This document shows positions 1-64,000 of a stretch of 64,000 nucleotides of DNA, in pieces (the first letter of the stretch is position 1; each line of letters starts with the position of its first letter). Both the position numbers and the translations under genes were made by a program. The notes below the pieces were generated by a model. It was given only the letters and a program-made list of their open reading frames with translations, had not been told where the DNA came from and did no database searches. The stretch is taken from positions 1,076-65,075 of the forward strand of contig PMXQ01000112.1 in the NCBI GenBank assembly GCA_003171065.1, read 5' to 3'. The DNA comes from Chloroflexota bacterium (GTDB lineage Bacteria > Chloroflexota > Limnocylindria > Limnocylindrales > CSP1-4).

Positions 1-121
1 ACGCAACAGGTATGGGGGCCATCACGTCGAACCCGCAGGGGTCCGTTGTGACCCCGCAATAGGCGCACGGGTCGTTCGTGATGGCGTTGTTGGATCGGAG
101 ACGCGGGTTGTTCGTGGTCAT
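1..121 (-). CDS. Hypothetical protein, N-terminal part only (continues past the left edge)
   Basis: Own translation. The ATG at 121..119 overlaps the stop of ORF 118..327 (ATGA coupling). The visible peptide is MTTNNPRLRSNNAITNDPCAYCGVTTDPCGF. Confidence 0.3.
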   Translation of the reverse strand, partial: MTTNNPRLRSNNAITNDPCAYCGVTTDPCGFDVMAPIPVA

Positions 122-327
122 GCTCGATTCCTTTCCGTTGGTGTGTCGCAGATGTCGCAGGTCCAGCCCTTGCCCTCCCGGCGATGGCTAGCCTGATGGG
201 AGTGATAGGCGCCACAGCGGACGTTCGTCTCGGCGTCGAATGGACGGGCCTCGACGGTCGCTTCGGGAGCGTCGGTCGGCTGGTTTGTGACGGTCGAGAG
301 ATGTGTGTTTGTCGGGTTAGTCGTCAT
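118..327 (-). CDS. Hypothetical small protein (Cys/His-rich C-terminus)
   Basis: 69-aa ORF coupled by 4-nt overlaps to both neighbours. No recognisable domain. Confidence 0.4.
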   Translation of the reverse strand: MTTNPTNTHLSTVTNQPTDAPEATVEARPFDAETNVRCGAYHSHQASHRREGKGWTCDICDTPTERNRA

Positions 328-821
328 GCCGGGGCTCCTTCCATCGAGAAGTCCAGGAGGCTGTAGTGGGGCTCCTTCGACAGCTTCTTAGTGCAGCCAT
401 CCTGGTGATACGCCATGAACTTCACGATCCCCAGCCGCGACGTGACGATCACGAGAGGGTCACATTGGCAGCTATAGCGCGAGATAGAGTCGAGATGGCT
501 GTGACTGAGCGCGAGGACCGAGGTGTCCGTCGTCGGCGGCGCAGCCGCGATGTCTCGCTCGGTTGTGGCTTTCATGTAGGACATCGACTCCCACATGTCC
601 TCGACCACTTCCGGCTTGCACTGGCACTCGGCATGGCGAGCGACAACGCGGTCAATGGCAAATCGGAGAGTGTCGCCGTTGCCTCCGAGATGCTCGGCCG
701 TAGTCACTCCGTGCTGGCAATCGAAGACGATCCGCTCGGTGTCGTCGGCCCGGTAGAGGATGGTTAGGGTTGGCCTCGCGGGAGCAGCCTGTCGCCGCTC
801 CCGTGCCTTGCGCGCGTTCAT
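324..821 (-). CDS. Hypothetical protein
   Basis: 165-aa ORF immediately downstream of the iteron array, on the same strand as the rep gene. No recognisable domain. Confidence 0.5.
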   Translation of the reverse strand: MNARKARERRQAAPARPTLTILYRADDTERIVFDCQHGVTTAEHLGGNGDTLRFAIDRVVARHAECQCKPEVVEDMWESMSYMKATTERDIAAAPPTTDTSVLALSHSHLDSISRYSCQCDPLVIVTSRLGIVKFMAYHQDGCTKKLSKEPHYSLLDFSMEGAPA

Positions 822-868
822 GGCTTCACGTCTACCATCGCCGCATCGCGCGTGTGCGGCGATGGTTT

Positions 869-1033
869 CCAGTCCAGTCCACGAGTCCAGTCCACTCTTA
901 TAGTGGTGTGGACTGTGGACTCTTGCGGACGCAACCGTGGACTAACCGTGGACTTTCGTGGACTAGGCGTGGACTCCACGCACGGGAGGCCGTGGACTGA
1001 CCGTGGATTGAGGCCGTGGACTCGGCGTGGACT
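869..1033. repeat. Iteron-like array of the heptamer GTGGACT
   Basis: Direct copies start at 908, 915, 937, 948, 958, 969, 992, 1003 (GTGGATT), 1016 and 1027. Four inverted copies (AGTCCA) lie in 869..895 across the A/T-rich centre tcttatagtg. Spacing is mostly 10-13 bp. Confidence 0.85.
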
Positions 1034-2466
1034 CATTCGACGCTCTCCAGTCCGGCTTCCGTGAGACTCAGCGGCGTACCTTCGGCGATCATTCCGTCAT
1101 GCCGCAGCCGTGCCAAGACCTTGTAGGTGCCCGAGCGAGAGAGCCCGAGAGCCGTTACCAGGCCGTCAGCGGATGTCGCCCCGGCTGCGATGGCTCGTAG
1201 GACGCGGTCATCTGCCGTCGTCTCGGCGTGATCCTCGCCGACGGCGACGGTCTGCCATATCCCGCCCCGCTGGGCCAGGACAAGGCTCGACGGTGGCACA
1301 CGCTTTCGTACCGTCCATTGCGCGCGCCCGGCACCTAGGTCGGTCATGACGGCGACCATGTCGGCTGATCGGGTCCACTGTCCCATAACGTCGGCCAGGG
1401 CCGAGCCGTGGCGGGTGTGGCCGTTCTCTCGGGGTGGTTTGGTCAGGTGGACGCACACGAGGATGGAGCAGCCGTACTCGACGATCAGGCTCCGCAGGAA
1501 GCGGATAGCATCCTTGAAGCTCGATCCCCACTCATCCCCGACCATAAGTCCACCCGTATCGAGGATCACCAGGTCGGGTCGGATGCGGGCTATCTCACCC
1601 CGGAGCCACCTCTGCTGCTCGGGGCGGGTGAGGTTCATCCCGGCAAAGCTCAGCCGGAAGTAGTCGGTCAGGTCCGCTCGGGTGAGCCCGAGGGCCGCGA
1701 GAATGATGTCCTCGCGGCGGTACTCCTCGGCGTCGCCGTTCTCCTCGTCAAGGACCATGACGCGGCCTCTCCGGGGAATGTCGTAGTGGTCGAATAGGGC
1801 ACCGGTCCCGGTGGCGTAGCGGATGCCCAATTCGCACCGGGCCTGAGACTTGCCCACACCTTCGGGGCTGGCGAGGATGTCCAACGATTTGGGGCGAAGG
1901 AAGTCAATAACTTGCCAGGTGTCCATGTCCGCCGGTGCCTCCAAGTCGGAGGCTGGGCGGAAGTGCTCACGGACCGATGCCACGGCCGTCGGAGGCGTGG
2001 CCACGGCTGACAATGCCGCCTGAAGGTTGTCGAGCCGGAACGCGAATTCGTCAGCACCGGCGTTGCCCTGCTGTGCCTCAATCACCTGCGCGGCGGCCGT
2101 GACGAGCCGCCTCCGACGAGATGCCTCAGCGACGAGCTTTGCATAGGCCGGGTAGTTCAAGGAGTTTGGGCAGGCTGTCGCCAGCAAGGTCAAGTAAGCC
2201 GGATCGCCGACGCCGTTGAGCCGGGCCGCGACCGTCACCACGTCAGGCTTCGAGCCCGACGTGTACACCTCGGTCATTGCCGAGAAGATCGCGCGATGCT
2301 GGGGCGTGGCGAAATCGTCCGACTGGACGACAGCCATAACCTCAGCGATGCAGACCGGCAGAATGAGCACGGCGCCGAGGAGCGCCTGCTCTACCTCGGT
2401 GGACTTGCGGTCCTGAGAAGCGGTATGATCGGCGCAGTGGGCACCGACGGCAGAAGCGGTGCCCAT
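1033..2466 (-). CDS. Replication protein: DnaB N-terminal-like domain + RepA/AAA_25-like P-loop ATPase + C-terminal winged HTH
   Basis: The N-terminus EQALLGAVLILPVCIAEVMAVVQSDDFATPQHRAIFSAM..PDVVTVAARL matches the DnaB_N pattern. Walker A is PEGVGKS and the Walker B-like motif is LVILDTGG. The C-terminus ADGLVTALGLSRSGTYKVLARLRHDGMI is MarR-like. Confidence 0.8.
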   Translation of the reverse strand: MGTASAVGAHCADHTASQDRKSTEVEQALLGAVLILPVCIAEVMAVVQSDDFATPQHRAIFSAMTEVYTSGSKPDVVTVAARLNGVGDPAYLTLLATACPNSLNYPAYAKLVAEASRRRRLVTAAAQVIEAQQGNAGADEFAFRLDNLQAALSAVATPPTAVASVREHFRPASDLEAPADMDTWQVIDFLRPKSLDILASPEGVGKSQARCELGIRYATGTGALFDHYDIPRRGRVMVLDEENGDAEEYRREDIILAALGLTRADLTDYFRLSFAGMNLTRPEQQRWLRGEIARIRPDLVILDTGGLMVGDEWGSSFKDAIRFLRSLIVEYGCSILVCVHLTKPPRENGHTRHGSALADVMGQWTRSADMVAVMTDLGAGRAQWTVRKRVPPSSLVLAQRGGIWQTVAVGEDHAETTADDRVLRAIAAGATSADGLVTALGLSRSGTYKVLARLRHDGMIAEGTPLSLTEAGLESVE

Positions 2467-2467
2467 T

Positions 2468-2677
2468 TCATTTGTCCGCTTCCTGGCGCGCCGCCGCTTC
2501 TCTTGCCTGCTTCTCAGCGCGCCGTCGCGCGCCCGCTGCCCGATTCGCGACTATTGCGAGATCGGTCATGTGCCGCATTTGGGCCCGCCTCTGGTCCGGC
2601 GTCAGGCGGTCCCATCTCAGGCGCACGAGCGCGCGACCAGGGTTGAAGTCCTGGTCAGTCATCACTCGGCCGGCCAT
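2468..2677 (-). CDS. Hypothetical small basic protein
   Basis: 69-aa ORF that ends 1 nt before the rep start. Arg-rich, so it could be a high-GC artefact. Confidence 0.35.
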   Translation of the reverse strand: MAGRVMTDQDFNPGRALVRLRWDRLTPDQRRAQMRHMTDLAIVANRAAGARRRAEKQAREAAARQEADK

Positions 2678-2855
2678 TCTCGATGGCCGCCAAGCGGCGG
2701 TCGATGTCCCTCAGCGCGTCCGCGATTGCTAGCAACACCTCAGGGAACGAATCAGTCGGATGACCGACTGCGAATTCGCGGGTTGCTTCGGCGGCCCGGA
2801 ATGCCTTTGTACTCTCGGTGAACTGGGGTGAACGAGGGGTCTTGCTGTCTGTCAC
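2655..2855 (-). CDS. Hypothetical small protein
   Basis: 66-aa ORF at the head of the minus-strand operon, next to the AT-richer divergent intergenic region. Confidence 0.4.
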   Translation of the reverse strand: MTDSKTPRSPQFTESTKAFRAAEATREFAVGHPTDSFPEVLLAIADALRDIDRRLAAIENGRPSDD

Positions 2856-3268
2856 TAAACCTCGATACGAGTTTGAATGAGTTGCCTGCCGATACGTCGC
2901 TGGTTCGGCGCACGTAGGGTAAGTATAGTCCTAACGCAGGAGGCACCGATTCACGCCCTACGCGGTCTGTCAAGTCCCCCGCGTGAAATCGGTCCGTTTG
3001 AGCGTGAACTGCCCAGGATGCGCGCCATACTTCCCGGAGAAACCGCCGGACCGCCGCCGAAACAAACCCGGCCGCTCCGGGCGCTGCCCAGATGGCTGAC
3101 ATGCCTTCGCTGGAGTACGACGAAACCTGCAACCTGGCAGACGGCGTACCATTAAGCGCAAGTGACGCAACAGTGACAGCGGCCGTTCGTCACTGACGGC
3201 CGCACCGTTCGGGGTCGGTTTGTTCCTCCCAACGGACCGACCCCACACCTCACACAACTAGGAGTTGA

Positions 3269-3487
3269 ATGACGAACGACGCATCGAGAGTCACACCGAA
3301 CGGTCCAGCACAGGACGGCAGCTACTCCTCGGACTCGGCACCGAACATTCCGCCGACTGGCACCCCGGCCCCAGTGGTAAACAAGCCCGCGTTCACACCC
3401 GCACCCGTGCCTCCAGAGGCTCAACAGTTGGCTCAGGCGACGAACACAGCATCATCGTCACCGCAGGGCGGTGACGATGATGACTGA
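3269..3487 (+). CDS. Hypothetical low-complexity (Pro/Ala/Thr-rich) protein
   Basis: The ATG is preceded by ctaGGAGttga. 72 aa ending in an acidic DDDD tail. Confidence 0.3.
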   Translation: MTNDASRVTPNGPAQDGSYSSDSAPNIPPTGTPAPVVNKPAFTPAPVPPEAQQLAQATNTASSSPQGGDDDD

Positions 3488-3701
3488 CTCGGGCCGCCGA
3501 CCAGATAGCAACGGTAATTTCGGCACGACCAGACAGCCTCTACCTAATCCCGGCATTCGGCCGCCCGTCTTGCCTGGAAGCCTCGTCCAAATTGACAACC
3601 GCCAGGCGGACACGCCCGGGGTCGTATTTGTCGATCAAGCCGCGCTTGCCGCTCTCCAGGCGACGCCGGTCACTGGAATGAGGAACCGGCACCCCCGCTG
3701 A
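3471..3701 (+). CDS. Hypothetical protein
   Basis: 76-aa ORF overlapping the previous one through ATGATGATGA. Confidence 0.25.
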   Translation: MTMMTDSGRRPDSNGNFGTTRQPLPNPGIRPPVLPGSLVQIDNRQADTPGVVFVDQAALAALQATPVTGMRNRHPR

Positions 3702-3969
3702 ACCACCGTCAAGGCCGATAGGATGATCGAGAGCCAGGGCTGCCATCAAGGACAGTCAAGCTCAAGGGCCATCGACGCCAGATGACAGGACAGCCAGGAA
3801 TCCAGAATGAGGGAGCCCCACAACCTTGGGAGAAGGCCGCTCCGACGCGCCCGGGCCCCGCAGTAGCCAGCGCCCACAGACCCTAGACATCCACGCCATC
3901 CGACGGAGATCGCCCGTCCTGTGCCGCCATACTGCACCCGGGCGGCTCGACCCACGACCCGGGCCGCCC

Positions 3970-4830
3970 TCAACGCGCAGGCGCGGAATGCTCGATGGGG
4001 GGTTTCTCGAAGTCCGACTCTTGGAGAGGACCGCCGAGCGTGTTTCTTAGGACATAGGCGACGGATTGATACATGCTGTCGGCCAAGCCCTCAAGTGGGC
4101 TGGAGGTCGCTATCGGGTTCCGAATTGGGCCGCCGCCTTGGAGCGCGACCTCCACAATGACGAAGGCAGAGAGGTGTTCGGTCGGGTCGAGTTCGAGCGG
4201 GACTCGCACAACTTCGCTGCCGTTCTCGACCACTGCCGGAGTGGCGTGGACAGAATTCACTGCCTCGCGCGACGCACCCACGAGCATCTGTGGGGGCAGC
4301 GTGCCGACCAAGAGAAGCTCACGGTGTTTGTCGGCGTTGTTGATGGCATAGAGAACCGCGAGCGGGTGGTTCAGCCGGGTGGTTTCGTCCGGTCCCTTGT
4401 AGGGCTGCTCCAGGCCGATCCATTTCTGCAATCGCTTGGACAAGAAGCAGACGCCCGGGGGGTACGGCCGCGCGCCGGTCTTCTTTCCCGGCCAAAGATG
4501 GCCAGGGTCAACCCAGATAGGGAACTCAACCGACTGGGCCTCTTTGTCGGTGAGGTGGCGCCCTTGGAGAAGCTGGGAAAGCTCGAAGACGGCATGGTCG
4601 AGGGCTCCTCGGAGGTTGTGGACCAGGTCCCCGAGGATTAGCGATAGTTCGTGATCGGGGTTCCGCTCCATGACGGCGTAAGCGAACCGCTCCCCTGCCT
4701 CCAGATCAACGTCGGTTACGATGCGATACGGGTGCGAGTTCTTGAACCGCTCCACTTCGTACTTGAGCGACTCCAGGTGTTTGCCTGCGCGGACCAGCTT
4801 CAGGCTCGCACTTTCCAATGGACTAGCCAC
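3970..4830 (-). CDS. Hypothetical protein with an Rx4H (HEPN-like) motif
   Basis: Motif LGDLVHNLRGALDHAVFEL (R-x4-H). A second conserved-looking patch is NNADKHRELL. The proposed start is GTG at 4830, preceded by gagaggcggg; the track ORF extends to 4923. Confidence 0.5.
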   Translation of the reverse strand: MASPLESASLKLVRAGKHLESLKYEVERFKNSHPYRIVTDVDLEAGERFAYAVMERNPDHELSLILGDLVHNLRGALDHAVFELSQLLQGRHLTDKEAQSVEFPIWVDPGHLWPGKKTGARPYPPGVCFLSKRLQKWIGLEQPYKGPDETTRLNHPLAVLYAINNADKHRELLLVGTLPPQMLVGASREAVNSVHATPAVVENGSEVVRVPLELDPTEHLSAFVIVEVALQGGGPIRNPIATSSPLEGLADSMYQSVAYVLRNTLGGPLQESDFEKPPIEHSAPAR

Positions 4831-5001
4831 GGTGTTACCCGCCTCTCGTGGGCAGCAAGCGCAAGGCCCCAAGGCCGTGCAGCCCGTCCAGACTACGCCG
4901 ACCGGGTGGCCGCCTTCGACCACGACGCGGGCGGGTGGATCGAGCCGGACGCGACCGGCTGGCAGGGGTTCGATCTGGTGCCGGTCGGCTCGTGCTAGAC
5001 G

Positions 5002-5760
5002 GTGCAGGTACGGTCAGCCAAGGCCAGTCAGTCCTGCGACAATCAAGGCATGGGGAAACAGGGGCGTTGGATCGTAGTCCTGGTCGCAGGCATCGGGTTG
5101 GTGCTTGGTTTCGTGGTCGCGGCGCTGCTGGGCGTTCGCATTACGGACCCAGCCGTTCAGGGCGCAGTGGTAGGTGCCGTCGCGGGCATCGCTGGTGGAT
5201 TCGTTGGTGCCGCCGTCGGGGCGTGGGCGAGCCGCGACATAGCTAATCGGACCATCGCCGATGCCCGAGAGGCCCGATGGGAGGCCCGTCAGGATGCTAA
5301 GGACGCGCTATTCCTGCAGGAGCGGCGAGCAGCCATCGTCGCGGCTCTGGCGTCGGGAGATGCTGCGGTAAGCGAGGCAAAGCGCGTGGCGCATCAGGTG
5401 GACGAGCCAAACAGCCCGCCCCCCCGGCCGGACCTTCTCGACGACTTTCGCAAAGCCTGGATGGAGTTGACCTTGCTGGCACCGGATGTCACGTCGGGTT
5501 ACGGCTCGGCCTTTTCCGAATCTACCGTCGAGGTCGCTATGGCCTACACGAACTGGGCCCACGAGCAGATCGCAGACGTGAGGGCGGGCACTGACCTGTC
5601 ACCGTTGCCACGATCAATCAGCGAGGCCGAGACGAAGCTCAACGATGCCCTAGCCACCTTTATGGTGGCTGCAATGGCGTCCCTTGGCGTCCTGGGCTAC
5701 GCGCAGCCCCCCGATGTCGAGCCGCCGTCCGAGGGGCGATCCGCGCCCGCTCCGAATTGA
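5002..5760 (+). CDS. Membrane-anchored hypothetical protein
   Basis: Two N-terminal hydrophobic helices (WIVVLVAGIGLVLGFVVAALLG and AVVGAVAGIAGGFVGAAVGAW). The likely true start is ATG 5050. Confidence 0.5.
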   Translation: MQVRSAKASQSCDNQGMGKQGRWIVVLVAGIGLVLGFVVAALLGVRITDPAVQGAVVGAVAGIAGGFVGAAVGAWASRDIANRTIADAREARWEARQDAKDALFLQERRAAIVAALASGDAAVSEAKRVAHQVDEPNSPPPRPDLLDDFRKAWMELTLLAPDVTSGYGSAFSESTVEVAMAYTNWAHEQIADVRAGTDLSPLPRSISEAETKLNDALATFMVAAMASLGVLGYAQPPDVEPPSEGRSAPAPN

Positions 5761-5871
5761 GTGCCGGTCAGATAAGCGGCAAGTGAGCAGCTGCGTCGGG
5801 GATCTACTCGGCCGGGCCCAGTGTGATGCGCGCATACTGTGTTGGCGTTGAGGCCTAGCGGGAGGTGGCGC

Positions 5872-6621
5872 ATGCATGGGTGGCAGGCGTGCCCGAGGTG
5901 CGGCGCACCTGTCGCCGCAGATGCGGCGTGGTGCGGCCGGTGCGGTTTGCAGCGCGGGCCCGCCGTCCCGCCAATCGCTCCGCCTGCCTACACGCCACCG
6001 CCGTCCCGGCGGCGCGGCCTGTCCCGAGGAGCGAAGGTCGGGACGGCCATTGCCGTCGTCGTAGCGGTCATCGTCCTGGTAACGATAGGGGGAACCGTCG
6101 GCACGAACCAGGGGACGAGCAATGCCCCAAGTTACCCGCCGTCGTTTGGGCCGCCCAACGCTGGGGAGACCGCGACTGGGGCGGCGACGACCGGAGCGTG
6201 CCCGACAGGGATCTCGGCGTGCGGCATGGGCGACGGCGTGACGATCCTCGTTTCCAACATTGACCGCAACTTCCAGCCCCAGGTGCCTTCCTTCGCTGCC
6301 AGTTTCGCCGTACCGGAGCAAGGTTTCCATTGGCTTCGCCTGGAGGTCACCGTCGTGGTGAACACAGGCCAACTGCATCTAGAACCCTTCGGCTTCAACA
6401 TACAGGACGCCGTCGGCCAAGACGGTCCCGACCTCGGTGGCCTGGATGACCCGCGATGCACGATCTCGGCCACTGGCGGCATTTACGGTCCAGGCGAACA
6501 ACTCGGACCTACCCCGCTCTGCTTCCAGGTCGCCGGTCCCGTTGATGGCCCGCTCACCTTGATCTGGTTCCCCACCGAACTGACTGGCCCCCAGTCGGCC
6601 GTGCAGATCAAGCTACCCTGA
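5872..6621 (+). CDS. Zinc-ribbon / TM / Ig-like (DUF4352-like) extracytoplasmic domain protein
   Basis: CPRCGAPVAADAAWCGRCG zinc ribbon, then TM helix GTAIAVVVAVIVLVTIGG, then a beta-rich C-terminal domain. The ATG at 5872 is preceded by GGGAGGTGG. Confidence 0.6.
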   Translation: MHGWQACPRCGAPVAADAAWCGRCGLQRGPAVPPIAPPAYTPPPSRRRGLSRGAKVGTAIAVVVAVIVLVTIGGTVGTNQGTSNAPSYPPSFGPPNAGETATGAATTGACPTGISACGMGDGVTILVSNIDRNFQPQVPSFAASFAVPEQGFHWLRLEVTVVVNTGQLHLEPFGFNIQDAVGQDGPDLGGLDDPRCTISATGGIYGPGEQLGPTPLCFQVAGPVDGPLTLIWFPTELTGPQSAVQIKLP

Positions 6622-6669
6622 GGCACCGATACGCCCGATTGGGGGACGGCCAGCCTCGGATCATGGGAA

Positions 6670-7176
6670 CTACTGCGGCGTCAGGAAGGCCGACCAGGGG
6701 CCCGTGCAGTTCAGGAGTCCCGATCTGTCCTCCTGGAGCACATACGTCCCCGCCGGGACGCCCGTCCAGTCGGTCGAACCCGAGTAGTCTTGCGCCTCCG
6801 GCATGATCGCGCCCGGCACGTCCTCGACGGTTGGCCCATTGATCTTGGTGGCGAGGAACAGGTAGAAGACGCAACCGGCTGAGTCGGCGGTCATCGTCCA
6901 GGCTACCTCGTACGATCCACCGGCAAGCTTGAAGCTGCTGCTGGCGCCCGTCTTCGTGTTGCCCGTGACGGCAATGGGAGCTTTAGTGGCAGGCGTTGGT
7001 ACCGGTGTCGGCGTGGGCGCCAGTCGCGTGGAGTGCGCGGTAGGCCCGGGCGTCGAGGTTGGCTCGGCGGCGGTCGTCTCCGGCATTCCCGTTGCTGTGG
7101 GCGCCGCCGGACTCGCCCCCGTCGTCGAGCAGCCCATAAGCACGGCGGCGACCAGGGCCAGAAACAGACTGCGCAT
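6670..7176 (-). CDS. Lipoprotein, hypothetical
   Basis: Signal peptide with lipobox MRSLFLALVAAVLMGCSTTG, a Pro/Thr linker and a beta-rich domain. Confidence 0.65.
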   Translation of the reverse strand: MRSLFLALVAAVLMGCSTTGASPAAPTATGMPETTAAEPTSTPGPTAHSTRLAPTPTPVPTPATKAPIAVTGNTKTGASSSFKLAGGSYEVAWTMTADSAGCVFYLFLATKINGPTVEDVPGAIMPEAQDYSGSTDWTGVPAGTYVLQEDRSGLLNCTGPWSAFLTPQ

Positions 7177-7271
7177 CCCCGTTCCCCTTTCCCTGCTGGC
7201 GGACGCCCACCGAGTCTACGTCTCCGTTCCGCTGGGCGGCTACCTCGTTCAGCTTGGCCCTACCGGCCCTG

Positions 7272-7499
7272 TTACCTGACAAACGACCCGAGTGGCACCC
7301 TACCTCGCTCCATCCACTTCGGCGACGGGGTGAAGCACGCCACATGGAAGTAGTGAATCCCGGCGGTCATGGCCTGCGAAGGATGGGGGTCGCCCGCAAG
7401 CTTCACCGTGACGATCTCCTGCGCCCGCACCACGATCTCGTCCGGGTCGAGCAGGTTCGTGTGGCATTGCCTGCATTCCGTTGGCATCATCATCGGCAT
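7272..7499 (-). CDS. Small Cys/His protein, hypothetical
   Basis: The ATG at 7499 is preceded by AGGAGGG. It contains CRQCH...HYFHVAC. The track ORF extends to 7580. Confidence 0.4.
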   Translation of the reverse strand: MPMMMPTECRQCHTNLLDPDEIVVRAQEIVTVKLAGDPHPSQAMTAGIHYFHVACFTPSPKWMERGRVPLGSFVR

Positions 7500-7636
7500 C
7501 CTACGTGCCCTCCTGCTACTCGCGGAGCGCACAAGGCGCACGCCTTCGGTGCACCCCCCACACCCCCGCTCAGAGAGCATACGCTAGCGGCCCCCGGGGC
7601 AAGGGGAACTGTTTGGGTAGGCTGGCGTCCCGCCCA

Positions 7637-8596
7637 CTAAGGAGTGGGCGCCGTGGCTGGCGAAGTGGAACCGTTGATGAGCCAGCTGTGGGCGATGCCC
7701 GCGAGCTCGTCAAGATCGCGATAGCCGCATGGTTTGACACCCCAGCGGGCAAGCTTTACTAGGGTCTGGCCCCGCGAGATCCCGGGCTCGGGTGCCTGGT
7801 TGCAATCGAACACCGCGAGCACCCGCGTCGCATTCTTCATTGTCTCCGGAACGTCGGCGACCTCCTCGATCTGCCCTCCAGACTCGCTCACCTCGAAGAT
7901 GGCGTAGTGGCAGTTGGTCAGAAGCGCTAGCTCGATCTCATCCTCTCCCCAGCCGTCCGGAATGCCGAAGTCAGCTGCCAGAAGCCCGTCGTACCCCCAG
8001 GTCCCTAGTCGGTCGCGAAGCGGACGGTAAGTGCCAACGAGCCGCCCGTAGTTACCCCCGATGAACACCCGCCGTTCAGGTGGCACCTCGATACTGCCCA
8101 CGGTGCGCGGCGTTCCTGAGCCAGCGGATGGCGTCGAGGCCACCAGGGCCGTGTCCGCCCCCAAGATCGCGTAAGGGTCCGGCAAGAGCCGACCTGACCC
8201 GATGAGCGCCCGCACATGGAGCGCAAGCTGGATCAGCGAACCGCCCCCAATGCCGAAGACATAGACGAGGTTGTGGGCGGCTGTCCGGTCGAGTTCGTCG
8301 AACCCTGGGCTCTCCTCGGCGAGGCTCGCGGCGTCCTCGACAAAGGCCGCCAGGGTCGCTCGAAGCGCCTCCTCGCCGCGACCCAACCAGTTGAGGGCCA
8401 AGCCGACGTTGCACAGCGATTCGCCCTTGTGGTAGCGGCGACCTTTGGGCTGGGCTGCAAGGACGAGCCGGTAGGCGGCCTCGAAGCCCTGTGCGGCGAG
8501 CGCAAACTCCTGGGCGGAGAGATGCAATCTGGCATCGTTGGACAGCGCGTCGTGGCGCTCCCGTAGATCCTCGGGCCAGTGCTGTATCAACTGCAC
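7637..8596 (-). CDS. Hypothetical protein: helical (TPR-like) N-terminal region + Rossmann-like C-terminal domain (TIR / nucleoside 2-deoxyribosyltransferase-like by pattern)
   Basis: The C-terminus reads RRVFIGGNYGR...LLAADFGIP...EIELALLTNCHYAIFEVSESGGQIEEV. The start is uncertain: the candidate is GTG 8596, and the track ORF start at 8893 overlaps the XRE gene. Confidence 0.45.
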   Translation of the reverse strand: MQLIQHWPEDLRERHDALSNDARLHLSAQEFALAAQGFEAAYRLVLAAQPKGRRYHKGESLCNVGLALNWLGRGEEALRATLAAFVEDAASLAEESPGFDELDRTAAHNLVYVFGIGGGSLIQLALHVRALIGSGRLLPDPYAILGADTALVASTPSAGSGTPRTVGSIEVPPERRVFIGGNYGRLVGTYRPLRDRLGTWGYDGLLAADFGIPDGWGEDEIELALLTNCHYAIFEVSESGGQIEEVADVPETMKNATRVLAVFDCNQAPEPGISRGQTLVKLARWGVKPCGYRDLDELAGIAHSWLINGSTSPATAPTP

Positions 8597-8712
8597 GCCC
8601 GCAGGATAGCGCCACTCATTCAGCCGCCGTGGCCGCGTAGGACGGCTTGAGCCGCGAGGGACACCCCTGGGTGGCGCAGGTGTCGCTCGGTCGCAGCTGG
8701 CTGCCGCAGCGC

Positions 8713-8964
8713 CTACGAGGTCCGGGTAAGCATCCGATCTACTTCTGCCATGAGATCGCCCAGCGAGATGCCCAGTCCAGCGGCGATACGACCGATATTC
8801 ACGAGGCTCACGTTGCGCTCGCCGCGCTCGATGCCGCCGACATAGGTCCGGTGGACGCCCACGCGGTCTGCGAACTCCTCCTGCGACCAGCACCGCCTGC
8901 GCCGCAGGTCGCGCACGACGGCGCCGAAGGCCGACAGGATCGGGGGTGCGGAGAGTTCGACCAC
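8713..8964 (-). CDS. XRE-family helix-turn-helix transcriptional regulator
   Basis: [46 protein letters not shown] is the classic HTH_3 pattern. Confidence 0.85.
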
Positions 8965-9136
8965 AGCCCGACCGTAGGCGGGCCGATGACGATGCGTCTA
9001 CACTCTATGCGTAGCATCTCCGCCGCTGGACTGGGCGCAGCCGCAGCCGGAGCCGGTTCGTCACCGTTGGTGGGTCGCGTCCCGACCCTAGGGAGACCGC
9101 CGTCCCGAGGGGCATTCAAAGCGGGGGAGGTTGACG

Positions 9137-9967
9137 ATGAGGCGATTGTTCGGGTTGCTGCTGGCTGCGGGCCTCGTCACAGCTGGCTGCGCGACATCCA
9201 TGCTCGCCACGACGGCCCCCGGTGGGAACGGCGAGAACCCGACCCCCACACCGGCCATGCAGGCGAGTGGTGCTCCAGCATTCACTCCTGCCACGGTAGG
9301 CGCAACGGCCACGGCCGGTGCCACGACGGCCGCAAATGCTGGCGACGCCAACGTCGTCGTTCAGAAGACGTTCGTGTTCTCTGCAGCCTCCAGCATCGGC
9401 GGTGGCAACGTTCAGATCATCGCGGTGGTCAAGAACACCGGGGGCAAACCGGCAAAACTCGGCGGCATGAACAGCGAGTCGTTCACCCTGTACGCCAAGG
9501 ATGGCTCGGTTCTGCAGACCGGCGATCTCACTCCGCTGCCTCAGTACGTCGCTCCCGGGGCTATCGGGTATTTGGGGGGATGGGCCAACATCTCCGACTC
9601 GGCCTCATTCGCGACGGTAGGGAAGGCGGACGCCAGCGTTACGTTCGGAAGCGCCGACTCAGTACCGGCCCAGACGTTGAAAACGGCAAAGGTGGCCGTG
9701 GCACCCGATGACGTTAAGGTCTGGCTAGAAGCCAAGGGCACAGTCACGAACACCGGTACTGACACGGTGGACATGGGTGAGATCGGGATCATCCTCCTTG
9801 ACTCCGCCGGGAACCCCATCGGCTGGCTCGAAGACAACACGACAGCCATGGGCATCCTCGCTGGGCAGACGAAGGGATTCACGACCGATTATCCGTTCGT
9901 GCCTGCCTCTCTTGCCCACAAGGTCGCTTCCACACTCGTGTTCGCCTTTGCCTACGAGTTGTTCTAG
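9137..9967 (+). CDS. Lipoprotein with two beta-rich (Ig-like) repeats, hypothetical
   Basis: Lipobox in MRRLFGLLLAAGLVTAGCAT. The ATG at 9137 follows GGGGGAGG. The motifs VVKNTGGKPAKL and TVTNTGTDTVDM recur in two halves. Confidence 0.6.
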   Translation: MRRLFGLLLAAGLVTAGCATSMLATTAPGGNGENPTPTPAMQASGAPAFTPATVGATATAGATTAANAGDANVVVQKTFVFSAASSIGGGNVQIIAVVKNTGGKPAKLGGMNSESFTLYAKDGSVLQTGDLTPLPQYVAPGAIGYLGGWANISDSASFATVGKADASVTFGSADSVPAQTLKTAKVAVAPDDVKVWLEAKGTVTNTGTDTVDMGEIGIILLDSAGNPIGWLEDNTTAMGILAGQTKGFTTDYPFVPASLAHKVASTLVFAFAYELF

Positions 9968-10155
9968 GGCCCCGGCGGCGGCCGCCACGTCAAAGCGAGG
10001 CAGGCCAGCAGACGTGATCCGACCCGAGGCGGACAATCGGCAGCTGCGCCGGGTCCGGCGTGTGTCCTGGGGCTTCCTAGGGGCGATTCCCTGCGCCCAC
10101 ACTTGCCTCGGGCGGGCTCAGCGCACCGGAACCGATGACCCACAACGCGTGGTAT

Positions 10156-10190
10156 CCTATGTTCGATAAGTGAACGCTATCGAACATAGG
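10156..10190. promoter_or_regulatory. Perfect 13-bp inverted repeat (CCTATGTTCGATA-N9-TATCGAACATAGG) 12 bp upstream of the integrase start
   Basis: Read directly: arms at 10156..10168 and 10178..10190. The site is AT-rich relative to its surroundings. Confidence 0.8.
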
Positions 10191-10201
10191 TAGACGAAGT
10201 C

Positions 10202-11158
10202 ATGACGGAACCCAACGCAGAGACAGGGATGGTCCCAGTCGGCCTGACGGTCGGCCAGGATGCCCGCGACTACATCGCCGCATCGCGTTCGGCGGCCACC
10301 CAGCGGGCCTACAAGTCCGACCTGGCCGCGTTCGAGCGCTGGTGCCGGGATCGTGGCCGAGTTGCCCTGCCAGCCGAGCCCGCCACGGTCGCGGACTATC
10401 TGGCCGACTGCGCCATGCGGGGCTTGGCCGTTGCGACCATCGGCAGATACGCCACGTCCATCTCGGTCGGGCATCGCATGGCTGGCGATCCCTCCCCGAC
10501 GAAAGCGGAGGTCGTGCGGCTCTCCCTGGCTGGTATCCGACGCCAACTCGGTGTTGCCCAGAAGCGGGCCCGGGCGCTCGACGTTCCGAGTCTCCGGGAG
10601 ATGGTGCAGGCGCTCCCAGACGATCTCCGTGGAGCCCGTGACCGGGCGCTCCTGCTGATCGGCTTCGCGGCTGGCCTCCGGCGCTCGGAGATCGTCGCGC
10701 TCGACGCGAGCGACGTGGTCGAGGAGCCGCAGGGGCTCAGGCTGACTCTCCGGCGAAGCAAGACTGACCAGGCAGGCGAGGGCAGGCAGATCGCGATCCT
10801 ACGAGGTCGCCACCCCGAGACCGACCCGGTGGCGGCCCTGGCAGCCTGGCGCGAGGCTTCCGGGATCGCCGAGGGGTCGTTGTTCGTCTCGATCCACGTC
10901 TCCGGCAAGGTCGGCGGGCGGCTCTCCGGCATCGACGTGAACCGCATCATCGTCCGGGCAGCCAAGGCGGCCGGGCTCGACTCGACCGGGCTCTCAGGCC
11001 ACTCTCTGCGGAGCGGGCTCGCCACCAGCGCAGCTGCCAGCGGGGCGAGCGAGCGAAGCATTCAGGCGGTCACCGGCCACAAGTCCACGACGATGCTGCG
11101 CCGCTACATCAGGCAGGGCTCCCTGTTCGCCGAGACCGTCTCGACGCTGGACCTGTGA
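10202..11158 (+). CDS. Tyrosine recombinase / phage-type integrase
   Basis: ARDRALLLIGFAAGLRRSEIVALD (catalytic Arg box), HSLRSGLATSAA (HxxR), and GHKSTTMLRRYI (His..Tyr). Confidence 0.9.
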   Translation: MTEPNAETGMVPVGLTVGQDARDYIAASRSAATQRAYKSDLAAFERWCRDRGRVALPAEPATVADYLADCAMRGLAVATIGRYATSISVGHRMAGDPSPTKAEVVRLSLAGIRRQLGVAQKRARALDVPSLREMVQALPDDLRGARDRALLLIGFAAGLRRSEIVALDASDVVEEPQGLRLTLRRSKTDQAGEGRQIAILRGRHPETDPVAALAAWREASGIAEGSLFVSIHVSGKVGGRLSGIDVNRIIVRAAKAAGLDSTGLSGHSLRSGLATSAAASGASERSIQAVTGHKSTTMLRRYIRQGSLFAETVSTLDL

Positions 11159-11184
11159 GGGAAGCGCGGAGGACAAGGGTGTGA

Positions 11185-11421
11185 TTGACCCTCAACAATC
11201 TCAAGCGCGTTCTTGAGGATGGCTCTCTGAAGCGTCGTCTAGTAGCAGAAGGTGCCGCTCGCGGCGAGAAATGGAACGAGGGAGAGTGGCGCTACTGCCT
11301 GCAACTCTTTGGGTTCTCGTACTGCGAACCTGACCCGCCGGAGGACCGCGACGCCCGGGCAGAGTGGCAGATGATGGTAGATCGGGGTTGGATCGTCCTG
11401 GACGGCCCCGAGCATGCTTAG
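11185..11421 (+). CDS. Hypothetical protein
   Basis: 78-aa ORF with a TTG start. No recognisable domain. Confidence 0.3.
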   Translation: MTLNNLKRVLEDGSLKRRLVAEGAARGEKWNEGEWRYCLQLFGFSYCEPDPPEDRDARAEWQMMVDRGWIVLDGPEHA

Positions 11422-11449
11422 CCCGGCCAGCCTTCGCGCGCCCGACCCA

Positions 11450-12133
11450 TCAGCACGGATGCCCTCGCCCGAGAGCGTCTCGACAGCGGCGGCACCCACT
11501 GGATGCCACGACATAGGATTGGATCTTGAGTTCGCTCATTGCGGTGGCGAATCTGCGGAATAGCCCGGGGTCGCAGAGCGGTAGATCCTCCACAACCACG
11601 AGCGGCGGTGAAGTCTCCCACAGCGCCACGCATGGCCCTTCATCGTGGGCGCCCGTGTATCGGACGCCGGTGACGTCTCTGGACGCCGGTCGATCTTCGT
11701 AGATCGCCCGCGCCCAAGCCTGCGTCTCAACTCGGTCAATGTCGGCGCTTCCCAGGGCCGGGAGGGCACCAATAAGCATCGAGCCATTGCCCTGAACGTC
11801 CTGAACGATGATCCGGCGAGCGGGGCGGATCGCCGCGGCGTAGTAGTGCGGGCAGATCGTCGCCTCACCCACGTCGCCGAAGACTTCGCCGCCGCTAGTA
11901 CGCAGCGTCTTCGCGGCGTAGAGCACCTTTCGGCCGTCGGGGTCAATCGCGGGCGCAGTTGGTGGTGGTGTGTGGTGATCGAACCGGTCCCGAGGTCCGA
12001 AGGCGCGCTGAGTGTCGCCACTCGGCAGGAGATCGTCGCGGTGATAGATCCGCACCCACCGCTCATTCGGGTCCCAAGCCCAGGTGTTCCCCCCCTTGAG
12101 CGGGCGAACCGGCGGCTTGAGATGCTTGACCAA
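11450..12133 (-). CDS. RES-domain toxin (MbcT-like NAD+-targeting family)
   Basis: AFGPRDRFDHH (R), SGGEVFGDV (E) and GVRYTGAHDEG (S/T position) match the RES layout. It is paired with an upstream Xre/MbcA/ParS-type gene. Confidence 0.75.
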   Translation of the reverse strand: MVKHLKPPVRPLKGGNTWAWDPNERWVRIYHRDDLLPSGDTQRAFGPRDRFDHHTPPPTAPAIDPDGRKVLYAAKTLRTSGGEVFGDVGEATICPHYYAAAIRPARRIIVQDVQGNGSMLIGALPALGSADIDRVETQAWARAIYEDRPASRDVTGVRYTGAHDEGPCVALWETSPPLVVVEDLPLCDPGLFRRFATAMSELKIQSYVVASSGCRRCRDALGRGHPC

Positions 12134-12139
12134 GATCGA

Positions 12140-12736
12140 TCAAAGAGTCTCGACCAGCCGAAGAACATCCTCGACTTTGTCTTGTCCCAGAGCGGCCCTA
12201 GGCGTCGAGCCACCCAGATCGGGATTCTCGGCTTCGATCCAGCGCGACAGCGCGAGGACGCTTGCGGGGAAGCGAGCCACAACATCTCGGAGTCCAGGTA
12301 GCACGCCACTTCGCGACCCTGGCTCGAACTGCCACTCTGGAAGCCGCCACTCGCGTCCTTCCTTCAGGCCGACAAGCACCCCTCGTTCGAGCTTGTCGCT
12401 AACAGCCTGGTCGCTCACACCAAGACGTAGCGCGGCCTCATGACGGGTGATGCTCCGCTCAATGAGGCTCTGACGGTGCTCGGTCCCGGTTACGACATTC
12501 CAGGTGATCGCGTCGCCATAGGCCTCGTGACTCGGCTCCGGACCGAAGGCGACGTCGAGCCGCACCGGGACTTGCCTCTGTGGATCGAGGGCAGTCAGGA
12601 TGAACAGCACCGTATCGTGCGAGGCGTTCCGAAGGAGGGCGTCCGTGGCTGCGCGGAGGGTCTTTGCGTCTGCGGTGGCTGGAATGGAACCGATCATCAT
12701 GCCACCAAGCCTACGCAAGATACGCAAGCATGTCAA
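12140..12736 (-). CDS. Xre/MbcA/ParS-family antitoxin (HTH + DUF2384-like toxin-binding C-terminus)
   Basis: HTH in ITRHEAALRLGVSDQAVSDKLERG. The C-terminus ALSRWIEAENPDLGGSTPRAALGQDKVEDVLRLVETL fits the DUF2384 pattern. It ends 6 nt upstream of the RES gene. Confidence 0.75.
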   Translation of the reverse strand: MTCLRILRRLGGMMIGSIPATADAKTLRAATDALLRNASHDTVLFILTALDPQRQVPVRLDVAFGPEPSHEAYGDAITWNVVTGTEHRQSLIERSITRHEAALRLGVSDQAVSDKLERGVLVGLKEGREWRLPEWQFEPGSRSGVLPGLRDVVARFPASVLALSRWIEAENPDLGGSTPRAALGQDKVEDVLRLVETL

Positions 12737-13117
12737 GTTTCACGGCATATCACCGGCCATGCCAGCGGGCGAGGGCGGCTCGCAATGCCCGCTCCCGCCG
12801 CCGGAGCGCCACACGGCCAGCACGCTCTGCCGGGTTGAGTTTGAGATCAGGATCGACTGCCTGCTCGTCTTTGGAGGCTAGGGCCTGGCGGCCTGGCAGC
12901 GTCGCGGCGCTCCGGTCGCTGCAGGTAGACCATCGGTGACAGCTAGCGATGCGGGCGCGAAGGGCGCGCTCGGCCGGACTGGAGTCTGTAGTCGTTCATA
13001 GGTACCAACTTCAGCCGGACTCGCTCAAAGGCTCCGCCTGGCCGGGCGACACGTTCTCAGTCGCTCGCCCTGTATGAGATTGCCGCGCGCAGGGTAGCAG
13101 GTAGCACAGAGCAACCG

Positions 13118-14068
13118 CTACGGCTTCCGAGATCGCCGGGGCGTGGCGAGCCGATCCATCGGCGACAGGGATTTGTACGCCTCCCGAGCGCGCTCGTCAG
13201 CGGCGGAGGCACCGTACCGGCCGAGCATCGCCCGGCTCGTCCAACCAGCGATCCGCATCAGATCGCCTTCCTGTCCCCCGGCTGCAAGCCAGACATGGGC
13301 GAAGGTGTGACGGAGTTGGTGGGGGTGAACGTCGAGGCCAACTTGCCGTGCCCGGTCGCGGACAACCTGGTAGATGCCGCTCTCGGTCAGCGCACCGTTC
13401 TGGCCGAGCCACATCTCGGGCATATCGGAGAGGCGGTGGTTCTTGCGCTTCCTGAGGTAGCGGTCGAGCAACTCATTTGTCTGCCTGCCGAAGGGCACGG
13501 CACGCTCGCGGCTGAACTTCCCGGTGACGTGGACGACGTTGAGGTCCAGGTCCACATCGGCGACCTGCAGCCCGGCGCATTCCCCGCGCCGAAGCCCGCT
13601 GTCGATCAGGAGCGCGATGATCGCCAGGTCCCGGATCGAGTTGAAGTCCCTGCCCTGGCAGGTGGCCAGGAGCCTGCCCAACTCAGCCTCTCCAAGCACC
13701 GGAGGCGGCTGGAGAGGCACGATGGGCGGCTTGATGTGGACCTGGGGCGAGACCTTGATCTCCCCCTCCTCCACCAACCACCGCCACCACTGAGCCAGGG
13801 CGCGGTAGACCTGGGAGACGGTCGCAGGCGACAACCCCCGCTCGCGGAGGGAGGCCAGGTAAGCCTCGACGTGCTCGCGCTTGATCGCGGAGGGTTCAGT
13901 CGGCATTCCCGTAGTGGCCAGGTAGCGGCCGAGGTCGTCTATGGCTCGGAGGTAGATTCGCTCCGTCTTGGGAGACCGGCCAGAGGCCCGAAGGCTCCGC
14001 CGGAAGCTGTCTCGGAGGGCTTGGTAGGTGACCGACGCGGCGGGTACGGCAGTCGGAGTGGCATCCAT
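13118..14068 (-). CDS. Tyrosine recombinase / integrase (XerC/D-like fold)
   Basis: [39 protein letters not shown] and [16 protein letters not shown]. It lies adjacent to the tRNA 3' end. Confidence 0.9.
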
Positions 14069-14156
14069 GATTCCCGCATGTTAGCGCCTCAGTATGGTCT
14101 ATGCGGACCATTCCTGCAGGCTCAGAGGTCGTTAGCGTGCCAGATCACGCTCACAC

Positions 14157-14244
14157 TGGTGGGCGAGGTGAGATTCGAACTCACACGCCGCTTACGCGGC
14201 ACCAGCTCCTAAGGCTGGCGCGTCTGCCATTCCGCCACTCGCCC
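14157..14244 (-). tRNA. tRNA-Leu (anticodon UAG), class II with a long variable arm, CCA encoded
   Basis: Folded by hand. Acceptor stem GGGCGAG/CTCGCCC, anticodon stem CCAGC/GCTGG with loop CTTAGGA, T arm GTGAG-TTCGAAT-CTCAC, discriminator A + CCA. Confidence 0.9.
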
Positions 14245-14300
14245 GTGGCCCAAGAGTCTAGCGGGGGCGCCGATACGCCGCGACGCGGCGCTGAGCCGGG

Positions 14301-14933
14301 TCAGCGCGGGCGGAGCCAGTTGCGGCGCGTGCCGGGCTGCCGCCCAGCGGGCAGCGGCGTGGCCTTCGCGGGCCCCGAGGCTGGCTCGGCCGAGCGCTCG
14401 GCCTTGTGCGCCTCGCGTCGAGCCCGGATCCGGTCCCTGGCCGCCGCGAAGCCGCCGGCGTCGGGGCTTAACAGCTCCCTGGCCAGCCGCTTGCCAGCCT
14501 CGGCAGTCACCGGGCGCAGGATGTTGCCGCCCAGCTCGGAGATCGTGCCCTTCAGGTCGCGCGCCTCGCGCTCGGGGCGGCTCTTGTCGAGGTAGGCACC
14601 GAACTCGCGCTCGAGCAGACCGCGGACCTGCTCGCCGTCTTCGCCCAGCGAGTGCAACGCCTTGTCGATCTGCTTTGGCAGCATCGACTTGGGCAGATCC
14701 GCCTTCGGACCCAGGACGGCCCCCCGAATGGCGCGATAGGTCCGCTTGGGCCCGCCCAGGACAAGGAACGCCGCACCGGCGGCGACCGCGACCGTCTTGC
14801 CCGGCGCCCGCCGGAGCTTGGCGGGGATGTCGACCGCCGCGCGGCCGGCCGCCTCGAGCCCTATGACCTCGTCCAGCAGGAGCTGGCGGCGGGCTACGAC
14901 TTCCGCCCGAGCGGCATCTGTGCGCGCACCCAC
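14301..14933 (-). CDS. Hypothetical membrane-associated protein (DUF3618-like pattern)
   Basis: The C-terminal ~200 aa of track ORF 14301..15533 look coding, with TM segment TVAVAAGAAFLVLGG; the N-terminal Arg-rich part does not. The candidate start is GTG 14933 and is uncertain. Confidence 0.4.
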   Translation of the reverse strand: MGARTDAARAEVVARRQLLLDEVIGLEAAGRAAVDIPAKLRRAPGKTVAVAAGAAFLVLGGPKRTYRAIRGAVLGPKADLPKSMLPKQIDKALHSLGEDGEQVRGLLEREFGAYLDKSRPEREARDLKGTISELGGNILRPVTAEAGKRLARELLSPDAGGFAAARDRIRARREAHKAERSAEPASGPAKATPLPAGRQPGTRRNWLRPR

Positions 14934-15823
14934 TCGATGGTCTCCTTGGTGGTTTCGATGGACTGATTGGGCAGCAGGCGATTCTTGAGCTCCTCGAAGT
15001 CGGCCTTCCGGAGCACGAGGATGGCGGCCAGGATCGGGTACACGATCAGGAAGACGGTCAGGCCGACGGCGATCGCGATCCCCCAGCTCATCGGCACTCC
15101 GAGCAGCGCGCCGAGCAGGCCGCCGATGACGGCGCCCGCGATAGCGATGCCGACCGCCGCACCGATGCGGGTCAGGAATCCGCTCGCCACGACAAGCCCG
15201 ACGATCGCGCCCACGACCGCGAGCAGGACCGCCAGGACGATCACGCCGGCGGCGATCGGGCGATCGGCCGCCGAAACGGCATGGCCGTCGAACCAGGTCA
15301 GCCCGCCGAAGAACGTGCTGCCGACCCAGCCCAGGGCGCGGCTGGTCAACTGCAACCACAGGACCAGGCCGACGATGACGGCCACGACGAGCGCAACGAG
15401 GAACGCGAGCCCGAGGCGGGGCGCGGCATGGGGGATGATCAGCATGACCAGGGTGACCGCGATGGCGATCAGGAGCGTGGGGCCGTGGAGCAGTCCCCAG
15501 CCGATCGAGCCGAAGACCCACTCGTCGAGCCACAGGATCGACCCGACAAACGCCACCATGCCGGCCAGGAACAAGCAGGCCAGAGCAGCGCCGGCGAGGG
15601 CGGCCGCGCGCTTGATCTCCGCCATGATCTCGGACAGCTCGGTCGAGAACAGCTTGACATGGGCCGAGAAGAGGCCCAGCAGGGCCTTTCGCGTTCGCCC
15701 GAACTGTTCGCGCAGGCTCCGCGGCGGCGAGTTCGCGCCCTTGCCGGAGTTCGCGCCCTTGCCGGAGTCCGCGCTCTTGCCGGTTGACGGTGACTGATCG
15801 GATGAGGAGGGCCGGTCGGTCAA
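14894..15823 (-). CDS. Multi-pass membrane protein (actinobacterial holin-X-like pattern)
   Basis: Ser/Gly/Lys-rich N-terminus, then AHVKLFSTELSEIMAEIKRAAALAGAALACLFLAG, then about 6 hydrophobic helices. Confidence 0.6.
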   Translation of the reverse strand: MTDRPSSSDQSPSTGKSADSGKGANSGKGANSPPRSLREQFGRTRKALLGLFSAHVKLFSTELSEIMAEIKRAAALAGAALACLFLAGMVAFVGSILWLDEWVFGSIGWGLLHGPTLLIAIAVTLVMLIIPHAAPRLGLAFLVALVVAVIVGLVLWLQLTSRALGWVGSTFFGGLTWFDGHAVSAADRPIAAGVIVLAVLLAVVGAIVGLVVASGFLTRIGAAVGIAIAGAVIGGLLGALLGVPMSWGIAIAVGLTVFLIVYPILAAILVLRKADFEELKNRLLPNQSIETTKETIEWVRAQMPLGRKS

Positions 15824-15993
15824 GGGACCTCCTGGAGATTGCGGTCAGAAAGCACCACGATCATAGCAGCGGGATGGACCGCTTCGGCAACCCCGGCGCG
15901 GAGAATGTGGGCCGGCATCAGAACCTCGCGGCCGAATTGGCGGTTCGAGAGGCGGATCGAGACGAACGGGGGCGAACCGACTACGCTCCCGCC

Positions 15994-17226
15994 ATGCCTG
16001 AACCGACCCCGCCCAAGCTCGAAGCCGCGCCGGCGGCGCGCCCGCTGCGGACGGCCGTGCTCCTTGCAGTGGGCACCGAGCTCACCGTGGGCGAGACGCG
16101 CGACACCAACAGCGGAGATCTCGCGCGGTCGCTGGCAGAGCACGGCGTAGAAGTCGAGTGGATCGTGGCGCTGCCCGATCGCCTGGCGACTGTCGTAGAC
16201 GCGCTACGGAGCGCGCTGGCCGCGGCCGATTTCGCCGTCACGACCGGCGGTCTCGGACCCACGCCCGACGACTTGACCCGAGAGGCGATCGCCGCCGTCG
16301 TCGGGGAGCGGCCGGCGGTGGATCCCGAGCTGGAGCGCTGGCTGCGCCATCTGTTCGAGCGGCGCGGCCTCGCCTACCACGACACCAACGCGAAACAGGC
16401 CTGGCTCATTCCCTCGGCGACGGCGATCCCCAACGAGCGCGGCACCGCGCCGGGGTGGTGGGTCGATCGGCCGGACGGACGTGTGATCGTTGCGCTGCCG
16501 GGGCCTCCGGGCGAGATGCGGCCGATGTGGGAGGGCTGGGTGCTCCCCCACCTCACCGCCCGAGGCCTGGGACAGGAACGCGTTACGCGGACGTACCGCC
16601 TGACGGGCATCGGCGAGTCGGCGGTGGCCGCGCTGCTTGGAGAGCGGCTGCTCCGGGCCGAGAACCCGGTCGTGGCCACGTACGCGCGTTCGGACGCGGT
16701 GGACGTGCGCATCTCCGCCCGCGCCGATGCAGGCCGCTCGCCGGAGCAGCTCGTCGAAGAGGCCGAGGCCGCCGTCCTCGCCGCCGTCGGCAAACACGTT
16801 TGGGGCCGCGACGGCGACACGTGGCCCGGCGTCCTGGGCCGCGAGCTGTCCGCCCGCGGCTGGACGGCAACGCTCGTCGAGGCTGGCACGGGCGGCGCCA
16901 CTATGCGACTCCTCGGCGATGCCCCGTGGCTCGTCTCGTCGCGCCTCCTCGCGCCCGCGGAGACAGACGCCCCGATCGCCGCGCTGGCCGACCAGGCCCG
17001 GAAGACCGCCGATGCGACCGTGGGCCTGGCGGTGCGGGCGATCGAGTCGGGCGAGGGCACCCAGGTCGAGGTCGCAATCAGCGGCCCCTGGGGCGCCCGT
17101 GAAACGCGCCAGACGGCATTTCTGGGCGGCATCGAGGGCCGGCGGCGGGCCGGGATCGCGGCCGTCGCGTTCCTCCATGCGGCGGTTCGGGACGCGCCGC
17201 CCGCAGGCGAGGGTCGGGCTCGTTAG
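15994..17226 (+). CDS. cinA: CinA-family competence/damage-inducible protein (MoCF-binding + CinA C-terminal domain)
   Basis: AVLLAVGTELTVGETRDTNSGDLARSLAEHG...AVTTGGLGPTPDDLT. ATG 15994 is chosen because the upstream extension overlaps the divergent gene. Confidence 0.85.
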   Translation: MPEPTPPKLEAAPAARPLRTAVLLAVGTELTVGETRDTNSGDLARSLAEHGVEVEWIVALPDRLATVVDALRSALAAADFAVTTGGLGPTPDDLTREAIAAVVGERPAVDPELERWLRHLFERRGLAYHDTNAKQAWLIPSATAIPNERGTAPGWWVDRPDGRVIVALPGPPGEMRPMWEGWVLPHLTARGLGQERVTRTYRLTGIGESAVAALLGERLLRAENPVVATYARSDAVDVRISARADAGRSPEQLVEEAEAAVLAAVGKHVWGRDGDTWPGVLGRELSARGWTATLVEAGTGGATMRLLGDAPWLVSSRLLAPAETDAPIAALADQARKTADATVGLAVRAIESGEGTQVEVAISGPWGARETRQTAFLGGIEGRRRAGIAAVAFLHAAVRDAPPAGEGRAR

Positions 17227-17270
17227 GCCTGCGCAGGAAGGCTGCTTCTGGCGGACAATACGCACCAGGG

Positions 17271-17783
17271 TTGTCGCCAGACCCGAAGCTGGAGCGAAGT
17301 ATGAGCGCCAAGGAGAAGATCGAGGCGGCCGAGCTGGCTGGAATGCCGCTGTTCGAGGGCCTGACAGAAGCCGACCTCGCGCCCCTTGCCGCGGCATCCT
17401 GCCGGCGCCGCCTGAACGATGGCGAAACCCTGGTCGAGATGGGCGACCCGATCTCCGAGATCCACTGGTTGGAGGACGGCCAGCTGGCCCTGCGCGTCCG
17501 CTACGACGGGCGCTGGGTCCTGGTCTCGACGCTGCACGCAGGCGATCTGCTCGGTTGGTCAGCGCTGCGCGAGGACCCGACGGCCCTGTCAACCGCCCGA
17601 GCGATCGGCCCGGCCGTAATGCTCTCGATGCCGGCCTCCGGCCTGCTCGGCCTGCTGGTCGGCAGCTCGTCCCAGTCTCAGCTGCTGCTGCGCCGGCTTT
17701 TTGGGATCGCGACCCAGCACCTGGACGAGAGCCGCGCGCAGCTGCTCCAGCTGGGGCGCGAGGGGGTCATTTCCGCGGGCTGA
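17271..17783 (+). CDS. Cyclic-nucleotide-binding domain protein
   Basis: LFEGLTEADLAPLAAASCRRRLNDGETLVEMGD...GDLLGWSAL matches the cNMP-binding fold pattern. Confidence 0.8.
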   Translation: MSPDPKLERSMSAKEKIEAAELAGMPLFEGLTEADLAPLAAASCRRRLNDGETLVEMGDPISEIHWLEDGQLALRVRYDGRWVLVSTLHAGDLLGWSALREDPTALSTARAIGPAVMLSMPASGLLGLLVGSSSQSQLLLRRLFGIATQHLDESRAQLLQLGREGVISAG

Positions 17784-17850
17784 CGGCGCCGCGGGCTGAC
17801 GGCGCCGCGGGCTGACGGCGCCGCGGGCTGACGGGGCCGCGGACGGCGCG
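17773..17850. repeat. 16-bp tandem repeat CCGCGGGCTGACGGCG, about 4.5 copies
   Basis: Units at 17773, 17789, 17805 and 17821, plus a partial copy. The first unit contains the stop codon of the cNMP-binding gene, and each full unit carries TGA. Confidence 0.85.
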
Positions 17851-17867
17851 CTGGTCTTCGGCGCCCC

Positions 17868-18563
17868 CTAGCGGCGCGAGGCGCGGAGCAGGGCGTCGAG
17901 GTCCGGGATCACGATCATCTCGCGGTCCATGCGCAGCAATCCGTCGGCCACGAACTCGCCCAGCAGCTTGTTCACGCTCTGGCGCGTGGCCCCGATCATC
18001 GCCGCCAGGTCGCTCTGCGTCAGCGGAGCGTCCAGTCGTATCGAGCCGTCGGCGTCGCGCAAGCCGTGCTCCTCCGCCAGCCGTGCCAGCCGCGCCGCCA
18101 ATCGGCCGGTCAGGTCGAGGAAGTGGAGCTCGGCCACGTGGGCGGTCAGACGGCGCAGCTCGGCGGCGATCGAGCTAAGCAGCGCGTCGCGAATCGCCGG
18201 CTCCGACGCCACCAGGGCGCTGAAGCGGACGCGTGGGAGGGCGAGAGTCTCGGTCGCCTCGAGCGCTATCGCGCTGGCGGAGCGGGGCGCCCCGTCCAGG
18301 AGCGCCAGCTCGCCCAGGAAGTCGCCGCGCCGGATCGTCGCCAGGATCGCCTCATCGCCTTCATCCGAGGGCACGACTACCTTGACCGCGCCGGACGCCA
18401 CGATGAACAGCGAGTCGCCGGGGTCGCCCTCGTGGAACAACACCTCGCCCTTCCTGAAGCGCCGCCTCCGCAGGCTCTGGGCGATCGCCAGGCGCGACTC
18501 CGTTCCCAACCCGCTGAACAACGGGCAACGGCCCAGCGCCTCGACGGCGAAATCGTTCGTCAT
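17868..18563 (-). CDS. Crp/Fnr-family transcriptional regulator
   Basis: cNMP-binding domain (LFSGL...GDSLFIVASGAVKV...GDFLGELALL) plus C-terminal HTH (LTQSDLAAMIGATRQSVNKLLGEF). The likely start is M32 at 18563. Confidence 0.85.
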   Translation of the reverse strand: MTNDFAVEALGRCPLFSGLGTESRLAIAQSLRRRRFRKGEVLFHEGDPGDSLFIVASGAVKVVVPSDEGDEAILATIRRGDFLGELALLDGAPRSASAIALEATETLALPRVRFSALVASEPAIRDALLSSIAAELRRLTAHVAELHFLDLTGRLAARLARLAEEHGLRDADGSIRLDAPLTQSDLAAMIGATRQSVNKLLGEFVADGLLRMDREMIVIPDLDALLRASRR

Positions 18564-18650
18564 AGCCAAATGGTAGCGTCGGGAAAGCGCCGGGGCGGCA
18601 TGTTTCGAGGCACGACCACGCCGGAGGCGAGCGCCGCTTACGATTGACCG

Positions 18651-19856
18651 ATGCAACGCCTCTCCGCGGAACGGGTGATCGGCGTCGGGCTCGCCTTGAG
18701 CGCAATCGCGCTCGTGGCGGTGCTGGCGCTCGGTTTCGGCTCGGACCTGCTGACCGGCGTCCCCACCTCCACCCCATCGGCGGGACCGGTCACGCAGGCC
18801 TCAGCGACCGCCGCGCAGGCCGCCTCTCCGGCTCCCACCGCAACGCCGAGCGATTCGCCGACAGCCTTGACGACCCCGGCTCCCACTCCCACGCCAACCG
18901 CCGCGTCCTCTGCCTCGCTCCAACTACCGGCGATGCTGGCAACTATCGGAGATTCCTACACCCAGGCGTGGAGCGTTTCGCCGGCCTACAAGAAGGATCA
19001 CCCGGGTTACTCATGGGCAGTGGGCAACGTCAAGGGCGATCACGTCTTCAGCCTGCGAGAGCGGTTCGAGGCCCTCGGCGACAACGTTGCGGTCGTTGAC
19101 GCGGCGACGTCGGGCAAGAAGATGAGCGACGCCGCGCGCCAGGCCACGGAGATCGTGGCGGCGGCCGGGTCGCTGGCGCCGGGCGCGACCGTCTTCGTCA
19201 CCTTCGAGCTCGGCACGAACGATCTGTGCGACACCCCGACGACCGATCCGGCGACGTTCGAGACGCAGCTTCGCGCCGCGGTCGACATCCTCCGCTCCGG
19301 ACTGCCGAGCGGGAGCGAGATCCTGATGCTCTCAGTTCCCGACTTCTCACATTTCTACGCCATAACACAGGCGAACGCGGAGGCCAAGGCGACCCTGAGC
19401 GAGGCGGCCCACGCGCAGACCTGCGCGCCGTTCCTCGGTTGGGACAGCCCGCTCACAATCGGCGCGGCCCGCCAGTTGCTGGCCACCTACGACGCGACCC
19501 TTGGCCAGGTCTGCGGCGAGATCGAGGCGACCGACGGCCAGGCCGGCAAGCTCCACTGCCTCAGCAACGAAGCACTCCTGTCCGAGAAGGACTTCACGAT
19601 CAAGGACCTCAGCACGGTCGACTACTTCCATCCATCGCTCTCGGGACAGGCCAAGATGGCGGCGTCGGCCTGGGCGGCCGGCTATTGGGCCAACGTCCAG
19701 CTGCCTCCGGGGGCGGCCGCGCTCGCGCTCGGTGATGCGGGTGGGCCCGGCGGCGGATACTTCGGCGGAGTCGCCCCGGCGGGAATCGCCCCGATCGTGC
19801 CGTTCCTGCTGGGAGGTCGGCGGCGCCGACGGCTAGCTCGCCGCCCTACGCGCTGA
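18651..19856 (+). CDS. Secreted SGNH/GDSL-family hydrolase with a C-terminal Gly-rich/TM/Arg-tail anchor
   Basis: Block I IGDSYT, block III ELGTNDLC, block V DYFHPS. The N-terminal TM is followed by a Pro/Thr/Ala linker. The C-terminus is GIAPIVPFLLGGRRRRRLARR. Confidence 0.75.
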   Translation: MQRLSAERVIGVGLALSAIALVAVLALGFGSDLLTGVPTSTPSAGPVTQASATAAQAASPAPTATPSDSPTALTTPAPTPTPTAASSASLQLPAMLATIGDSYTQAWSVSPAYKKDHPGYSWAVGNVKGDHVFSLRERFEALGDNVAVVDAATSGKKMSDAARQATEIVAAAGSLAPGATVFVTFELGTNDLCDTPTTDPATFETQLRAAVDILRSGLPSGSEILMLSVPDFSHFYAITQANAEAKATLSEAAHAQTCAPFLGWDSPLTIGAARQLLATYDATLGQVCGEIEATDGQAGKLHCLSNEALLSEKDFTIKDLSTVDYFHPSLSGQAKMAASAWAAGYWANVQLPPGAAALALGDAGGPGGGYFGGVAPAGIAPIVPFLLGGRRRRRLARRPTR

Positions 19857-19867
19857 CGGCCGCTGAG

Positions 19868-21952
19868 TCACGAGACCGGGCTTGCCACCGTCCTGCCGTC
19901 TCGCAACGCCGCGGCGGCCTGCCTGAACGCCTCCGCCTCGACAAGGGCGCCCATCGCCTCGGCCTCTGTCGCCGCCCGCTCCAGTAGCGGCAGCGCACGC
20001 GCCACGTCGCCGGCCGCAATCCGATGCCGCGCCAGCTCGGCGGCATCCGCGGCCGGTTCAACCGCCTCGAGCCGGTCAGCCAGGACAGTGTGCAGATGCT
20101 GCCTCCGGTCCGAAAGCAGGCGGCCATACGCGGCGTCGTGGAACAGCTGGTGCCGGAAACGCCAGGATCCCGTGGTCTTGAACTTTCCATCGGGTTGCCC
20201 CGACTCGCTCTCGCAACGCACGAGTATCCCGGCGTCTGCGAGCTGGCACAAGTCGTCGCCCATGTCCGACCTGCCCTCGAGCTCGCACAACAGCCACTCC
20301 GGGAACGTGACGCCAATGACCGCCCCGACCTCCAGAGCCGACCGCTGGCCCGGCGGCAGAGCGTCGATCCGGGCCCCCAGCAGCGCCCGCAAGCTCAGCG
20401 GCACGCTGCGCCGGGCGCCCTCGCGGTCGATCCGCAGCGCTTCGCCGATGTGCTCCATACGCCCGCTGGCCCGAAGCATGCGAATGACCTCACCGATGAA
20501 CAGGGCGTTGCCGGCGGTGCGCTGGAAGAGCCAGTGAGCCGAATCCGGCTCCAGCTCGGCGCCGCCCACCGCCGTTCCCAGCTCTTCCGTTGCCGCCTCG
20601 TCCAGGCCGTTGAGCTCGATGACCTCGACGTGGGGCAGGTTCGTCCATTCGGGCGTGAGCGGCGGCCGAACACCCGTGAAGACGACGATCGGCAGCTCCT
20701 CGGCCAGGTGGATCATCTCCGCCAGCATCAGCCGGCTGGACGGGTCCATCCAGTGGTAGTCGTCCAGCACGAAGCAGCGCGGCTGCGTCGCCACGAGCCC
20801 CGAGAGGAACCACTTCGACACGAGCTTGAGGCCGGTGGCCAGCTCGACTGGATCCGAGAGCCCGGTGAACCGCTGGTCCCAGCCCTCTTCCGGCAGCAGC
20901 AGCATCTCCGAATCGCGGGCTATCACCGCCGCCGCGCCGAACAGAAGGCGCGCCGTCTCCTCGTCCATCTGCGAGCCGACGGCCTGGCGGGCGAGTATCC
21001 CGGCCTTGACCCCGAACTCGTCGGCCAGGGCATCGATCATGGCCCGGACGGTGTGGTACGGGGCGCCCATGCGGTGAGGTGGATTGTCGATCCAGACCCA
21101 ACCGAATCCGGCCGCCCTCGCCTCGGACTCCATCTCCGAAAGGAGCCGCGACTTGCCGATCCCGGCCTCGCCGGACACCACGACCGCACCTCCCCGGCCG
21201 GTCCGGGCGGTTCGGCGGATCACCTCGGCCAGCCGGCGCCGTTCCGCGTCCCGACCGACAAGCCGAACGGCCCGGCCGAAGTTCCCCGCGCGGCGTCGCT
21301 CGTCACGCAGGCGATGGATCAGGATCGGCCGGCTCTGGCCGCGCAAAAGGCGCTTGCCGACGCGCTCCACGCCGATCCTGGGTTCCGCGGCCTGGACTGT
21401 GGCCTCGTCGAGCAGCACCTCCGCGGGCTCGGCGAGCTGCTGCAGGCGGGCCGCGGTCGTCATACAGTCGCCGGTCAGAGCCACCGAACGGATCCCCGCC
21501 AGATCGCGCACCGCCGCCACGACCTCGCCCGTGGCGATGCCTACTCGGAGCCGCAGCGGCCTGTCGCTCCCCTCGCCGAGCCGTGCCAGCGCCGCCTGCA
21601 TCTCCAGGGCGCACAGGCAGGCCCGCAGAGCGTCGTCGTCATGAGCCGTTGGGGCGCCGAAGACGGCCAGCACTGCATCTCCGACGAACTTCTCGAGCGA
21701 GCCGTCGAAGCGGACGACGGCATCGCCCAGGACCGTCAGGGCGCCATCGACGCGGGATCGGACCTCCTCGGGATCGAGCTCGTCGACGAGCTGCGTATAC
21801 CCCACCAGGTCCGCGAAAAGGGCAGTCACCACGCGTCGATCGCCGGCCTTCAAGCCGGTCGAGGCGGATTCCAGCTTCCTGCCGCACTGATGGCAGAAGC
21901 GTGCTGCGGGCGCCTTTGGCGCCGCGCAATCGGGACAGAGCATGGGGCACAA
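19868..21952 (-). CDS. Class III adenylate/guanylate cyclase fused to an AAA ATPase and a helical (TPR-like) C-terminal region
   Basis: N-terminal zinc ribbon CPDCAAP..CHQCG, cyclase core VVTALFADLVGYTQL...KFVGDAVLAVFGAP, and P-loop GEAGIGKSRL. Confidence 0.85.
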   Translation of the reverse strand: MCPMLCPDCAAPKAPAARFCHQCGRKLESASTGLKAGDRRVVTALFADLVGYTQLVDELDPEEVRSRVDGALTVLGDAVVRFDGSLEKFVGDAVLAVFGAPTAHDDDALRACLCALEMQAALARLGEGSDRPLRLRVGIATGEVVAAVRDLAGIRSVALTGDCMTTAARLQQLAEPAEVLLDEATVQAAEPRIGVERVGKRLLRGQSRPILIHRLRDERRRAGNFGRAVRLVGRDAERRRLAEVIRRTARTGRGGAVVVSGEAGIGKSRLLSEMESEARAAGFGWVWIDNPPHRMGAPYHTVRAMIDALADEFGVKAGILARQAVGSQMDEETARLLFGAAAVIARDSEMLLLPEEGWDQRFTGLSDPVELATGLKLVSKWFLSGLVATQPRCFVLDDYHWMDPSSRLMLAEMIHLAEELPIVVFTGVRPPLTPEWTNLPHVEVIELNGLDEAATEELGTAVGGAELEPDSAHWLFQRTAGNALFIGEVIRMLRASGRMEHIGEALRIDREGARRSVPLSLRALLGARIDALPPGQRSALEVGAVIGVTFPEWLLCELEGRSDMGDDLCQLADAGILVRCESESGQPDGKFKTTGSWRFRHQLFHDAAYGRLLSDRRQHLHTVLADRLEAVEPAADAAELARHRIAAGDVARALPLLERAATEAEAMGALVEAEAFRQAAAALRDGRTVASPVS

Positions 21953-22124
21953 ACCACAAACTGGACGGGTTCCCGGATGGTACCCCGCCGGACCCTTGAC
22001 TGAAAGGTCAGATCGCGGTTGACCGAACGGTCACACGCACCGCTCCAGACTCGGCGACGCGCCCGATTCCAGCCGCATCAGTCCCCGTCCGCGTCGGCTA
22101 TTGCGTCCGCGGTTGCGTCCGCGA

Positions 22125-23195
22125 TCAGGAAACCGTGAGGACCGGCTGCTCGCTCGCGGCCTGGACGCTCACCTTGCCCGCGATCGCCCTGGCGATGTGG
22201 GTGAGGGCCTTCGACGCGGGTCCCGCCTCTCGCTGCGCGACGGCCGGAATACCCACGTCGGCGCCCTGGCGAACGGTGATGTCGAGCGGGATCCGGCCAA
22301 GGAAGTCGATCCCGTTCTCGGCCGCGAAGCGCTCGCCGCCGCCCCGGCCGAAGATGTCGGTCGTCTCGCCGCAATGGGCGCAGACGAAGCCCGACATGTT
22401 CTCCACGATGCCCAGGACCGGGACGCTGACCCGGCGGAACATCGCCAGGGCCTTGGTCACGTCCGAAAGCGAGACCTGCTGGGGCGTGGTGACGAGCACC
22501 GCTCCGGTGATGGGCACGGTTTGGGCCAGGGTCAGCTGCGCGTCCGAGGTACCGGGCGGCAGGTCCACGACCAGATAGTCCAGGTCGCCCCATTCCACGT
22601 CGCGCAGGAACTGCTGGATCGCGCCCCCGACCAGCGGGCCGCGCCACACGACCGGCTGGCCCTCGGGCAGGAAGAACTGGATCGAGATCACCTTCACGCC
22701 GTGGGCCTCGATCGGGGTTATCTTCCCGGTCGGGCTGGCGGCCGGCTGGCCCTCGGCCCCAATCATCATCGGGATGTTGGGGCCGGTGATGTCGGCGTCG
22801 AGCAGGCCCACCGACGCTCCGGCCTGCGCCAGAGCCACGGCCAGGTTCACGCTCACGGTGCTTTTGCCCACGCCGCCCTTACCCGAAGCCACGGCCACGA
22901 TGTTCTTGACGCCGGGCAGAAGCTGCGGCGTCGTCGGCGAGGCTCGCCGGACCGTCGCGCTCCAGGCGACCTCGATCTGCTCGGCCCCGATCGCCCGTAG
23001 GGCCTTCTCCACCCGGGCCTGGATCTCGTCCTTGAGCGGACAGGCGGGCGTCGTCAGCTCGATCGTAAAGGCGACCTTCGTCCCTTCGATCGTGAGGTCC
23101 CTGATCATGTTTCGCGAAACGAGGTCCCCGCCGAGCTCGGGCTCCTGGACGGTGGCCAGTGCCTTGAGAACGGCTTCTTCGGTCAGTGTGGGCAT
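22125..23195 (-). CDS. apbC: Mrp/ApbC/NBP35-family Fe-S cluster carrier ATPase with an N-terminal DUF59-like domain
   Basis: VASGKGGVGKSTVSVNLA deviant Walker A, a CxxC (CAHCG) and DYLVVDLPPGT. The start is taken at M18. Confidence 0.9.
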   Translation of the reverse strand: MPTLTEEAVLKALATVQEPELGGDLVSRNMIRDLTIEGTKVAFTIELTTPACPLKDEIQARVEKALRAIGAEQIEVAWSATVRRASPTTPQLLPGVKNIVAVASGKGGVGKSTVSVNLAVALAQAGASVGLLDADITGPNIPMMIGAEGQPAASPTGKITPIEAHGVKVISIQFFLPEGQPVVWRGPLVGGAIQQFLRDVEWGDLDYLVVDLPPGTSDAQLTLAQTVPITGAVLVTTPQQVSLSDVTKALAMFRRVSVPVLGIVENMSGFVCAHCGETTDIFGRGGGERFAAENGIDFLGRIPLDITVRQGADVGIPAVAQREAGPASKALTHIARAIAGKVSVQAASEQPVLTVS

Positions 23196-23287
23196 CGGGT
23201 CGGCTTCCTCGGATTCCGCGAATTGTGGGGCGCGGATGGCGCGCACCTCGTCTCCGGATATCCTACGGCTTTGGTAGGGAATACGCC

Positions 23288-23395
23288 TGTCGGGGGCGGC
23301 GCGGCTGTTTGGCGCGGCGCGGCTGTCGGGGGCGGCGCGGCTGTTTGGCGCGGCGCGGCTGTCGGGGGCGGCGCTGCTGTTTGGCGCGGCGCGGC
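23288..23395. repeat. 36-bp tandem repeat x3 (each unit is two 18-bp half-units)
   Basis: TGTCGGGGGCGGCGCGGCTGTTTGGCGCGGCGCGGC at 23288, 23324 and 23360, with one substitution. It is intergenic, between the apbC start and the VOC gene stop. Confidence 0.85.
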
Positions 23396-23432
23396 TACTG
23401 CCCCTGGCGCCTGCCGCCGTTGCCTGCCGCCA

Positions 23433-23888
23433 CTACTGGACGCAGAACTCGTTGTCCTCCGGGTCGTTCATCCGGACCCAGAACTCGCCTTCCTTCTCCA
23501 TGGCGCCGCGACGGTCGGTCGCGCCAAGCGCCTTCAGGCGCTCCACTTCGGCGAGCACTCGGGCCCTGCGTTCGTCGAGCGTCGCCTCGCGACCGCCGCC
23601 GACGTTGAGGTCGGGATGCATCCGGTTCTTGGCGACTTTGCCTTCCGGGACCTTCTGGAAGTAGAGCCGCGGCTGGGTGCCGTCGGGATCCTCGGCGGCT
23701 GCAGCGTCGTTCCAGGACTCCTCCGGGATGCCGCGCGCCTTCGCCCATTCCTCCCAGGACGCGGAGCCGTCGGGCGGCAGGGGCATCTGGTAGTGAAGAG
23801 CCTCGGCCCAGAACTCGGCCTGCTTCTTCGGATCGGCACAATCGAATACGACCTGGATCCTGGTAACCATGCCCACTCCTCCTTTCAC
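23433..23888 (-). CDS. VOC / glyoxalase-like family protein
   Basis: IQVVFDCADPKKQAEFWAEALHY ... KNRMHPDLNV ... DPEDNEFCV is typical of the actinobacterial glyoxalase-like domain. Confidence 0.7.
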   Translation of the reverse strand: MKGGVGMVTRIQVVFDCADPKKQAEFWAEALHYQMPLPPDGSASWEEWAKARGIPEESWNDAAAAEDPDGTQPRLYFQKVPEGKVAKNRMHPDLNVGGGREATLDERRARVLAEVERLKALGATDRRGAMEKEGEFWVRMNDPEDNEFCVQ

Positions 23889-23925
23889 TTGCTCTCAATT
23901 CGGCAGACGGTGGCGACAGGATCGG

Positions 23926-24396
23926 TCAGGATCTTTCGGATGACTGCAGGACGGGTGGCTCGGTCTCGCGCCGTCGGGCGGCCTCTTCGAACCGATTCGC
24001 CCGATACGGATCCCGGCCGCGGAGCAGAGCCATGCCGGACGAGGCCACATAGGCCGGCAGGAACAGCGGCCCGAGCCGCTCCCACTGGCGGACGTGCTCC
24101 ATCTCGTGGGCGATGGTCCGATCGGACAGCCGCTCGCGGGCGAAGACGTAGCGGCCGAGCGTTTGGGCGTGGACGGGGATCCACTGATGGTCGAGATAGT
24201 GGGCGGCCGACGGATGCTCGATCACGACCGCCGAGATCCCACCAAGGTGCACCTCCCGACCGGCGGGCGGAATGCCGCAGCCACGCATCACCAGGAGCGC
24301 CATCAGGTCCCCGGGCAGGGCCCGCCAGGCCACGCGCGCCCCCCGGACCAAGCCGAGCCAGGCGTCAATGATCCTGGCGGACCAGAAGAAGGTCAC
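23926..24396 (-). CDS. Small HExxH-motif protein (putative metallopeptidase-like), hypothetical
   Basis: TIAHEMEHVRQWE. The GTG at 24396 lies 4 nt after the amidohydrolase stop, suggesting coupled translation. Confidence 0.5.
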   Translation of the reverse strand: MTFFWSARIIDAWLGLVRGARVAWRALPGDLMALLVMRGCGIPPAGREVHLGGISAVVIEHPSAAHYLDHQWIPVHAQTLGRYVFARERLSDRTIAHEMEHVRQWERLGPLFLPAYVASSGMALLRGRDPYRANRFEEAARRRETEPPVLQSSERS

Positions 24397-24400
24397 GCCA

Positions 24401-25654
24401 TCACGCCCCGCGGCGATCCGCCACGACCCGGCCGCCCTGCATGACAAAGACGATCCGGGCCGGATCGCGCCAAAGCTCCGGTTCGGCCAGCGGGTCGCCC
24501 GAGACCGCGATCAGATCGGCCTGCTTGCCCGCCTGCAGCGTACCGACCTGGTCGGCCAGACCGAGAAGCCGCGCGGCCTCGGTCGTGGCCGCCTGGATCG
24601 CCCGGAACGGCCCGAGGCCATATTGCGACATGTAGGCCAGCTCGGCCGGCGGGTACATGCCCGCGAAGCTGTCCGTGCCCATGACGACCCGCACGCCCCT
24701 CTCGACGGCGTGGCGGAAGTTGCGCTGCTGGCGCTCAAAGAGGTAGCCCATCTTCTGTACAGCCCAGGGCGGCACCTCGCCCCGGGCGATGCGGCCCTCG
24801 TCCATGAGCGAGAAGTTGATGTTGAAGGTGGGGATCAGTGGCACGTCGCGCTCGAGCATGAGATCGATCCCCTCGTCGTCGATCAGGTCGCCGTGCTCGA
24901 TGCTGGAAATGCCGGCGCGCAGGGCGTTCTTGATGCCGGCCGTCCCTTCGGCGTGCGCGAAGGTGCCGTGGATTCCAGCCGCGCGCGCCTCCTCGACGAT
25001 GACCTGGATTTCGTCGACCGTGAACTGCGACGCGTCCGGTGTGTCGGCGGCGGAGAGGACGCCGCCAGTGGCCATGACCTTGATCCAATCGGCGCCGGCC
25101 CGGATCTGGAGCCGAGCGGCACGCCGGACGGCGTCGACTCCGTCGGCCACTCCGGGCGGGAGGTCGCTCATCTCGGTCGTGAGGATCGTCCCGGACGGAG
25201 TCCACTCGTCGCCGTGGCCGCCGGTCTGGGAGAGCGGCCGGCAGCTGACCTGCGTTCGAGGGCCTGGGAACGCGCCCGACGCGAACGCGCGCTTGATCCC
25301 GGCCGGTGCATAGCCGGCGTCGCGGACGGTGGTCACGCCCGCTTCGAGGAACTGGCCGCCCGTCTCGAGCGACCGCACGACTATGTCCGTCGCGGAACGC
25401 TGCACCTGGTCGTGGACCGGCTCGAGCTTCAGCGCCAGGTGAACGTGGCAGTCGATGATGCCGGGCAGCAACGTGAGACCGGTCAGGTCGATCCGCTCGG
25501 CATCCTTGGGCACCGAGGTGGCGACGACGGGTCCGGCGGCAACGATCCTGCCCTGGTCGTCCGTCAAGAGAACCCCGTCTGCGATCGCGTCCGGCGAGCG
25601 ACCGTCGAGCAGGCGCGCGCCGAGGAGGACAACGGGGCGGATCGGCGCGGGCAT
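24401..25654 (-). CDS. Amidohydrolase-family metal-dependent hydrolase
   Basis: PGIIDCHVHLAL (HxH), GIHGTFAHAEG, SIEHGDLID, and MGTDS near the C-terminus. Confidence 0.85.
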   Translation of the reverse strand: MPAPIRPVVLLGARLLDGRSPDAIADGVLLTDDQGRIVAAGPVVATSVPKDAERIDLTGLTLLPGIIDCHVHLALKLEPVHDQVQRSATDIVVRSLETGGQFLEAGVTTVRDAGYAPAGIKRAFASGAFPGPRTQVSCRPLSQTGGHGDEWTPSGTILTTEMSDLPPGVADGVDAVRRAARLQIRAGADWIKVMATGGVLSAADTPDASQFTVDEIQVIVEEARAAGIHGTFAHAEGTAGIKNALRAGISSIEHGDLIDDEGIDLMLERDVPLIPTFNINFSLMDEGRIARGEVPPWAVQKMGYLFERQQRNFRHAVERGVRVVMGTDSFAGMYPPAELAYMSQYGLGPFRAIQAATTEAARLLGLADQVGTLQAGKQADLIAVSGDPLAEPELWRDPARIVFVMQGGRVVADRRGA

Positions 25655-25720
25655 GGGCGAACCTCCGGGGCAGCGGGTGGGCGTTATAGATCGTACTCAG
25701 CCCGGACCGACGGCGGTTAC

Positions 25721-25990
25721 CTACCCGCCGAGCGTCTTGGCTCCCTTGACCCGGGCATCCGGTGGCACCGTCGTGCTGGGCTGCGGCAGCAGTCCGAACC
25801 GGATCGCGTGGCGCGGCCACTCAGGGTCGCCCATCGCCCACTTGTGGACGACCTCGCCCTGGCCGTCGAGCTGGCTGATCGAGCCGTCGCTATGAAGGAC
25901 GAGCTTGCCGCCCTCAGCAAGCTCGACCTCACGCCTCTTGAACCGGCGGCCTGGTGCGACGGCCCGCGCGCGCTTGGTTTCTGGCGCCAC
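25721..25990 (-). CDS. Hypothetical small protein
   Basis: 89-aa ORF with a GTG start directly abutting the stop of a 26-codon Lys/Pro-rich mini-ORF (25991..26071). Confidence 0.45.
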   Translation of the reverse strand: MAPETKRARAVAPGRRFKRREVELAEGGKLVLHSDGSISQLDGQGEVVHKWAMGDPEWPRHAIRFGLLPQPSTTVPPDARVKGAKTLGG

Positions 25991-26169
25991 CTACACGCCC
26001 TTGGTGGGCGGCTGCGGAGCTGGCTTCGGCTTCTTGGTCTTCGGTGGTCGCTTCGGCGTCTTGTCGCCCATGATTTGCCTCGCTATTCCGTAGGTCGTCC
26101 TTGTGGGGCTGAAGCCCGCTAGCATCGTAGCCCACACGAGCGCCGTTAGCACCCGGACTCGAACACGGT

Positions 26170-27945
26170 TTACGCAGCCGGGGGTGCGGCCGTAGCCTCA
26201 GCCGAGTTCGCGCTTTCGCCATGCACGTTCACGGCGCTCACGACGTAGTAGTAGCTGGTTCCGGCCACGGCGGTCGAGTCGAAGTACTCGGGCAGACCGA
26301 TGCCGCTGGCGATGACCGTGTACGGGCCGCCGGCATTCTCGGAGCGCTTGACCGTGTAGCTGTCAGCCAGCGGCGAGAAATCCCAGTGCAGGTCGATCTT
26401 GTTGGGGTTGACCTTCTGGGTCATGTTCTGCGGGGCAGCCGGAGCGGTCGTCTCGTCCTGGGTCCCGGTCCAGATGAATGTCGCGGCCGACAGCGCGGGC
26501 ACCGCGTACGAGAACGAGTGGTCGCCCCAGCGGACCACGATGCTGACGTCGTAGTTCAGCGGGTTGGACGCGACCAGAACCTTCGACCCGTCCGGGTTCT
26601 TGAACGCAACCGTCCCGAAGCCGTGGTACAGGAACCCAGATGAGGCGATCCGGTACGCCCCCGGCACGACGAACTTGCTGACCTGGCCGATGGAGTAGTA
26701 GTCGCTCGTGAACGTGTATCCGGCCGGCGCCGATGGGTCGACCGTGATGAACCCGATGCACGTACTGCAGCCGCCAGTGTTCGGGCCGCCGGTGGTGTTT
26801 GTCGCGAACGGCCACTTGATCACGGACTTCGACCAGTATCTGACCGAGCCGACCATCAAGTCCGACATGTCGCCCTTGAAACTCTGCTCGAAACCGAGGT
26901 TCATGAAGTCGCTGCACTCGGTCTCCCACATCGGCATGTCCGGGTACGCATCGTGCACGACACCCTGGGCGAAGAAGTTCCCGGCGTAGCAGTGCCAGGC
27001 CGTGCCGGCGACGGCGGCCTTCGCGGCCGGGTCGGAGAGCAACGTCAGGGCGTAGTCGGGCTCGTCCCAGTTGTGATCCCAGAACATGATCTTGGTGTCC
27101 AGGCCGGCTGCCTTGAAGGCGGGCGCCAGGTATGTCTTTGCCAGCGTGGCTTCGTCGGTGGCCTCGAGCCGCATGCCGGGATAGCTGCCGGGTTCGTAGT
27201 GCGGCTCGTTCTGCATCGTCACCGCCCAGATCGGTATGCCCTGGGCCTTGTACGCCTCGACGAACTTGACGAAATACTGCGCCCAGGCCGCGTCGTACTG
27301 GGGCAGCAGCGTGCCGCTGCCGAGCAGGTCGCTGGTCTTCATCCAGGCCGGCGGGCTCCAGGGCGTGCCGATGATCTTGAGTTCCGGGTTGAGCTTCAGC
27401 GCGTCCTGCATGGCCGGGATGATGTAGGCGTCGTCGTGGGCGATCGAGAAGTTGGCCAGGCTCGGGTCCGATTGCCCGGCAGGCATGTCGTCGTACGTGT
27501 ACGCCGGGCCGTTGACGAGGTCGCTCGCGCCCATCGGCAGCCGGACCATGCTGACGCCGATGCCGTCTGTCCTGGAGAAGATCTTGGACATGGCATCTTT
27601 GCGCTGGACTTCGGGCATCTGGGTGTACATCAGCCAGGCCGATCCATCGGTCATCGCCCCGCCGAAGCCGTCCATCTCCTGGAACTGGTTGTTCTCGTTG
27701 ACGTCGACGACCTGGGCCCCGTCCCCGCCCGCGGCGGCCGGCCCGAATGAGACGTCGGGCTCGGCCTGGAGGAGCACGGACTGGTCGGCCTTGGTCACGT
27801 AGACCTTGACCGCACTCGGCGGCTGGACGGTCGGCGTAGGTGTCGCGGCCGGCGAGCAGCCACCCACGAGGGCGACCACGAGCAGGGCCGCCCCGACGGC
27901 GGCTGGCGTCGAATGTCGGTACTGGCGGAGAGAGCTGCGCATCAT
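26170..27945 (-). CDS. Glycoside hydrolase family 30 lipoprotein with a C-terminal fibronectin type III domain
   Basis: Lipobox LVVALVGGCS. Also FGGAMTDGSAW, WSPPAWMK, VTMQNEP (catalytic Glu region), and a C-terminal FN3 pattern (PQNMTQKVNPNKIDLHWD...YYYVVSAVN). Confidence 0.85.
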   Translation of the reverse strand: MMRSSLRQYRHSTPAAVGAALLVVALVGGCSPAATPTPTVQPPSAVKVYVTKADQSVLLQAEPDVSFGPAAAGGDGAQVVDVNENNQFQEMDGFGGAMTDGSAWLMYTQMPEVQRKDAMSKIFSRTDGIGVSMVRLPMGASDLVNGPAYTYDDMPAGQSDPSLANFSIAHDDAYIIPAMQDALKLNPELKIIGTPWSPPAWMKTSDLLGSGTLLPQYDAAWAQYFVKFVEAYKAQGIPIWAVTMQNEPHYEPGSYPGMRLEATDEATLAKTYLAPAFKAAGLDTKIMFWDHNWDEPDYALTLLSDPAAKAAVAGTAWHCYAGNFFAQGVVHDAYPDMPMWETECSDFMNLGFEQSFKGDMSDLMVGSVRYWSKSVIKWPFATNTTGGPNTGGCSTCIGFITVDPSAPAGYTFTSDYYSIGQVSKFVVPGAYRIASSGFLYHGFGTVAFKNPDGSKVLVASNPLNYDVSIVVRWGDHSFSYAVPALSAATFIWTGTQDETTAPAAPQNMTQKVNPNKIDLHWDFSPLADSYTVKRSENAGGPYTVIASGIGLPEYFDSTAVAGTSYYYVVSAVNVHGESANSAEATAAPPAA

Positions 27946-28091
27946 TCAGGCGCCTTTCGACGGATCCCGGTCCCGGTGGGTCCCGGTCATTGCGACAAAG
28001 CGTGTGCCGCGCGGGGACGGCGAACGGCCGGCCGTGCGCTTCTCGCTCACATTCTGACACGCCCAAATGGGCCCGGATGCGTGCGCCACGA

Positions 28092-28147
28092 TCAGCCGGG
28101 CGCCGGGCCCCGGTCAGTCGGGCGCCGGGCCCCGGTCAGCCGGTGGG
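28092..28147. repeat. 22-bp tandem repeat TCAGYCGGGCGCCGGGCCCCGG, about 2.5 copies
   Basis: Units at 28092 and 28114, with a partial copy at 28136. It is intergenic, between the GH30 start and the IMPase-family gene stop. Confidence 0.7.
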
Positions 28148-28293
28148 AGGCTTGACGGGCCGAGTCAAGACGAAGCCCGCTGCCAGCACCACGAGGAGAC
28201 CCACCCTTCCGCTGCTCTCGGGGTTGATGGTGCTCTCCGTTGGGCTGTTCCTGACGTTCATCGCCCTCGCCGCGCTCTAGGCGCTGGCGTCCG

Positions 28294-29091
28294 TCACTCG
28301 GTAGGACGGCGGAGCCTGCTCAGCAGCTCGTTGTGGATCAAGCCGTTGGTGGCGACGGCCGAGCCACGATCGATGGCCCGCTCGCCCGTCACGGTCGTGA
28401 ATCGCCCGCCCGCCTCCTCGACGATGACGAGCGGCGACGCCCAATCCCACGGATGAGCCCCAGTCTCTATCATCGCCTCGGCCGATCCCTCGGCCACGAG
28501 CATGTGGCCCCAGAAGTCGCCGAAGCCACGCGTCCGCCAGGCCGCCGCCATCGCCGCATCGAACCCCGGAACCATCCCTGAGGCGACGTCGTCGCGGCGG
28601 CTGCCGTAAACGAGTTGCGCTTGCTCGACCGTGGCCACCTTGCTGACCGCGATCCGGTCGGAGCCGCGCCACGCTCCCCCACCTCGCCATGCCACCCAGC
28701 GCTCGCGCATGGCCGGGGCGCTGACGACCCCGAGCTGGATCTCGCCGTCTACGGCCACGGCGAGAAGGGTCGCGAACACCGTGATCCCGCGCACGAAGTT
28801 GTGAGTGGCGTCGATCGGATCCACGTACCAGCAGATGCTCGCGCCGGCGGCTTCGGTCCCCTCCTCCTCGCCGACGATCCCCGCGCCGGGGAACTCGCGG
28901 TTGAGCCGGTCGCGGACCATCCGTTCAATCGATCGGTCGATCTCGGTCACGAGCGACTTATCGGGCTTGGTCGAAATCTCGACGTGGCGCCGGAAGCCCG
29001 CCAGCGCCAGCTTGTCGGCCTCGTCGGCCAGCGCCAGCGCGGCGTCGCGCCAGTGGAGTAGTTCGGATTGGGAGGTGGCGGGTTGCGTCAT
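28294..29091 (-). CDS. Inositol monophosphatase-family protein (possibly histidinol-phosphatase HisN type)
   Basis: WYVDPIDATHNFVRG and WDWASPLVIVEEAGG are signature IMPase motifs. Confidence 0.85.
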   Translation of the reverse strand: MTQPATSQSELLHWRDAALALADEADKLALAGFRRHVEISTKPDKSLVTEIDRSIERMVRDRLNREFPGAGIVGEEEGTEAAGASICWYVDPIDATHNFVRGITVFATLLAVAVDGEIQLGVVSAPAMRERWVAWRGGGAWRGSDRIAVSKVATVEQAQLVYGSRRDDVASGMVPGFDAAMAAAWRTRGFGDFWGHMLVAEGSAEAMIETGAHPWDWASPLVIVEEAGGRFTTVTGERAIDRGSAVATNGLIHNELLSRLRRPTE

Positions 29092-29236
29092 GGTGTGATC
29101 GTAGCCGGACGGCAGTCGGGGTGGCGGTCCGGCGGTGGCGGGGCGGCGGTTCGGGCGCCCCCGTGGCCGGCCGGAATCACTGGTTGGAATCGAAAGGCGC
29201 CCCGAAGGGCGCCTTTCTCGTTGACCGGGTTCGGTC

Positions 29237-30634
29237 CTAGCGGGCGGCCTTGAGGGCCTCCGGCATCGGCTTGTGGAACTCGACGGGCTTGACGTACTTC
29301 TCTACCAGGGCGCGGCTCCCGGGAGTGCCGAGCTGCTTGAAGAGGAAGTCAACTTTCGCGGCCTGCGAAACGAGGATCACGTCCTTTGTCGGCAGCTCCC
29401 AGAGCTGGCGCTTGAACGGGCCGATCGCCTTCTTGCGAGCCGTGTAGACGAACTGCGTGTCGGTCTGATCGGGCTTGCGCTCGTCCAGGGCGTTGGCGAA
29501 GCACCACGCCTCGATCGCCTTGTGCATTTCGGCCGGGAAAGCCGGGTGCTCGAAGAGGGCGTTCTGGAAGCCGGTCGCGAGATGGATCTCGGCGCAACCG
29601 GTGGCCGGGAACTTGTGGAACATGTCGTCCGGCAGGGTGCTGGCGCCGTGCTGGACCGCGCCCGACAACCCGTACGAGCGGGCGACCGCCGACAGTTCGG
29701 TCAGGACGCCGAAGTCGAGCGCGACCTCGGCCACCCCGCCGCCCGCCAGCGGAGTGCCACCATGGCTCGTGCCCGTCTGGACGGAAACCTTCGAGAGGCC
29801 GATCGCGCCCTTCGCCCGGGCGTCCAGTTCGCGACGGTAGCCGTCGAGGTAGGTCCTTAGCTCGTCCGTCGTGGAGTTCTTCTTGCCGACCTCGCCGATC
29901 TCGCCGCCGACGCTGACGGTCACGCCGTCGGTCTCGAGCGAGCGGATGAGGGCGGTCAGCTCGGCCGCCCGCATGTAGTTCTCGTGCTGCTGGGCATCGA
30001 GCGTGGGGTGCGAGAGGTCCACCAGAGTCGAGCTGTCGATGTCGATGTTCCGGTAGCCGGCGGCAATGGCGTCGCGGCAGCCCTTGCGGATCTCGTCGGT
30101 CATCTTCTCGGCGTCGGCCGCGTACTTCTTGGCGTTGAACTGGTAGTGGTCGCCCTGGATGAAGACGGGCCCCTTCCAGCCGGCCGCGATCGCGCCGGCG
30201 AGGACGCTCGTGGCGTACTCGAAGACTCGCTGGAAGGTGTAGGTCTGCTCCGAGCGCGCCAGCTCGAAGATGACCGCGGCGGAGTCGTTCTTCCGGGCCG
30301 TCTCGAGGATGACGCGGGCCATGTCGAAGGTCTGAGCTCGCAGGTTGATGGCCGGAACGGTCATCCCCTGGTACTCGTTCCGGGCGCGGGCGTTGTACAG
30401 CTCCTGGATGCTCGCCGAGCGAGCGCCGGTGGCCTGACTGGCTTCCCAGACGATCCAGCGGGCGGCTTCGACCGTGGCCTCATCCTCGCTGAAAGTGGCG
30501 GTCCAGGCGAGGTCGTAGATGCCGCGCGTCCGGAGGGCCGCCTCGTCGCTTACGACGAGGCGCTCCCCATCGATCCGCACTATGCCGTCGAGGGCGGCAA
30601 GGAGCTCCTTGACGGAGCCGGCTACCTTGGGCAT
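29237..30634 (-). CDS. Class II (metal-dependent) fructose/ketose-bisphosphate aldolase, long form
   Basis: VPAINLRAQT, IQGDHYQ, VSVQTGTSHGG and AVQHGASTLP. The start is taken at M41 (MPKVAGSV). Confidence 0.8.
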   Translation of the reverse strand: MPKVAGSVKELLAALDGIVRIDGERLVVSDEAALRTRGIYDLAWTATFSEDEATVEAARWIVWEASQATGARSASIQELYNARARNEYQGMTVPAINLRAQTFDMARVILETARKNDSAAVIFELARSEQTYTFQRVFEYATSVLAGAIAAGWKGPVFIQGDHYQFNAKKYAADAEKMTDEIRKGCRDAIAAGYRNIDIDSSTLVDLSHPTLDAQQHENYMRAAELTALIRSLETDGVTVSVGGEIGEVGKKNSTTDELRTYLDGYRRELDARAKGAIGLSKVSVQTGTSHGGTPLAGGGVAEVALDFGVLTELSAVARSYGLSGAVQHGASTLPDDMFHKFPATGCAEIHLATGFQNALFEHPAFPAEMHKAIEAWCFANALDERKPDQTDTQFVYTARKKAIGPFKRQLWELPTKDVILVSQAAKVDFLFKQLGTPGSRALVEKYVKPVEFHKPMPEALKAAR

Positions 30635-30782
30635 TGCGTTCGTTCTCCTGACGATGCCCGGCCTCGGGCGCCGGAGGCGCACCAAAACCGGGAATGGGTC
30701 CATTGATGGCTGGTGAATGGTACAGCGAGCGTCAGGTCCGCCGCCCTGCCGCATGTCCCTTCCCCGTCGCCGAGCGGACGGC

Positions 30783-31213
30783 TCAGGTTGGGTCGCTCGG
30801 ACCGCCCGAGATGACCTCGAAGATGACTTCGGGACTCGTTGCGTCCGCGGCGGCGGCCGTCGCCCGATCGATCGCGGCGCGAACCCGGGCCAGCAGCTGC
30901 TCGGGCACGAACGGCTTCTCGATCAGGTCGATGTCCTCCGGCAGCGCGTGTCGACCGCCTCGGGCAGCAGGATCTCGATCGTTGTGCCCGGCCCCGGCCT
31001 GGAAACCAGACTCACCTTACCGCCCGACTGGACGACGAAGCCCTCGACCATGGCGAGCCCGAGACCGGTGCCCGAACCGACAGGCTCGGTCGTGAAGAAC
31101 GGGTCGAAGACCTGCGAATGGAGCTCCGGCGGTCGCCGGAGGGTCGGGTTCTCGGCGCCCGATATGACTGACCGCGAAACGTCGCGGTCCGCCGAAGACG
31201 CTGCCTCCGAGGC
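30783..31213 (-). pseudogene. Relic of a hybrid sensor histidine kinase (HATPase_c tail + last helix of a receiver domain)
   Basis: Own translation gives ..FDPFFTTEPVGSGTGLGLAMVEGFVVQSGGKVSLVSRPGPGTTIEILLP (G2 box). Then, in another frame, ALPEDIDLIEKPFVPEQLLARVRAAIDRA. There is no start codon, the G1 box is lost, and most of the REC domain is deleted. Confidence 0.6.
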
Positions 31214-32305
31214 TCAGTAGTTGCGCGTCGCCAGGATCACCTGCAGAGCCGCACCTTGCGACGCCAGGAACACTCCCTCCTTGGACCGGATCCAGACCGG
31301 GAGGCCGATGTAGCCGTTCAGGCCGAAGAGGGCGGCGAGGTAAACCTGTGGCGCCAGGAGCGGGTTGTATTCGATGTCCGCACCGAGGTCGCCGGCGATG
31401 AGGGCGTTGAACCCGTCGGCGGTGGCGTCTATGCCGACGACCATGATGTCCTTGCCGGGCTTCAGGCCGGCTGCCTTGATCGCCTGGATGGCGCCGATCG
31501 CCTCCTCGTCGTCCTGGGCGAAGACGCCCTGGATGTTCCTGGTCTTCTTGAGCATGGCCGCCATGACGGCCTTGGATTGGGCCACGCTCCAGGCGCCGTT
31601 CTGGCTGAAGCCGGCCGGGATCGTAATCCCGCAGTCGCCCATGTTGTCGCGGAAACCCGCGGCGCGGTCCATGGCGATCAAATCGCCCACGCCGCCGGTG
31701 ATCTCAACGACGTTGTGTTTGTCAGCGTAGAAGCCCGCCAGGAGCGTGCACATCGCCGTGGCGGCATTCTGGCCCTCGGCCACGAAGTCCGGACCGACGT
31801 ACGTGGTGTACAGGCTCGGGTCGGAATCGATCGGGAGGTCTTCGATGACGACGACCTTGCCGGCGGCCTTGGCTTCCTTGAGAACGTCGTCGTAGCCGGT
31901 GGTGTCGACGGGGTCGAGGACGATGACGTTGACGGCCGGATCCTCGTCGAACTGGTGGAACGCAGCGATCTGGTTCTGGAAGCTGTCCTGGGCATCGAAG
32001 AGCTTGAGGGTGATGCCATCCTGGGCCGCGGTGTCCGTGAAGCTCGCCGTGTTCGCGGCCCGCCAGGGGCTCTCTGATCCGGTCTGGATGAATCCGACGA
32101 CCATGTCCCTGTACGTGTAGACCTTCGCCGTCGGGGTCGCGATTGGAGTGGGCGTCGGGGGCGGCGTGAGCGTCGGGGGCGGCGGTGTGGTCGGGACCGC
32201 CGTCGGGGTCGGGCTGGAGGACCAGCAGGCGGCAACCGCCACCGTCACGGCGACCATCATGGCGATGCGAAGCGATCGAGACTTCGCCATTCGAGACTTC
32301 GTCAT
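31214..32305 (-). CDS. Periplasmic sugar-binding lipoprotein (RbsB/LacI-type binding fold), with no cognate ABC permease or ATPase nearby
   Basis: Lipobox VAVAACWSS and a Pro/Thr linker. VVGFIQTGSESPWRAANTASF...QNQIAAFHQF...VVGIDA is typical of Peripla_BP_4. Confidence 0.85.
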   Translation of the reverse strand: MTKSRMAKSRSLRIAMMVAVTVAVAACWSSSPTPTAVPTTPPPPTLTPPPTPTPIATPTAKVYTYRDMVVGFIQTGSESPWRAANTASFTDTAAQDGITLKLFDAQDSFQNQIAAFHQFDEDPAVNVIVLDPVDTTGYDDVLKEAKAAGKVVVIEDLPIDSDPSLYTTYVGPDFVAEGQNAATAMCTLLAGFYADKHNVVEITGGVGDLIAMDRAAGFRDNMGDCGITIPAGFSQNGAWSVAQSKAVMAAMLKKTRNIQGVFAQDDEEAIGAIQAIKAAGLKPGKDIMVVGIDATADGFNALIAGDLGADIEYNPLLAPQVYLAALFGLNGYIGLPVWIRSKEGVFLASQGAALQVILATRNY

Positions 32306-32738
32306 TGTCGATCACCGACTGCGCACGGGCCGTGGTTCACGGGCCGTGGTTGAGGTGGAGATAGTCCTGCACTCGTCCGGAAGGGACCGCGCCAGCCCAT
32401 GGCGCCCTCTCTGTCCGGGGAGGAATCCTACAGCGACCCGACGGCGGCGTCTGATCGCTCGAGGAATGGCACAGCGGCCGGCGTCGTGCAGGACTCGGCA
32501 GATCGACCCGGCGCTGTTCTCGAGCGAGCACGGGCATTGACAGTCTTCAGCTACCTCCCGTAGACTCCCGCAGGTCCGCCACGAGGGCGGCAGCAACACG
32601 AGGTGTGTTCGTGCGCGATCTTGCAAGTAACGCAACGGCAGGAGCCGCTCTCAGCAGCGGCAGCCCTGTCGTGCGCGGGAGATCTGCGCCCACCGAGAGC
32701 TAGCCCCAGGCGGTAGTGCCGCCAGGACGAACCTCTGA

Positions 32739-32770
32739 GCCGTGGGCCAGATCGGGCCCCCGGCTTTTTT
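32739..32770 (+). terminator. Candidate intrinsic terminator / attenuator in the leader of the ABC exporter operon
   Basis: Imperfect GC hairpin GCCGTGGGCC-agatc-GGGCCCCCGGC followed by T6 (32765..32770). Such a T-run is rare in this GC context. It lies 110 nt upstream of ATG 32881. Confidence 0.4.
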
Positions 32771-32880
32771 CATGCCCCCTGTCAAGCGCGAACGCCTCGG
32801 GGGCGAGCCGCGAGCCCCATCCCGCATCTACCAGCTCGCGGTTCCTCCACGGCCGCGAGCTCCACCCCGAGGGAGGAGCC

Positions 32881-33762
32881 ATGAGCATCGCGGTTCTGGA
32901 AGCAACTCAATCGCCGGCCTCGAGCCGGCCCATCGCCAACGAGTTCCCGGCCGGCCCGGCCGCCCTGCTGGTCGACCACGCCACCAAGTGGTTCAAGGTC
33001 GATCGACGCAAGCCACCGGTCATGGCCGTGGACGACGTCTCGATCCGCATCGAGCGGGGCGAGATCTACGGCCTGCTCGGGGCGAACGGAAGTGGCAAGT
33101 CCACGTTCATTCGCCTGGTGAGCGGCCTGCTGACCCTCGACGCAGGTCGGGTCGAGGTCTTCGGCCACGACCTGGTCCGCGAGGAGATGGCGGTCAAGCG
33201 GCTGATCAATCGGGTCAGCGTCGACGCCGCCTTCTTCAAGAAGCTCTCGCCGGCCGAGAACCTCTCGTTCGCGGCCCGTCTCTACGGCCTGGACGCAGGC
33301 GAAGCCCGCCGAAAGGCGGCGCTGATCATGGCCCGCCTGGGCATCGGCGAGAAGCGGATGGGCCGGCCGGTCGAGCAGATGAGCCGGGGCATGCAACAGA
33401 AGGTCGCCATCGCCAGGGCAATCCTGACGAGCCCGACGCTGCTGCTGCTGGACGAGCCCACGACCGGGCTCGACCCGCGATCGAAGCTCGACGTCCAGTC
33501 GTTCGTCGAGGAACTTCGGGCCGATCACGAAGCGACGATCGTTTTGACCACGCACGACCTCGCGGAGGCCGATCGGCTGTGCGGGCGAATCGGAATCCTG
33601 GCCGGCGGGCGACTGACGGCCGAGGAGACGCCCGAACGCCTCAAGACACGCGTCGCCTTCGAATACGGACTTCCGCCCACGCTCGAAAGCGCCTTCATGC
33701 AATACACCGGCCGCTCCCTCGACGACGACGTCGAGGAGGGCGAAGCCGAGCCGGCTGAATAG
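32881..33762 (+). CDS. ABC transporter ATP-binding protein (ABC-2 / DrrA-like exporter type)
   Basis: Walker A GANGSGKST, signature MSRGMQQK, Walker B LLLLDEPTTGLD. The ATG is preceded by GGGAGGAG. Confidence 0.9.
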   Translation: MSIAVLEATQSPASSRPIANEFPAGPAALLVDHATKWFKVDRRKPPVMAVDDVSIRIERGEIYGLLGANGSGKSTFIRLVSGLLTLDAGRVEVFGHDLVREEMAVKRLINRVSVDAAFFKKLSPAENLSFAARLYGLDAGEARRKAALIMARLGIGEKRMGRPVEQMSRGMQQKVAIARAILTSPTLLLLDEPTTGLDPRSKLDVQSFVEELRADHEATIVLTTHDLAEADRLCGRIGILAGGRLTAEETPERLKTRVAFEYGLPPTLESAFMQYTGRSLDDDVEEGEAEPAE

Positions 33763-33917
33763 CCGGTCGGCCGGCGCATTCCGTCGTTGGCTCCTGCGCT
33801 CCTCGCACACGCACCTTCAAGTGCGCTCGCTGCGGTGCTCAGAGCCGCCTACACCTAGGACTGCATCCGGCGGCCCGTCTATCAGGTCAGAACCACAGAA
33901 CTGAAAGGGACACTTCG

Positions 33918-34112
33918 TTGCATTCGCACCATCTCGCTCTGGAGATACACGGGGAACGCCAGCGGGAGATCGAAAGCCGCCTTCGCATCCGGTCAGTAGA
34001 CCGGAGCCAGATCCGGCGCCGCTCTTGCCGCCACCGCCTCGGCTACGGGCTGATCCAGGTTGGGTCGATGCTCGCAGCCGATGGCCCACTCCAGCTGGCC
34101 GCCCGACGCTGA
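33918..34112 (+). CDS. Small hypothetical protein (Arg-rich helix + hydrophobic LG..L..VG..L segment)
   Basis: 64-aa ORF with a TTG start in the 385-bp gap between the ATPase and permease genes. Its pattern resembles the 74-aa ORF at 52670..52894. Confidence 0.35.
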   Translation: MHSHHLALEIHGERQREIESRLRIRSVDRSQIRRRSCRHRLGYGLIQVGSMLAADGPLQLAARR

Positions 34113-34147
34113 GGCGCCGGGCGGCCACGCCCACAAGGAGACCCAAC

Positions 34148-34942
34148 TTGACCGCAATCAGGCGCGAGACGCTGGCCAGCTATGCCTTCGTTGAGCGCAA
34201 CTTCAACCTGACCAAGCGCTACTTCGGCTGGGAAGTGGCCTTCCTCGTCTACGCCGTGGCTGGCGCGCTTTCGGTCTCGCTGATCGGCGAGTCGGTCGGC
34301 AACCGCCGCCTGCTCATGTCGCTCGTGGTCGGCGCCGTCTTCTGGAACTACCTGTCCGTCGTCTTCAGCTCGATCGGCGACACGATCTCGTGGGAGCGAT
34401 GGGAGGGCACGCTCGAGTACACGATGATGGCCCCGGTCCGGCGCTCCGTGCAGCTTCTCGGGTCCGCGCTGTACGCGGTGATCTACGGCCTGATCCACAC
34501 GACGATCCTGCTGATCGTGCTGGCGCTCTTCTTCTCGCTCGACCTCGGCCACGCCAACCTGGGCGCGGCCGCGATCTTCATGGTGGTCGGCTCGGCCAGC
34601 TTCATCGGCATCGGGATGCTCGCCGCCATCATGCCCATGATGTCCGTTGAGCGCGGCTCGCAGATGGTCTTCGTCCTCCAGTCGTGCCTGCTCCTGATCA
34701 GCGGGGTATACGCACCACTTCCGTCCTCGATTGGTCCACTCCGTTACATCAGCGAGCTCTCGCCGGCGACCTACGTCCTGCGCGGGGCGCGGTCGGCGCT
34801 GATCGACGGAGCCGGGCCGGATTGGCGCGAGGTGGCCATCCTGGTCGTGATGGCCTGCTTCTTTATCCCGGTCGGGCTGTGGGGCTTCGGTCAGGCCGAG
34901 AGGTACGCCAAGAAGACGGGCAAGTTGAAGCGAGTCGGCTAG
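34148..34942 (+). CDS. ABC-2 type transporter permease
   Basis: The TTG start is preceded by AAGGAG. There are six hydrophobic segments. The C-terminus reads ..LLISGVYAPLPSSIGPLRYISELSPATYVLRGARSALIDG..GLWGFGQAERYAKKTGKLKRVG. Confidence 0.85.
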   Translation: MTAIRRETLASYAFVERNFNLTKRYFGWEVAFLVYAVAGALSVSLIGESVGNRRLLMSLVVGAVFWNYLSVVFSSIGDTISWERWEGTLEYTMMAPVRRSVQLLGSALYAVIYGLIHTTILLIVLALFFSLDLGHANLGAAAIFMVVGSASFIGIGMLAAIMPMMSVERGSQMVFVLQSCLLLISGVYAPLPSSIGPLRYISELSPATYVLRGARSALIDGAGPDWREVAILVVMACFFIPVGLWGFGQAERYAKKTGKLKRVG

Positions 34943-34964
34943 GTGCGCGACGATCGACCAAATG

Positions 34965-34997
34965 ACGAAGCCTCGGTCCAAGAGGCCGAGGCTTCGT
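34965..34997. terminator. 12-bp perfect stem hairpin between convergent genes
   Basis: ACGAAGCCTCGG-(9 nt)-CCGAGGCTTCGT. There is no clear U-run. Confidence 0.45.
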
Positions 34998-35038
34998 GCT
35001 CCTTCCGTACGGTTGCGGCTGCGGGCTTGCGGGCGGGT

Positions 35039-35434
35039 CTACCTAGACGCAGTGCACAAGTAGTTGATGTCCGTGCTGACGAGTTGGACCTCGTCAATCC
35101 CCATCGACGGGCCAAGCGAGGCGTCGTTCAGGCCCGCGACGATCGCGGCACATGCCTTCTTAACAAGTTCGCTCTTGGCATCCACAGAGTCAACCAGAAT
35201 GACTTCTATGTCCGGTCCGTCCCCAAGATGCCCCGCTGGATATACGGTCACGTCTGGCAGACCCTTAACCCGATTGAGGATTCCGTACCAGTCGGTGTCT
35301 TTCGCGATGGTCTGTATACGTACAGCCGCGGCACGGGAGAGCGTGGGGTCCGGGATGGGTTCCTTGGTCCCGAGGCAGGCGCCCACGGCTACCGCAAGAA
35401 GAATCGCCAACGAGATCCCCAACCCTCTCCGCAT
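35039..35434 (-). CDS. Lipoprotein, hypothetical (cargo of cassette 1)
   Basis: MRRGLGISLAILLAVAVGACLG lipobox. 131 aa. Confidence 0.6.
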   Translation of the reverse strand: MRRGLGISLAILLAVAVGACLGTKEPIPDPTLSRAAAVRIQTIAKDTDWYGILNRVKGLPDVTVYPAGHLGDGPDIEVILVDSVDAKSELVKKACAAIVAGLNDASLGPSMGIDEVQLVSTDINYLCTASR

Positions 35435-35547
35435 TTGCTGAATCTAGCACTTCGCCTTGGGGTTGAAGACGGAGTAGGCAATACCGGCCCAACTGTCCCC
35501 GTGCGGTCTTGCATAGTCTGGTGCGAGAACGTGCGGTCTGCAGTAGT

Positions 35548-35798
35548 CCACCGGCGTGTACTACTCGACCGACATCCTGCCCGGCTGGATGCAGCTGCTG
35601 TCCCGCATATCGCCGGCCACTTATGTCCTCGATGCAGTCCGCCGATCGCTGATCGACGGCGCCTCGGTGGACCAGCTGCTGCCCGATCTATGGCCGCTGC
35701 TGGCGATGGCCTTTGTCTTCATTCCGCTCGGGTTGTGGGGCTTCGGCAAGGCCGAGCGCTACGCCAAGCGAACCGGGAAGCTGAAGAGGGTGGGCTGA
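35548..35798 (+). pseudogene. Orphan 3' fragment of an ABC-2 permease gene (copy B, divergent)
   Basis: It translates to TGVYYSTDILPGWMQLLSRISPATYVLDAVRRSLIDG..IPLGLWGFGKAERYAKRTGKLKRVG*. An in-frame TAG lies two codons upstream, and the N-terminal TM segments are absent. Confidence 0.8.
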
Positions 35799-35801
35799 GC
35801 G

Positions 35802-36932
35802 ATGGCTACCCTTGACGTCGCCGCCGGCTCACCGGCGGCGCTCCCCTGCTCTGTCGAACCCCCCGACGCATTGCGCGCCTGGGGGTGGGATGCGGAGCGG
35901 GCAGTGGAGTTCGAGCCGCTTGCCGAGGCCGGCCTCTGGCCCGCCCGAGTTGCCGCGCAACATCGCGGTCTCTGGCTCGTTGTTGGAGCCAGGGGCGAGG
36001 CGTTCGCATCTCCAACCGGGCGGCTACGTCATCGTGCAGACGAAGGCGACCTGCCTTCGGTTGGCGATTGGGTCGGCTGTGTCTCTTCGCCTCATGACGG
36101 CGAGGCGCGGATTGACCTCGTTCTTGCGCGGCGCTCGATGTTCCGCCGGAAGGCGGCCGGGTCTCGCCTTGCCGCTCAGGTCGTCGCTGCCAACGTAGAC
36201 ACCATCTTCGTGGCCACATCACTCAACGGCGACCTGAACGAAAGACGGCTCGAACGGTACGTGGCGATGGGTCGCGAATCCGGCGCCGAGCCGGTCGTGC
36301 TCCTGACCAAGGCTGATCTTGCCGACGCAGACGCACGCGATTCGGCTGTTCGCCTTGAAACGGAGCTGCGTGTCCATGTCATCGCCCTCAGCTCTCGCAC
36401 GGGCGAAGGTCTCGACTCAGTGTCCCGCTGGTTCGCGGCGGGAAAGACGCTGGCCCTCGTCGGGTCGTCGGGCGTCGGCAAGTCGACGCTGCTCAACAGG
36501 CTCGCCGGTCAGGAGCTGATGGTCACGCGCGAGATCCGCGAGGACGACGGCCGTGGCCGCCACACCACGACTCATCGAGAGTTGTTCTTGCTGGCCAGCG
36601 GAGCGCTGGTTCTCGACACGCCGGGAATGCGAGAGTTCGGACTCTGGGATGCCGAGGACGGCGTCGACGACACGTTCGCGGAGATCGTCGAGATCGCGGT
36701 TGGTTGTCGTTTCGCCGACTGCTCTCACAAGTTCGAGCCTGGCTGCGCTGTCCAGGCGGCCGCGGCACGTGGAAGGCTCGACCAAGCCCGTCTCAAAGCC
36801 TATCGTCGCCTGGCCCGCGAACTGGCCGACCAGCCGAAACCAGCGACACGTCGCGAGAAGGACCGGCAGTTCGGCAGAGCGGTTCGCAATGCCTCCGCCG
36901 AGCGTATGGCTCGCAAGCGCTACCCCGGCTGA
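35802..36932 (+). CDS. rsgA: Ribosome small-subunit-dependent GTPase A
   Basis: VVANVDTIFVATSLN, LLTKADL, GSSGVGKSTLLNRL, GRHTTTHRELF, DTPGMREFGLW, and the zinc knuckle CRFADCSHKFEPGCAV. Confidence 0.9.
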   Translation: MATLDVAAGSPAALPCSVEPPDALRAWGWDAERAVEFEPLAEAGLWPARVAAQHRGLWLVVGARGEAFASPTGRLRHRADEGDLPSVGDWVGCVSSPHDGEARIDLVLARRSMFRRKAAGSRLAAQVVAANVDTIFVATSLNGDLNERRLERYVAMGRESGAEPVVLLTKADLADADARDSAVRLETELRVHVIALSSRTGEGLDSVSRWFAAGKTLALVGSSGVGKSTLLNRLAGQELMVTREIREDDGRGRHTTTHRELFLLASGALVLDTPGMREFGLWDAEDGVDDTFAEIVEIAVGCRFADCSHKFEPGCAVQAAAARGRLDQARLKAYRRLARELADQPKPATRREKDRQFGRAVRNASAERMARKRYPG

Positions 36933-36934
36933 TC

Positions 36935-37046
36935 ATCCCTGTCGGGCTGTGAGCTCAGAAGCCGGCGTCAGCTGTGATAACGCAGCAGCGTGAACTGGGC
37001 CGAGCACCACGCCAGGCGAACCGGGAAGCTAAAGAGGGTGGGCTGA
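36935..37046 (+). pseudogene. Degenerate relic of the last ~80 bp of the permease gene (copy E)
   Basis: ATCCCTGTCGGGCTGTG matches 34866..34882 of the intact gene. After a ~45-nt unrelated insert, the last 48 nt (36999..37046) differ from the B tail 35751..35798 at about 5 positions. Confidence 0.65.
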
Positions 37047-37087
37047 GTCTCAGAAAGTCGGCGCGTGGCCCTGACACAATTGCGCCC

Positions 37088-37783
37088 ATGACCTACGAGT
37101 CAGAGGCGATTGCTCGCGCGTTCTACGCCGCGCTGACCCCGGCCGGTCTGGCCGGCAGGACACAGACCGAGTGGGACGAACTCATCCTGCGCGACCTGGC
37201 CGAGCTGCTCCCGCCCGCGAACCGCATCCTCGACGTGGGCTGCGGCTACGGGCGCCTGGCCGTGCCCCTGGCGGTCGCGGGATACCAGGTCCAAGGCCTC
37301 GACCTGTCCGCCGTGATGATCGAGGCGGCGCAGGAGAACGCGGCCGAGGCCGGCGTGCGCATTCCGTTCGTGGTCGGGTCGATGACGGATCTGCCCTACG
37401 ACGACGCGTCGTTCGACGTCGTGCTCTGCCTGTGGTCGGCCTTCCACGAACTCCTCGAAGTACACGCCCAGACCGCGGCCATCCACGAGATGTGGCGCGT
37501 GCTGGTGGGCGACGGGATCGGCGTCATCGAAGGACCGCCCTACACCTCACCAACGGCGAAGGAGATCGCGCGCGGCTACCGGCGCGGACACGAGCATCGC
37601 GTGCGCTGGGACCTTATCGATGGTTTACCCAACCCCCACTACGTCCACGACGAGCGCAGCCTCGCGGAACGCTGTCGTGCGGCCGGTGTGACATCGTTCG
37701 ACGTGCTGCCGCGGGATTGGGGCGGTCGTCCTCGCCTCCTTCTTCGCCTGCGTAAGCTGCATCAAACGAGCCTCACCCGATGA
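37088..37783 (+). CDS. Class I SAM-dependent methyltransferase
   Basis: Motif I ILDVGCGYGRLAVPLA, plus QGLDLSAVMIEAA and FDVVLCLWSAF. The start ATG 37088 is chosen because the longer track ORF reads through relic E. Confidence 0.85.
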   Translation: MTYESEAIARAFYAALTPAGLAGRTQTEWDELILRDLAELLPPANRILDVGCGYGRLAVPLAVAGYQVQGLDLSAVMIEAAQENAAEAGVRIPFVVGSMTDLPYDDASFDVVLCLWSAFHELLEVHAQTAAIHEMWRVLVGDGIGVIEGPPYTSPTAKEIARGYRRGHEHRVRWDLIDGLPNPHYVHDERSLAERCRAAGVTSFDVLPRDWGGRPRLLLRLRKLHQTSLTR

Positions 37784-38584
37784 CCAGCTACCGACCATCC
37801 GACGCCGTCCTCCAGGAATTGACTGCGGGACTGCGGTCGGCACTCGGGGCCGACCTCGTTGCCCTGTATCTGTATGGCTCGTCGGTCTCCGGCGGCTTCG
37901 ACATCGGCGTCAGTGACATCGACCTGCTGGCCGTCACCTCGGATGATGTCGCTGAGACTGACATCGCCGGCATCGAGGCATTTCATCGGCTCATCGTCGA
38001 GCGACATCCAGAGTGGGGTGACCGGCTCGAAGTCGTCTATGTCGGTCGCGATACCCTTGCCGGCTTCCGAGCAGGCGGTCCCCTCGCCGTCATCAGCCCG
38101 GGCGAACCGTTCCACATCCGCAACGGGGTGGAGCTGTGGCTACAGAACTTCTACCTCGTCCGCGAGACCAGCGCCACCCTCTTCGGCCCCGGCCCCGCCG
38201 ACCTGATCCCTGCCATCTCCTGGGGCGAGTTCATGGCCGAGACCGCCCGCTACGCACAGGAGGTGCGACATCGAAGTCTCCGAGACGCGACGCCGGCCGC
38301 GCGGGCGTATTGCGTCCTCACGATGTGCCGGGCCGCTCTGCACGATCCAATCCGAGCGTCCTTGCTCGAAACAGGAGGGGGCGGCATACATCCGGTCGCG
38401 GCGGCCCGAATGGGCATGGCTGATTGCTGCCGCTGAACTCTGCCGTCTCTCCCGAGGGCAGGTGGGCTTCGCGAACGACGAGACGCGAGTAGCAGCAGAG
38501 AACCTCATCCGGCTTCTCGGCGACGAGATTTCCGTTGCACCGATCCTTCCGGACCATCGAAAACGACAGACGGGGGCCGCATGA
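37780..38584 (+). pseudogene. ANT/AadA-like nucleotidyltransferase (NTase + DUF4111-like domain) interrupted by a frameshift near 38330..38345
   Basis: NTase motif LYLYGSSVSGGFDIGVSDIDLL. After ..LTMCRA the homologous continuation LCTIQSERPCSKQEGAAYIRSRRPEWAWLIAAAELCR is in another frame. That frame ends with a TGA overlapping the ATG of the next gene (ATGA at 38581). Confidence 0.6.
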
Positions 38585-39096
38585 GACGATCGAAGGAGAT
38601 ACCAACTGCCACCACGAGCTATCGCGCCGTCGAGCTCGAGCGCCGCTTCGCCGCGGCGAACGGCGACGTGATCGCGTTCGTCCAGGGCCTGACCGACGAC
38701 GACTGGTGCGCTCCTTGTGAGCGCGAGGGCCGGAGCGTCGGCCAGGTCGTCGAGCACATCGCCGCTGGACACCTGATCATCGGCGGGATCGTCGAGGCCA
38801 TGGCTCTCGGGTCGCCCCTGCCAGTCGCCGCCAGACGGACACAGGCGACCGGCGCGCGTTACAACGCCCGCCAGGCTGCCCGTTTCGCTGATCGCTCCCG
38901 GAAAGACGGCCTTCGGTCGTTGCGGAGGAACGGCGGGATCGTCGCGCGATTCCTGGCCAGCCTCACGGACGAACAGCTCGACCGGGCGATTGACACTGCC
39001 GAAGGGCCGATCACGACGCGAGACGAAATCGAGCATGGGCTGATTGGCCACGCTCTTGGCCACATAGAGGCGGTTCGGGAAACGGTGGCGAGGTAG
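38581..39096 (+). CDS. DinB-family (DinB_2 / mycothiol-dependent-enzyme-like) protein
   Basis: FVQGLTDDDWCAP...VGQVVEHIAAGH...HALGHIEAV shows the His-triad-like pattern of the DinB fold. Confidence 0.7.
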   Translation: MRRSKEIPTATTSYRAVELERRFAAANGDVIAFVQGLTDDDWCAPCEREGRSVGQVVEHIAAGHLIIGGIVEAMALGSPLPVAARRTQATGARYNARQAARFADRSRKDGLRSLRRNGGIVARFLASLTDEQLDRAIDTAEGPITTRDEIEHGLIGHALGHIEAVRETVAR

Positions 39097-39275
39097 GCGG
39101 CCGTGCGCCGCGGCGTGCCTTCTCCCCAATCCGAAGACGACGCGGTTCAGTGTATTGACAATCGGCCCATACGCCGCCAAGGATCGCCGACATGCAATCC
39201 AACCCTTTCTACTCCAGCGACCTCAACACCGCCTGCCTATGGCCGCGAACAGGTCTGGGTGTGCCGACGGCCTGA

Positions 39276-40031
39276 GTGATGTCATGGCATGGCGCGTCGT
39301 CAGGCGACGCGCATCAGGCGGCAAGGGCGGTTGGCCGTGCGCTGCTGGGCGCGCTCGGCGACGATCTCGTGGGCGTCTATCTCCACGGCTCTGCCGCGCT
39401 CGGCGGCTTCCGCTGGGAACGGAGCGACCTCGACATCCTGGCGCTGAGCCAAAGGGAGCTCTCGGACCGGCAGATCGGTCAGGTCACCCATGCGCTCGCC
39501 GCCTTGTCCTACCCGGCGAACGGCCTGGAGTTCAGCCTCATGACGGCGAGCGAGGCATCCGCACCCGAGTTCCCTGCGCCACGGTTCCAGCTCCACATGA
39601 CCACCTATGGGACAGCTCACATTGGCAAAGTGGTCGATGGTCGAGCGCGGGCAGGAGATGCCGACCTCGTCCTCCATCTGGCTGTCTGCGAAGTGCGCGG
39701 CATTGCGATCGTCGGGCCACCACCGCGCGAGATCCTCCCTCCGATCCCGGATAGCGCCGTCGCAGCAGCGATGCACGAGGAGATTGATTGGGCGCGCAGG
39801 AACGCTTCCCCGGAATACCTGGTTCTGACCAGCGCCCGGGCCTGGCTGTTCGCCGAGACGCGCCGAATCGCGTCCAAGATCGAGGCCGGCGAATGGGCGG
39901 CCGAACGCTACGGCGAACCGGACGTGATCGAGGCCGCTCTCGCTCGTCAGCGCGGGGCTCAAGCCGAGATAGCCGTGGGTGCAGCGGAGCGGCTGGCCGA
40001 ACACGTGCAGCGCCTCACCGCGCGCGGATAG
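39276..40031 (+). CDS. ANT/AadA-like nucleotidyltransferase-domain protein (second copy, intact)
   Basis: VYLHGSAALGGFRWERSDLDILAL (GS..D.D), with a C-terminal helical DUF4111-like region. Confidence 0.7.
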   Translation: MMSWHGASSGDAHQAARAVGRALLGALGDDLVGVYLHGSAALGGFRWERSDLDILALSQRELSDRQIGQVTHALAALSYPANGLEFSLMTASEASAPEFPAPRFQLHMTTYGTAHIGKVVDGRARAGDADLVLHLAVCEVRGIAIVGPPPREILPPIPDSAVAAAMHEEIDWARRNASPEYLVLTSARAWLFAETRRIASKIEAGEWAAERYGEPDVIEAALARQRGAQAEIAVGAAERLAEHVQRLTARG

Positions 40032-40138
40032 GCTCGCCCTAACGTCTTGCTCACCTGGAGGCAGTTCAGGAGGCCGTGGCAAGGAAGACGCCCAACGCCG
40101 CTGCGCCCCCCTGCTCCGGCACTTCTGCCCGCCAGCGG

Positions 40139-40383
40139 CCACCGGGGTATACGCACCGCTTCCGCCCTCGATTGGCCCGCTCCGCTACATCGACGTACTC
40201 TCGCCCGCGACCTATGTGCTCCGGGGTGTGCGGTCGGCGCTGATCGACGGCGCCGGGCCGGGTTGGGGCGAGGTGGCGATCCTGGTGTCAATGGCCTGCT
40301 TCTTCACCCCGCTCGGGCTGTGGGGCTTCGGCAAGGAAGGGCGTTATGCCAAGCGCACAGGCAAGCTCAAAAGGGTCGGGTGA
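40139..40383 (+). pseudogene. Orphan 3' fragment of the ABC-2 permease gene (copy C)
   Basis: 40144..40383 aligns colinearly with 34703..34942 at roughly 85% nt identity by eye. It translates to TGVYAPLPPSIGPLRYIDVLSPATYVLRGVRSALIDG..GLWGFGKEGRYAKRTGKLKRVG*. Confidence 0.85.
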
Positions 40384-40439
40384 TCGCCTACTGAGGGCTG
40401 ACTGGACCGCACGGTCGTCGGGGTGATCGACCAGGACGG

Positions 40440-41111
40440 CTACGGAGTGCCTCGATACGACGCGCGGGTCCCCGAGCCATCGAAGAGCCAAGCCGTGCCC
40501 TCGACAAGATCGATCTGCGCGTCGTCAACGTGCAGGTGCGCGTCGTCTTCAAGCGCGAGAACAGGCATCCTGTGGAAGGCGTGATACGCGGCAATCCGCT
40601 CGTCTCGCTCGGGCCTGGCGTCGCGAGAGAGGAAATGGACGTTCAGGCTGAATGGCACAAGCCCGAGTCCCGCAAAGTCTCGACAGCCGCACACATTGCC
40701 GTCATTGCTGTTGAGGATGTCCATGCCGCACAGGACCGCCCCGGCGCTGAAACCGATGAGCGGGAGGCCGTGGCGGACACGCTGCGCGATCTCAGCCATC
40801 AGACCGGCTTGTTGGAGCCGGTCAGTGAGCACGAAGGTGTTGCCACCAGGGACGTAGAGAAGAGTGATCTGATCGAGCATCCGCAGGATCGAAGCGCGAT
40901 CCATCGACACGGGATCAAGAAGCTCGACTGCCGCGACCTCTGAGAACCACGACCGAGTCTCTTCGAGGAAGAAGGCGGCATCCAGCGCCGCCGCCGGCAG
41001 ATACCCGACGGAAGGTCGGTCTGAATCCGCCAGATACCCACGACTCGAATCAAGCACACGGGACAGACCATCACCCGGCGTCGCCATCAGGTCGAGTCGA
41101 AGTCCGGTCAT
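40440..41111 (-). CDS. Peptidase S51 family (dipeptidase E / cyanophycinase-like) protein
   Basis: LLYVPGGNTFVLTDRLQQAGL...LIGFSAGAVLCG (nucleophile Ser elbow) ..NVHF. Confidence 0.75.
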   Translation of the reverse strand: MTGLRLDLMATPGDGLSRVLDSSRGYLADSDRPSVGYLPAAALDAAFFLEETRSWFSEVAAVELLDPVSMDRASILRMLDQITLLYVPGGNTFVLTDRLQQAGLMAEIAQRVRHGLPLIGFSAGAVLCGMDILNSNDGNVCGCRDFAGLGLVPFSLNVHFLSRDARPERDERIAAYHAFHRMPVLALEDDAHLHVDDAQIDLVEGTAWLFDGSGTRASYRGTP

Positions 41112-41262
41112 CGTGTCCCTTTTGTCACGGATAGCCGCCTAGACTCTCTGCGGGCCCATCCGCCACGCCAAGCTTACGGCCAGTGGGCGCTGGGCCATGC
41201 GCTCTTCGCGGCATCTGGTTCTATGCCTTTCATGCCGGCGGGCCACCCCTGGACATCGTCTG

Positions 41263-41537
41263 CCACCGGGGTCTACGCGCCACTTCCGTCGTCGATTGGT
41301 CGCAGCGGGCTGCCGCTTCGTCGGCTGCTTACATGAGCTCGAGCCCGGCTGTGCGGTGCGGACGGCGGTCGCCGACGGCCGGCTCGACCCGGACGGCTCA
41401 AGAGTTATGGCCATCTCGCCCACGAGGTGGCAGAACAACCTTCGACCGCCCAACGGCGCGAGAGGGACCGGCGGTTCCAAAAGGCCGTCCGCAACGCCTC
41501 GGCCGAAAGCATGGCCCGCAAGACGTACCGCTGGTAG
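41263..41537 (+). pseudogene. Chimeric relic: permease fragment (TGVYAPLPSSIG) fused to a frameshifted rsgA 3' end (copy D)
   Basis: 41268..41301 matches 34703..34736. 41302..41537 encodes AAGCRFVGCLHELEPGCAVRTAVADGRLDPD, then a 1-nt deletion, then LKSYGHLAHEVAEQPSTAQRRERDRRFQKAVRNASAESMARKTYRW*. This is homologous to the RsgA C-terminus at 36700..36932. Confidence 0.75.
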
Positions 41538-41595
41538 CGTCGACTCTCGGCGGGTGGGGCGACATTGCGTCTTGACCGCGCGGGCGGCGGCGGGG

Positions 41596-42186
41596 ATGCT
41601 CACGCGGATGCGCGATATGCAAGCACCGTGCCGCGCCGGCCTGGTGGCGTTGTCGCTGGTCCTGATATGCGCGGCCTGCTCCGGCGGTGCGGCGACGCCC
41701 GCCCCTGCATCTCGATCCGTGGAGGAGACCGATATGGCCGGCTTCGAACTCAAGAGCCCGAGCTTCGTCGAAGCGGGACCGATCCCGATCAAGCACAGCT
41801 GCGACGGCCAGGACGTCTCGCCGGCGCTGGTGTGGGAGGGCGCTCCCGCGTCGACGGCCGCGCTGGCCCTCATCGTCGACGATCCCGACGCTCGTGGATT
41901 CATCCATTGGGTCGCATACAACATCGCCGGCGGCCCGACCGGCGGGCTGCCTGAGGGAGCCGGCTCGGCGAGCGCGCCTCCACAGGGGCGCAACGACTTC
42001 GGCCGCGTCGGGTGGGGCGGTCCTTGCCCGCCCGGCGGCACGCACCACTACAGGTTCACGTTGTATGCGCTGTCAAGGCCACTCACGCTGAGCGGCACTC
42101 CATCGGCGAGCGAGGTGCGCGGCGCTCTGGCCCGCGTCCTGCTAGGCCACACAACGCTGACGGCGACCTACACCCGCCGGAAGTAG
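41596..42186 (+). CDS. YbhB/YbcL (PEBP, Raf-kinase-inhibitor-like) family lipoprotein
   Basis: Lipobox LSLVLICAACSG, plus LIVDDPDA..FIHWVAYNI, GWGGPCPPGGTHHYRFTLYAL. Confidence 0.85.
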   Translation: MLTRMRDMQAPCRAGLVALSLVLICAACSGGAATPAPASRSVEETDMAGFELKSPSFVEAGPIPIKHSCDGQDVSPALVWEGAPASTAALALIVDDPDARGFIHWVAYNIAGGPTGGLPEGAGSASAPPQGRNDFGRVGWGGPCPPGGTHHYRFTLYALSRPLTLSGTPSASEVRGALARVLLGHTTLTATYTRRK

Positions 42187-42295
42187 GCCGCGCGGGACCG
42201 CCGCCGCGGGCCGACCCGCCGGGCCGCGCCCGGGCCTCCAACGAAGCCGGAGCGGGCGACCGACGCCGGTGCGGGCACCCGGCCGGAGATCCGGT

Positions 42296-42757
42296 CTAGG
42301 CGCCTGCCGCCGCTTCCTCGGCCTCGAGCCGGGCCTTGAAAGAAGCGAAGCCCTGATCCGCGGCCTGCTGCATGGGCCCCTGGATCATCGGCTCGAACCC
42401 GCCCAGCAAGCCGCCGAGCGTGGCATCGGCGACCCAGGTCGTGCGAGTCAGCTTCGGACCGAGCTCCGCCAGATCGATCGAGCCGGTTCCGTTGATCGGC
42501 CCGCCCATGACCGAGCCCTGGATGGTCGCCGCGATTCGCGATGGTGCTTCGAGATCGGTCACCTGCAGATCCAGGACGACGCTCATCGGCACGGCCCCCG
42601 CGGGCGCGGAGACCGTGACCTTGTAGTGACGGTCGTCGATCTTCTCGATCTGGGCCTGGCCCGAGGAACTCGAGGCGGTCGCGCGGTTCGGGTTGCTGAC
42701 GGAGTCCCAGACGCGCTGGCGACTGGCCGCGATCTCCGTCTCTCCTGACAGATGCAT
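42296..42757 (-). CDS. SRPBCC-superfamily protein (CoxG-like)
   Basis: MHLSGETEIAASRQRVWDSVSNPN... and its length match the CoxG pattern. Confidence 0.7.
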   Translation of the reverse strand: MHLSGETEIAASRQRVWDSVSNPNRATASSSSGQAQIEKIDDRHYKVTVSAPAGAVPMSVVLDLQVTDLEAPSRIAATIQGSVMGGPINGTGSIDLAELGPKLTRTTWVADATLGGLLGGFEPMIQGPMQQAADQGFASFKARLEAEEAAAGA

Positions 42758-42949
42758 CGTTCCTCCGGGGCGCGAATTGGCTGGTGGATGGGTCGAGCCT
42801 CGTCATGTTAGCGGTTGCACGGGGCGGCTGGCCGGCCGAGTCGAAGCCGCAGCCGCGTCCGTGGCCGCTCACGCGCCGGGCGCTCCCCGTCTTACCTCCC
42901 GCTTACATACGCTCCACGGGCTGGGCATCGGGCGACGTATCCTGCGCCA

Positions 42950-43663
42950 ATGAAAACCATCCTTGTCGTCGACGACGAGAGGAACATCGTCGAGCTGGTC
43001 CGGCTGTACCTCGAGAAGGAGGGCTTCGCCGTCGTGGCGGCCGGCGACGGCGAGCAGGCGCTCATCCAGTACGAGCGCACCGATCCCGCCCTGGTGGTGC
43101 TCGATCTGATGCTGCCCAGGATGGATGGCTTCGAGGTCTGCCGGGAGCTGCGCCGCCGGGGCGACGTGCCGATCCTGATGCTGACCGCCCGCTCGGAGGA
43201 TGTCGACGCGATCGTCGGCCTCGAGCTGGGCGCCGACGACTACGTGACCAAGCCGTTCAACCCGCGGGCGCTGGTGGCGCGAGTCAAGGCGATCCTGCGC
43301 CGCACCGACTCGACCGCCAAAGGCGGACGGCCGATCGAGGTCGGCAATCTGCGCATCGATCCGCGACGGCGCGAGGCGCTTGTCGGCGACCGGCGTCTCG
43401 AGCTTCGCGCACGCGAGTTCGACCTGTTGGCCGCGCTGGCGCGCGATCCCGGTGTCGTGCTCACCCGCGACGCGCTGCTCGAGGACGTGTGGGGCACGGA
43501 CTTCCCGGGCGAGACCCGGACCGTGGATGTTCACGTTGCGGAGGTGCGCAAGAAGCTCGGCGATGACGGGCCGCAGGTGGAGACGATCCGCGGCCTGGGA
43601 TACCGGCTGGTGCCTCCTTCTCGGGGCGCGGCTGGCTCCGGCCCGTCACCCGTCGCCGACTAG
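42950..43663 (+). CDS. OmpR-family response regulator
   Basis: MKTILVVDDE.., VVLDLMLPRMDG, KPF, and C-terminal winged helix ..VDVHVAEVRKKLG..IETIRGLGYRL. Confidence 0.9.
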   Translation: MKTILVVDDERNIVELVRLYLEKEGFAVVAAGDGEQALIQYERTDPALVVLDLMLPRMDGFEVCRELRRRGDVPILMLTARSEDVDAIVGLELGADDYVTKPFNPRALVARVKAILRRTDSTAKGGRPIEVGNLRIDPRRREALVGDRRLELRAREFDLLAALARDPGVVLTRDALLEDVWGTDFPGETRTVDVHVAEVRKKLGDDGPQVETIRGLGYRLVPPSRGAAGSGPSPVAD

Positions 43664-43675
43664 AGGCGCCCACCA

Positions 43676-45103
43676 ATGCTGCCGCGCGGTCTGACCGGCC
43701 GGATCGTCCTGGCCTTCGCCGGGCTGGCGGCGACGATGCTGATCGCCATGGCGGCGACGCTGTTCCTGGTCCTGCACCAGCTCCACGAAAACGAGATCAA
43801 GGACTCGCTCTCGCGCGAGATGGTCCAGGTCGTGGTGAACCTCGCCCGCGAGGCGCCGGCCCAGTGGGACGCCACGCTAACGGAGGACGGCGCCTCAGTC
43901 GCCGCCGACGGCGGCTACGTCCTGGTCCAGAACCCAAACGGCGCCATCCGGGTCATCGTCGGCAATCCCTCCTCGTTGGCGATGCCGAGCGGTACCTCGG
44001 GGAGGACGCAGACCTCCGACGGCAACTGGTTCATCTACGCCGAGGCAGGCAAGAACGCCGCGGGCGGCCGTACCATCCTCTTCGCCCTGCCCGACACGTC
44101 GGCTCGGCTGGCCCTCGGCGACCTGGGTGGCGCGATGCTCATCGTCGCCCTGGTCCTGCTCATCGTCGGCATCCCTGTCGCCTGGCTTCTGTCACGCTCG
44201 CTTACCGGGCCGATGCGCCGGCTCGCCAACGCGGCCGCCGAGCTGCCGGCTGCCTCGGGCGAGACCACGCCGCTCCCGCTCGAGGGTCCGACAGAGGTGA
44301 GGGCCCTGACCGAACGGTTCAACGCCATGGCCCACGAGCTCGCGTCAACGAGGCAGGAGGAGACGCAACTCCTCGCGAACCTGCGCCACGACCTGCGGAC
44401 GCCGCTGACGAGCATCGGCGGGTTCGCCGAGGCGATCGCCGATGGGACGGCCTCGGGCGATCGCGCCGCAGCGGCGGCTCGGACGATCGCCGAGGAAGCG
44501 CAGCGGCTCGAGCGGCTGGTCGGCGAGCTGGGCGTCGTGGAGCGGCTGCGCCAGGGTCCCGCTTCGCTGCGCCCGGAGGCACTCGACGCGACCGCGTTGC
44601 TGACCGACGCCGCGGCCAGGTTCGAGGCGCGAGCCTCCGGCCTGGGCCTCGCCATCGAGGTCGCCGGGGCGATCCCCGGTACGCCTGCCCTGGCGTTCAC
44701 CGGCGACCGACTGGCCGCCGAGCGGATCCTCCAGAACTTGATCGAGAACGCCCTCTCGGTGGTGCCCCGCGGCGGCCACGTCTGGCTGCGGGCGGCGTCG
44801 CTGCGAATGCCGGGGCGCCCGACCGGGATCGCCCTGAGCGTCACCGACGACGGGCCCGGCTTCCCTCCCGGGACGTCAGAGCGCGTCTTCGAGCGCTTCT
44901 TCCGCGCCGACCCATCGCGAACCGGCGGCGGCTCCGGGCTGGGGCTGGCGATCGTCCGCGAGCTGGCACGTGCCCATGGCGGCGAAGCCTGGGCCGAGAA
45001 CGTCGCCCCCCACGGAGCGCAGGTGACGGTGCTGCTGCCGCTGAACCCTGTCGTGCCCGGGATGACGAAGCCCGCCGAGCAAGGCGCCGGAACCGAGGCC
45101 TGA
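43676..45103 (+). CDS. Sensor histidine kinase (2 TM, HAMP, HisKA, HATPase_c)
   Basis: H-box LANLRHDLRTPLTSI, N-box LQNLIENAL, G1 VTDDGPGFP, G2 GGGSGLGLAIV. Confidence 0.9.
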   Translation: MLPRGLTGRIVLAFAGLAATMLIAMAATLFLVLHQLHENEIKDSLSREMVQVVVNLAREAPAQWDATLTEDGASVAADGGYVLVQNPNGAIRVIVGNPSSLAMPSGTSGRTQTSDGNWFIYAEAGKNAAGGRTILFALPDTSARLALGDLGGAMLIVALVLLIVGIPVAWLLSRSLTGPMRRLANAAAELPAASGETTPLPLEGPTEVRALTERFNAMAHELASTRQEETQLLANLRHDLRTPLTSIGGFAEAIADGTASGDRAAAAARTIAEEAQRLERLVGELGVVERLRQGPASLRPEALDATALLTDAAARFEARASGLGLAIEVAGAIPGTPALAFTGDRLAAERILQNLIENALSVVPRGGHVWLRAASLRMPGRPTGIALSVTDDGPGFPPGTSERVFERFFRADPSRTGGGSGLGLAIVRELARAHGGEAWAENVAPHGAQVTVLLPLNPVVPGMTKPAEQGAGTEA

Positions 45104-45170
45104 CGGCCCGGAGTCGCGGGCTCGCCGGTCGAGCCGGCGATCGAGCTGCGCCTGCCGCTATCCTTCCCGG

Positions 45171-46274
45171 GTGAGCGACCCCATCAACCCCTCCGGTCCA
45201 CCGGCCGAGATTACCCATCTGGTCCGCCAGCGGACCGAGGCCCGCGCCCGCCGCGACTGGGCGAACGCCGACGCCCTCAAGGTCGAGATCGAGGCCGCCG
45301 GCTGGAAGGTCACCGACCACGGCGGTCGAACCTCCGTCAGCCGGACCGCACCATCCAGTATCGAGATGGACGGTCATGTTCGCTACGGATCTGCCGCGGC
45401 CGTGCCGTCCCGTCTGGAAGAGCCGCCCGAAGTGCCCTGGACGGTGATCGTTCTCGCGTCCGAAGCGCCCGAGCGAGTTTCGCGGCTGCTTGCGGGTTTG
45501 CGCACCCACGCCCCCGGCGCGACGCAGGTCGTGGTCGTTGCCAACGACCCGAGCGAGCCGCAGCAGGCGGCGCTCGCGGCCGGGGCTCCGGATCGGGCCG
45601 CCATAGGCGGGCGGGAGGTCGAGGTGCTGCGAACCGCAACTCGCCTGGGCCACGCTGCTGCGCTGAACATCGCGCTGCGGCGCACCGCCGGCGAGCTGGT
45701 GCTCGTCGCCGACGGCACGGCCTGGCCGACCGGCGACGCGCTCACTCCGCCGGCCGAAGCCCTGACCGACCCGGACGTGGCCGTGGTTGGGGCCGTCGGC
45801 GTCACATCGGCCGAACCCGGACCCCTTCGGTCATCGGCTCTCGAGCCCTCGGAGGCGCGCGAGGTCGGAGCCGTCCTGGCCGGCTGGATGGCATTCCGCC
45901 GCGCCGACTATGTCGCGCTGGGGCCGCTCGACGAGCGCTTCGTCACGCCGGCCTGGCTCGACGTCTGGTGGAGTCTGCGGCTCAGAGCGGGCGAGGACCC
46001 CGACTGGACCGACGCCGGGGCGGCCGAAACCGGGCCGGGCGAAGGCGACGCCGGGGCGGCGGAAGCCCCGATGGCCGAGCCCGAGGCAGTCGAGCGGCCG
46101 GCCGCCGGAGCCGGGACCGCCGCGTTCGAGGTCCCAGCCCCACGTCGAGCCATCCGCCTGGACCTCCCGGTCGAGCACGACGAGATAGCCTGGCCGCCCG
46201 ACAGGTCGCGCCTGGGCCGCCGCAACATGTACCGCGTGCTCGACCGCTGGGGCTGGCGAGAGGACCTGGTCTGA
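45171..46274 (+). CDS. Glycosyltransferase-like (GT-A fold pattern) protein with an N-terminal CysRS C-terminal-like helix
   Basis: RQRTEARARRDWANADALKVEIEAAGWKVTD resembles the C-terminal motif of cysteinyl-tRNA synthetases. It is followed by WTVIVLASEAPE...VVVVANDPS. Functional assignment is weak. Confidence 0.5.
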   Translation: MSDPINPSGPPAEITHLVRQRTEARARRDWANADALKVEIEAAGWKVTDHGGRTSVSRTAPSSIEMDGHVRYGSAAAVPSRLEEPPEVPWTVIVLASEAPERVSRLLAGLRTHAPGATQVVVVANDPSEPQQAALAAGAPDRAAIGGREVEVLRTATRLGHAAALNIALRRTAGELVLVADGTAWPTGDALTPPAEALTDPDVAVVGAVGVTSAEPGPLRSSALEPSEAREVGAVLAGWMAFRRADYVALGPLDERFVTPAWLDVWWSLRLRAGEDPDWTDAGAAETGPGEGDAGAAEAPMAEPEAVERPAAGAGTAAFEVPAPRRAIRLDLPVEHDEIAWPPDRSRLGRRNMYRVLDRWGWREDLV

Positions 46275-46323
46275 TCCGGGCAGCCCTCGCCGCTGAGCGG
46301 GCCCTGCCCTGGGTGAGCCGGCC

Positions 46324-47685
46324 CTACGCGACCATCGTCGTGGCGACGAACGCAGGCCCTGTGGCGGCTGAGACGTCCAATTGCAGGGCGGGCGAGACCT
46401 GACTCGTGTAGTAGCGGTAGTACGGATCCGCCTGCCACCTGGCGGTGCCCACAAAGTAGCCGGCGACCATGACCGCGACCAGAGCGACCACGCCGAGGAT
46501 GGGCAGGCCCAGCCGCTCGAGCCCCGACCTGCCTCCGCCACCGGGCCTCTGCCAGAGCGAGCCAAGCGTCGGCACACGGCCCGGCGGCATGACCAGCGCG
46601 AGCCACACGCCGGCGACGAGCCCGCCGACGTGGGCGAAGTTGTCGACGTTGCCGAAGACACCGGAGAAGCCCAACACAAGGTTCAGGACGATCAGGAAGC
46701 CGACCTGCGAGGCGATGGCTCGCGACTGCGAGTCCAGGACGGCGTGGTGATATTCCGTCGCCACCAGCACGATGCCGAAGAGCGCGAAGATCGCGCCCGA
46801 TGCGCCGACCGAAGCTCCGCTGTCCCCGAAGACATAGCTGGCGATCGAGGCGGCGATCCCGCCCAGGATGTAGAAGAACAGCATCAGCCTGGCGCCATAC
46901 ATCTTCTCCACGAGCTGTCCGGCGAACCACAGGGCGTACATGTTGAACAACAGGTGAAGGATGTCGTTCGGGTCATGGACCAGAACGACCGTAAGCAGCC
47001 GATAGATTTCCCCGCTCGCAACCAGGTACTTGTTGAGCTCGAGCTGCAGCTCGAGCGGGCCACCGGGACTGGCCTGGCCCGGCACTGTCGTCCCGCCCTG
47101 CATCGCGATCAGGGACGTGACCACCGTCACGCCGATGATCAGATAGGTCATGAAGGACGGCAGCACGTCGCCGCGGCTGCGGGCGAAGTAGCGGCCCGCG
47201 GCACGGCTGTTGCCGGTCTCCTTGGAGAGCCAGCCCAGGCGTGAGGCGATCAGCGCCTTGTCGGCGGCGGGGGCGCGCCGTTCGCACTGGCGGTAGGCGT
47301 CGAGCGCGCCCTGGATGTCCTTGGCGCGAACCCGCGCCGCCGCGACCTGACGCCAGGCTCGATACGTTGCCGGCGTCTCGGGCAAGGCGGTCACTTGTTC
47401 CCACGCGGCCAGGGCGTCGGCCTCGCGGTCCAGGCGGTAGAGCGCGTTGCCCATGCCATAGAGGGCGGCCGCGGAAACGTCCCGGTCCGACGCGCCGAGC
47501 GTCCGGCCGTACAGGGCCAGGGCGTGTTCCGGCTCACTCGCCTCCAGCAGCTCGTCGGCCCGTTGGATCAGGGCGATGGCCGTCGGCCGCTCCAGCGGGC
47601 CCGCGACAGACGGGTCGAAGCCGGCCGGAACGGTGGGCGAGCCCTCGAACTGAAGTCCCTCGGAAGCGCGATCCATGGCGGGCAC
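46324..47685 (-). CDS. Rhomboid-family intramembrane serine protease with an N-terminal TPR region
   Basis: LVHDPNDILHLLFNMYALWFAG (HxxxN), GASGAIFALFG (catalytic GxSG), and AHVGGLVAG. Confidence 0.85.
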   Translation of the reverse strand: MPAMDRASEGLQFEGSPTVPAGFDPSVAGPLERPTAIALIQRADELLEASEPEHALALYGRTLGASDRDVSAAALYGMGNALYRLDREADALAAWEQVTALPETPATYRAWRQVAAARVRAKDIQGALDAYRQCERRAPAADKALIASRLGWLSKETGNSRAAGRYFARSRGDVLPSFMTYLIIGVTVVTSLIAMQGGTTVPGQASPGGPLELQLELNKYLVASGEIYRLLTVVLVHDPNDILHLLFNMYALWFAGQLVEKMYGARLMLFFYILGGIAASIASYVFGDSGASVGASGAIFALFGIVLVATEYHHAVLDSQSRAIASQVGFLIVLNLVLGFSGVFGNVDNFAHVGGLVAGVWLALVMPPGRVPTLGSLWQRPGGGGRSGLERLGLPILGVVALVAVMVAGYFVGTARWQADPYYRYYTSQVSPALQLDVSAATGPAFVATTMVA

Positions 47686-47744
47686 TCTACATGAACGAGG
47701 GGCCCGGCGCGGCGCCGGACGCGGACGCCACGGGACCTGAATCC

Positions 47745-48470
47745 TCAGTCGGCGACGGGCTCCCAGCCCGAGGCTCCGACCGCCTCCGCGAACGCCACCG
47801 CCGCTTCCGCCCCGGCATCGAGTCCGGCGGCGAAGGCGCCCACCACGCGACCGAACGAACCGTCGTCGACGACGGGCGCCTCGAGGAGCGTCGCCTCCGG
47901 CGGGAGAGACGCCGGCGTGGCGCCGGGCGGCAGGAGCACCACGAGCCGGGCGCCGCCGAAGGTCGCCCCCTCGACCACGGCCGCGACCGCCACTTCGGAG
48001 AGTGGCTCCGCGAGCACTACGACCCGCATCTCGGCCAGGTAGCTCAAAGCCAGGGAGATGTCGCCGGCCTCGAGCCCCGGCCGCGCGGCCGGATCGACGG
48101 GGAGCAGCTCTACCTCGCCCCGTGGCACGTCGTCGCCGCGATCGACCGCCAGCGCATCGGCTGTGAGAGCGTCGGCCGCCAGACCGTCGGCGCCCTGGCC
48201 CGCCGAGTCGGGCTCCGTGACCGCTACCAGGGCGGAAAGCACCGGCGTGGATCGCGCCGGATCCCGGAGCAGTGCTGCGTGCCCGACACCCAGACGGCCG
48301 AGCGCCAGAACGACCGCGTCGCCCGCGCCGTCGTCGCCGACCTTGCCGACCAGCTCCACCGAGCTGCCGAGGGCAGCCGCGGCAGCGGCCACGTCAACGG
48401 CAAGCCCGCCGGCACTCCCCTCCCCGCCTGCCAAGCCGACGTACGCCGGCAGACCGATGACGACGATCAT
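47745..48470 (-). CDS. Hypothetical protein, PfkB carbohydrate-kinase-like N-terminus
   Basis: MIVVIGLPAY..GGLAVDVAAAAAALGSSVELVGKVGDDGAGD. Ala/Val-rich. It has a 4-nt overlap with the upstream M16 gene. Confidence 0.45.
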   Translation of the reverse strand: MIVVIGLPAYVGLAGGEGSAGGLAVDVAAAAAALGSSVELVGKVGDDGAGDAVVLALGRLGVGHAALLRDPARSTPVLSALVAVTEPDSAGQGADGLAADALTADALAVDRGDDVPRGEVELLPVDPAARPGLEAGDISLALSYLAEMRVVVLAEPLSEVAVAAVVEGATFGGARLVVLLPPGATPASLPPEATLLEAPVVDDGSFGRVVGAFAAGLDAGAEAAVAFAEAVGASGWEPVAD

Positions 48471-49924
48471 TCGCCTTCCTCGTCTCCTTCGTGAGCACCG
48501 GCTTGATCGACCCCGCCCGGCAATTCATCGTGGATCACCTCGAACTCGCCGAAGCCGGCCGCCTCGAGATCCTGGCCCACGGCGTCCGCGTCACCGACCA
48601 GGACGATGGCCAGCCGGTGGGGATGGATGTGGTCCTGTGCCGCCTTTCGAACGTCCTGTGCCGTGACCGCCTCGACAAGGCCGCGATAGCGGGCCAGCTC
48701 GTCGTCCGGCAGGCCGTTCACGAAGAGCCCGCCGATCGCGCCGACCACTGCGCCAGGCGTCTCGAAACGCAGCGGGAAGACGCCGACCATGTAGTCGCGC
48801 GCAGCGGCCAGCTCCGCGTCCGTCACCAGCGTGTCGCGCATCCGGTGCAGCTCCTTGAGCGCCTCCGATATGGCGGGCACCGTGACTGCCGTCTGGACCG
48901 CAGTCCGGACGCCGAACGGGCCGGCGCCACGCCGCATGTCGAAGCCGGCGCCGACGCCGTACGTGTAGCCCTTCTCCTCGCGCAGGTTCAGCTGGAGCCG
49001 GGAGTTGAAGAGGCCGCCCAGGATCGCGGCCATGACCTGCACGGCGTGGAAGTCCGGGACGCGACGCGGCAGGCCGACGTGACCGATCCGCACCTCCGAC
49101 TGGACCGAGCCTGGCCGGTCGTACAGGCGAACGATCGGTCGCTCGACGGCCGGGTCGGCGACGGGGACGCATCCGCCGCGGGGCGAGCCTGATCCGGCCG
49201 GCGCGCCCGACGAGCCCGAACCGTTGCGAGCCAGCGAACCCAACACTTCCTCGGCCATACGAGGTACGTCGAGACCAGTCAGATCGCCGCCCACCACAAG
49301 GGCCGCCCGATCGGGCGAGAGCACCGCCCGATGGATCCCGATCAGATCGTCGCGGGTCAGCCGTTCGACCGTCGATTCGTCGCCGCCGGCGAGGCGCGAG
49401 TACGGCGAATCAGCGCTGTAGATCGCCTCAGAGAATGCCTGCTCCACCCGGCGGCGCGGTTCGGCACGCATCTGCAGCAGGTCGTTGAGCCGCTCGTCGC
49501 GCAGTCGCGCGACCTCCTCCGCCGGGAAGGTCGGCCGCTCGACGAGCTCATCGAGCAGCTCCAGGGCGGCCCGCAGGCGCGACGCCGCAACCTCGACGCT
49601 GGCCACGAAAGCGTCCCAGCTGGCGTCCACGTGGAGCGTGGAGCCGAGCCGCTCGGCGGCCTCGATCAGCTCCAGCCCCGGGTAGCGCTCCGTGCCCTCG
49701 GTCATCGCCCGAGCGGCGAGGACGGTTGCGCCCGCCAGATCGGCCGGCTCGTCGGCGGCGCCGCTGCGGAAGATCAGATTGGCCGACACCAGCGGCCGGC
49801 CCGGGACGTGGACCGCCAGAACCTGCAGGCCGGACGGCAGCACCGTCCGCTCGAACGGCGGAAAGTTGTAGGCGCGGGGCTGGCCGGGCAACGGTCGAGC
49901 GGCGAGAATCTCTTCCAGCGTCAT
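48467..49924 (-). CDS. M16-family peptidase, non-catalytic-type subunit (no HxxEH)
   Basis: M16 N and C domain pattern (GAADEPADLAGATVLAARAMTEGT, ..YPGLEL). It is translationally coupled (ATGA) to the upstream M16 gene. Confidence 0.8.
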   Translation of the reverse strand: MTLEEILAARPLPGQPRAYNFPPFERTVLPSGLQVLAVHVPGRPLVSANLIFRSGAADEPADLAGATVLAARAMTEGTERYPGLELIEAAERLGSTLHVDASWDAFVASVEVAASRLRAALELLDELVERPTFPAEEVARLRDERLNDLLQMRAEPRRRVEQAFSEAIYSADSPYSRLAGGDESTVERLTRDDLIGIHRAVLSPDRAALVVGGDLTGLDVPRMAEEVLGSLARNGSGSSGAPAGSGSPRGGCVPVADPAVERPIVRLYDRPGSVQSEVRIGHVGLPRRVPDFHAVQVMAAILGGLFNSRLQLNLREEKGYTYGVGAGFDMRRGAGPFGVRTAVQTAVTVPAISEALKELHRMRDTLVTDAELAAARDYMVGVFPLRFETPGAVVGAIGGLFVNGLPDDELARYRGLVEAVTAQDVRKAAQDHIHPHRLAIVLVGDADAVGQDLEAAGFGEFEVIHDELPGGVDQAGAHEGDEEGE

Positions 49925-51294
49925 GCCGCCGACTCCTCGCCCTCGCCCCTGGCCGATCCGGCGGCGGGCATATAGGTGAGCACGACGCGGTTGTCCGGCC
50001 GAAACACTTCCGCGGCCACGGTCTGGATCTGCGCCGGGGTCACCGATAGATACCGCTCCAGCTGGCGGTTGATTAGGTCCGGGTCGTCGAGCAGAGTAGC
50101 GAACATCGCCAGTCGATCGGCCCGTTCCTCCACCCGCTGGAGCGCCTCGAGCTCGTACGTTTCTATCAGTGCCCGCGCTCGGGCGAGCTCGTCGGCCGTC
50201 ACCGGCTCACGACCCAGCCGTTCGAGCTCGTCCTCGAAGGCCCGCTCGACGACCTCCGGATCGACGCCCGGCCGAACCGTCGCCTGGCCGGCGGCAATCG
50301 ATGCCCCACCGACGAACCCCACGGCGAAGAACGCGACGTCCTGGGCGATCTGTTCCTCGCGCACGAGCCGACGGTACAGCCGGCTGCCCTTTCCGCCGGC
50401 CAGTATCTGGGACGCAACCTCCAGGGCCTCCAGCCTCGGATCGCCGAAGCAAGGCGCCCGAAAGCCGAAGTAGTGACGCGGCAGCGGCACCCGATCCTCG
50501 ACCACCTCGCGACTCTCGGCCCCCAGCGTGGGGGGCAAGCTCACGTCGCCCAGCGGCGGGATCTCTGGATTCGCCGCGATCTCGCCGAAGTAGCGCTCCA
50601 CCCAGGCCCGAGTCTGCGCCGGATCGGCGTCGCCGGCGATCGCCAGGACGGCGTTGTTCGGCGCGTAGTAGGTCCGGAAGAAAGCGGCCACGTCCTCGAG
50701 CGAGGCCGCGTCCAGGTCCTCCATCGACCCGATCGTCGGATGATGGTACGGATGCTCCGGCGGATAGAGGTGTTCCTGGAGCTTGTGGAACCACTGGCCG
50801 TAAGGTCGGTTGTCGTAGCTCGAGCGCTTCTCGTTCTTGACGACGTCGCGCTGGTTGTCCAGGTTCTCCTGGTTTAGGGCGTCCAGCAGCGTCGCCATGC
50901 GGTCGGCTTCGAGCCAAAGGGCGAGCTCCAGCTGGTGGCTCGGCATCGTCTCGAAGTAGTTGGTGCGGTCCAGCCAGGTCGTGCCGTTGAGCGTCCCGCC
51001 GGCCGCCTGGACCAGGCCCATGTGCTCGGTCTTGGCAACGTGGCGAGAGCCCTGGAACATGACGTGCTCGAAGAGGTGGGCAAAGCCGGTCTTGCCGGGA
51101 ACCTCGTTCTTGGAGCCGACCGCGTACCAGATGCAGACCGCGACGACCGGGGCCAGATGGTCTTCCGCGATGATCAGCCGCAGCCCGTTGGCCAATCGCT
51201 CGTCGGTGAACCTGACAGTCGGTGCGGTCATTCTCTGGAGGCTCCTGGAGGATGCGCGGTCGCGCGATTCGGCGATAGCGACGCCGCGATCCAT
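49921..51294 (-). CDS. M16-family zinc peptidase (insulinase-like), catalytic subunit
   Basis: Inverted zinc motif GFAHLFEHVMFQGS (HxxEH) and downstream ..NGTTWLDRTNYFE. Confidence 0.9.
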   Translation of the reverse strand: MDRGVAIAESRDRASSRSLQRMTAPTVRFTDERLANGLRLIIAEDHLAPVVAVCIWYAVGSKNEVPGKTGFAHLFEHVMFQGSRHVAKTEHMGLVQAAGGTLNGTTWLDRTNYFETMPSHQLELALWLEADRMATLLDALNQENLDNQRDVVKNEKRSSYDNRPYGQWFHKLQEHLYPPEHPYHHPTIGSMEDLDAASLEDVAAFFRTYYAPNNAVLAIAGDADPAQTRAWVERYFGEIAANPEIPPLGDVSLPPTLGAESREVVEDRVPLPRHYFGFRAPCFGDPRLEALEVASQILAGGKGSRLYRRLVREEQIAQDVAFFAVGFVGGASIAAGQATVRPGVDPEVVERAFEDELERLGREPVTADELARARALIETYELEALQRVEERADRLAMFATLLDDPDLINRQLERYLSVTPAQIQTVAAEVFRPDNRVVLTYMPAAGSARGEGEESAA

Positions 51295-51427
51295 GCATTG
51301 TACGGGTCGCCGCCGCGGCGAGGGTCGGCGGCAGGCTCCACGACGCTACGGTGAGCCGTCGCCCGGCCGGGCGACGGAAGCCGAGACTGGATGCACGAGT
51401 TCGCTCCGCGCGTGTCGCGCACCGCGC

Positions 51428-51466
51428 TTGACTTACCCTTCGTATCTTGTTAGCTTCCTATCTAAC
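51428..51466 (+). promoter_or_regulatory. Candidate promoter (TTGACT-17-TAGCTT) overlapping the operator GTTAG-N8-CTAAC
   Basis: -35 at 51428..51433 and -10-like at 51451..51456. The palindrome TCTTGTTAG cttcctat CTAACAAGA has half-sites at 51449..51453 and 51462..51466. Confidence 0.55.
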
Positions 51467-51489
51467 AAGAGTAAGAGGAACTACTAGAA

Positions 51490-52578
51490 GTGGCAGGGCT
51501 CCAGAACCCACCGCGCACTGCTCGGGAGCGATCCGGCGGCCTCGTCCGGCCAGGTCTGACGATGACTCAGATGCCTGCGGTCGAGCTTGATTCGCGCACG
51601 GCCTACGACTTCGTCGTGAGCGCCTGCGCCGACTGCGGCGAGCTCCAGGACCTCCTGCCCGAGGATCGGGGCTGGCTCCAGGAGTCGCGCTTGGCAGTCT
51701 TGAGCGAGGTCGGCGAAACTGAATCCGCCCGCGCTTGCGTCGGCTTCGTGTCCGAGGTCGGCCGGCTGCTCGTGGTTCGGCCGGAGATCAAGACGGCCCG
51801 CCAGGTCGTGGCCGCGGTCGACGAGCTCTCCGACGCCGATCTGCTCGAGTGCCTATTCGGCGAGCTCATCGAGAGCCCGGAAGTTGCCGACTTCGCCCGC
51901 AAGGCCCTCAACGGCGACACCGAGGCCTACGCCGCGCTGCGCGACCGGCTCGAGCATTGGAGGGGTCACGCGGTCATGCCGGAGACCCTGGCCGAGCTCG
52001 CGCCGGGCTCGCGCCGGGCGCTTCACGCGTGGCTCCCACGCTTCGAGCAGGCCGAAGTGCGCGTGGGCCGGATGCTCGACCGAGACGTCGCCGGACGCCA
52101 CATGGGCGATGCGGTGGCCAATCCACTCGGCTTCGTCGAAAAGGCCACCAACGGCATCCGAATGGTGCCGGAGCAAAGGACCCGCCGGATCGTTCTGGCG
52201 CCCAGCTACTTCGGGCGGCCGTTCAACTCGCTGACCAAGGTCGGCGAGATCACGCTCATCTGCTACCCAATCGCCGACTCGGCGCTCGGGGCCGGCGGCA
52301 GGGCCGCTCCTCCAGTGGCGACGGTGCGCCTCTATCGCGCCCTGGGAGACGAGAGCAGGCTGCGCATCCTGCGCTTGCTGGCCGAACGCGACCGCTATCT
52401 CACCGAGCTCGCCACCGAGCTCGAACTCAGCAAGCCGACGGTCAGCCACCACCTGGCCCAGCTCCGAAGCGCTGGCCTGGTGACTATGACCGAGCAGGGC
52501 AACCTCACCTACTACACGCTTCGCCGGGACCGTATCCAACAGGCCGGACCGGAGTTGAGCGCCTTCCTGGCGCGCTGA
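51490..52578 (+). CDS. ArsR-family transcriptional regulator with a long N-terminal (DUF5937-like) domain
   Basis: The C-terminal wHTH is YRALGDESRLRILRLLAERDRYLTELATELELSKPTVSHHLAQLRSAGLV. The start is uncertain: GTG 51490 or ATG 51562. Confidence 0.8.
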   Translation: MAGLQNPPRTARERSGGLVRPGLTMTQMPAVELDSRTAYDFVVSACADCGELQDLLPEDRGWLQESRLAVLSEVGETESARACVGFVSEVGRLLVVRPEIKTARQVVAAVDELSDADLLECLFGELIESPEVADFARKALNGDTEAYAALRDRLEHWRGHAVMPETLAELAPGSRRALHAWLPRFEQAEVRVGRMLDRDVAGRHMGDAVANPLGFVEKATNGIRMVPEQRTRRIVLAPSYFGRPFNSLTKVGEITLICYPIADSALGAGGRAAPPVATVRLYRALGDESRLRILRLLAERDRYLTELATELELSKPTVSHHLAQLRSAGLVTMTEQGNLTYYTLRRDRIQQAGPELSAFLAR

Positions 52579-52613
52579 CCATCGTGCCTGGCGTCGGCCC
52601 GGAGCGACCTTGT

Positions 52614-52631
52614 GTTAGATGAACAACTAAC
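52614..52631 (+). promoter_or_regulatory. Second GTTAG-N8-CTAAC site, upstream of the small ORF / MFS genes
   Basis: GTTAG at 52614..52618, spacer atgaacaa, CTAAC at 52627..52631. The geometry matches the site at 51449..51466. Confidence 0.55.
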
Positions 52632-52669
52632 CCTGGATATCGAAACCCCTAACTAGGAGAGTAGGTCGA

Positions 52670-52894
52670 ATGTGGTACCAACCACCCGAACAGGTTCTTC
52701 TCATGGTGCGAAGGCGACAGGCGGAGATGCGCGCTGACGCCCTGGAAGCACGCCACGCCAGCCGATCCGAAGGGCCGCGAACGTCGCTTGGACGAGTCAG
52801 CGGGCTGCAGGTCCATCTAGGTCGACTCCTCATCGTGGTCGGGCGTACCCTCCGCGAAGACGAGCCGCCGTGCCCGGACCTGATGCGCTCCTAG
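52670..52894 (+). CDS. Small hypothetical protein (Arg-rich helix + LGRLLIVVGRTL segment)
   Basis: The ATG is preceded by AGGAGAG. 74 aa. It sits between the ArsR and MFS genes, and its pattern is similar to ORF 33918..34112. Confidence 0.45.
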   Translation: MWYQPPEQVLLMVRRRQAEMRADALEARHASRSEGPRTSLGRVSGLQVHLGRLLIVVGRTLREDEPPCPDLMRS

Positions 52895-52972
52895 GACGCG
52901 CTTCGTCACCGCACGCTTCGTAACGCACAGCTCCGCAGGACGCGCTTCGTCACCGCACGCTTCGTAACGCAC
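52892..52972. repeat. Perfect 37-bp direct repeat x2, separated by 7 bp
   Basis: AGGACGCGCTTCGTCACCGCACGCTTCGTAACGCACA at 52892..52928 and 52936..52972. It lies between the small-ORF stop and the MFS start. Confidence 0.85.
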
Positions 52973-52988
52973 ACTCGAGTGGGGACCC

Positions 52989-54314
52989 GTGACTCAGGCC
53001 TTTGTCCGGTACATGAGGAGCTTCACCGGATTCAGCCGCGACGCCCGGCTGTTCCTTGTCACGACCATCGTCTACGGCGCCGTCATCAGCCTGTATTGGG
53101 CCGACTTCAACCTGTACGTCGGGGCGATCGGCCTCAGCCCTTCGACGATGGGCGGACTGATGTCCGTCTCGATGCTGGCGGGGGTCCTCGTGGCGCTCCC
53201 CTGCGGCGCGCTCTCGGACCGCGTCGGCAGGCGGGCGGTCATGATCGGCGGCATGGCCTTGGTCGCCATCGCGATGCTCGCGGTGCTGCCCGGAAACGTG
53301 GCCCTGCTCTTCGTTGGCGTGGCCGCCCTTGGGGCGGGCTCTCAGGCCGTGAACGTCGTCCAGATCCCCTTCATTGCCGAGCACACCCGGCCCGACCAGC
53401 GAAACGAGTACTTCGCGATCTGGTCGGCCATCAACAACATGACCGCGGTCGTGGCCATGCTGGCAGGCGGCGCGATCGCGACCGTGCTGGCCACCGGTCT
53501 CGGGCTCGGCGGAGGTCCGGCGCCATACCGGGTGCTGCTCGTGGGGATCGCGCTGTTCGGTGTCCTTTCGGTGGTCACGGTGTTGCCTCTCACAAGCGAC
53601 CGCCCCGGGCTCGATCACCCGCGCCGCGCGCAGGGCCACAGATTCGGCATCACCGTCTCGAACCGTGGCCTGTTCGTGCGGCTGCTCCTGCCCGGCTTCA
53701 TCACCGCACTCGGCGCCGGTCAGCTCATCCCGTTCCTCAACGTCTTCATCCAGAAGAAGTTCAACCTGGGCCTGCCCGAGATCAACGCGGTCATCGCCAT
53801 CGCGTACCTCGGAACGACGGCCGCGATCATCGCGCAACCCGCCCTGGCGCGGCGCTTCGGCCGGATCGGATCGATCGTCCTGGTCCAGGCGTCCAGCATC
53901 CCCTTCCTGCTGGTCCTGGGCTTCTCCCCGGTGCTGTGGACCGTGATCGTGGCCCTGGCCGTGCGCAACTCCATGATGAACGCGGGCAGTCCCATCTTCG
54001 ATGCCTTTGCCATGGAGCACGTCTCCGCGGCCGAGCGAGCAACGCTGGCGGCCGGCATGACGCTGTTGTGGTCCCTGGGCGAGACGGTCGCGCCCCTCTA
54101 CTACGGTGAGCTGCAGAGCAGGCTCGGCTTCACGGCGGGTTACGCCGTGGACTTCATCACCATCATCGTGCTCTACACGATCGCCACGTCGCTGCTGTGG
54201 AGGTGGTTCCGCGGCTCCGACCGCGTGGCTCGGGAGGCCGCGGCTGCCGCAGGGGGGGCCGAAATCGAACCGGTTCTGGTCGAGACGCCGGTCACTCTGC
54301 TCGAGCACGCCTGA
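52989..54314 (+). CDS. MFS transporter
   Basis: About 12 hydrophobic segments. The loop 2-3 motif is GALSDRVGRRAVM. Confidence 0.85.
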   Translation: MTQAFVRYMRSFTGFSRDARLFLVTTIVYGAVISLYWADFNLYVGAIGLSPSTMGGLMSVSMLAGVLVALPCGALSDRVGRRAVMIGGMALVAIAMLAVLPGNVALLFVGVAALGAGSQAVNVVQIPFIAEHTRPDQRNEYFAIWSAINNMTAVVAMLAGGAIATVLATGLGLGGGPAPYRVLLVGIALFGVLSVVTVLPLTSDRPGLDHPRRAQGHRFGITVSNRGLFVRLLLPGFITALGAGQLIPFLNVFIQKKFNLGLPEINAVIAIAYLGTTAAIIAQPALARRFGRIGSIVLVQASSIPFLLVLGFSPVLWTVIVALAVRNSMMNAGSPIFDAFAMEHVSAAERATLAAGMTLLWSLGETVAPLYYGELQSRLGFTAGYAVDFITIIVLYTIATSLLWRWFRGSDRVAREAAAAAGGAEIEPVLVETPVTLLEHA

Positions 54315-54368
54315 CCCATTCACGCAGGCTGCAATGGAGGCCGCCGCCTCCCGGCGCGGTCGACAGGA

Positions 54369-55781
54369 TCAGTCAGGAGAGGCGGCGCTCCGGAGCTTTG
54401 CCAGCAAGTCGGCGATCTTGCGGTCCGGTCCGAGACGGGCGATGTCGCCCAGGGCGGCGTCGGAGAGCGGCACGGGGCCGAGCGCCAACACCCGCTCCAG
54501 GGCCGCCACCGCTCGCTTCCGATCGCCCGCCCGGGCTGCGCTCCGCGCCTCCAGTGCGGCACTCCTGGCGCCGCCGGACCGCCCGAGCATCGACGCCGCC
54601 GCCATCGAGTCCTCGAACCGGCCGAGAGCGTGCAGACCGACCTGCAGCTTCAGCAGGGCCGGTATTCGATCGCCCGTCTGGTCGCGCCGCAGCACGCCGA
54701 GCAGCTGCGAGACCCGATTGGCCTCGACGACCCGCGTCACGATCCCGAACACTGCCAGCGGGTCCGTCTCGGTCGCGAGGCGGGCCGCCACGGCCGGATC
54801 GTCGCGATTCGCGACCATGCCGACAACGTCGGGCAGCAGTGGCGCCGGCCGGCGTTCCAGCTCGTCGAGGTCTGTCACCGCCGCTTCACCGGAGCCGCCC
54901 GGCATCGTTTCCGCGAGCGCCTCGCCAAAGGCGCGACGCGACTCCGCCGCCACCATCACCAGCGGCTGCCGTCCCCCTCCGCGCCCCTCGCCGCGCTTAC
55001 CCTCGCCGCGCTTACCCTTGCCGCGCTTACCCTCGCCGTCCGAGCTCGAGCGCGATTCCGCTCGAGGCCCTGCCCAGGCGCCTTTCGACGGCGCGGCGCC
55101 CGCCACGCGCCGCCCGCCGGGGCCGCCCGAAGCGAGCTGCCACAGCGTCAGATAAGGCTCCGGGTTGAAGAGCCCGAAGAAGAAGACAACGATGGCCAGG
55201 TAGAAGAAGCCGACGAAGATCGCGCCGACGGCGATCGCGGCGCTGCACAGCGCCACCGCCGCGAGGCCCGGCCGCTTGCCACGCGGACCCAGCACAACCG
55301 CGAAGAGGTTCGTGATGACGCTGCCGCCGTCCAGGCCGGCGATCGGCAGCAGGTTCAGGATGCCCCACCACAGGTTGACGAAGACCAGGTCGCTGGCCGT
55401 CGCCGCGAATGGGTCGCCCGACGGAAGCCATGGCTTGACCACCATGACCGCGATGGCGACCGGTATCCCGACCAGCGGACCCGCCAGGCTGACCAGGATC
55501 GACTTGCGCGGCGGCAACACGAAGCCCGAGATCGTGAGCCCGCCCATGCCCCACAGCCGTATCTCCGGGTGGATGTTGTACATGCTCAAGGCGAAGGCGT
55601 GCCCGAGCTCGTGGATGAGGAGCGAGACCGCCACGACCACGACCCACTCGAGGATGTAGACGCCGGGCCGGGCCCCCAGGCCGATGATCAGGGTGATCAG
55701 CAGGAAGTCGACCCCGATCGTGACCGGGAAGCCGAAGAGGCGGAATCGAAGGCCGGGTAGCGATGGCGTCACGAGTGGCAT
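54369..55781 (-). CDS. M50 (site-2 protease-like) membrane metalloprotease with a cytoplasmic helical C-terminal extension
   Basis: HELGHAF (HExxH) and NLLPIAGLDGG (NxxPxxxxDG). An in-frame 15-bp repeat x3 (54991..55035) encodes a Gly/Lys/Arg/Glu-rich (GKRG-type) segment. Confidence 0.8.
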   Translation of the reverse strand: MPLVTPSLPGLRFRLFGFPVTIGVDFLLITLIIGLGARPGVYILEWVVVVAVSLLIHELGHAFALSMYNIHPEIRLWGMGGLTISGFVLPPRKSILVSLAGPLVGIPVAIAVMVVKPWLPSGDPFAATASDLVFVNLWWGILNLLPIAGLDGGSVITNLFAVVLGPRGKRPGLAAVALCSAAIAVGAIFVGFFYLAIVVFFFGLFNPEPYLTLWQLASGGPGGRRVAGAAPSKGAWAGPRAESRSSSDGEGKRGKGKRGEGKRGEGRGGGRQPLVMVAAESRRAFGEALAETMPGGSGEAAVTDLDELERRPAPLLPDVVGMVANRDDPAVAARLATETDPLAVFGIVTRVVEANRVSQLLGVLRRDQTGDRIPALLKLQVGLHALGRFEDSMAAASMLGRSGGARSAALEARSAARAGDRKRAVAALERVLALGPVPLSDAALGDIARLGPDRKIADLLAKLRSAASPD

Positions 55782-55940
55782 CCTGGCGGCGAGACCCGAT
55801 TGTGCGCCGTGTTGCGGCGCGCGCTCAGGTTAGCCGAGCCAGTGGCGGCTGGACAAGGGCAACCTCCCGAACCCGGGACCCTCTGTCGCGCGAGCGTCAC
55901 CACCGCAGCCGACAGCGCGAAAGCGGCGGGCGGTTTCGTC

Positions 55941-58900
55941 CTACGGCCCTAACCGGGCCGCCGCTGCTCCGCGTGGCCTGCCCGGTTCCGGCATCCACTC
56001 CCCCAGCGAATGGACTTCCGCCAGGCGCGTCCGCAGATCCGGATCCAGCGCCTCGGCCGCAGCCACGGCGGTCTCGATCGCGGTCAGGCAGAGGATCCCC
56101 TGGGCCGTGGCGGCGAGGCGGATTTCGGCCGCGTCGCGGACCGGGCCGGACTTCGGGGACGGCGTGTTGACCACCAGCCGCACCGAGCCGCCGGCGATGA
56201 GATCCAGGATGGTGACCTGCGCGTCGCCGGGCCGCTCCCCCATCTTGGCAACGACCTGCGCCTCGTGGCCCAGCCTGCGCAGCTCGGCCGCGGTTCCGGA
56301 GGTGGCCGCGAACCGATAGCCGGCTCTTGCCAGCGCCGCTGCCACGCGCGGCAGCTCCTTCTTGTCCCGCTCCGCGACGGAGATAAGGGCAAGCGCCCCG
56401 TCGGCGCCCGGCCGCGGCGGGATCAGCGCCGCGCCCTGCATCGCCTTGGCCAGCGCCACTCTCGGGTCGGTGTGGATGCCGATGACCTCGCCAGTGGACT
56501 GCATCCCCGGGCCGACGCTCGGGTCGACGCCACGGAGCTTGGCCGTGGAGAAGGCCGGCGCCTTGACCGCGACCAGCGGCGGCGGCTTCAGCAGGCCGTT
56601 CCCCCACCCCATCGCGCGCAGCGTCTCGCCCAGAGCGATCCGGACCGCCAGCTTGACCATCGGCACGCCCGTGACCTTCGACATGAACGGCACCGTCCGG
56701 CTCGCGCGCGGGTTCACTTCGATCAGATATACACCGTCGTCGCGGACGATGAACTGCGCGTTGACCAGACCGTGGACATCCAACGCCCGAACGATCCGGT
56801 CCATGGCGGCGACGATCAGCTCCTGGTCGGAGACCGAGACCGTCTGAGGCGGGAACATCCCGACCGAGTCGCCCGAATGGACGCCGGCTCGCTCGACGTG
56901 CTCCAGCAGGCCCGGGATCAGAACCGACTCGCCGTCGGAGATCGCGTCAACGTCCACCTCGATTCCCTCGAGGTAGCGGTCGATACGAACCGGTCGATCG
57001 GGGTCGACGACGGTCGCGCGCGCCAGCTGCTCCACGAGATCCGAGGGCGAATAGCTGAAGTCGATGGCGAGGCCGCCGATGACGAACGACGGTCGAACGA
57101 TGACCGGGTAGCCGATCCGGTCGGCGAGCGCCAGTGCCTCCTCGATCGAGCGAGCCATCCCGCCTTCGGGCTGCGGGATGCCGACCGCCTCGACCAGGTT
57201 GGCGAAGCGGATGCGGTCCTCCGCCTGGTCGATCGTCTCCAGGTTCGCGCCGAGCAGCGGGATGCCGGCGGCGGCGAGCGACTCGGCCAGGTTGAGGGGC
57301 GTCTGGCCGCCGAACTGGACGAAGGCGCCGAGCATCGGCCGGCCGTTGGGCGACTCGGCCTCGACGACCGAACGGACGCTCTCGGGATCGAGCGGCTCGA
57401 AGTACAGGCGGGAGCTGGCGTCGAAGTCGGTCGAGACCGTCTCCGGGTTCGAGTTGATCATGACCGCCTGCCAGCCCCGCTCACGAAGCTCGGCCGCGGC
57501 CTGGACCGCGCAGTAGTCGAACTCGATCCCCTGCCCGATCCGCACCGGGCCGGAACCGATGACAAGCGCCGCGGGCCGCTCCACGGGCGGCAGCTCCGGC
57601 TCGGAGCCCGCGGCCGCGTACGTGGCATAGAGGTAGGGCGTCTCGGCGGCGAACTCCGCCGCGCACGTGTCCACCATCGCGTAGCCCGGCACCAGGCCGA
57701 GCTCCATCCGCGCCAATCGAATCGCCTCGGCTGAGACCCCCGCTATCTGCGCGAGCTCGCGATCCCCGAAGCCGGCGCGCTTCACGGTCGCCAGGAGAGT
57801 GGCCGCCTCATCGTCCCGTGGCTCCGCGATCCGTGCCCCCATCTTGCGCACCTCGCGCTCCAGGGCGATCGCCCTCTCGAACTCCCACAGGAACCAGGCT
57901 GAGATGCCCGTCACACCGCGGATCCGCTCCGCCGGCATGCCCCGCCGCAGCAGCGCCAGGATCCGCCACAGCCGCGAGTCGGACGGCGCCAGGAAGCGCT
58001 TCAGGACGATCGGATAGGCCATCCGCTCGGCGTGCGCCTTCGCCTCGCACACCAGACCGCTGGTATCGACCGTGACGAACGCGGGCTCCGCGACCGCCGG
58101 TTCCATCAGGTAGTCGAGCGTCGCCTGCCAGCCCGCGTTTTCGGCCAGCCAGCCGGCGCCCGCCTGTTCGAGCGCGCGCAGCGCCTTGTTCAGCGCCGAG
58201 CCGAATGTTCGGTCGATCGCCATCACCTCGCCGGTCGCCTTCATCTGGCTGCCCAGCGTTCGGTCGGCCGTTGGGAACTTGTCGAACGGGAAGCGCGGCA
58301 GCTTGACGACCACGTAGTCGAGCGCCGGCTCAAAGGCCGCCACCGTGGTCCCCGTCACGACGTTCGGGATCTCCGCCAGCCGCCGGCCCGCCGCGATCTG
58401 GGCCGCGACGCGCGCGATCGGATAGCCGGTCGCCTTCGACGCGAGCGCGGACGATCGGCTGACGCGCGGGTTGACCTCGATGACCGCGTAGTCGGTGTAG
58501 TCGGGCGAGAGCGCGAACTGGACGTTGCAGCCGCCCTCGACCCCCAGCGCCCGGATGATCGCGAGCGACGCGGAGCGCAGGCGCTGGTGGACGGGATCCG
58601 GGAGCGTCTGGACCGGCGCGACCACGATCGAGTCGCCGGTATGGATGCCGAGCGGGTCGACGTTCTCCATCGAGCAGACGGCGATGCAGGTGTCGTCCGC
58701 GTCGCGCATGACCTCGTATTCGATCTCCTGCCAGCCCACCAGGCAGCGCTCGATCATGACCTGGTGGATGGGGCTGAGTCGCAGGCCGGTCCGCGTCCGC
58801 TCCCAGTACGCCGCCTCGGTCTCGACGATGCCACCGCCCGTGCCGCCGAGGGTGAACGCGGGCCGGATGATCGCCGGCAGCCCGATCTTCGTCAGCGCCT

Positions 58901-59444
58901 CGTGGGCCGCCGCGTCGCGCGCCTCTTCCGTCTCGCCCTCAACGATCCAGCTCGGCGCGTACGGCTGGGCGATCCGGTCGAGCAGATCGCGGAACTGCTC
59001 GCGGTCCTCGGCCATCTCGATGGCCTCGAGCGGCGTGCCGATCAGCCGGACATTGTATTTGTCGAGGACGCCGGCCTTGGCCAGCGCCATCGCGAGGTTC
59101 AGCCCGGTCTGGCCGCCGAGCCCGGCAAGCAGCCCCTCCGGCCGCTCTTTGGCGATGACCTGTTCGATCGCCTCCACGGTGAGCGGCTCGAGGTAGACGG
59201 CGTCGGCCACCTCGGCGTCGGTCATGATCGTGGCCGGGTTCGAATTGACCAGGATCGTCCGAACGCCCTCGGCCCGGAGCGCGCGGCAGGCCTGGGTGCC
59301 GGCATAGTCGAACTCGGCCGCCTGGCCGATGACCACGGGCCCGGAGCCGATGATCAGCGCGCTCTTGGGCTTGGGGCGGTCGGCCCGCGGCGCCGGGTTT
59401 GCGGGCACGGGGTACGGGGCGGTCGGCAACGGCGGCTGCCTCAC
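55941..59444 (-). CDS. carB: Carbamoyl-phosphate synthase large subunit
   Basis: Two ATP-grasp halves (SALIIGSGPVVIGQAAEFDYAGTQA and ALVIGSGPVRIGQGIEFDYCAVQA) plus a C-terminal MGS-like domain. The true start may be GTG 59408. Confidence 0.95.
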   Translation of the reverse strand: MRQPPLPTAPYPVPANPAPRADRPKPKSALIIGSGPVVIGQAAEFDYAGTQACRALRAEGVRTILVNSNPATIMTDAEVADAVYLEPLTVEAIEQVIAKERPEGLLAGLGGQTGLNLAMALAKAGVLDKYNVRLIGTPLEAIEMAEDREQFRDLLDRIAQPYAPSWIVEGETEEARDAAAHEALTKIGLPAIIRPAFTLGGTGGGIVETEAAYWERTRTGLRLSPIHQVMIERCLVGWQEIEYEVMRDADDTCIAVCSMENVDPLGIHTGDSIVVAPVQTLPDPVHQRLRSASLAIIRALGVEGGCNVQFALSPDYTDYAVIEVNPRVSRSSALASKATGYPIARVAAQIAAGRRLAEIPNVVTGTTVAAFEPALDYVVVKLPRFPFDKFPTADRTLGSQMKATGEVMAIDRTFGSALNKALRALEQAGAGWLAENAGWQATLDYLMEPAVAEPAFVTVDTSGLVCEAKAHAERMAYPIVLKRFLAPSDSRLWRILALLRRGMPAERIRGVTGISAWFLWEFERAIALEREVRKMGARIAEPRDDEAATLLATVKRAGFGDRELAQIAGVSAEAIRLARMELGLVPGYAMVDTCAAEFAAETPYLYATYAAAGSEPELPPVERPAALVIGSGPVRIGQGIEFDYCAVQAAAELRERGWQAVMINSNPETVSTDFDASSRLYFEPLDPESVRSVVEAESPNGRPMLGAFVQFGGQTPLNLAESLAAAGIPLLGANLETIDQAEDRIRFANLVEAVGIPQPEGGMARSIEEALALADRIGYPVIVRPSFVIGGLAIDFSYSPSDLVEQLARATVVDPDRPVRIDRYLEGIEVDVDAISDGESVLIPGLLEHVERAGVHSGDSVGMFPPQTVSVSDQELIVAAMDRIVRALDVHGLVNAQFIVRDDGVYLIEVNPRASRTVPFMSKVTGVPMVKLAVRIALGETLRAMGWGNGLLKPPPLVAVKAPAFSTAKLRGVDPSVGPGMQSTGEVIGIHTDPRVALAKAMQGAALIPPRPGADGALALISVAERDKKELPRVAAALARAGYRFAATSGTAAELRRLGHEAQVVAKMGERPGDAQVTILDLIAGGSVRLVVNTPSPKSGPVRDAAEIRLAATAQGILCLTAIETAVAAAEALDPDLRTRLAEVHSLGEWMPEPGRPRGAAAARLGP

Positions 59445-59676
59445 ACAAAAAGGCCACCGGCCGAGTTCGCGCGGTGGTTCTCATTGCAGGCGACCATGAA
59501 CCTCCTTCCCGGCCTCACTGGACCGGTACGCCGGCCTCACAGGACCGGCCACAAAGGTTGGGGGAAGGATAGCAGGAAGGGATCAGCCCCACGTCGGCTG
59601 GTGTCGTTGCCCCACGTCGGCACGGTGGAGACCCGTCCCTTGAGCCTCTCCCCGCGCCAGCCGAGCTGCAATCCGC
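59445..59676 (-). promoter_or_regulatory. Structured carB leader with tandem hairpins, a GAGAGGCU-containing element and a terminator-like hairpin with a U-run
   Basis: On the minus strand, GGGGAGAGGCTCAAGGGAC is the complement of 59635..59653. Repeats lie at 59509..59526 / 59531..59548 and 59586..59598 / 59609..59621. The hairpin at 59454..59477 is followed by U5 (plus-strand A-run at 59447..59451). Confidence 0.4.
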
Positions 59677-60957
59677 CTAATCGACCCGTTGGAGCCTGCG
59701 GGACCAGCGCAAGTGGAAGACGAGGTACGGGTCTGGAAGGTCGAGCACCTGCTTCTGCTCGTCCCAATCAATTGCCCGCTCGTTCGGGAACTTCGCCAAG
59801 GCCAGATTGTTCATCTGTTGACACGTCCCCACGATGCTCGATCCCACCGGCGACTCACCCAAGCAGACCTCTTGGGTCCGTCGAGTCAGCTCCTCGTAGG
59901 CGAATGACAGTCGAGGCGGGTCTGCAGCGACCGCCTTGAGGACGCAGCGGTAGACGTCTCCTGACGTGCCATCGCTAAAGGAGTAGGCCTTTCGCTCCGT
60001 CCCGCGCGTACGGGCTCCCGCGTCAAGCACATCGACTAAAGATCGGAAATCCGTTGTGGCACTGGTCTGCTCAAAGATCTCGTCCATTTGGTCGGCTGAG
60101 ACTTCGAGGTCTCGTCGTTTGTCAAGAGCTTCCCGAACTTCGAGTCGGAAGCACGCGTCGAGACAGAGCTGCTGCATGAGCTGAGGAGAGCCAGCCGATT
60201 CGCTGACTAGCTTGCCCGCGGTGGTTGCGTTCACTCTCACATTCAAGGCGTGGAAACCGCTCGCGGCGATCTTGCCTAGATCGGCGCCGCTCCAGTACTC
60301 GAGATCGACGGCACGGACGCGCCCACGCAACTCAGGGTTCGCTCTCACAACATCGTCCCCTCGGTGTCGGACGGCAGCGGTGCATAGCTTGATCCCAAGC
60401 CTCGTCGCTTCTTTCAGCGACTTCGCCGCCTCGGCCTGAACCTCTCGGGGCATGTAGTGAAAGTCATCGAGCAGGACGACAAAGTCACTCCCAGCGATTT
60501 CCTTGGCAACCTGAGCCAAGCCTCGACGAACGGTAGTCGTTGAGGCGCCACGCTCGTGACCGATTTCCACGCCCGCGGTGCCCTCTATCGTCGCCTTGGC
60601 CAACATCGGGATGCCAGCCGAACCGCTGGCTGACCCAGAAAGCGTGGCAGCGCCGGAGGTCAAACTGGATTTCGTAACCGTGGATGGGGCGTCCATCCAG
60701 TCAAGGACTCGGGCCCAGATTTCGTCAGCGTGCTGAATGCCCGCACCCGTAATTGTGATCAACTGATCTCGGCCGACCACCTTCTCGACCAGAACCGTCT
60801 TGCCGGACTTAGACGGCCCCACGAGAGAGACGATCTGCCCAGGCGTTTCAAGTCCATCGCGCACCATCTGCTCCAAACCGACCCCAGTCCTCTCGACGTA
60901 GGTCTCGACGGGAAAAGAGCCTGGAGTGAACACATCGGTCGCGCGGAGTGGCATCAA
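59677..60957 (-). CDS. Orphan P-loop (AAA-like) ATPase, function unknown
   Basis: Walker A LVGPSKSGKTVLV and Walker B FVVLLDDFHYM. The C-terminal ~200 aa has no recognisable domain. GC looks lower than in the flanks. Confidence 0.7.
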   Translation of the reverse strand: MMPLRATDVFTPGSFPVETYVERTGVGLEQMVRDGLETPGQIVSLVGPSKSGKTVLVEKVVGRDQLITITGAGIQHADEIWARVLDWMDAPSTVTKSSLTSGAATLSGSASGSAGIPMLAKATIEGTAGVEIGHERGASTTTVRRGLAQVAKEIAGSDFVVLLDDFHYMPREVQAEAAKSLKEATRLGIKLCTAAVRHRGDDVVRANPELRGRVRAVDLEYWSGADLGKIAASGFHALNVRVNATTAGKLVSESAGSPQLMQQLCLDACFRLEVREALDKRRDLEVSADQMDEIFEQTSATTDFRSLVDVLDAGARTRGTERKAYSFSDGTSGDVYRCVLKAVAADPPRLSFAYEELTRRTQEVCLGESPVGSSIVGTCQQMNNLALAKFPNERAIDWDEQKQVLDLPDPYLVFHLRWSRRLQRVD

Positions 60958-61487
60958 ATCCCTCTGACTTCGAATGTCGCCTAGGCAGGGGCTTCACCCT
61001 CGTCTTCGACCTAGACGATGCCCTCTAGCCTAGGTTGCCAGTCGTCGGTAGACCAGTCCTTTGCGCGCAGTCCATCTGCGTGCTGGCCGACCGGCGGCCA
61101 TGCTCTGATGTTCTCTGCGGAGGCGTCATGCGGGACTGCGCCAATACGAAGCGTGGGGCAGCAAGCCACAAGCGGTCGGCCGGCAGCCTGAGAGGAGGCC
61201 AGACATGGTGCGCCACGGCGAATTCGAGAGCCTCCCCTCCTTTCGAGCCGACAGGTAAGCGGAGGAGAGGGATAGTCGTCCGAGACGAAGATTCGGCGCG
61301 GACTCCGGGTCGTCCACGGCGACAAGGAGCTGGCTGAGAAGCTCGGTCGGAACTCTCTCTGCCCTTGCGGCTCCTCGAAGCGCTTTCAAGCGTTGCTGCA
61401 TGCGCTCGGGCGTCTTTGACGGCAGCGAGCGGGACGACTACTCGCGGTAGATGAGGCAGGCCTCGGGCGGTCGCTCGGGGCCGCCCC

Positions 61488-61805
61488 TCAGCTTCGATCG
61501 GTCGACTTGTTCTGCGGATCTGCCGTGAGTCTCTCGCTGCGCCAGACACGGACGACCCGGATGCGCTCGCCATCGATGCGGTAGACGATCCGGAAGGGCG
61601 GACGGATGAGCTCGCGCAGCCACGGCTGGTCGAACTCGGGCACCACTCGGCCGCTTTCCGGGAAGTCCACAAGCTGGTCCATGCTTGTCAAGATCTCGCG
61701 GACGAGTCGGTCCCCGACGTCCGGCGCAGACTGCGAGACGTACCAGTCGCGAACGGCTTCGAGATCGCGGACCGCCGACTCGGCGAGCGAGATGTGCCCC
61801 GGCAC
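61488..61805 (-). CDS. ParE/RelE-family toxin
   Basis: AESAVRDLEAVRDWY...FPESGRVVPEF...LRELIRPPFRIVYRIDGERIRVVRVW. The GTG at 61805 lies 1 nt after the antitoxin stop. Confidence 0.8.
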   Translation of the reverse strand: MPGHISLAESAVRDLEAVRDWYVSQSAPDVGDRLVREILTSMDQLVDFPESGRVVPEFDQPWLRELIRPPFRIVYRIDGERIRVVRVWRSERLTADPQNKSTDRS

Positions 61806-61806
61806 C

Positions 61807-62094
61807 TCAGTCGAGCCCGAGCCGGCGCCTGGCATCCTCGAGCGACAGTTCGCGGCCCTCCTCGAGGTCGAACAGTCCCGCGACGACGGCCCGCATGAAC
61901 TCGCGCTCTTCCTGTGTCGCCTCGAACTCGGGCAGCGTCTGAACGACCGCGACGCCCCGACCGCGGCTCGTCAACAGGACCGGGCGGCCCGACTCGCCAG
62001 CCCGCCGCACCACTTTGCCCGGGTTCACCTTCAGATCCCCGATAGGGACCACGTCCTCGGAGAACTTCACCCTGGTCCGCATCCGGACCTCCAT
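61807..62094 (-). CDS. Phd/YefM-family antitoxin
   Basis: VPIGDLKVNPGKVVRRAGESGRPVLLTSRGRGVAVVQTLPEFE matches the Phd/YefM N-terminal fold pattern. Confidence 0.8.
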   Translation of the reverse strand: MEVRMRTRVKFSEDVVPIGDLKVNPGKVVRRAGESGRPVLLTSRGRGVAVVQTLPEFEATQEEREFMRAVVAGLFDLEEGRELSLEDARRRLGLD

Positions 62095-62309
62095 ACAGCA
62101 CCTTTACAGTGGTGCCGAGAATAGCACCTGGTGGCAGGCTTCGCCGATCTCGAGAGCCGCCAACGGTGAAGCTGGCCAGGGGCGGAGATCAGGCGATCCC
62201 TGTGTTCCCGGCGCTTCGACTCTGCGCGAGCCGCGGGGGTGAGGGCTGGAGCGCAGGTGGCCGCCCAACGGCAGCCGGCCGCCCTTTGGGCCGAGACGCG
62301 CGGTAGATC

Positions 62310-62660
62310 AGCGACCGAGGACGATGTCGATTCCGGCGAGAACAAGCACCGGCAGGCCCAGGTCTCGCGCCGCGGCCGAGAGCCGGCGGCGTAGGTAACG
62401 AACGCGGTCAGCTCGCCGGCCGGCTCGAGGGCGGTGGCAAGTTGGATGGCATCGAGCGTGCGCAGGCTGGCGGGGCCGAGGGCGGCCGCCCGGGACAACC
62501 CACTCGCCGGTGCGTGTTCGCGTCGCTCATCGTCGTGCTCCGGCCTGCATGACGTCGAGCGCGGCCGCGACCGGCAGCAGCAGCAGCAGCGATTCCGACC
62601 TGCCCTGGGCGCGGCCGGCTCAGGAGACACCGCTCCGGTCGAATCGGCGCACATGGCCTA
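62310..62660 (-). pseudogene. Decayed PIN-domain (VapC-like) gene
   Basis: Own translation gives ..LRTLDAIQLATALEPAGELTAFVTY, then a frameshift, then RRLSAAARDLGLPVLVLAGIDIVLGR*. The N-terminal half is unrecognisable and contains a (CTG)5 run. Confidence 0.45.
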
Positions 62661-62673
62661 GAGTTCCGGCGAC

Positions 62674-63753
62674 ATGCTGGGCCGAAGGAGAAGCCGTCGA
62701 ACGGGCCGCCGCTACGGCGTCATCGCCGCGGCGACGGGCCTGGCCGTGGTGCTGGCCGTCGCCGGCTGGGCCACCATGCATGCGGGCAGCTCGGCACCCA
62801 CTGCGGTGCCGTCGACCTCTGGGGTGGCGACGGCCACGGCCGGCAGCAGTCCGACCGCCAGCTCGACCGGCGGCCCGCCTACGGCGCCTGCGATTACTGC
62901 GACACCCGTTTTCGCGACGCCGACGCTCAGCTATCCCCTCGTAGACAGCTGCAACCCGAAGTCCGTCCGCGGAGCCAGGCCCGTCACGGCACCCGCGAGC
63001 GAGAAGGCCGGCTCGTTCACGCTGCACGTGCCCGTCCTCATGTACCACCGGATCGTGCCATCCGCCGAGGCTGGCGACTCGATTCCCGGTCTGATCGTGC
63101 CCCCGGACACGTTCGCTGCCCAGCTCGACGCCATCGAGCGGGCGGGCTGGCACACCATCACGATGGCCACTCTCGCCAACGACCTGCAGGCTCACGTGAC
63201 GCCGCCAAAAAGGACCTTTGTGATCACGATCGACGACGGCTGGGACGACGGCTACGTCTATGCCTTGCCAATTCTCCAGAGCCATGGCTTCGTGGCAACT
63301 TACTTCGTCATCGCCGGCCGCATCGATCACACGGGCTTCCTGACATCCGGTCATCTCCAGGCGCTCGTGGCCGCCGGTGACGAGATCGGCGACCACACCA
63401 TGGACCACGTCGACCTGGCCGTGCAGCCAGCCGCGAAACTGCCGTACGAGATAGATGCAGCTGCCGCACGGATCGCCCAGGTCACGGGCCGCTGGCCCGA
63501 GTCTTTCGCCTATCCGTCGGGCGTCGTGGACAGCGGGGTCGCCGCGGCGGTCGCCGCCTGTCAGGAGCTGCGGATTGCGGTGACCGAGGAGCCCGTGGCA
63601 CCCGAGGCGCCTGGCGCCACCAAGCCCCCGGTTGGAATGCCGGTGGCCCTCGAGACCTGGGCCGACCGCTTCGCAGTCCCGCGAGTCCGGATCACCCCCA
63701 GCACGACGCCCACAAACCTGGTGGGCGACCTGAGCATCCTGGAAGCGGGCTGA
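62674..63753 (+). CDS. Polysaccharide deacetylase (NodB-homology, CE4) family protein, membrane-anchored
   Basis: FVITIDDGWDDGY (the DD motif), GDEIGDHTMDH and FAYPSG. The N-terminus is a TM helix with a Pro/Thr/Ala linker. Confidence 0.85.
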   Translation: MLGRRRSRRTGRRYGVIAAATGLAVVLAVAGWATMHAGSSAPTAVPSTSGVATATAGSSPTASSTGGPPTAPAITATPVFATPTLSYPLVDSCNPKSVRGARPVTAPASEKAGSFTLHVPVLMYHRIVPSAEAGDSIPGLIVPPDTFAAQLDAIERAGWHTITMATLANDLQAHVTPPKRTFVITIDDGWDDGYVYALPILQSHGFVATYFVIAGRIDHTGFLTSGHLQALVAAGDEIGDHTMDHVDLAVQPAAKLPYEIDAAAARIAQVTGRWPESFAYPSGVVDSGVAAAVAACQELRIAVTEEPVAPEAPGATKPPVGMPVALETWADRFAVPRVRITPSTTPTNLVGDLSILEAG

Positions 63754-64000
63754 CTCCACACCGCCCGGCGCGGTCCGGCCCATCGGCGAAGATGGTGCGC
63801 CGACAACTCATAGGTTCGCGAGTCACGGTGGCCGCTCTGCCAGGGGCCGCAATGTATCGGCTACGTCGATCAACCCGGCGAGGAGAGGATCGCGACGCCG
63901 CAGCCAGAGCTTTACCAGACCGCCTCAATCTTCGGCGGACGGCGGGTCTCAGCCCATCCCCCGCAGCCGTCGCTGGAGCTTGGCTGCGTCGAGGTGGACC

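Follow-up and report, generated by a model that had tools for sequence, protein, structure and literature searches.

An uncultured soil bacterium (Limnocylindria, Chloroflexota) has repeatedly acquired small blocks of accessory genes at a single, exactly defined base within a transporter gene. As the blocks carry a further copy of the final 80 codons of this gene and no enzyme for their own movement, the locus resembles a gene-capture platform. The array lies in a 64-kb stretch of DNA (the window), which we compared with ~150 related loci and with 80 relatives at species level; the arrays were collected from NCBI, JGI, ENA and Logan assemblies, and all data are metagenome assemblies. In five other samples the array was re-assembled in contigs that cover window positions 30228-50383 or parts of them, with an identity of 99.97-100% and without structural difference, so it is not an assembly artefact.

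Tail copies and cassettes in the window and its relatives

Self-BLASTN of the window revealed that tail A (34699-34938) of the intact permease gene resembles tail C (40140-40379), with an identity of 81.3% over 240 nt (E=2.5e-61), slightly below the ~85% that a preliminary description of this DNA had estimated. Tail B (35697-35801) aligns to C with 79% identity over 105 nt (E=1.6e-19) and to A with 77% over 100 nt (E=3.5e-15); as previously described, it is divergent and colinear in protein, sharing 55% identity with permease residues 185-264. Fragment D (41264-41301) is 89% identical to A (34699-34736) over 38 nt (E=1.4e-7). The copy E of the preliminary description shrinks to its 50-nt end, with homology detectable only at 36998-37047 (92% to B, E=4e-14), and the upstream part, 36935-36997, matches nothing. 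In addition, rsgA (36685-36917) recurs at 41289-41522, with an identity of 68% over 235 nt (E=1.2e-14), in two tblastn pieces of different frames and therefore frameshifted, as had been noted. The similarity ends at the stop codon of each tail copy, to within a few bases, again in line with the earlier reading. The core motif CACCGGSGTNTAC (at most one mismatch) occurs four times in the window, always at the tails, against 0.5 expected, and none of 100 shuffles reaches four. Pfam bears out the identities of the genes in the array (Table 1).

Table 1. Features of the array and its flanking genes in window coordinates; a slash in a motif marks the break.
Feature	Position	Strand	Remarks
DrrA-like ABC ATPase, target operon	32878..33762	+	Start codon uncertain, ORF opens 32716; Pfam ABC_tran 4e-31, NCBIfam drrA subfamily 1e-65 (below cut-off); kept in all relatives
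Permease head, residues 1-184	34148..34701	+	Resident gene part; 87-93% identical to close-clade heads, irrespective of tail type carried
Junction/core of intact permease gene	34699..34711	+	CAG/CGGGGTATAC; insertion point between 34701 and 34702
Cassette 1	34702..35551	+	850 nt, cleanest single insertion; empty site in L002 and others; right end ...agtcCAC
A-type replacement tail of cassette 1	34702-34942	+	Now the functional permease end
Lipoprotein-like gene, cargo of cassette 1	35039-35434	-	Cargo unique to window lineage; 34943-35548 without homologue in other loci, bar copies of the window array itself
Orphan tail B	35552..35798	+	Displaced native B-type tail, intact ORF; 88-92% identical to native tail of L002
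rsgA, imported "rsgA2" lineage	35802..36932	+	Intact; 77-96% nt identity to rsgA following A-type tails in L097/L100/L103, 52-80% to native rsgA in most comparison windows
Fragment E	36998..37047	+	Final 50 nt of a B-type tail with its stop codon; no homologue found for 36942-36997 upstream
MT-NT1-DinB-NT2 block	37072..40142	+	Right end ...cagcggcCAC; L059/L102 carry 37072-39113 at 84%, fused straight to permease head
Methyltransferase (MT)	37088-37783		
NTase (NT1)	37780-38436		
DinB	38581-39096		
AadA-like NTase (NT2)	39276-40031		
Diverged DinB-tail remnant	~40045-40090		
Cassette with tail C and S51 peptidase	40143..41266	+	Right end ...tctgcCAC; common to L104 (86% over 847 nt), upstream neighbour differs there
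Orphan A-type tail C	40143-40383	+	Intact ORF
S51 peptidase	40440-41111	-	
Fragment D	41267..41301	+	35-nt start of a further A-type tail, truncated by deletion; L104 has the full counterpart, plus more cargo and a B-type tail
Original (native) rsgA	41302..41537	+	Frameshifted 3' remnant; with PEBP orthologous to L001 16701-17607 (88%)
PEBP-family gene	41650..42186	+	First conserved backbone gene downstream of array

Comparison with the relatives demonstrated that 76 of the 80 at species level (L002 and 75 others) carry the permease head, a B-type tail, rsgA and PEBP in this order, which represents the empty site; every relative without an array (76/76) has the B-type tail, and rsgA often starts ~5 nt past the permease stop codon. 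A-type tails share ~70-77% DNA identity with B-type tails over most of their length and 55% in protein, and are restricted to array-bearing loci, which comprise ~12 distinct arrays of differing cargo. They do not follow the phylogeny of the backbone: L002 is 93.5%, 94.9% and 91.5% identical to the window in head, ATPase and PEBP, respectively, but only 56% in the tail, whereas L091/L097 share ~60% in PEBP but 92.5% in the tail. As judged from these comparisons, the A-type tail that completes the window permease is foreign to the clade and horizontally mobile. The layout is not one of four equal cassettes: the tail of the intact gene is foreign and the orphan B is the native one. Nor is rsgA simple cargo, given that permease-rsgA is the native order and the window rsgA is an import fused to B.

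The cassettes, ~30 in all and as short as 850 nt with clean ends on both sides, are modular, being present or absent, with different neighbours, across genomes. The S51 cassette differs in its neighbours between the window and L104, and the MT-NT1-DinB cassette between the window and L059/L102, and a p130 cassette recurs in L001, L034 and L081 in different surroundings. All tails, including the orphans, are intact ORFs with a dN/dS of 0.06-0.23 and a dS of 0.4-1.0, indicating that their divergence took place in working genes elsewhere, before the import.

Same-orientation orphan C-terminal modules that lie downstream of an intact gene and retain their ORFs might also come from decayed tandem transporter operons, or from an Rhs/CdiA-like store of C-termini for programmed permease variation, the latter being an option of the preliminary description. 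We consider such origins extremely improbable, as the comparative data already contradict them. Tandem copies of ATPase and permease, complete operons included, occur in no relative; all orphans begin at the same base; A-type tails are not native to the clade; and the cargo is not toxin/immunity-like. Moreover, protein identities among the tails are 82-94%, which leaves no functional variety.

Junction site and the proposed insertion mechanism

The same base joins the tail to ~16 unrelated cargo ends, with the consensus (G)CCAC/CGGSGT. Among 16 independent cargo-end families that break at NNC/CGGSGT, positions -1 and -2 are C and A in 15 families each, -3 is C in 14 and -4 is C in 13, with binomial P values of 1e-3 to 1e-11 for the individual positions. 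The base at -1 goes with the left flank and that at +4 with the right one, a segregation that locates the exchange within CGG. On the other side of the break, the A-type tails open with ~30 nt in which synonymous sites are frozen. Across 17 distinct tails the synonymous difference is 0.107 in codons 1-10 compared to 0.385 in the rest (P=0.0003), and GC3 is 0.50 compared to 0.90, whereas 42 native B-type tails, taken as a control, give synonymous differences of 0.324 and 0.397 (P=0.14). The breakpoint is thus common and exact, and the start of the tail is constrained at the DNA level, although part of the frozen sites could stem from local gene conversion instead of protein binding. The site has no dyad symmetry, and its cargo side lacks the conserved arm expected of the attP of a tyrosine or serine recombinase. 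An attC-like fold was found in none of the ~30 cassettes, a conserved subterminal hairpin at neither cassette end (fold z-scores of -2.1 to +2.2), and an Rfam family above threshold nowhere in the array.

Consistent with the preliminary description, we found no recombinase or transposase domain within 34.7-41.5 kb; moreover, the ~30 cassettes of the ~12 arrays contain neither a recombinase nor an integrase fragment, and the sole recombinases of the window are those of a tRNA-Leu island 20 kb away. On balance, we favour a model in which an unlinked, putative enzyme serially inserts non-autonomous cassettes of tail plus cargo in a site-specific manner, followed by shuffling through homologous recombination. 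Serial integration with replacement tails had been one of the options proposed earlier, and the empty site, the presence/absence of cassettes and the use of one base in ~16 contexts speak for it, with the details corrected as described here. Neither of the two outcomes that the preliminary description had named as refuting it was observed: the self-similarity of the tails is significant, and relatives lack complete transporter operons in tandem.

The locus would serve as an insertion hotspot that small non-autonomous cassettes enter one by one, and the target would be a single phosphodiester bond, the one between codons 184 and 185 (CAG/CGGSGT) of the DrrB-like ABC-2 permease gene. A typical cassette would comprise the portable A-type last 80 codons, unrelated cargo in either orientation and a (G)CCAC end, and, as it opens with the portable tail, each insertion would re-complete the permease gene. 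A new head-proximal insertion would shift the previous tail downstream as an orphan, and the native B-type tail with rsgA would end up last in the array. The MT-NT1-DinB block, which has no tail and truncates the permease in L059/L102 (ISGVTQ, then stop), does not fit such a simple unit. The cis-acting site would be asymmetric, taking in ~30 nt at the start of the A-type tail, whereas its cargo side would amount to no more than 4-5 nt. As the cassettes do not encode the enzyme, it would have to act in trans, and we infer that it is a dedicated one. Recombination of the strong site with a weak, GCCAC-like one located farther downstream probably gives rise to new cassettes and would capture neighbours of the permease, rsgA copies included. 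A case of neighbour capture is the h442 cargo of L091: in the non-array genome L017, a gene that lies between rsgA and PEBP shares 77% identity with it. No circular or excised cassette forms were observed, and the five re-assemblies are uniform; therefore, current activity is only putative.

The asymmetric ends, one long and conserved and the other of only 4-5 nt, would also suit non-autonomous rolling-circle or single-strand units of the HUH type (IS91/ISCR/Helitron-like or IS200/IS605-like), with Rep or TnpA supplied from elsewhere. The strong origin end would then lie in the initial ~30 nt of this tail type, beside a short target (CAG or CAC), whereas the weak ...CCAC ends would terminate, and read-through would capture adjacent genes. 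The absence of inverted repeats and target duplications, the insertion 3' of a short conserved sequence, the variable cassette lengths and the captured neighbours rsgA2 and h442 would all agree with this mechanism. However, it appears very unlikely, as neither the loci nor the window showed a HUH, Rep or TnpA gene and the cassette ends share no subterminal hairpin; to our knowledge, HUH-type elements that carry a replacement gene tail have no precedent.

Comparison with known systems

By analogy, the closest known systems appear to be the ssrA islands of Dehalococcoides and CIME accretion. The former, also from the phylum Chloroflexota, are tandem islands downstream of one conserved gene, split by direct repeats of its 3' end, with a base-defined insertion point and accessory, strain-specific cargo; about half lack an integration module and are read as cis-mobilizable, moving by accretion (McMurdie et al. 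2011, PMC3146451). They share with our array the tandem build-up, base-exact insertion and accessory cargo. However, the islands measure ~10-30 kb, 16 of 31 encode a serine recombinase (DsiB) beside attL, and the repeat of the RNA gene is 20 bp long and near-identical, every copy being flanked by a conserved 15-bp motif (PMC3146451). By contrast, the target in the window is an internal protein-coding site 240 nt before the stop codon, its repeat is a diverged coding tail under selection, the cargo side keeps 4-5 nt, and the cassettes start from 0.85 kb and encode no recombinase. ICE/IME/CIME accretion occurs at 3' ends of protein genes, as for ICESt1/ICESt3 and CIMEs at fda of Streptococcus thermophilus, where the element supplies the replaced 3' end of a housekeeping gene. 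CIMEs are non-autonomous, att-flanked and tandem, and for recombination they rely on an enzyme encoded elsewhere. The replaced gene end and the tandem non-autonomous units are common to both, but CIMEs retain recognisable att sites with two arms, which match exactly those of a known cognate ICE, and their integrase is known, whereas our array has an asymmetric site and no known cognate autonomous element or integrase. Tycheposons of Prochlorococcus likewise stack by successive same-site integrations that drive older elements inward, in islands split by partial target-gene copies, with integrase-less remnants and small adaptive cargo (Hackl et al., 10.1101/2020.12.28.424599). Yet they are defined by tyrosine or large serine recombinases plus replication modules, mostly at tRNA targets (10.1101/2020.12.28.424599); the window array has neither module, and its target is not a tRNA.

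Such islands suggest that the cassettes could be eroded integrase-bearing elements (IME/ICE/prophage-like) that targeted the permease, with the integrase modules deleted from all small cassettes seen and intact elements persisting outside the sample, possibly as the >19-kb island of L101/L145. This pattern is known at tRNA, ssrA and fda sites, with 15 of 31 Dehalococcoides ssrA islands lacking the integration module (PMC3146451) and remnants with partial tRNAs in tycheposon islands (10.1101/2020.12.28.424599); the L101/L145 island, the largest, is a defence island whose sequence stops short of the distal end. We nevertheless regard erosion as quite unlikely. Not one integrase or fragment was left in the ~30 cassettes, the A-type tail or site was not found in IMG/VR viral contigs or PLSDB plasmids, and cassettes down to 850 nt have clean ends. 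Moreover, no conserved attP arm is left beside CAC, although deletions would always have to stop short of it.

The integron-like array proposed in the preliminary description holds as a fair functional analogy rather than as membership. Like integrons and CALINs, the array comprises short recombinase-free cassettes, mostly of single or few genes, on one platform with few-base boundaries and detoxification/resistance-like cargo (ANT-like nucleotidyltransferases and others); however, it has no adjoining IntI and no attC hairpins, its boundary is CCAC/CGG instead of G/TTRRRY, its cargo lies on both strands, and its spacer is a coding gene tail. Elements of the ISEcp1/ISCR/IS91 type have one defined end, and weak or surrogate second ends capture neighbouring genes, whereas Xer-dependent IMEX/pdif modules are recombinase-free, use a host or unlinked enzyme and stack in tandem. 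Our array resembles ISEcp1/ISCR in its one strong end plus weak second ends and IMEX/pdif in its recombinase-free tandem modules, but has no associated transposase or Rep and no dif-like dyad, and its insertion restores a coding sequence.

Homologous recombination and the proposed history of the window

Mosaics and deletion scars are evident in the arrays: the window is mosaic at 35552-36945, L110 and L115 carry chimeric A/B tails, and deletions between repeats occur at D/rsgA1, L001 and L034. Homologous recombination joined the window rsgA2 to native tail B within the final ~50 nt of this tail, with a breakpoint at ~35760-35800. D and the adjoining remnant are a deletion scar of the original rsgA beside PEBP, not an rsgA-targeted insertion. 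In some arrays, such as that of L034, a B-type tail occupies the functional position, and homologous recombination thus makes a large contribution.

These features would also be expected if general recombination built the arrays with no dedicated enzyme. DNA of relatives would enter by transformation or transduction. Its addition would proceed through homology-facilitated illegitimate recombination or, for circularised fragments, through a Campbell-type single crossover in the permease tail, and homologous recombination would later spread and reshuffle the result. The mosaic of tail B/rsgA2, whose breakpoint falls in the conserved end of the tail, the chimeric tails and the repeat deletions all point this way, as does the lack of a recombinase and of a symmetric site, and the conserved genes flanking whole arrays could be anchors. 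However, the 16 unrelated cargo ends share an exact nucleotide plus CCAC, whereas illegitimate joins or fragment ends should scatter; A and B tails are too diverged to be more than a poor RecA substrate; and the synonymous freeze with atypical codons at the start of the mobile tail is not predicted. We therefore consider general recombination alone unlikely.

Under the model of serial cassette insertion, homologous recombination between repeated tails or rsgA copies, together with illegitimate deletions, would shuffle and erode the arrays, and the history of the window may be ordered as follows. From an ancestral head-B-rsgA1-PEBP arrangement, a donor array segment would have been imported through a crossover located in the conserved ~50-nt end of the tail; this import would have supplied rsgA2, E, the MT-NT-DinB-NT block, the C-S51 cassette and D fused to the rsgA1 remnant. 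Finally, the cassette of A-tail and lipoprotein would have been inserted, displacing B.

Cassettes and tail copies in the window

The window, with a GC content of 68%, is part of the chromosome of an uncultured Candidatus Limnocylindria bacterium (Chloroflexota). Searches against Pfam and NCBIfam bore out the gene calls of the preliminary description in the array, where cargo genes are separated by copies of the tail of an ABC-2 permease gene. Self-BLASTN likewise recovered every repeat listed there. The tail of the intact permease (A) aligns with the orphan tail C at 81% over 240 nt (E=2.5e-61), and the orphan tail B aligns with C at 79% over 105 nt (E=1.6e-19) and with A at 77% over 100 nt (E=3.5e-15). 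The tail fragment E matches B at 92% over 50 nt (E=4e-14; only 36998-37047), fragment D matches A at 89% over 38 nt (E=1.4e-7), and the rsgA 3' end matches a downstream remnant at 68% over 235 nt (E=1.2e-14). Moreover, a 13-nt core (CACCGGSGTNTAC) is confined to these tails, with four copies in the window against 0.5 expected. An Rfam search of 32-43 kb gave no family above the gathering score.

The cleanest single insertion in the window is cassette 1, an 850-nt unit composed of the A tail and a lipoprotein-like gene; its own tail begins with CGGGGTATAC, its right end reads agtcCAC, and tail B starts with CGGCGTGTACTAC. All evidence on the arrays comes from metagenome assemblies, in which excision products were looked for in vain. 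Five other samples yielded independent assemblies of the same array with 99.97-100% identity, and all six assemblies are structurally identical, which rules out an assembly artefact.

Features of the window, with the source of the assignment in the array
Feature	Coordinates	Strand	Source or remark
tRNA-Leu island	1-14244		left border beyond the window
DnaB-like helicase gene	1033-2466	-	tRNA-Leu island
HTH regulator gene	8713-8964	-	tRNA-Leu island
Second tyrosine recombinase gene	10202-11158	+	tRNA-Leu island
RES-domain toxin gene	11450-12133	-	tRNA-Leu island
Tyrosine recombinase gene	13118-14068	-	adjoins tRNA-Leu
tRNA-Leu	14157-14244	-
cNMP-binding gene	17271-17783	+
16-nt tandem repeat	17773-17852
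Crp-family regulator gene	17868-18656	-
DrrA-like ATPase	32878-33762		Pfam/NCBIfam
DrrB-like ABC-2 permease	34148-34942		Pfam/NCBIfam
Cassette 1	34702-35551
Lipoprotein-like gene, unassigned	35039-35434	-
RsgA	35802-36932		Pfam/NCBIfam
SAM methyltransferase (MT)	37088-37783		Pfam/NCBIfam
ANT/AadA-like nucleotidyltransferases (NT1, NT2)	37780-38436, 39276-40031		Pfam/NCBIfam
DinB/MDMPI	38581-39096		Pfam/NCBIfam
Second DinB 3'-end copy	~40045-40090		diverged
S51 peptidase	40440-41111	-	Pfam/NCBIfam
rsgA remnant	41289-41522		self-BLASTN
PEBP	end at 42186		Pfam/NCBIfam
ParE-family toxin gene	61488-61835	-
Small upstream ORF	61807-62094	-	overlaps the toxin gene

Related loci and the origin of the tails

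The best 80 syntenic loci all come from metagenome-assembled genomes of class Limnocylindria, recovered from fen, peat and soil samples. In 76 of these 80 species-level relatives the genes are arranged as ATPase, permease, rsgA, PEBP, SRPBCC, response regulator and kinase, and in many of them ~5 nt separate the permease stop codon from the rsgA start. All 76 carry a tail of B-type (VYYSTDILPGWMQLL...) and represent the empty site. The A-type tail (GVYAPLPSSIGPLRYISELS...), which completes the permease of the window, was found exclusively where the locus has orphan tails as well, indicating that A-type is a foreign piece and that the orphan B is the displaced native tail. Gene-by-gene comparison with the window further showed that the tail varies independently of the other parts of the locus. 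The related locus L002 shares 93.5% identity in the permease head (residues 1-184), 94.9% in the ATPase and 91.5% in PEBP, with 56% in the tail; the array loci L091 and L097 share 89.6-89.7%, 84-86% and ~60%, respectively, with 92.5% in the tail.

The full-length orphan tails are all intact ORFs, with pairwise dN/dS of 0.06-0.23 at dS of 0.4-1.0, which indicates that their divergence built up under purifying selection, when they formed part of a functional gene in other lineages. We read the tails, from this substitution pattern, as imported and not decayed. No A-like tail was found on a permease whose head is divergent: below the A-type matches, identities are at most 59% and belong to B-like tails.

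About 12 different arrays were found, in genome bins (L001, L034 and L059) and in many JGI, ENA and Logan metagenome contigs. Their cargo includes an S66 carboxypeptidase with a nucleotidyltransferase, a secreted protein of 130 amino acids (p130), membrane proteins, a 442-residue protein (h442) with an 848-residue Kelch propeller, an IS5-like transposase and a defence island of >19 kb. The presence/absence variation of single cassettes that the preliminary description had proposed to look for was seen, the same cassettes having different neighbours across loci. The S51 cassette is common to the window and L104 (86% over 847 nt); the MT-NT1-DinB block follows rsgA and fragment E in the window and lies directly after the permease head in L059 and L102 (84% over 2 kb); and p130 comes first or second in L034, L001 and L081.

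The opposite outcome considered in that description, decay of a duplicated transporter operon, expects complete tandem copies in relatives, nearest-neighbour similarity and ragged breakpoints. Complete tandem operons, or even tandem ATPase/permease heads, occur in none of ~150 loci, and this origin was rejected on that ground, on the foreign nature of the A-type tail and on the substitution rates of the tails. Rhs/CdiA-type loci hold polymorphic toxin C-termini, each with a cognate immunity gene, and their orphans keep variable core lengths. Here, the A-type tails share 82-94% protein identity and are DrrB-like membrane-helix segments, the cargo genes encode enzymes and lipoproteins, and the orphans start at one base; a Rhs/CdiA-like locus was rejected as well. 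On the comparative data from ~150 loci, duplication decay or Rhs-like variation is very improbable as an explanation of the array.

A gene of ~350 codons without assigned function separates permease and rsgA in many relatives, among them L004 (10799-11848), L008, L037 and L044, and in most of the 60-67% clade; it is absent from the window's clade and is an ancestral gene-content difference at the same spot.

The array has also been reshaped. Secondary REARRANGEMENTS was seen in the window: in a sliding-window comparison, the native B-type stretch (88-92% identity to L002) spans 35552-~35760, and from ~35777 onwards rsgA is of the lineage found behind A-type tails in L097, L100 and L103 (77-96%, compared to 52-80% for native rsgA in most windows). 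Tail B and rsgA meet at a breakpoint within the final ~50 nt of the tail, a stretch that is kept in both types and also survives as fragment E. The rsgA remnant and PEBP (41300-42192) are orthologous to the native rsgA 3' end and PEBP of L001 (88%), so the remnant is the original rsgA. L104 has the full-length counterpart of D, with further cargo and a B-type tail downstream of it, which identifies the joint between D and rsgA as a deletion scar. Deletions occur inside cassettes too, because the diverged second DinB 3' end (...LEAVQEAVAR), located between NT2 and tail C, recurs after the nucleotidyltransferase gene in L081 (~9960-10010), a locus without DinB. This remnant probably derives from a second NT-DinB gene pair; arrival of NT2 by a second tail-duplicating insertion at DinB was rejected, since the remnant in L081 without DinB is explained more simply by the lost pair. 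Chimeric A/B tails were found in L110 and L115.

In addition, two A-type tails of L106 flank a gene for an IS5-like DDE transposase (262-960), and the C-terminal part of a similar transposase is located inside a cassette of L001 (13261-13536), both assigned from reading the sequences and not by profile search. Ordinary IS elements also land in these arrays.

The insertion junction and a candidate recognition site

Intact genes read ...GATCAG|CGGSGTnTAC at the junction, and every orphan tail, whether A- or B-type, reads ...(G)CCAC|CGGSGTnTAC irrespective of the upstream sequence. The site at the permease locus is GCCACCGGGGTATACGCACCACTTCC, and the native attB is CTGCTCATCAGCGGCGTCTACTAC.... 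One breakpoint base is used in ~16 independent contexts and ~12 arrays, with a direct repeat of the 3' part of the gene at the far border. General recombination as the sole process is contradicted by this invariant breakpoint, and we regard it as unlikely. Among 16 independent families of cargo ends, C at -1 and A at -2 are each present in 15/16, C at -3 in 14/16 and C at -4 in 13/16, whereas k-mer and visual inspection of the last 110 nt of 18 cargo ends revealed no common motif beyond (G)CCAC, only family-specific similarity. The -1 base always segregates with the sequence on the left, and the +4 G/C with that on the right, which places the exchange within CGG.

The preceding features were compared with those of known recombination systems. 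Xer-dependent elements (IMEX, pdif) use a 28-bp dif-like site in which a pair of 11-bp inverted arms encloses a 6-bp spacer; they were rejected, as the junction and its surroundings show no dyad symmetry, whether dif-like or of the classical att kind, and the best 9-nt dyad matches at 5-6 of 9 positions and is equalled or exceeded by 75-94% of shuffles. Integrons have an IntI tyrosine recombinase and attI beside the array, and their co-oriented cassettes, read from a platform promoter, end in attC, an imperfect palindrome that folds to a hairpin with a G|TTRRRY core. An integron was rejected for the lack of IntI nearby, for the (G)CCAC|CGGSGT boundary, for DNA folds of 16 junctions on both strands that gave z of -2.1 to +2.2 and no common attC-like structure, and for cargo on both strands, the lipoprotein and S51 genes of the window being on the minus strand.

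Elements of the IS200/IS605 and IS91/ISCR (HUH) types encode TnpA or Rep in autonomous copies, have subterminal hairpins and insert 3' of a 4-5-nt target. The architecture of the array, with a short CA(G/C) flank and one long conserved end, fits such non-autonomous rolling-circle or HUH units, but neither a Rep or other HUH gene, in the cassettes or the rest of the window, nor conserved hairpins at the junctions were found, and we consider this origin improbable.

The start of the A-type tail is itself constrained. Across 17 distinct full-length A-type tails, synonymous differences occur in 10.7% of pairs in codons 1-10 versus 38.5% in the rest (permutation P=0.0003), and these first codons favour A/T-ending forms, with a GC3 of 0.50 compared to 0.90 in the rest and near 0.88 in the genome. 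The effect is absent from 42 native B-type tails taken as control (32% versus 40%, P=0.14; GC3 of 1.0). The junction consensus is ...GCCAC|CGGGGTATACGCACCACTTCCG..., and we interpret the constrained start as a candidate cis-acting site that travels with the mobile tail; the same signal could alternatively reflect local gene conversion.

Proposed insertion in trans and comparison with known islands

No recombinase, transposase or HUH domain was found in ~30 cassettes, no Phage_integrase domain by Pfam in 31-45 kb of the window, and no integrase within +/-10 kb of the other arrays. A cis-encoded recombinase at the permease site was likewise not detected by Pfam in the array ORFs and the rest of the window, by motif regular expressions or by tblastn with the two integrases of the window against all loci. 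The only recombinases of the window are these two tyrosine recombinases at 10.2-14.1 kb, in an island that abuts tRNA-Leu ~20 kb from the array; the core motif is absent from this island, whose integrases have no relation to the permease site. Housekeeping genes make up the remainder of the window. The tRNA-Leu stretch is a classical tRNA-targeted genomic island with several ORFs without a family match in addition to its annotated genes, and its GC3 is lower than that of the rest of the window.

A phage or plasmid carrier was rejected, as the A-type tail protein gave two weak, unrelated matches and the 21-nt site none in IMG/VR viral contigs, and the tail DNA had no match among PLSDB plasmids. 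On contigs of 120-159 kb, the defence-type island (L101 9991-19831; L145-L148 1-18800) follows an A-type permease and encodes an IrrE/HTH pair, an M41-like peptidase, HhH-GPD, a C5 methylase, AIPR, DUF4420, Z1 and HATPase_c_3; no integrase was found within the >19 kb covered, its distal end lying beyond. The ~30 cassettes covered hold neither an integrase nor a surviving attP arm, and an origin from eroded integrase-bearing islands appears unlikely.

We propose, as the most likely account and with moderate confidence, that an enzyme acting in trans inserts cassettes built as [A-type tail + cargo ...CCAC] at CAG|CGG. The permease would thereby be re-completed and the older tail displaced every time, and homologous recombination and deletions would afterwards reshape the array. 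The site is asymmetric, with ~30 nt on one flank against 4-5 nt on the opposite one, and this points to a possible capture process that joins a strong site to weak sites in the neighbouring DNA. Cassettes holding copies of rsgA, the natural downstream neighbour of the permease, fit such capture, as does the h442 cargo of L091, which has a 77% homologue between rsgA and PEBP in L017, a genome without an array. Homologues of the L091 cargo occur as ordinary genes between rsgA and PEBP in two such genomes (442-aa, 77%, L017 12082-13422; Kelch-like, ~54%, L007 3207-4892), marking this interval as another variable position, from which cargo may be drawn.

More tentatively, the arrays might represent a new gene-capture system of Limnocylindria, in which an asymmetric ~30-nt site within a portable, selectable tail would serve as both landing pad and repair patch. 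An unlinked enzyme, corresponding neither to a two-armed tyrosine/serine att system nor to an integron, would insert recombinase-free cassettes at one bond of a transporter gene and make new ones by linking the strong site with weak GCCAC sites nearby. The benefit of a repair patch is not universal, because the transporter is degraded in several array lineages. A tail-less MT block truncates the permease in L059 and L102, with a stop three codons past the core (ISGVTQ*; L059 2204-2230); the L081 family (L081-L090, L099 and L105; e.g. L081 7052-7925) is without ATPase residues 127-294 and permease residues 1-97; and cargo directly follows the ATPase in L140 (261-1264). The transporter seems dispensable, or insertions seem costly. 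L081 also carries a group II intron reverse transcriptase gene (RVT_1 + GIIM; 1798-3024), missing at the same place in the otherwise colinear L082 from the same population.

Integrative elements at gene 3' ends with tandem accretion (IME/CIME, ssrA-GI-like) encode a cognate integrase in at least some members and excise as a circle before integrating again. They resemble the array in having one defined insertion position and a direct repeat of the 3' part of the gene, but their att sites have conserved arms for recombinase binding to the left and right of the crossover, and such arms are lacking here. The closest published case, with a common logic, is that of the Dehalococcoides ssrA islands, which are arranged in tandem, separated by 20-bp gene-end repeats and bordered by a conserved 15-bp flank; 16/31 have a serine integrase, and about half are without an integration module and were read as cis-mobilizable (PMC3146451). 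Tycheposon islands behave similarly at tRNA genes (10.1101/2020.12.28.424599). The present array differs in that it targets an internal site of a protein-coding gene, its repeat is a diverged, selected 80-codon tail, its site is asymmetric, and its very small cassettes all lack a recombinase. Having compared the literature on tycheposons and on CIME/accretion, we file the array as sharing the logic of ssrA islands, but not as an integron, a Rhs-like locus or a proven CIME family.

If the proposed system holds, abundant uncultured peat and soil bacteria would own a compact accessory-gene platform without cassette-borne recombinases or attC, in which a mobile copy of the gene end keeps the target gene intact. 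It would add to the known routes of gene stacking (integrons, tRNA/ssrA islands, tycheposons and pdif modules). If the cassettes are eroded ordinary islands instead, the array would still be a well-resolved accretion at a protein-coding target in Chloroflexota. The base-exact site and the 30-nt candidate recognition sequence offer a handle for finding the enzyme, and orphan gene tails with a fixed breakpoint could be a general metagenome signature of such hotspots.

Elsewhere in the window, ~5 tandem copies of the 16-nt unit CCGCGGGCTGACGGCG lie in the short gap between the cNMP-binding gene and the convergent Crp-family regulator gene. Moreover, the small ORF upstream of the ParE-family toxin gene probably encodes its antitoxin.

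Follow-up and report, generated by a model that had tools for sequence, protein, structure and literature searches.

The orphan permease tails in this Limnocylindria-like (Chloroflexota) genome were left by mobile cassettes that inserted repeatedly at a single precise position in a transporter gene. Based on sequence comparisons, codon 185/186 of an ABC-2 permease is probably the attB at which one family of integrative elements inserts by means of a divergent large serine recombinase (LSR); in related bacteria, elements at this position encode such an enzyme. Arrays or inserts at permease codon 185 were found in the window (the whole 64-kb stretch of DNA analyzed) and in about 20 other contigs, the dataset consisting of metagenome assemblies throughout. 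Every inserted unit begins with a replacement tail of 80 codons and finishes in unrelated sequence followed by ..(C)C AC. Around the site, the window contains the following features.

34148..34942, + strand: ABC-2 transporter permease, intact but hybrid (Pfam ABC2_membrane, E = 7e-15), with a native 5' part extending to about 34701
34699..34711, + strand: gene-proximal junction (attL type), C AGC GGG GTA TAC, with the putative crossover C-G-G at 34702-34704 (AG/AC and GGC/GGG polymorphisms)
34702-34942, + strand: tail A, the last 80 permease codons, type 2 ('GVYAPLPSSIGPLRY..'), element-derived (type-2 tail restricted to island-bearing loci)
34943..35551, no strand assigned: cargo and left arm of cassette I, no Pfam match, GC content dipping to 0.60
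35039-35434, - strand: lipoprotein-like ORF of cassette I, 131 aa, no Pfam match
35548..35561, + strand: junction B, CC ACC GGC GTG TAC, exact motif match
35550..35798, + strand: orphan tail B, type 1 ('TGVYYSTDILPGWMQ..KLKRVG*'), open to the stop codon (tblastn against permease residues 185-264, 55% identity)
35802..36932, + strand: rsgA, ribosome small-subunit GTPase (Pfam RsgA_GTPase, E = 6e-49)
36935..37046, + strand: tail remnant E, the last ~50 nt and a 17-nt piece of a permease tail (repeat families D3, 92% to B, and D7)
37088..40031, + strand: cargo gene block (Pfam)
37088-37783, + strand: SAM methyltransferase (Pfam)
37780-38436, + strand: nucleotidyltransferase, probably frameshifted (Pfam)
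38581-39096, + strand: DinB-family protein (Pfam)
39276-40031, + strand: AadA-like nucleotidyltransferase (Pfam)
40139..40152, + strand: junction C, CC ACC GGG GTA TAC, preceded by a 'class c' left arm (..cacttctgcccgccagcggcc)
40141..40383, + strand: orphan tail C, type 2, open to the stop codon (tblastn, 79% identity to the intact tail)
40440..41111, - strand: peptidase S51 (dipeptidase E-like), cargo of cassette III (Pfam, E = 1.4e-30)
41263..41276, + strand: junction D, CC ACC GGG GTC TAC, preceded by a 'class d' left arm also present in L090
41265..41300, + strand: orphan tail D, type 2, truncated after its initial ~38 nt (repeat family D5, 89%)
41300..41537, + strand: native rsgA remnant, last ~80 codons, frameshifted (tblastn against rsgA residues 298-374, two frames)
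41626-42186: PEBP gene, conserved backbone

The preliminary description had noted that three orphan tails share one breakpoint, as a site-specific crossover would leave; this reading is essentially right, and the three checks suggested with it came out in its favor. Permease homology indeed begins at codon 185 in B, C, and D, and the motif CCACCGGNGTNTAC occurs exactly three times in the window (35548, 40139, and 41263), always on the + strand, against 0.29 sites expected from dinucleotide shuffles (a count of three was reached in 0/100). The tally of three needs qualification, as D is a stub fused to rsgA and E is a fourth, partial tail, which directly follows the rsgA stop codon and has its own junction deleted. 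In the intact gene, the site reads ATC AGC GGG GTA TAC with AGC at 34700-34702; the orphan ACC aligns to this AGC, and the alignment starts from the A of codon 185. The shared non-homologous part of the junctions is thus only ..(C)C together with the C/G difference and does not span all of CCACC.

The same pattern extends beyond the window. Among 24 orphan tails drawn from independent assemblies and counted by distinct left flank, codon 185 reads ACC in 20 (majority reading ACC GGN GTN), AGC in three, and TCC in one; four junctions deviate from ACC, and two, at L091 11901 and L094 2547, are degenerate. ACC was present at this codon in 0/100 intact genes with distinct flanks. Left of the junction, the sequences resemble neither the permease nor one another; at least 14 classes of such flanks occur across contigs, and in every class homology sets in at an identical nucleotide position. 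Counting these other genomes, the recurrence of the junction is far beyond chance. Coincidental ends of ordinary truncated paralogues, or an assembly artefact joining strain variants, were considered because the four island-bearing genome loci are all short-read MAGs and the long-read MAGs among the 80 loci have an empty site in every case. However, array architecture and junction recur across independent samples and assemblers (GenBank MAGs, JGI, ENA, and Logan), where kilobases of unique cargo separate successive tails. Moreover, none of the window copies has permease homology on the 5' side of its junction, and the motif count of the window alone exceeds expectation; both explanations are effectively refuted.

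The empty site, which the preliminary description had proposed to look for in cassette-free genomes, is present in about 75 Limnocylindrales relatives that carry the ATPase, ABC-2 permease, rsgA, and PEBP genes in a row without an insert. It reads ..CTG ATC AGC GGS GTS TAC TAC.., then rsgA. Codons 184-189 of uninserted permeases read (A/G)TC AGC GG(C/G) GTN TAC TAC, and codon 185 is AGC in 77/81 rows of relatives and never ACC. These uninserted relatives carry the type-1 tail (YYSTDILPGW), as does B, whereas the type-2 tail (YAPLPSSIGP) of A, C, and D was found only in island-bearing loci; type 1 is the ancestral type. Tails A and C are 78% identical over 265 nt, and the tail copies of the window are diverged xenologues, not recent duplicates.

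These polymorphisms delimit the exchange. At the second base of codon 185, the chromosomal left side invariably has G (AG) and the element left arm C (AC), which places the exchange 3' of this base; displaced type-1 tails keep GGC in 6/10 and type-2 tails have GGG in 24/24, so it lies 5' of the GGC/GGG base. Together, these limits confine the crossover to the 3 nt C-G-G, made up of the third base of codon 185 and the first two of codon 186. So short a window suits a serine recombinase, and the crossover dinucleotide is inferred to be GG or CG. The core GG(G/C)GT(A/C/G)TAC suggested earlier is therefore too wide, and GTNTAC is conserved because both tail types encode Val-Tyr. Homologous or illegitimate recombination, or unequal crossing-over at a microhomology hotspot (CCGGGG), would dispense with a dedicated recombinase. 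The 240-bp tail repeats, with 78-90% identity, could support homologous exchange, and some tails are mosaic, such as tail B, whose final 100 nt match cassettes with a type-2 tail start. However, at least 20 independent junctions coincide to the nucleotide and share the C-for-G change, homologous recombination cannot set a boundary between unrelated left flanks, and LSR genes stand beside the junction in three lineages, which makes this explanation very improbable.

These LSRs are three diverged members (100/59/44% identity; L095, L153-158, and L163) of a very rare family. Each starts within 30-90 nt of an orphan tail that has this junction; the preliminary description had suggested looking beside recombinase genes. 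The L095/L160 enzyme (715 aa; Resolvase, E = 1.4e-10; Zn_ribbon_recom, 1.5e-5) has an excisionase-type HTH at its C terminus, and ~30 nt separate its start codon from a type-1 orphan tail. The 59% identical member, P0002, adjoins a 69-aa orphan tail together with rsgA, GNAT, and PEBP (junction ..ggctgtctc|ACC GGC GTC TAC), and the 44% identical member, P0004, adjoins an 84-aa ABC2_membrane fragment (junction ..gttgata|ACC GGG GTT TAC). In Ga0187878_1000576 (L091 plus L155), an island of ~24 kb runs from an intact type-2-tailed permease through the LSR to a displaced type-1 tail. The Pfam 'Recombinase' domain (PF07508) was not found in the LSR, and Zn_ribbon_recom is barely over the cut-off; in a Foldseek search with its AlphaFold model (pLDDT 69.6), the integrases of Bxb1 (E = 2e-9) and PhiC31 (E = 4e-9) were matched over their full length. 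The family had no match in 50,697 phage records. This LSR family probably catalyzes the exchange at the permease site.

The preliminary description had left a tyrosine or a serine recombinase open, and the serine alternative is the one that stood. An integron-like or tyrosine-recombinase system, with attC-like folded sites and an IntI/Xer-type enzyme encoded elsewhere, might be suggested by small integrase-less cassettes with accessory cargo (nucleotidyltransferases, methyltransferase) and by two Xer-like tyrosine recombinase genes in the window (10202-11158 and 13118-14068). In contrast, these genes lie 20 kb off, and one abuts tRNA-Leu, an arrangement typical of separate islands that target tRNA genes. 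Additionally, the GTTRRRY core is absent from the junction, eight left flanks have no excess folding (z-scores -1.4 to +1.6), the exchange window of at most 3 nt leaves no room for the 6-8-bp overlap of a tyrosine recombinase, and only serine recombinases, of three lineages, were found adjoining the junction. Such a system is thus hardly credible here.

For the LSR system, we propose that the right half of attP would be a copy of the last 80 permease codons and the left half element DNA ending ..(C)C AC. Within C-G-G, an exchange with a 2-bp stagger would join the chromosomal 5' part to the element tail, so that the permease gene stays intact. The previous tail would be shifted downstream behind the element left arm, which accounts for orphans reading ..CC ACC GGN GTN TAC and intact genes reading ..TC AGC GGN. 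Repeated insertion at the gene-proximal junction would stack units with the newest next to the gene, and deletions and homologous exchange between the ~240-bp tails would scramble them later. To our knowledge, canonical LSRs recombine only attP with attB and do not act on attL; for units to stack at an attL-type junction, specificity would therefore have to be relaxed, in a way described for Ccr enzymes. The attR label given earlier to the orphan junctions fits incompletely, as the type-2 junctions C and D combine an element left arm with an element right arm and are formally attP-like.

In the window, cassette I would comprise tail A and the lipoprotein-like ORF. Its 'e-type' left arm has repeated GTGCGGTCTG motifs, ends ..GTCC AC, and is homologous to arms in L096, L097, and L059. 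Cassette II would be a composite in which tail B, a xenologous rsgA, and remnant E are followed by genes for a methyltransferase, a nucleotidyltransferase, DinB, and a second nucleotidyltransferase. The last ~100 nt of tail B and rsgA match cassettes in L084, L092, and L100 at 85-88%. This rsgA (35802..36932), the only intact copy in the window, is 85-88% identical to the cassette rsgA of L084/L092 but only 73% to its native counterpart in L001, the closest relative; by these values, it is a cassette-borne xenologue. The cargo module at 37088..40031 recurs in L059/L089 at 84% and partly in L087/L096, and the class c left arm is common to the window, L059, L087, L096, and L102. Cassette III would consist of tail C and peptidase S51; 40137-41300 corresponds to L090 1408-2572 at 84%, with homology beginning at the junction. 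The array would end in the tail D stub, fused by deletion to the leftover native rsgA, at which the backbone resumes (88% identical to L001 16701-17607).

None of these units has a recombinase gene: in searches with the family HMM (E <= 10), no LSR gene or remnant was found in the window or the other LSR-less arrays. Most likely, the window units would have been inserted in trans by the LSR of a co-resident or since-lost element. An LSR-less cassette, L001 12402-13900, is 97% identical to L087 6371-7898 and L096 2021-3548. The shared block begins at the first base of the tail and has its boundaries on the junctions, while the upstream sequence is 47%, the next tail 86-88%, and the host backbone 84-92% identical; cassettes accordingly move horizontally as units, as seen in these comparisons. 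Because the cassette (97%) exceeds the backbone and ends on the junctions, we lean towards LSR-less units having been mobilized in trans rather than being only fossils.

A less likely possibility is that the site is a genuine LSR attB but the window units are eroded remains of complete LSR elements, never mobile without their LSR, which was lost by deletion, possibly LSR-mediated between attR and cargo pseudo-sites ending CCAC. The D stub and fragment E, the apparently frameshifted cargo gene, and rsgA fragments with an IS remnant in L001 and L034 agree with decay. The left arms of LSR-less cassettes also have little in common beyond CC at -1/-2 plus AC, poor conservation for a ~25-bp LSR half-site, and a single deletion would take both the authentic arm and the LSR gene, which lies directly beside attR. 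However, ten or more arrays lack any LSR remnant, and independent erosion is hard to reconcile with an LSR-less cassette that is 97-100% identical across hosts with 84-92% backbones, bounded exactly by both junctions, and set among differing neighbors. Mobilization in trans remains the preferred reading.

Several known systems resemble this array. Integrons and CALINs likewise hold integrase-less small-cassette arrays at one site beside a fixed gene; here, no IntI, attC structure, or GTTRRRY core was found, and cassettes are bounded by a coding gene tail. PhiC31 and Bxb1 integrases share the domain architecture by fold, an integrase gene adjoining the att site, and a crossover limited to a few bases between otherwise different attP and attB. 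In contrast, the LSR elements here are without phage genes, the enzyme has an extra C-terminal Xis-like domain, and stacking would require the use of attL, which the canonical enzymes are not known to target. Phage 21 and e14 integrate into E. coli icd with a phage-borne replacement 3' end; similarly, a diverged copy of the target 3' end on the element keeps the gene functional, and the displaced original end forms a pseudo-tail at the far junction, but these are single elements with a tyrosine integrase that replace ~165 nt. In Streptococcus thermophilus, ICEs and recombinase-less CIMEs accrete in tandem at one attachment site, the 3' end of the housekeeping gene fda. These CIMEs, which keep att sites, have lost the recombination module, and are mobilized by an incoming autonomous element, resemble the LSR-less units, although they depend on a tyrosine integrase and a long identical core rather than a serine recombinase and an exchange of at most 3 nt.

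For the comparison with SCC and Ccr, we also drew on the work of Misiura et al. 2013, which is cited in PMC11470126. SCC/SCCmec (rlmH/orfX, Ccr) likewise combines a serine-recombinase attB in the 3' part of a gene that is kept intact, tandem cassettes bounded by att-derived repeats, many cassettes without their own recombinase (ccr-less SCC), and defence and accessory cargo. The permease site lies 80 codons from the stop, and the SCC site only a few; each unit here must therefore carry a ~240-bp functional gene tail. Moreover, the Chloroflexota LSR is related to Ccr only very remotely (NCBIfam CcrB, E = 0.08) and has the C-terminal excisionase-type HTH, and the host is an uncultured Chloroflexota lineage. 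SCC composite islands lie downstream of rlmH and are built of nested cassettes with flanking att sites, which CcrAB mobilizes (PMC11470126). Overall, the array is a clear-cut case of an already well-known type of genomic island.

The window has a GC content of 68%, and its array region, at 32.9-42.2 kb, is laid out as follows, a tail being the last 80 codons of the permease gene.

32878-33762, ABC ATPase gene
33918-34112, small ORF of ~64 aa (MHSHHLALEIHGERQREIE..), between the ATPase and permease genes
34148-34942, intact ABC-2 permease gene (its own tail is A)
after the intact permease, minus strand, lipoprotein-like ORF of 131 aa
35550-35798, tail B, an 80-codon permease tail
35802-36932, intact rsgA, 3 nt after tail B
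36935-37046, tail-end remnant E, starting 2 nt past the rsgA stop codon
between E and C, four small accessory genes (methyltransferase, nucleotidyltransferase, DinB-family, AadA-like nucleotidyltransferase)
37780-38436, nucleotidyltransferase ORF of 218 aa
40141-40383, tail C, the second full-length tail
after tail C, minus strand, peptidase S51 gene
41265-41300, tail D, a 38-nt stub that runs into the end of a further rsgA (its last ~80 codons)
41300-41537, 3' remnant of the native rsgA, frameshifted
after the rsgA remnant, at the end of the array region, PEBP gene

Remnant E preserves two parts of a tail, a 17-nt piece and the final 50 nt, with 46 nt of unrelated sequence in between, and has no junction of its own. 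The nucleotidyltransferase ORF is 218 aa long in the window versus 280-288 aa in the related loci L087, L096, and L059; past residue 185, its tblastn match shifts to another frame, and the window copy is probably frameshifted. The ~64-aa ORF is also kept in L001, L034, and L059.

The preliminary description had inferred a site-specific crossover from the raw sequence, and this was judged correct. The three CCACCGGNGTNTAC occurrences that it listed lie in the window at the starts of B, C, and D; the chance expectation is 0.29, and a count of three was reached in 0 of 100 shuffles. Upon alignment, the homology of B, C, and D to the intact permease starts at one codon, and the sequences upstream are unrelated. 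The common breakpoint thus stands, with the amendment that the ACC of the orphans matches AGC in the gene. B differs in tail type from A, C, and D; D has the junction but is merely a stub; and a fourth remnant, E, also exists. The GTNTAC assigned to the core is simply Val-Tyr, kept in both the ancestral (type 1) tail and the tail known from island-bearing loci (type 2).

The junction recurs well beyond the window. A genome scan with one genome per species recovered 80 related loci, all from Limnocylindria/Limnocylindrales MAGs; extra tails occur only in the window, L001, L034, and L059. A metagenome scan with the type-2 tail as the query added ~25 further contigs. The source samples include Stordalen Mire fen, SPRUCE peat, and, for L084-L102, JGI samples. 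Three junctions and an attL are present in tandem at one attB in the window, and the arrays hold three orphan tails in L001 and two to three each in L087, L090, and L096. For the pooled count, each distinct 25-nt left flank was taken once, after correction of one false positive and the misfiled L163. Codon 185 reads ACC in 20 of the 24 orphan tails (AGC in three, TCC in one), whereas ACC appears in 0 of 100 intact genes with distinct left flanks. This difference, together with at least 14 unrelated classes of left flanks, rules out random truncation. Homologous or illegitimate recombination alone is unable to set such a boundary, the left flanks being unrelated, and an assembly artefact is excluded by the recurrence across independent samples and assemblers. 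Several left-flank classes recur across different arrays, each with the same cargo: the arm preceding window tail C recurs with a nucleotidyltransferase/DinB module, and that preceding tail D with peptidase S51. The tblastn matches of some orphans extend upstream of the junction to residue 176-182, and these extensions are spurious or belong to left arms. The same holds for a longer one, to residue 121 at L034 12400; its flank is found again in L092, joined there to ACC.

The empty site predicted by the preliminary description was present in relatives as ..CTG (A/G)TC AGC GG(C/G) GTN TAC TAC.., and its type-1 tail encodes SGVYY(S/P)xxxLPGWMQ. The proposed attB of the type-1 gene site would be centred on ..CTGCTGATCAGCGGCGTCTACTACCCG.., and codon 185 of the relatives is AGC in 77 of 81 rows and ACC in none. 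In ~75 of the 80 loci, the permease is followed by rsgA, directly or after one ~1-kb gene, and then by PEBP. The intact gene of the window carries the type-2 tail GVYAPLPSSIGPLRY, which is seen solely in insert-carrying loci and is therefore insert-borne rather than native. With this tail, the ORF closes at the same ..KLKRVG stop, and its match to Pfam ABC2_membrane runs across the junction. In L001, L059, L090, L095, L096, and L153, the islands end distally in a displaced type-1 tail. Both a diverged, presumably functional 3'-end copy and a displaced pseudo-tail are therefore present, as in 3'-end replacement of the icd/e14 type. No phage or plasmid was found to carry the type-2 tail, the IMG/VR pattern scan having given only three chance matches with no permease homology. 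At L074 6617-6865, the intact permease ends in yet another type of tail, the third (SGVYAPDSIKSGLLSYIAPFSPATHVL..), which may mark another element family; the contig stops 228 nt downstream.

Polymorphisms on either side of the junction locate the exchange. On the left side, within codon 185, the chromosome always gives ..AG whereas the element gives ..AC, which places the exchange 3' of that base. Codon 186 is GGG in 24 of 24 type-2 tails, whereas the chromosomal GGC is kept in 6 of 10 displaced type-1 tails, which places it 5' of the third base. The exchange is thereby confined to three nucleotides, C-G-G, at the following window positions.

34702-34704, intact gene
35552-35554, tail B
40143-40145, tail C
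41267-41269, tail D

Serine recombinases make a 2-bp staggered cut, and tyrosine recombinases use a 6-8-bp overlap; the three-nucleotide interval fits the former and not the latter. For a large serine recombinase (LSR), which exchanges strands at a 2-bp central dinucleotide, the dinucleotide within this interval would be either GG (non-palindromic) or CG (palindromic). The left arms are unrelated to the gene, and attP and attB have little else in common.

An integron-like mechanism is unsupported, with no IntI nearby, no GTT core, and no folding signal. The junction is ACC/GGN and not the G/TT of a GTTRRRY core, and single-stranded DNA folding of the 102-nt left flanks of eight junctions revealed no attC-like fold or common hairpin (z -1.4 to +1.6). 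The window does encode two Xer-like tyrosine recombinases, at 10202-11158 (+) and 13118-14068 (-), both under every NCBIfam cut-off. These were rejected as recombinases of the array because they lie 20 kb away, one of them beside a tRNA-Leu gene (14157-14244, -). They are probably part of a different integrative element, one that targets the tRNA gene. A search for direct repeats derived from the tRNA found none in 5000-14300.

A check for recombinase genes next to the junction was positive for three LSR lineages, in which the start codon of the LSR lies 30-90 nt from an orphan-tail junction. A resolvase-type catalytic domain was found in the related loci L095, L153, and L163 and not in the cassettes of the window. 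The LSR genes are as follows.

L095, 14193-16340
L153, 10001-12133
L163, 553-2496

In L095, a 6-kb island occupies the permease site, and the LSR is its last gene, directed away from the junction, with ~30 nt between its start and the displaced type-1 tail; this locus has lost the ATPase gene by deletion, together with the 5' part of the permease. The 715-aa protein matches Pfam Resolvase (E = 1.4e-10) and Zn_ribbon_recom (E = 1.5e-5; 25.7 bits against a cut-off of 25.3), and no Pfam Recombinase domain (PF07508) was found in it. The L153 and L163 proteins have precomputed Pfam Resolvase matches. A search of PDB sequences with the LSR profile gave only marginal matches to PhiC31 (E about 0.01-0.02), so a fold search was needed to establish the PhiC31/Bxb1 relationship. 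The AlphaFold model (pLDDT 69.6) matches full-length Bxb1 (E = 2e-9) and PhiC31 (E = 4e-9) integrases in Foldseek over 586-668 columns with a probability of 1.0 and a low TM-score of 0.15-0.25; TP901-1 and other catalytic domains are matched as well. Additionally, the C-terminus carries an excisionase/MerR-type HTH (TIGR01764), and the last domain of the model matches the fold of mycobacteriophage Pukovnik Xis. This Xis-like HTH may be a built-in directionality domain.

The family is rare, with five clusters among 5.8 billion proteins, and no relatives were found in IMG/VR or 50,697 phage records. P0002, 59% identical to the L095 enzyme, adjoins on several contigs an orphan type-1 tail, read as a 69-aa ORF and followed by rsgA, GNAT, and PEBP (junction ..ggctgtctc/ACC GGC GTC TAC TAC). 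P0004, 44% identical and from a more distant genome, adjoins an 84-aa ABC2_membrane fragment (..gttgata/ACC GGG GTT TAC TAC). Because three diverged enzymes adjoin the same junction, we infer that this family would be the obvious catalyst.

One P0002 contig and L091 are the same record, Ga0187878_1000576. Its ~24-kb island opens with an intact permease that has a type-2 tail and closes with the LSR and the displaced tail; hypothetical and defence-like genes lie in between. The gene set includes HATPase_c_3, Z1, DUF4420, AIPR, and the cytosine DNA methylase Dcm, and looks like phage defence.

L153/L155, about 11200-22100, defence-like gene set (Ga0187878_1000576 and relatives)

An ImmA/IrrE-HTH pair lies in the same island in L091. 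An inner degenerate junction (L091 11901) lies upstream of the LSR-bearing part. Across the loci, recombinase-less arrays and recombinase-bearing islands both occur at this site.

The array of the window appears to have been rearranged secondarily as well. L001, the closest relative, still has its native type-1 tail and rsgA, both at the distal end of the array. The rsgA remnant of the window (41300-41537) is 88% identical to this native gene, whereas the intact rsgA is 73% identical to it and 85-88% identical to the rsgA copies behind type-2 tails in L084, L092, and L100. These identities indicate that deletion has removed the native tail of the window and most of its native rsgA. The only intact rsgA, on which the window apparently depends, is a cassette-borne xenologue, so that island cargo seems to have taken over the function of a housekeeping gene. 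Tail B combines a type-1 start with an end common to the L084, L092, and L100 cassettes; from this mosaic it follows that the array is also reshaped by homologous exchange from tail to tail. At L059 2205-2225 (= L089), a methyltransferase module is joined straight to the permease (AGCGGGGT/GACACAATG), which is cut off at the crossover without a replacement tail; the gene is thus not preserved in every event. This truncation may reflect a secondary deletion or a pseudo-site event.

Neither an LSR gene nor a remnant was found in the window or the other LSR-less arrays (family HMM, six-frame ORFs, E <= 10). Comparison of the arrays leads us to favour, with some reserve, the reading that these units are recombinase-less cassettes moved in trans; the remaining reading is that they are fossils of complete elements. 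Movement in trans is indirectly suggested by L001 12402-13900, a block comprising a tail, a 130-aa secreted protein, an IS remnant, and a left arm, which starts at the first base of the tail and has its boundaries on junctions. Measured per 100 nt, its identity to L087 and L096 is 96-100% (97% as a cassette). The corresponding values are 84-92% for the host backbone and only 86-88% for the next tails, and the sequence upstream is unrelated (47%). The cassette is thus more alike than its host backbone and is bounded by junctions. For a single cassette, the predicted circle junction joins window 41264 to 40143 (..gtctgccAC/CGGGGTATACGCACCG..). The 3700-nt L100 contig holds a type-2 tail, a truncated rsgA, a gene for a 916-aa secreted repeat protein, and a left arm; an exact 70-nt overlap of suffix and prefix would close it into a 3.6-kb circle, the left arm being joined to AGC GGG GTA. 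An excised circle and a repeat-induced assembly break are equally likely here, since L097 has the same first 132 nt (99%).

Against movement in trans, the left arms are alike in almost nothing but CC AC, and canonical LSRs are not known to use attL as a target. Comparison of the left arms revealed no conserved left half-site beyond CC at -1/-2, and a GGTGC...GCACC dyad, roughly symmetric about the crossover, occurs in few arms and inconsistently. Four arms are homologous (window 35480-35549, L096 4400-4457, L097 2490-2548, and L059 6450-6508) and mostly precede type-1, first-displaced tails. They share two GTGCGGTCTGGTGC-like motif copies ~23 nt apart, which are possible protein-binding repeats. 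It is conceivable, if rather doubtful, that the LSR-less units form an integron-like platform with a coding attachment site, in which a very rare, divergent LSR with a fused excisionase-like domain would capture and shuffle recombinase-less gene cassettes. The platform would recombine at a functional gene tail of 80 codons and would be at work in uncultured Chloroflexota of peatlands. If so, every insertion would also swap the C-terminus of the ABC-2 permease.

With site-specific integration at codon 185/186, the orphan gene fragments are explained as its footprints. Single-nucleotide borders are thereby given for a hotspot of genomic islands in Limnocylindria, a lineage that is abundant in soil and peat but uncultured. 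A rare, uncharacterised LSR clade is now paired with natural attB, attL, and attR sequences, which is information for testing such enzymes as genome-engineering tools. A route by which a cassette-borne xenologue can replace the housekeeping gene rsgA is also shown. The array reveals no new principle. Our literature searches turned up no account of the locus, nor any of mobile elements in Limnocylindria.

The array resembles two known systems, ICE/CIME accretion and phage 21/e14, which replaces the 3' end of icd. Functionally, the closest system is the staphylococcal cassette chromosome (SCC), which shares with the array an attB in the 3' part of a gene, tandem cassettes, and recombinase-less units. 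In SCC, a conserved gene contains the serine-recombinase attB in its 3' part, att-derived repeats bound the tandem cassettes, many of which lack recombinase genes, and the cargo comprises defence and accessory genes (PMC11470126). Protein-coding targets and tandem arrays are common among mapped genomic islands, with 43% of the islands located in coding sequences (PMC12424338). Unlike in these systems, the site in the present array is 80 codons from the stop, so that each unit carries a 240-bp coding tail, half of attP. The array also differs in its very divergent, rare LSR with a fused Xis-like domain and in its host lineage. In concept, the array carries the picture of SCC and accretion into another phylum, with a site that lies deep within a coding gene.
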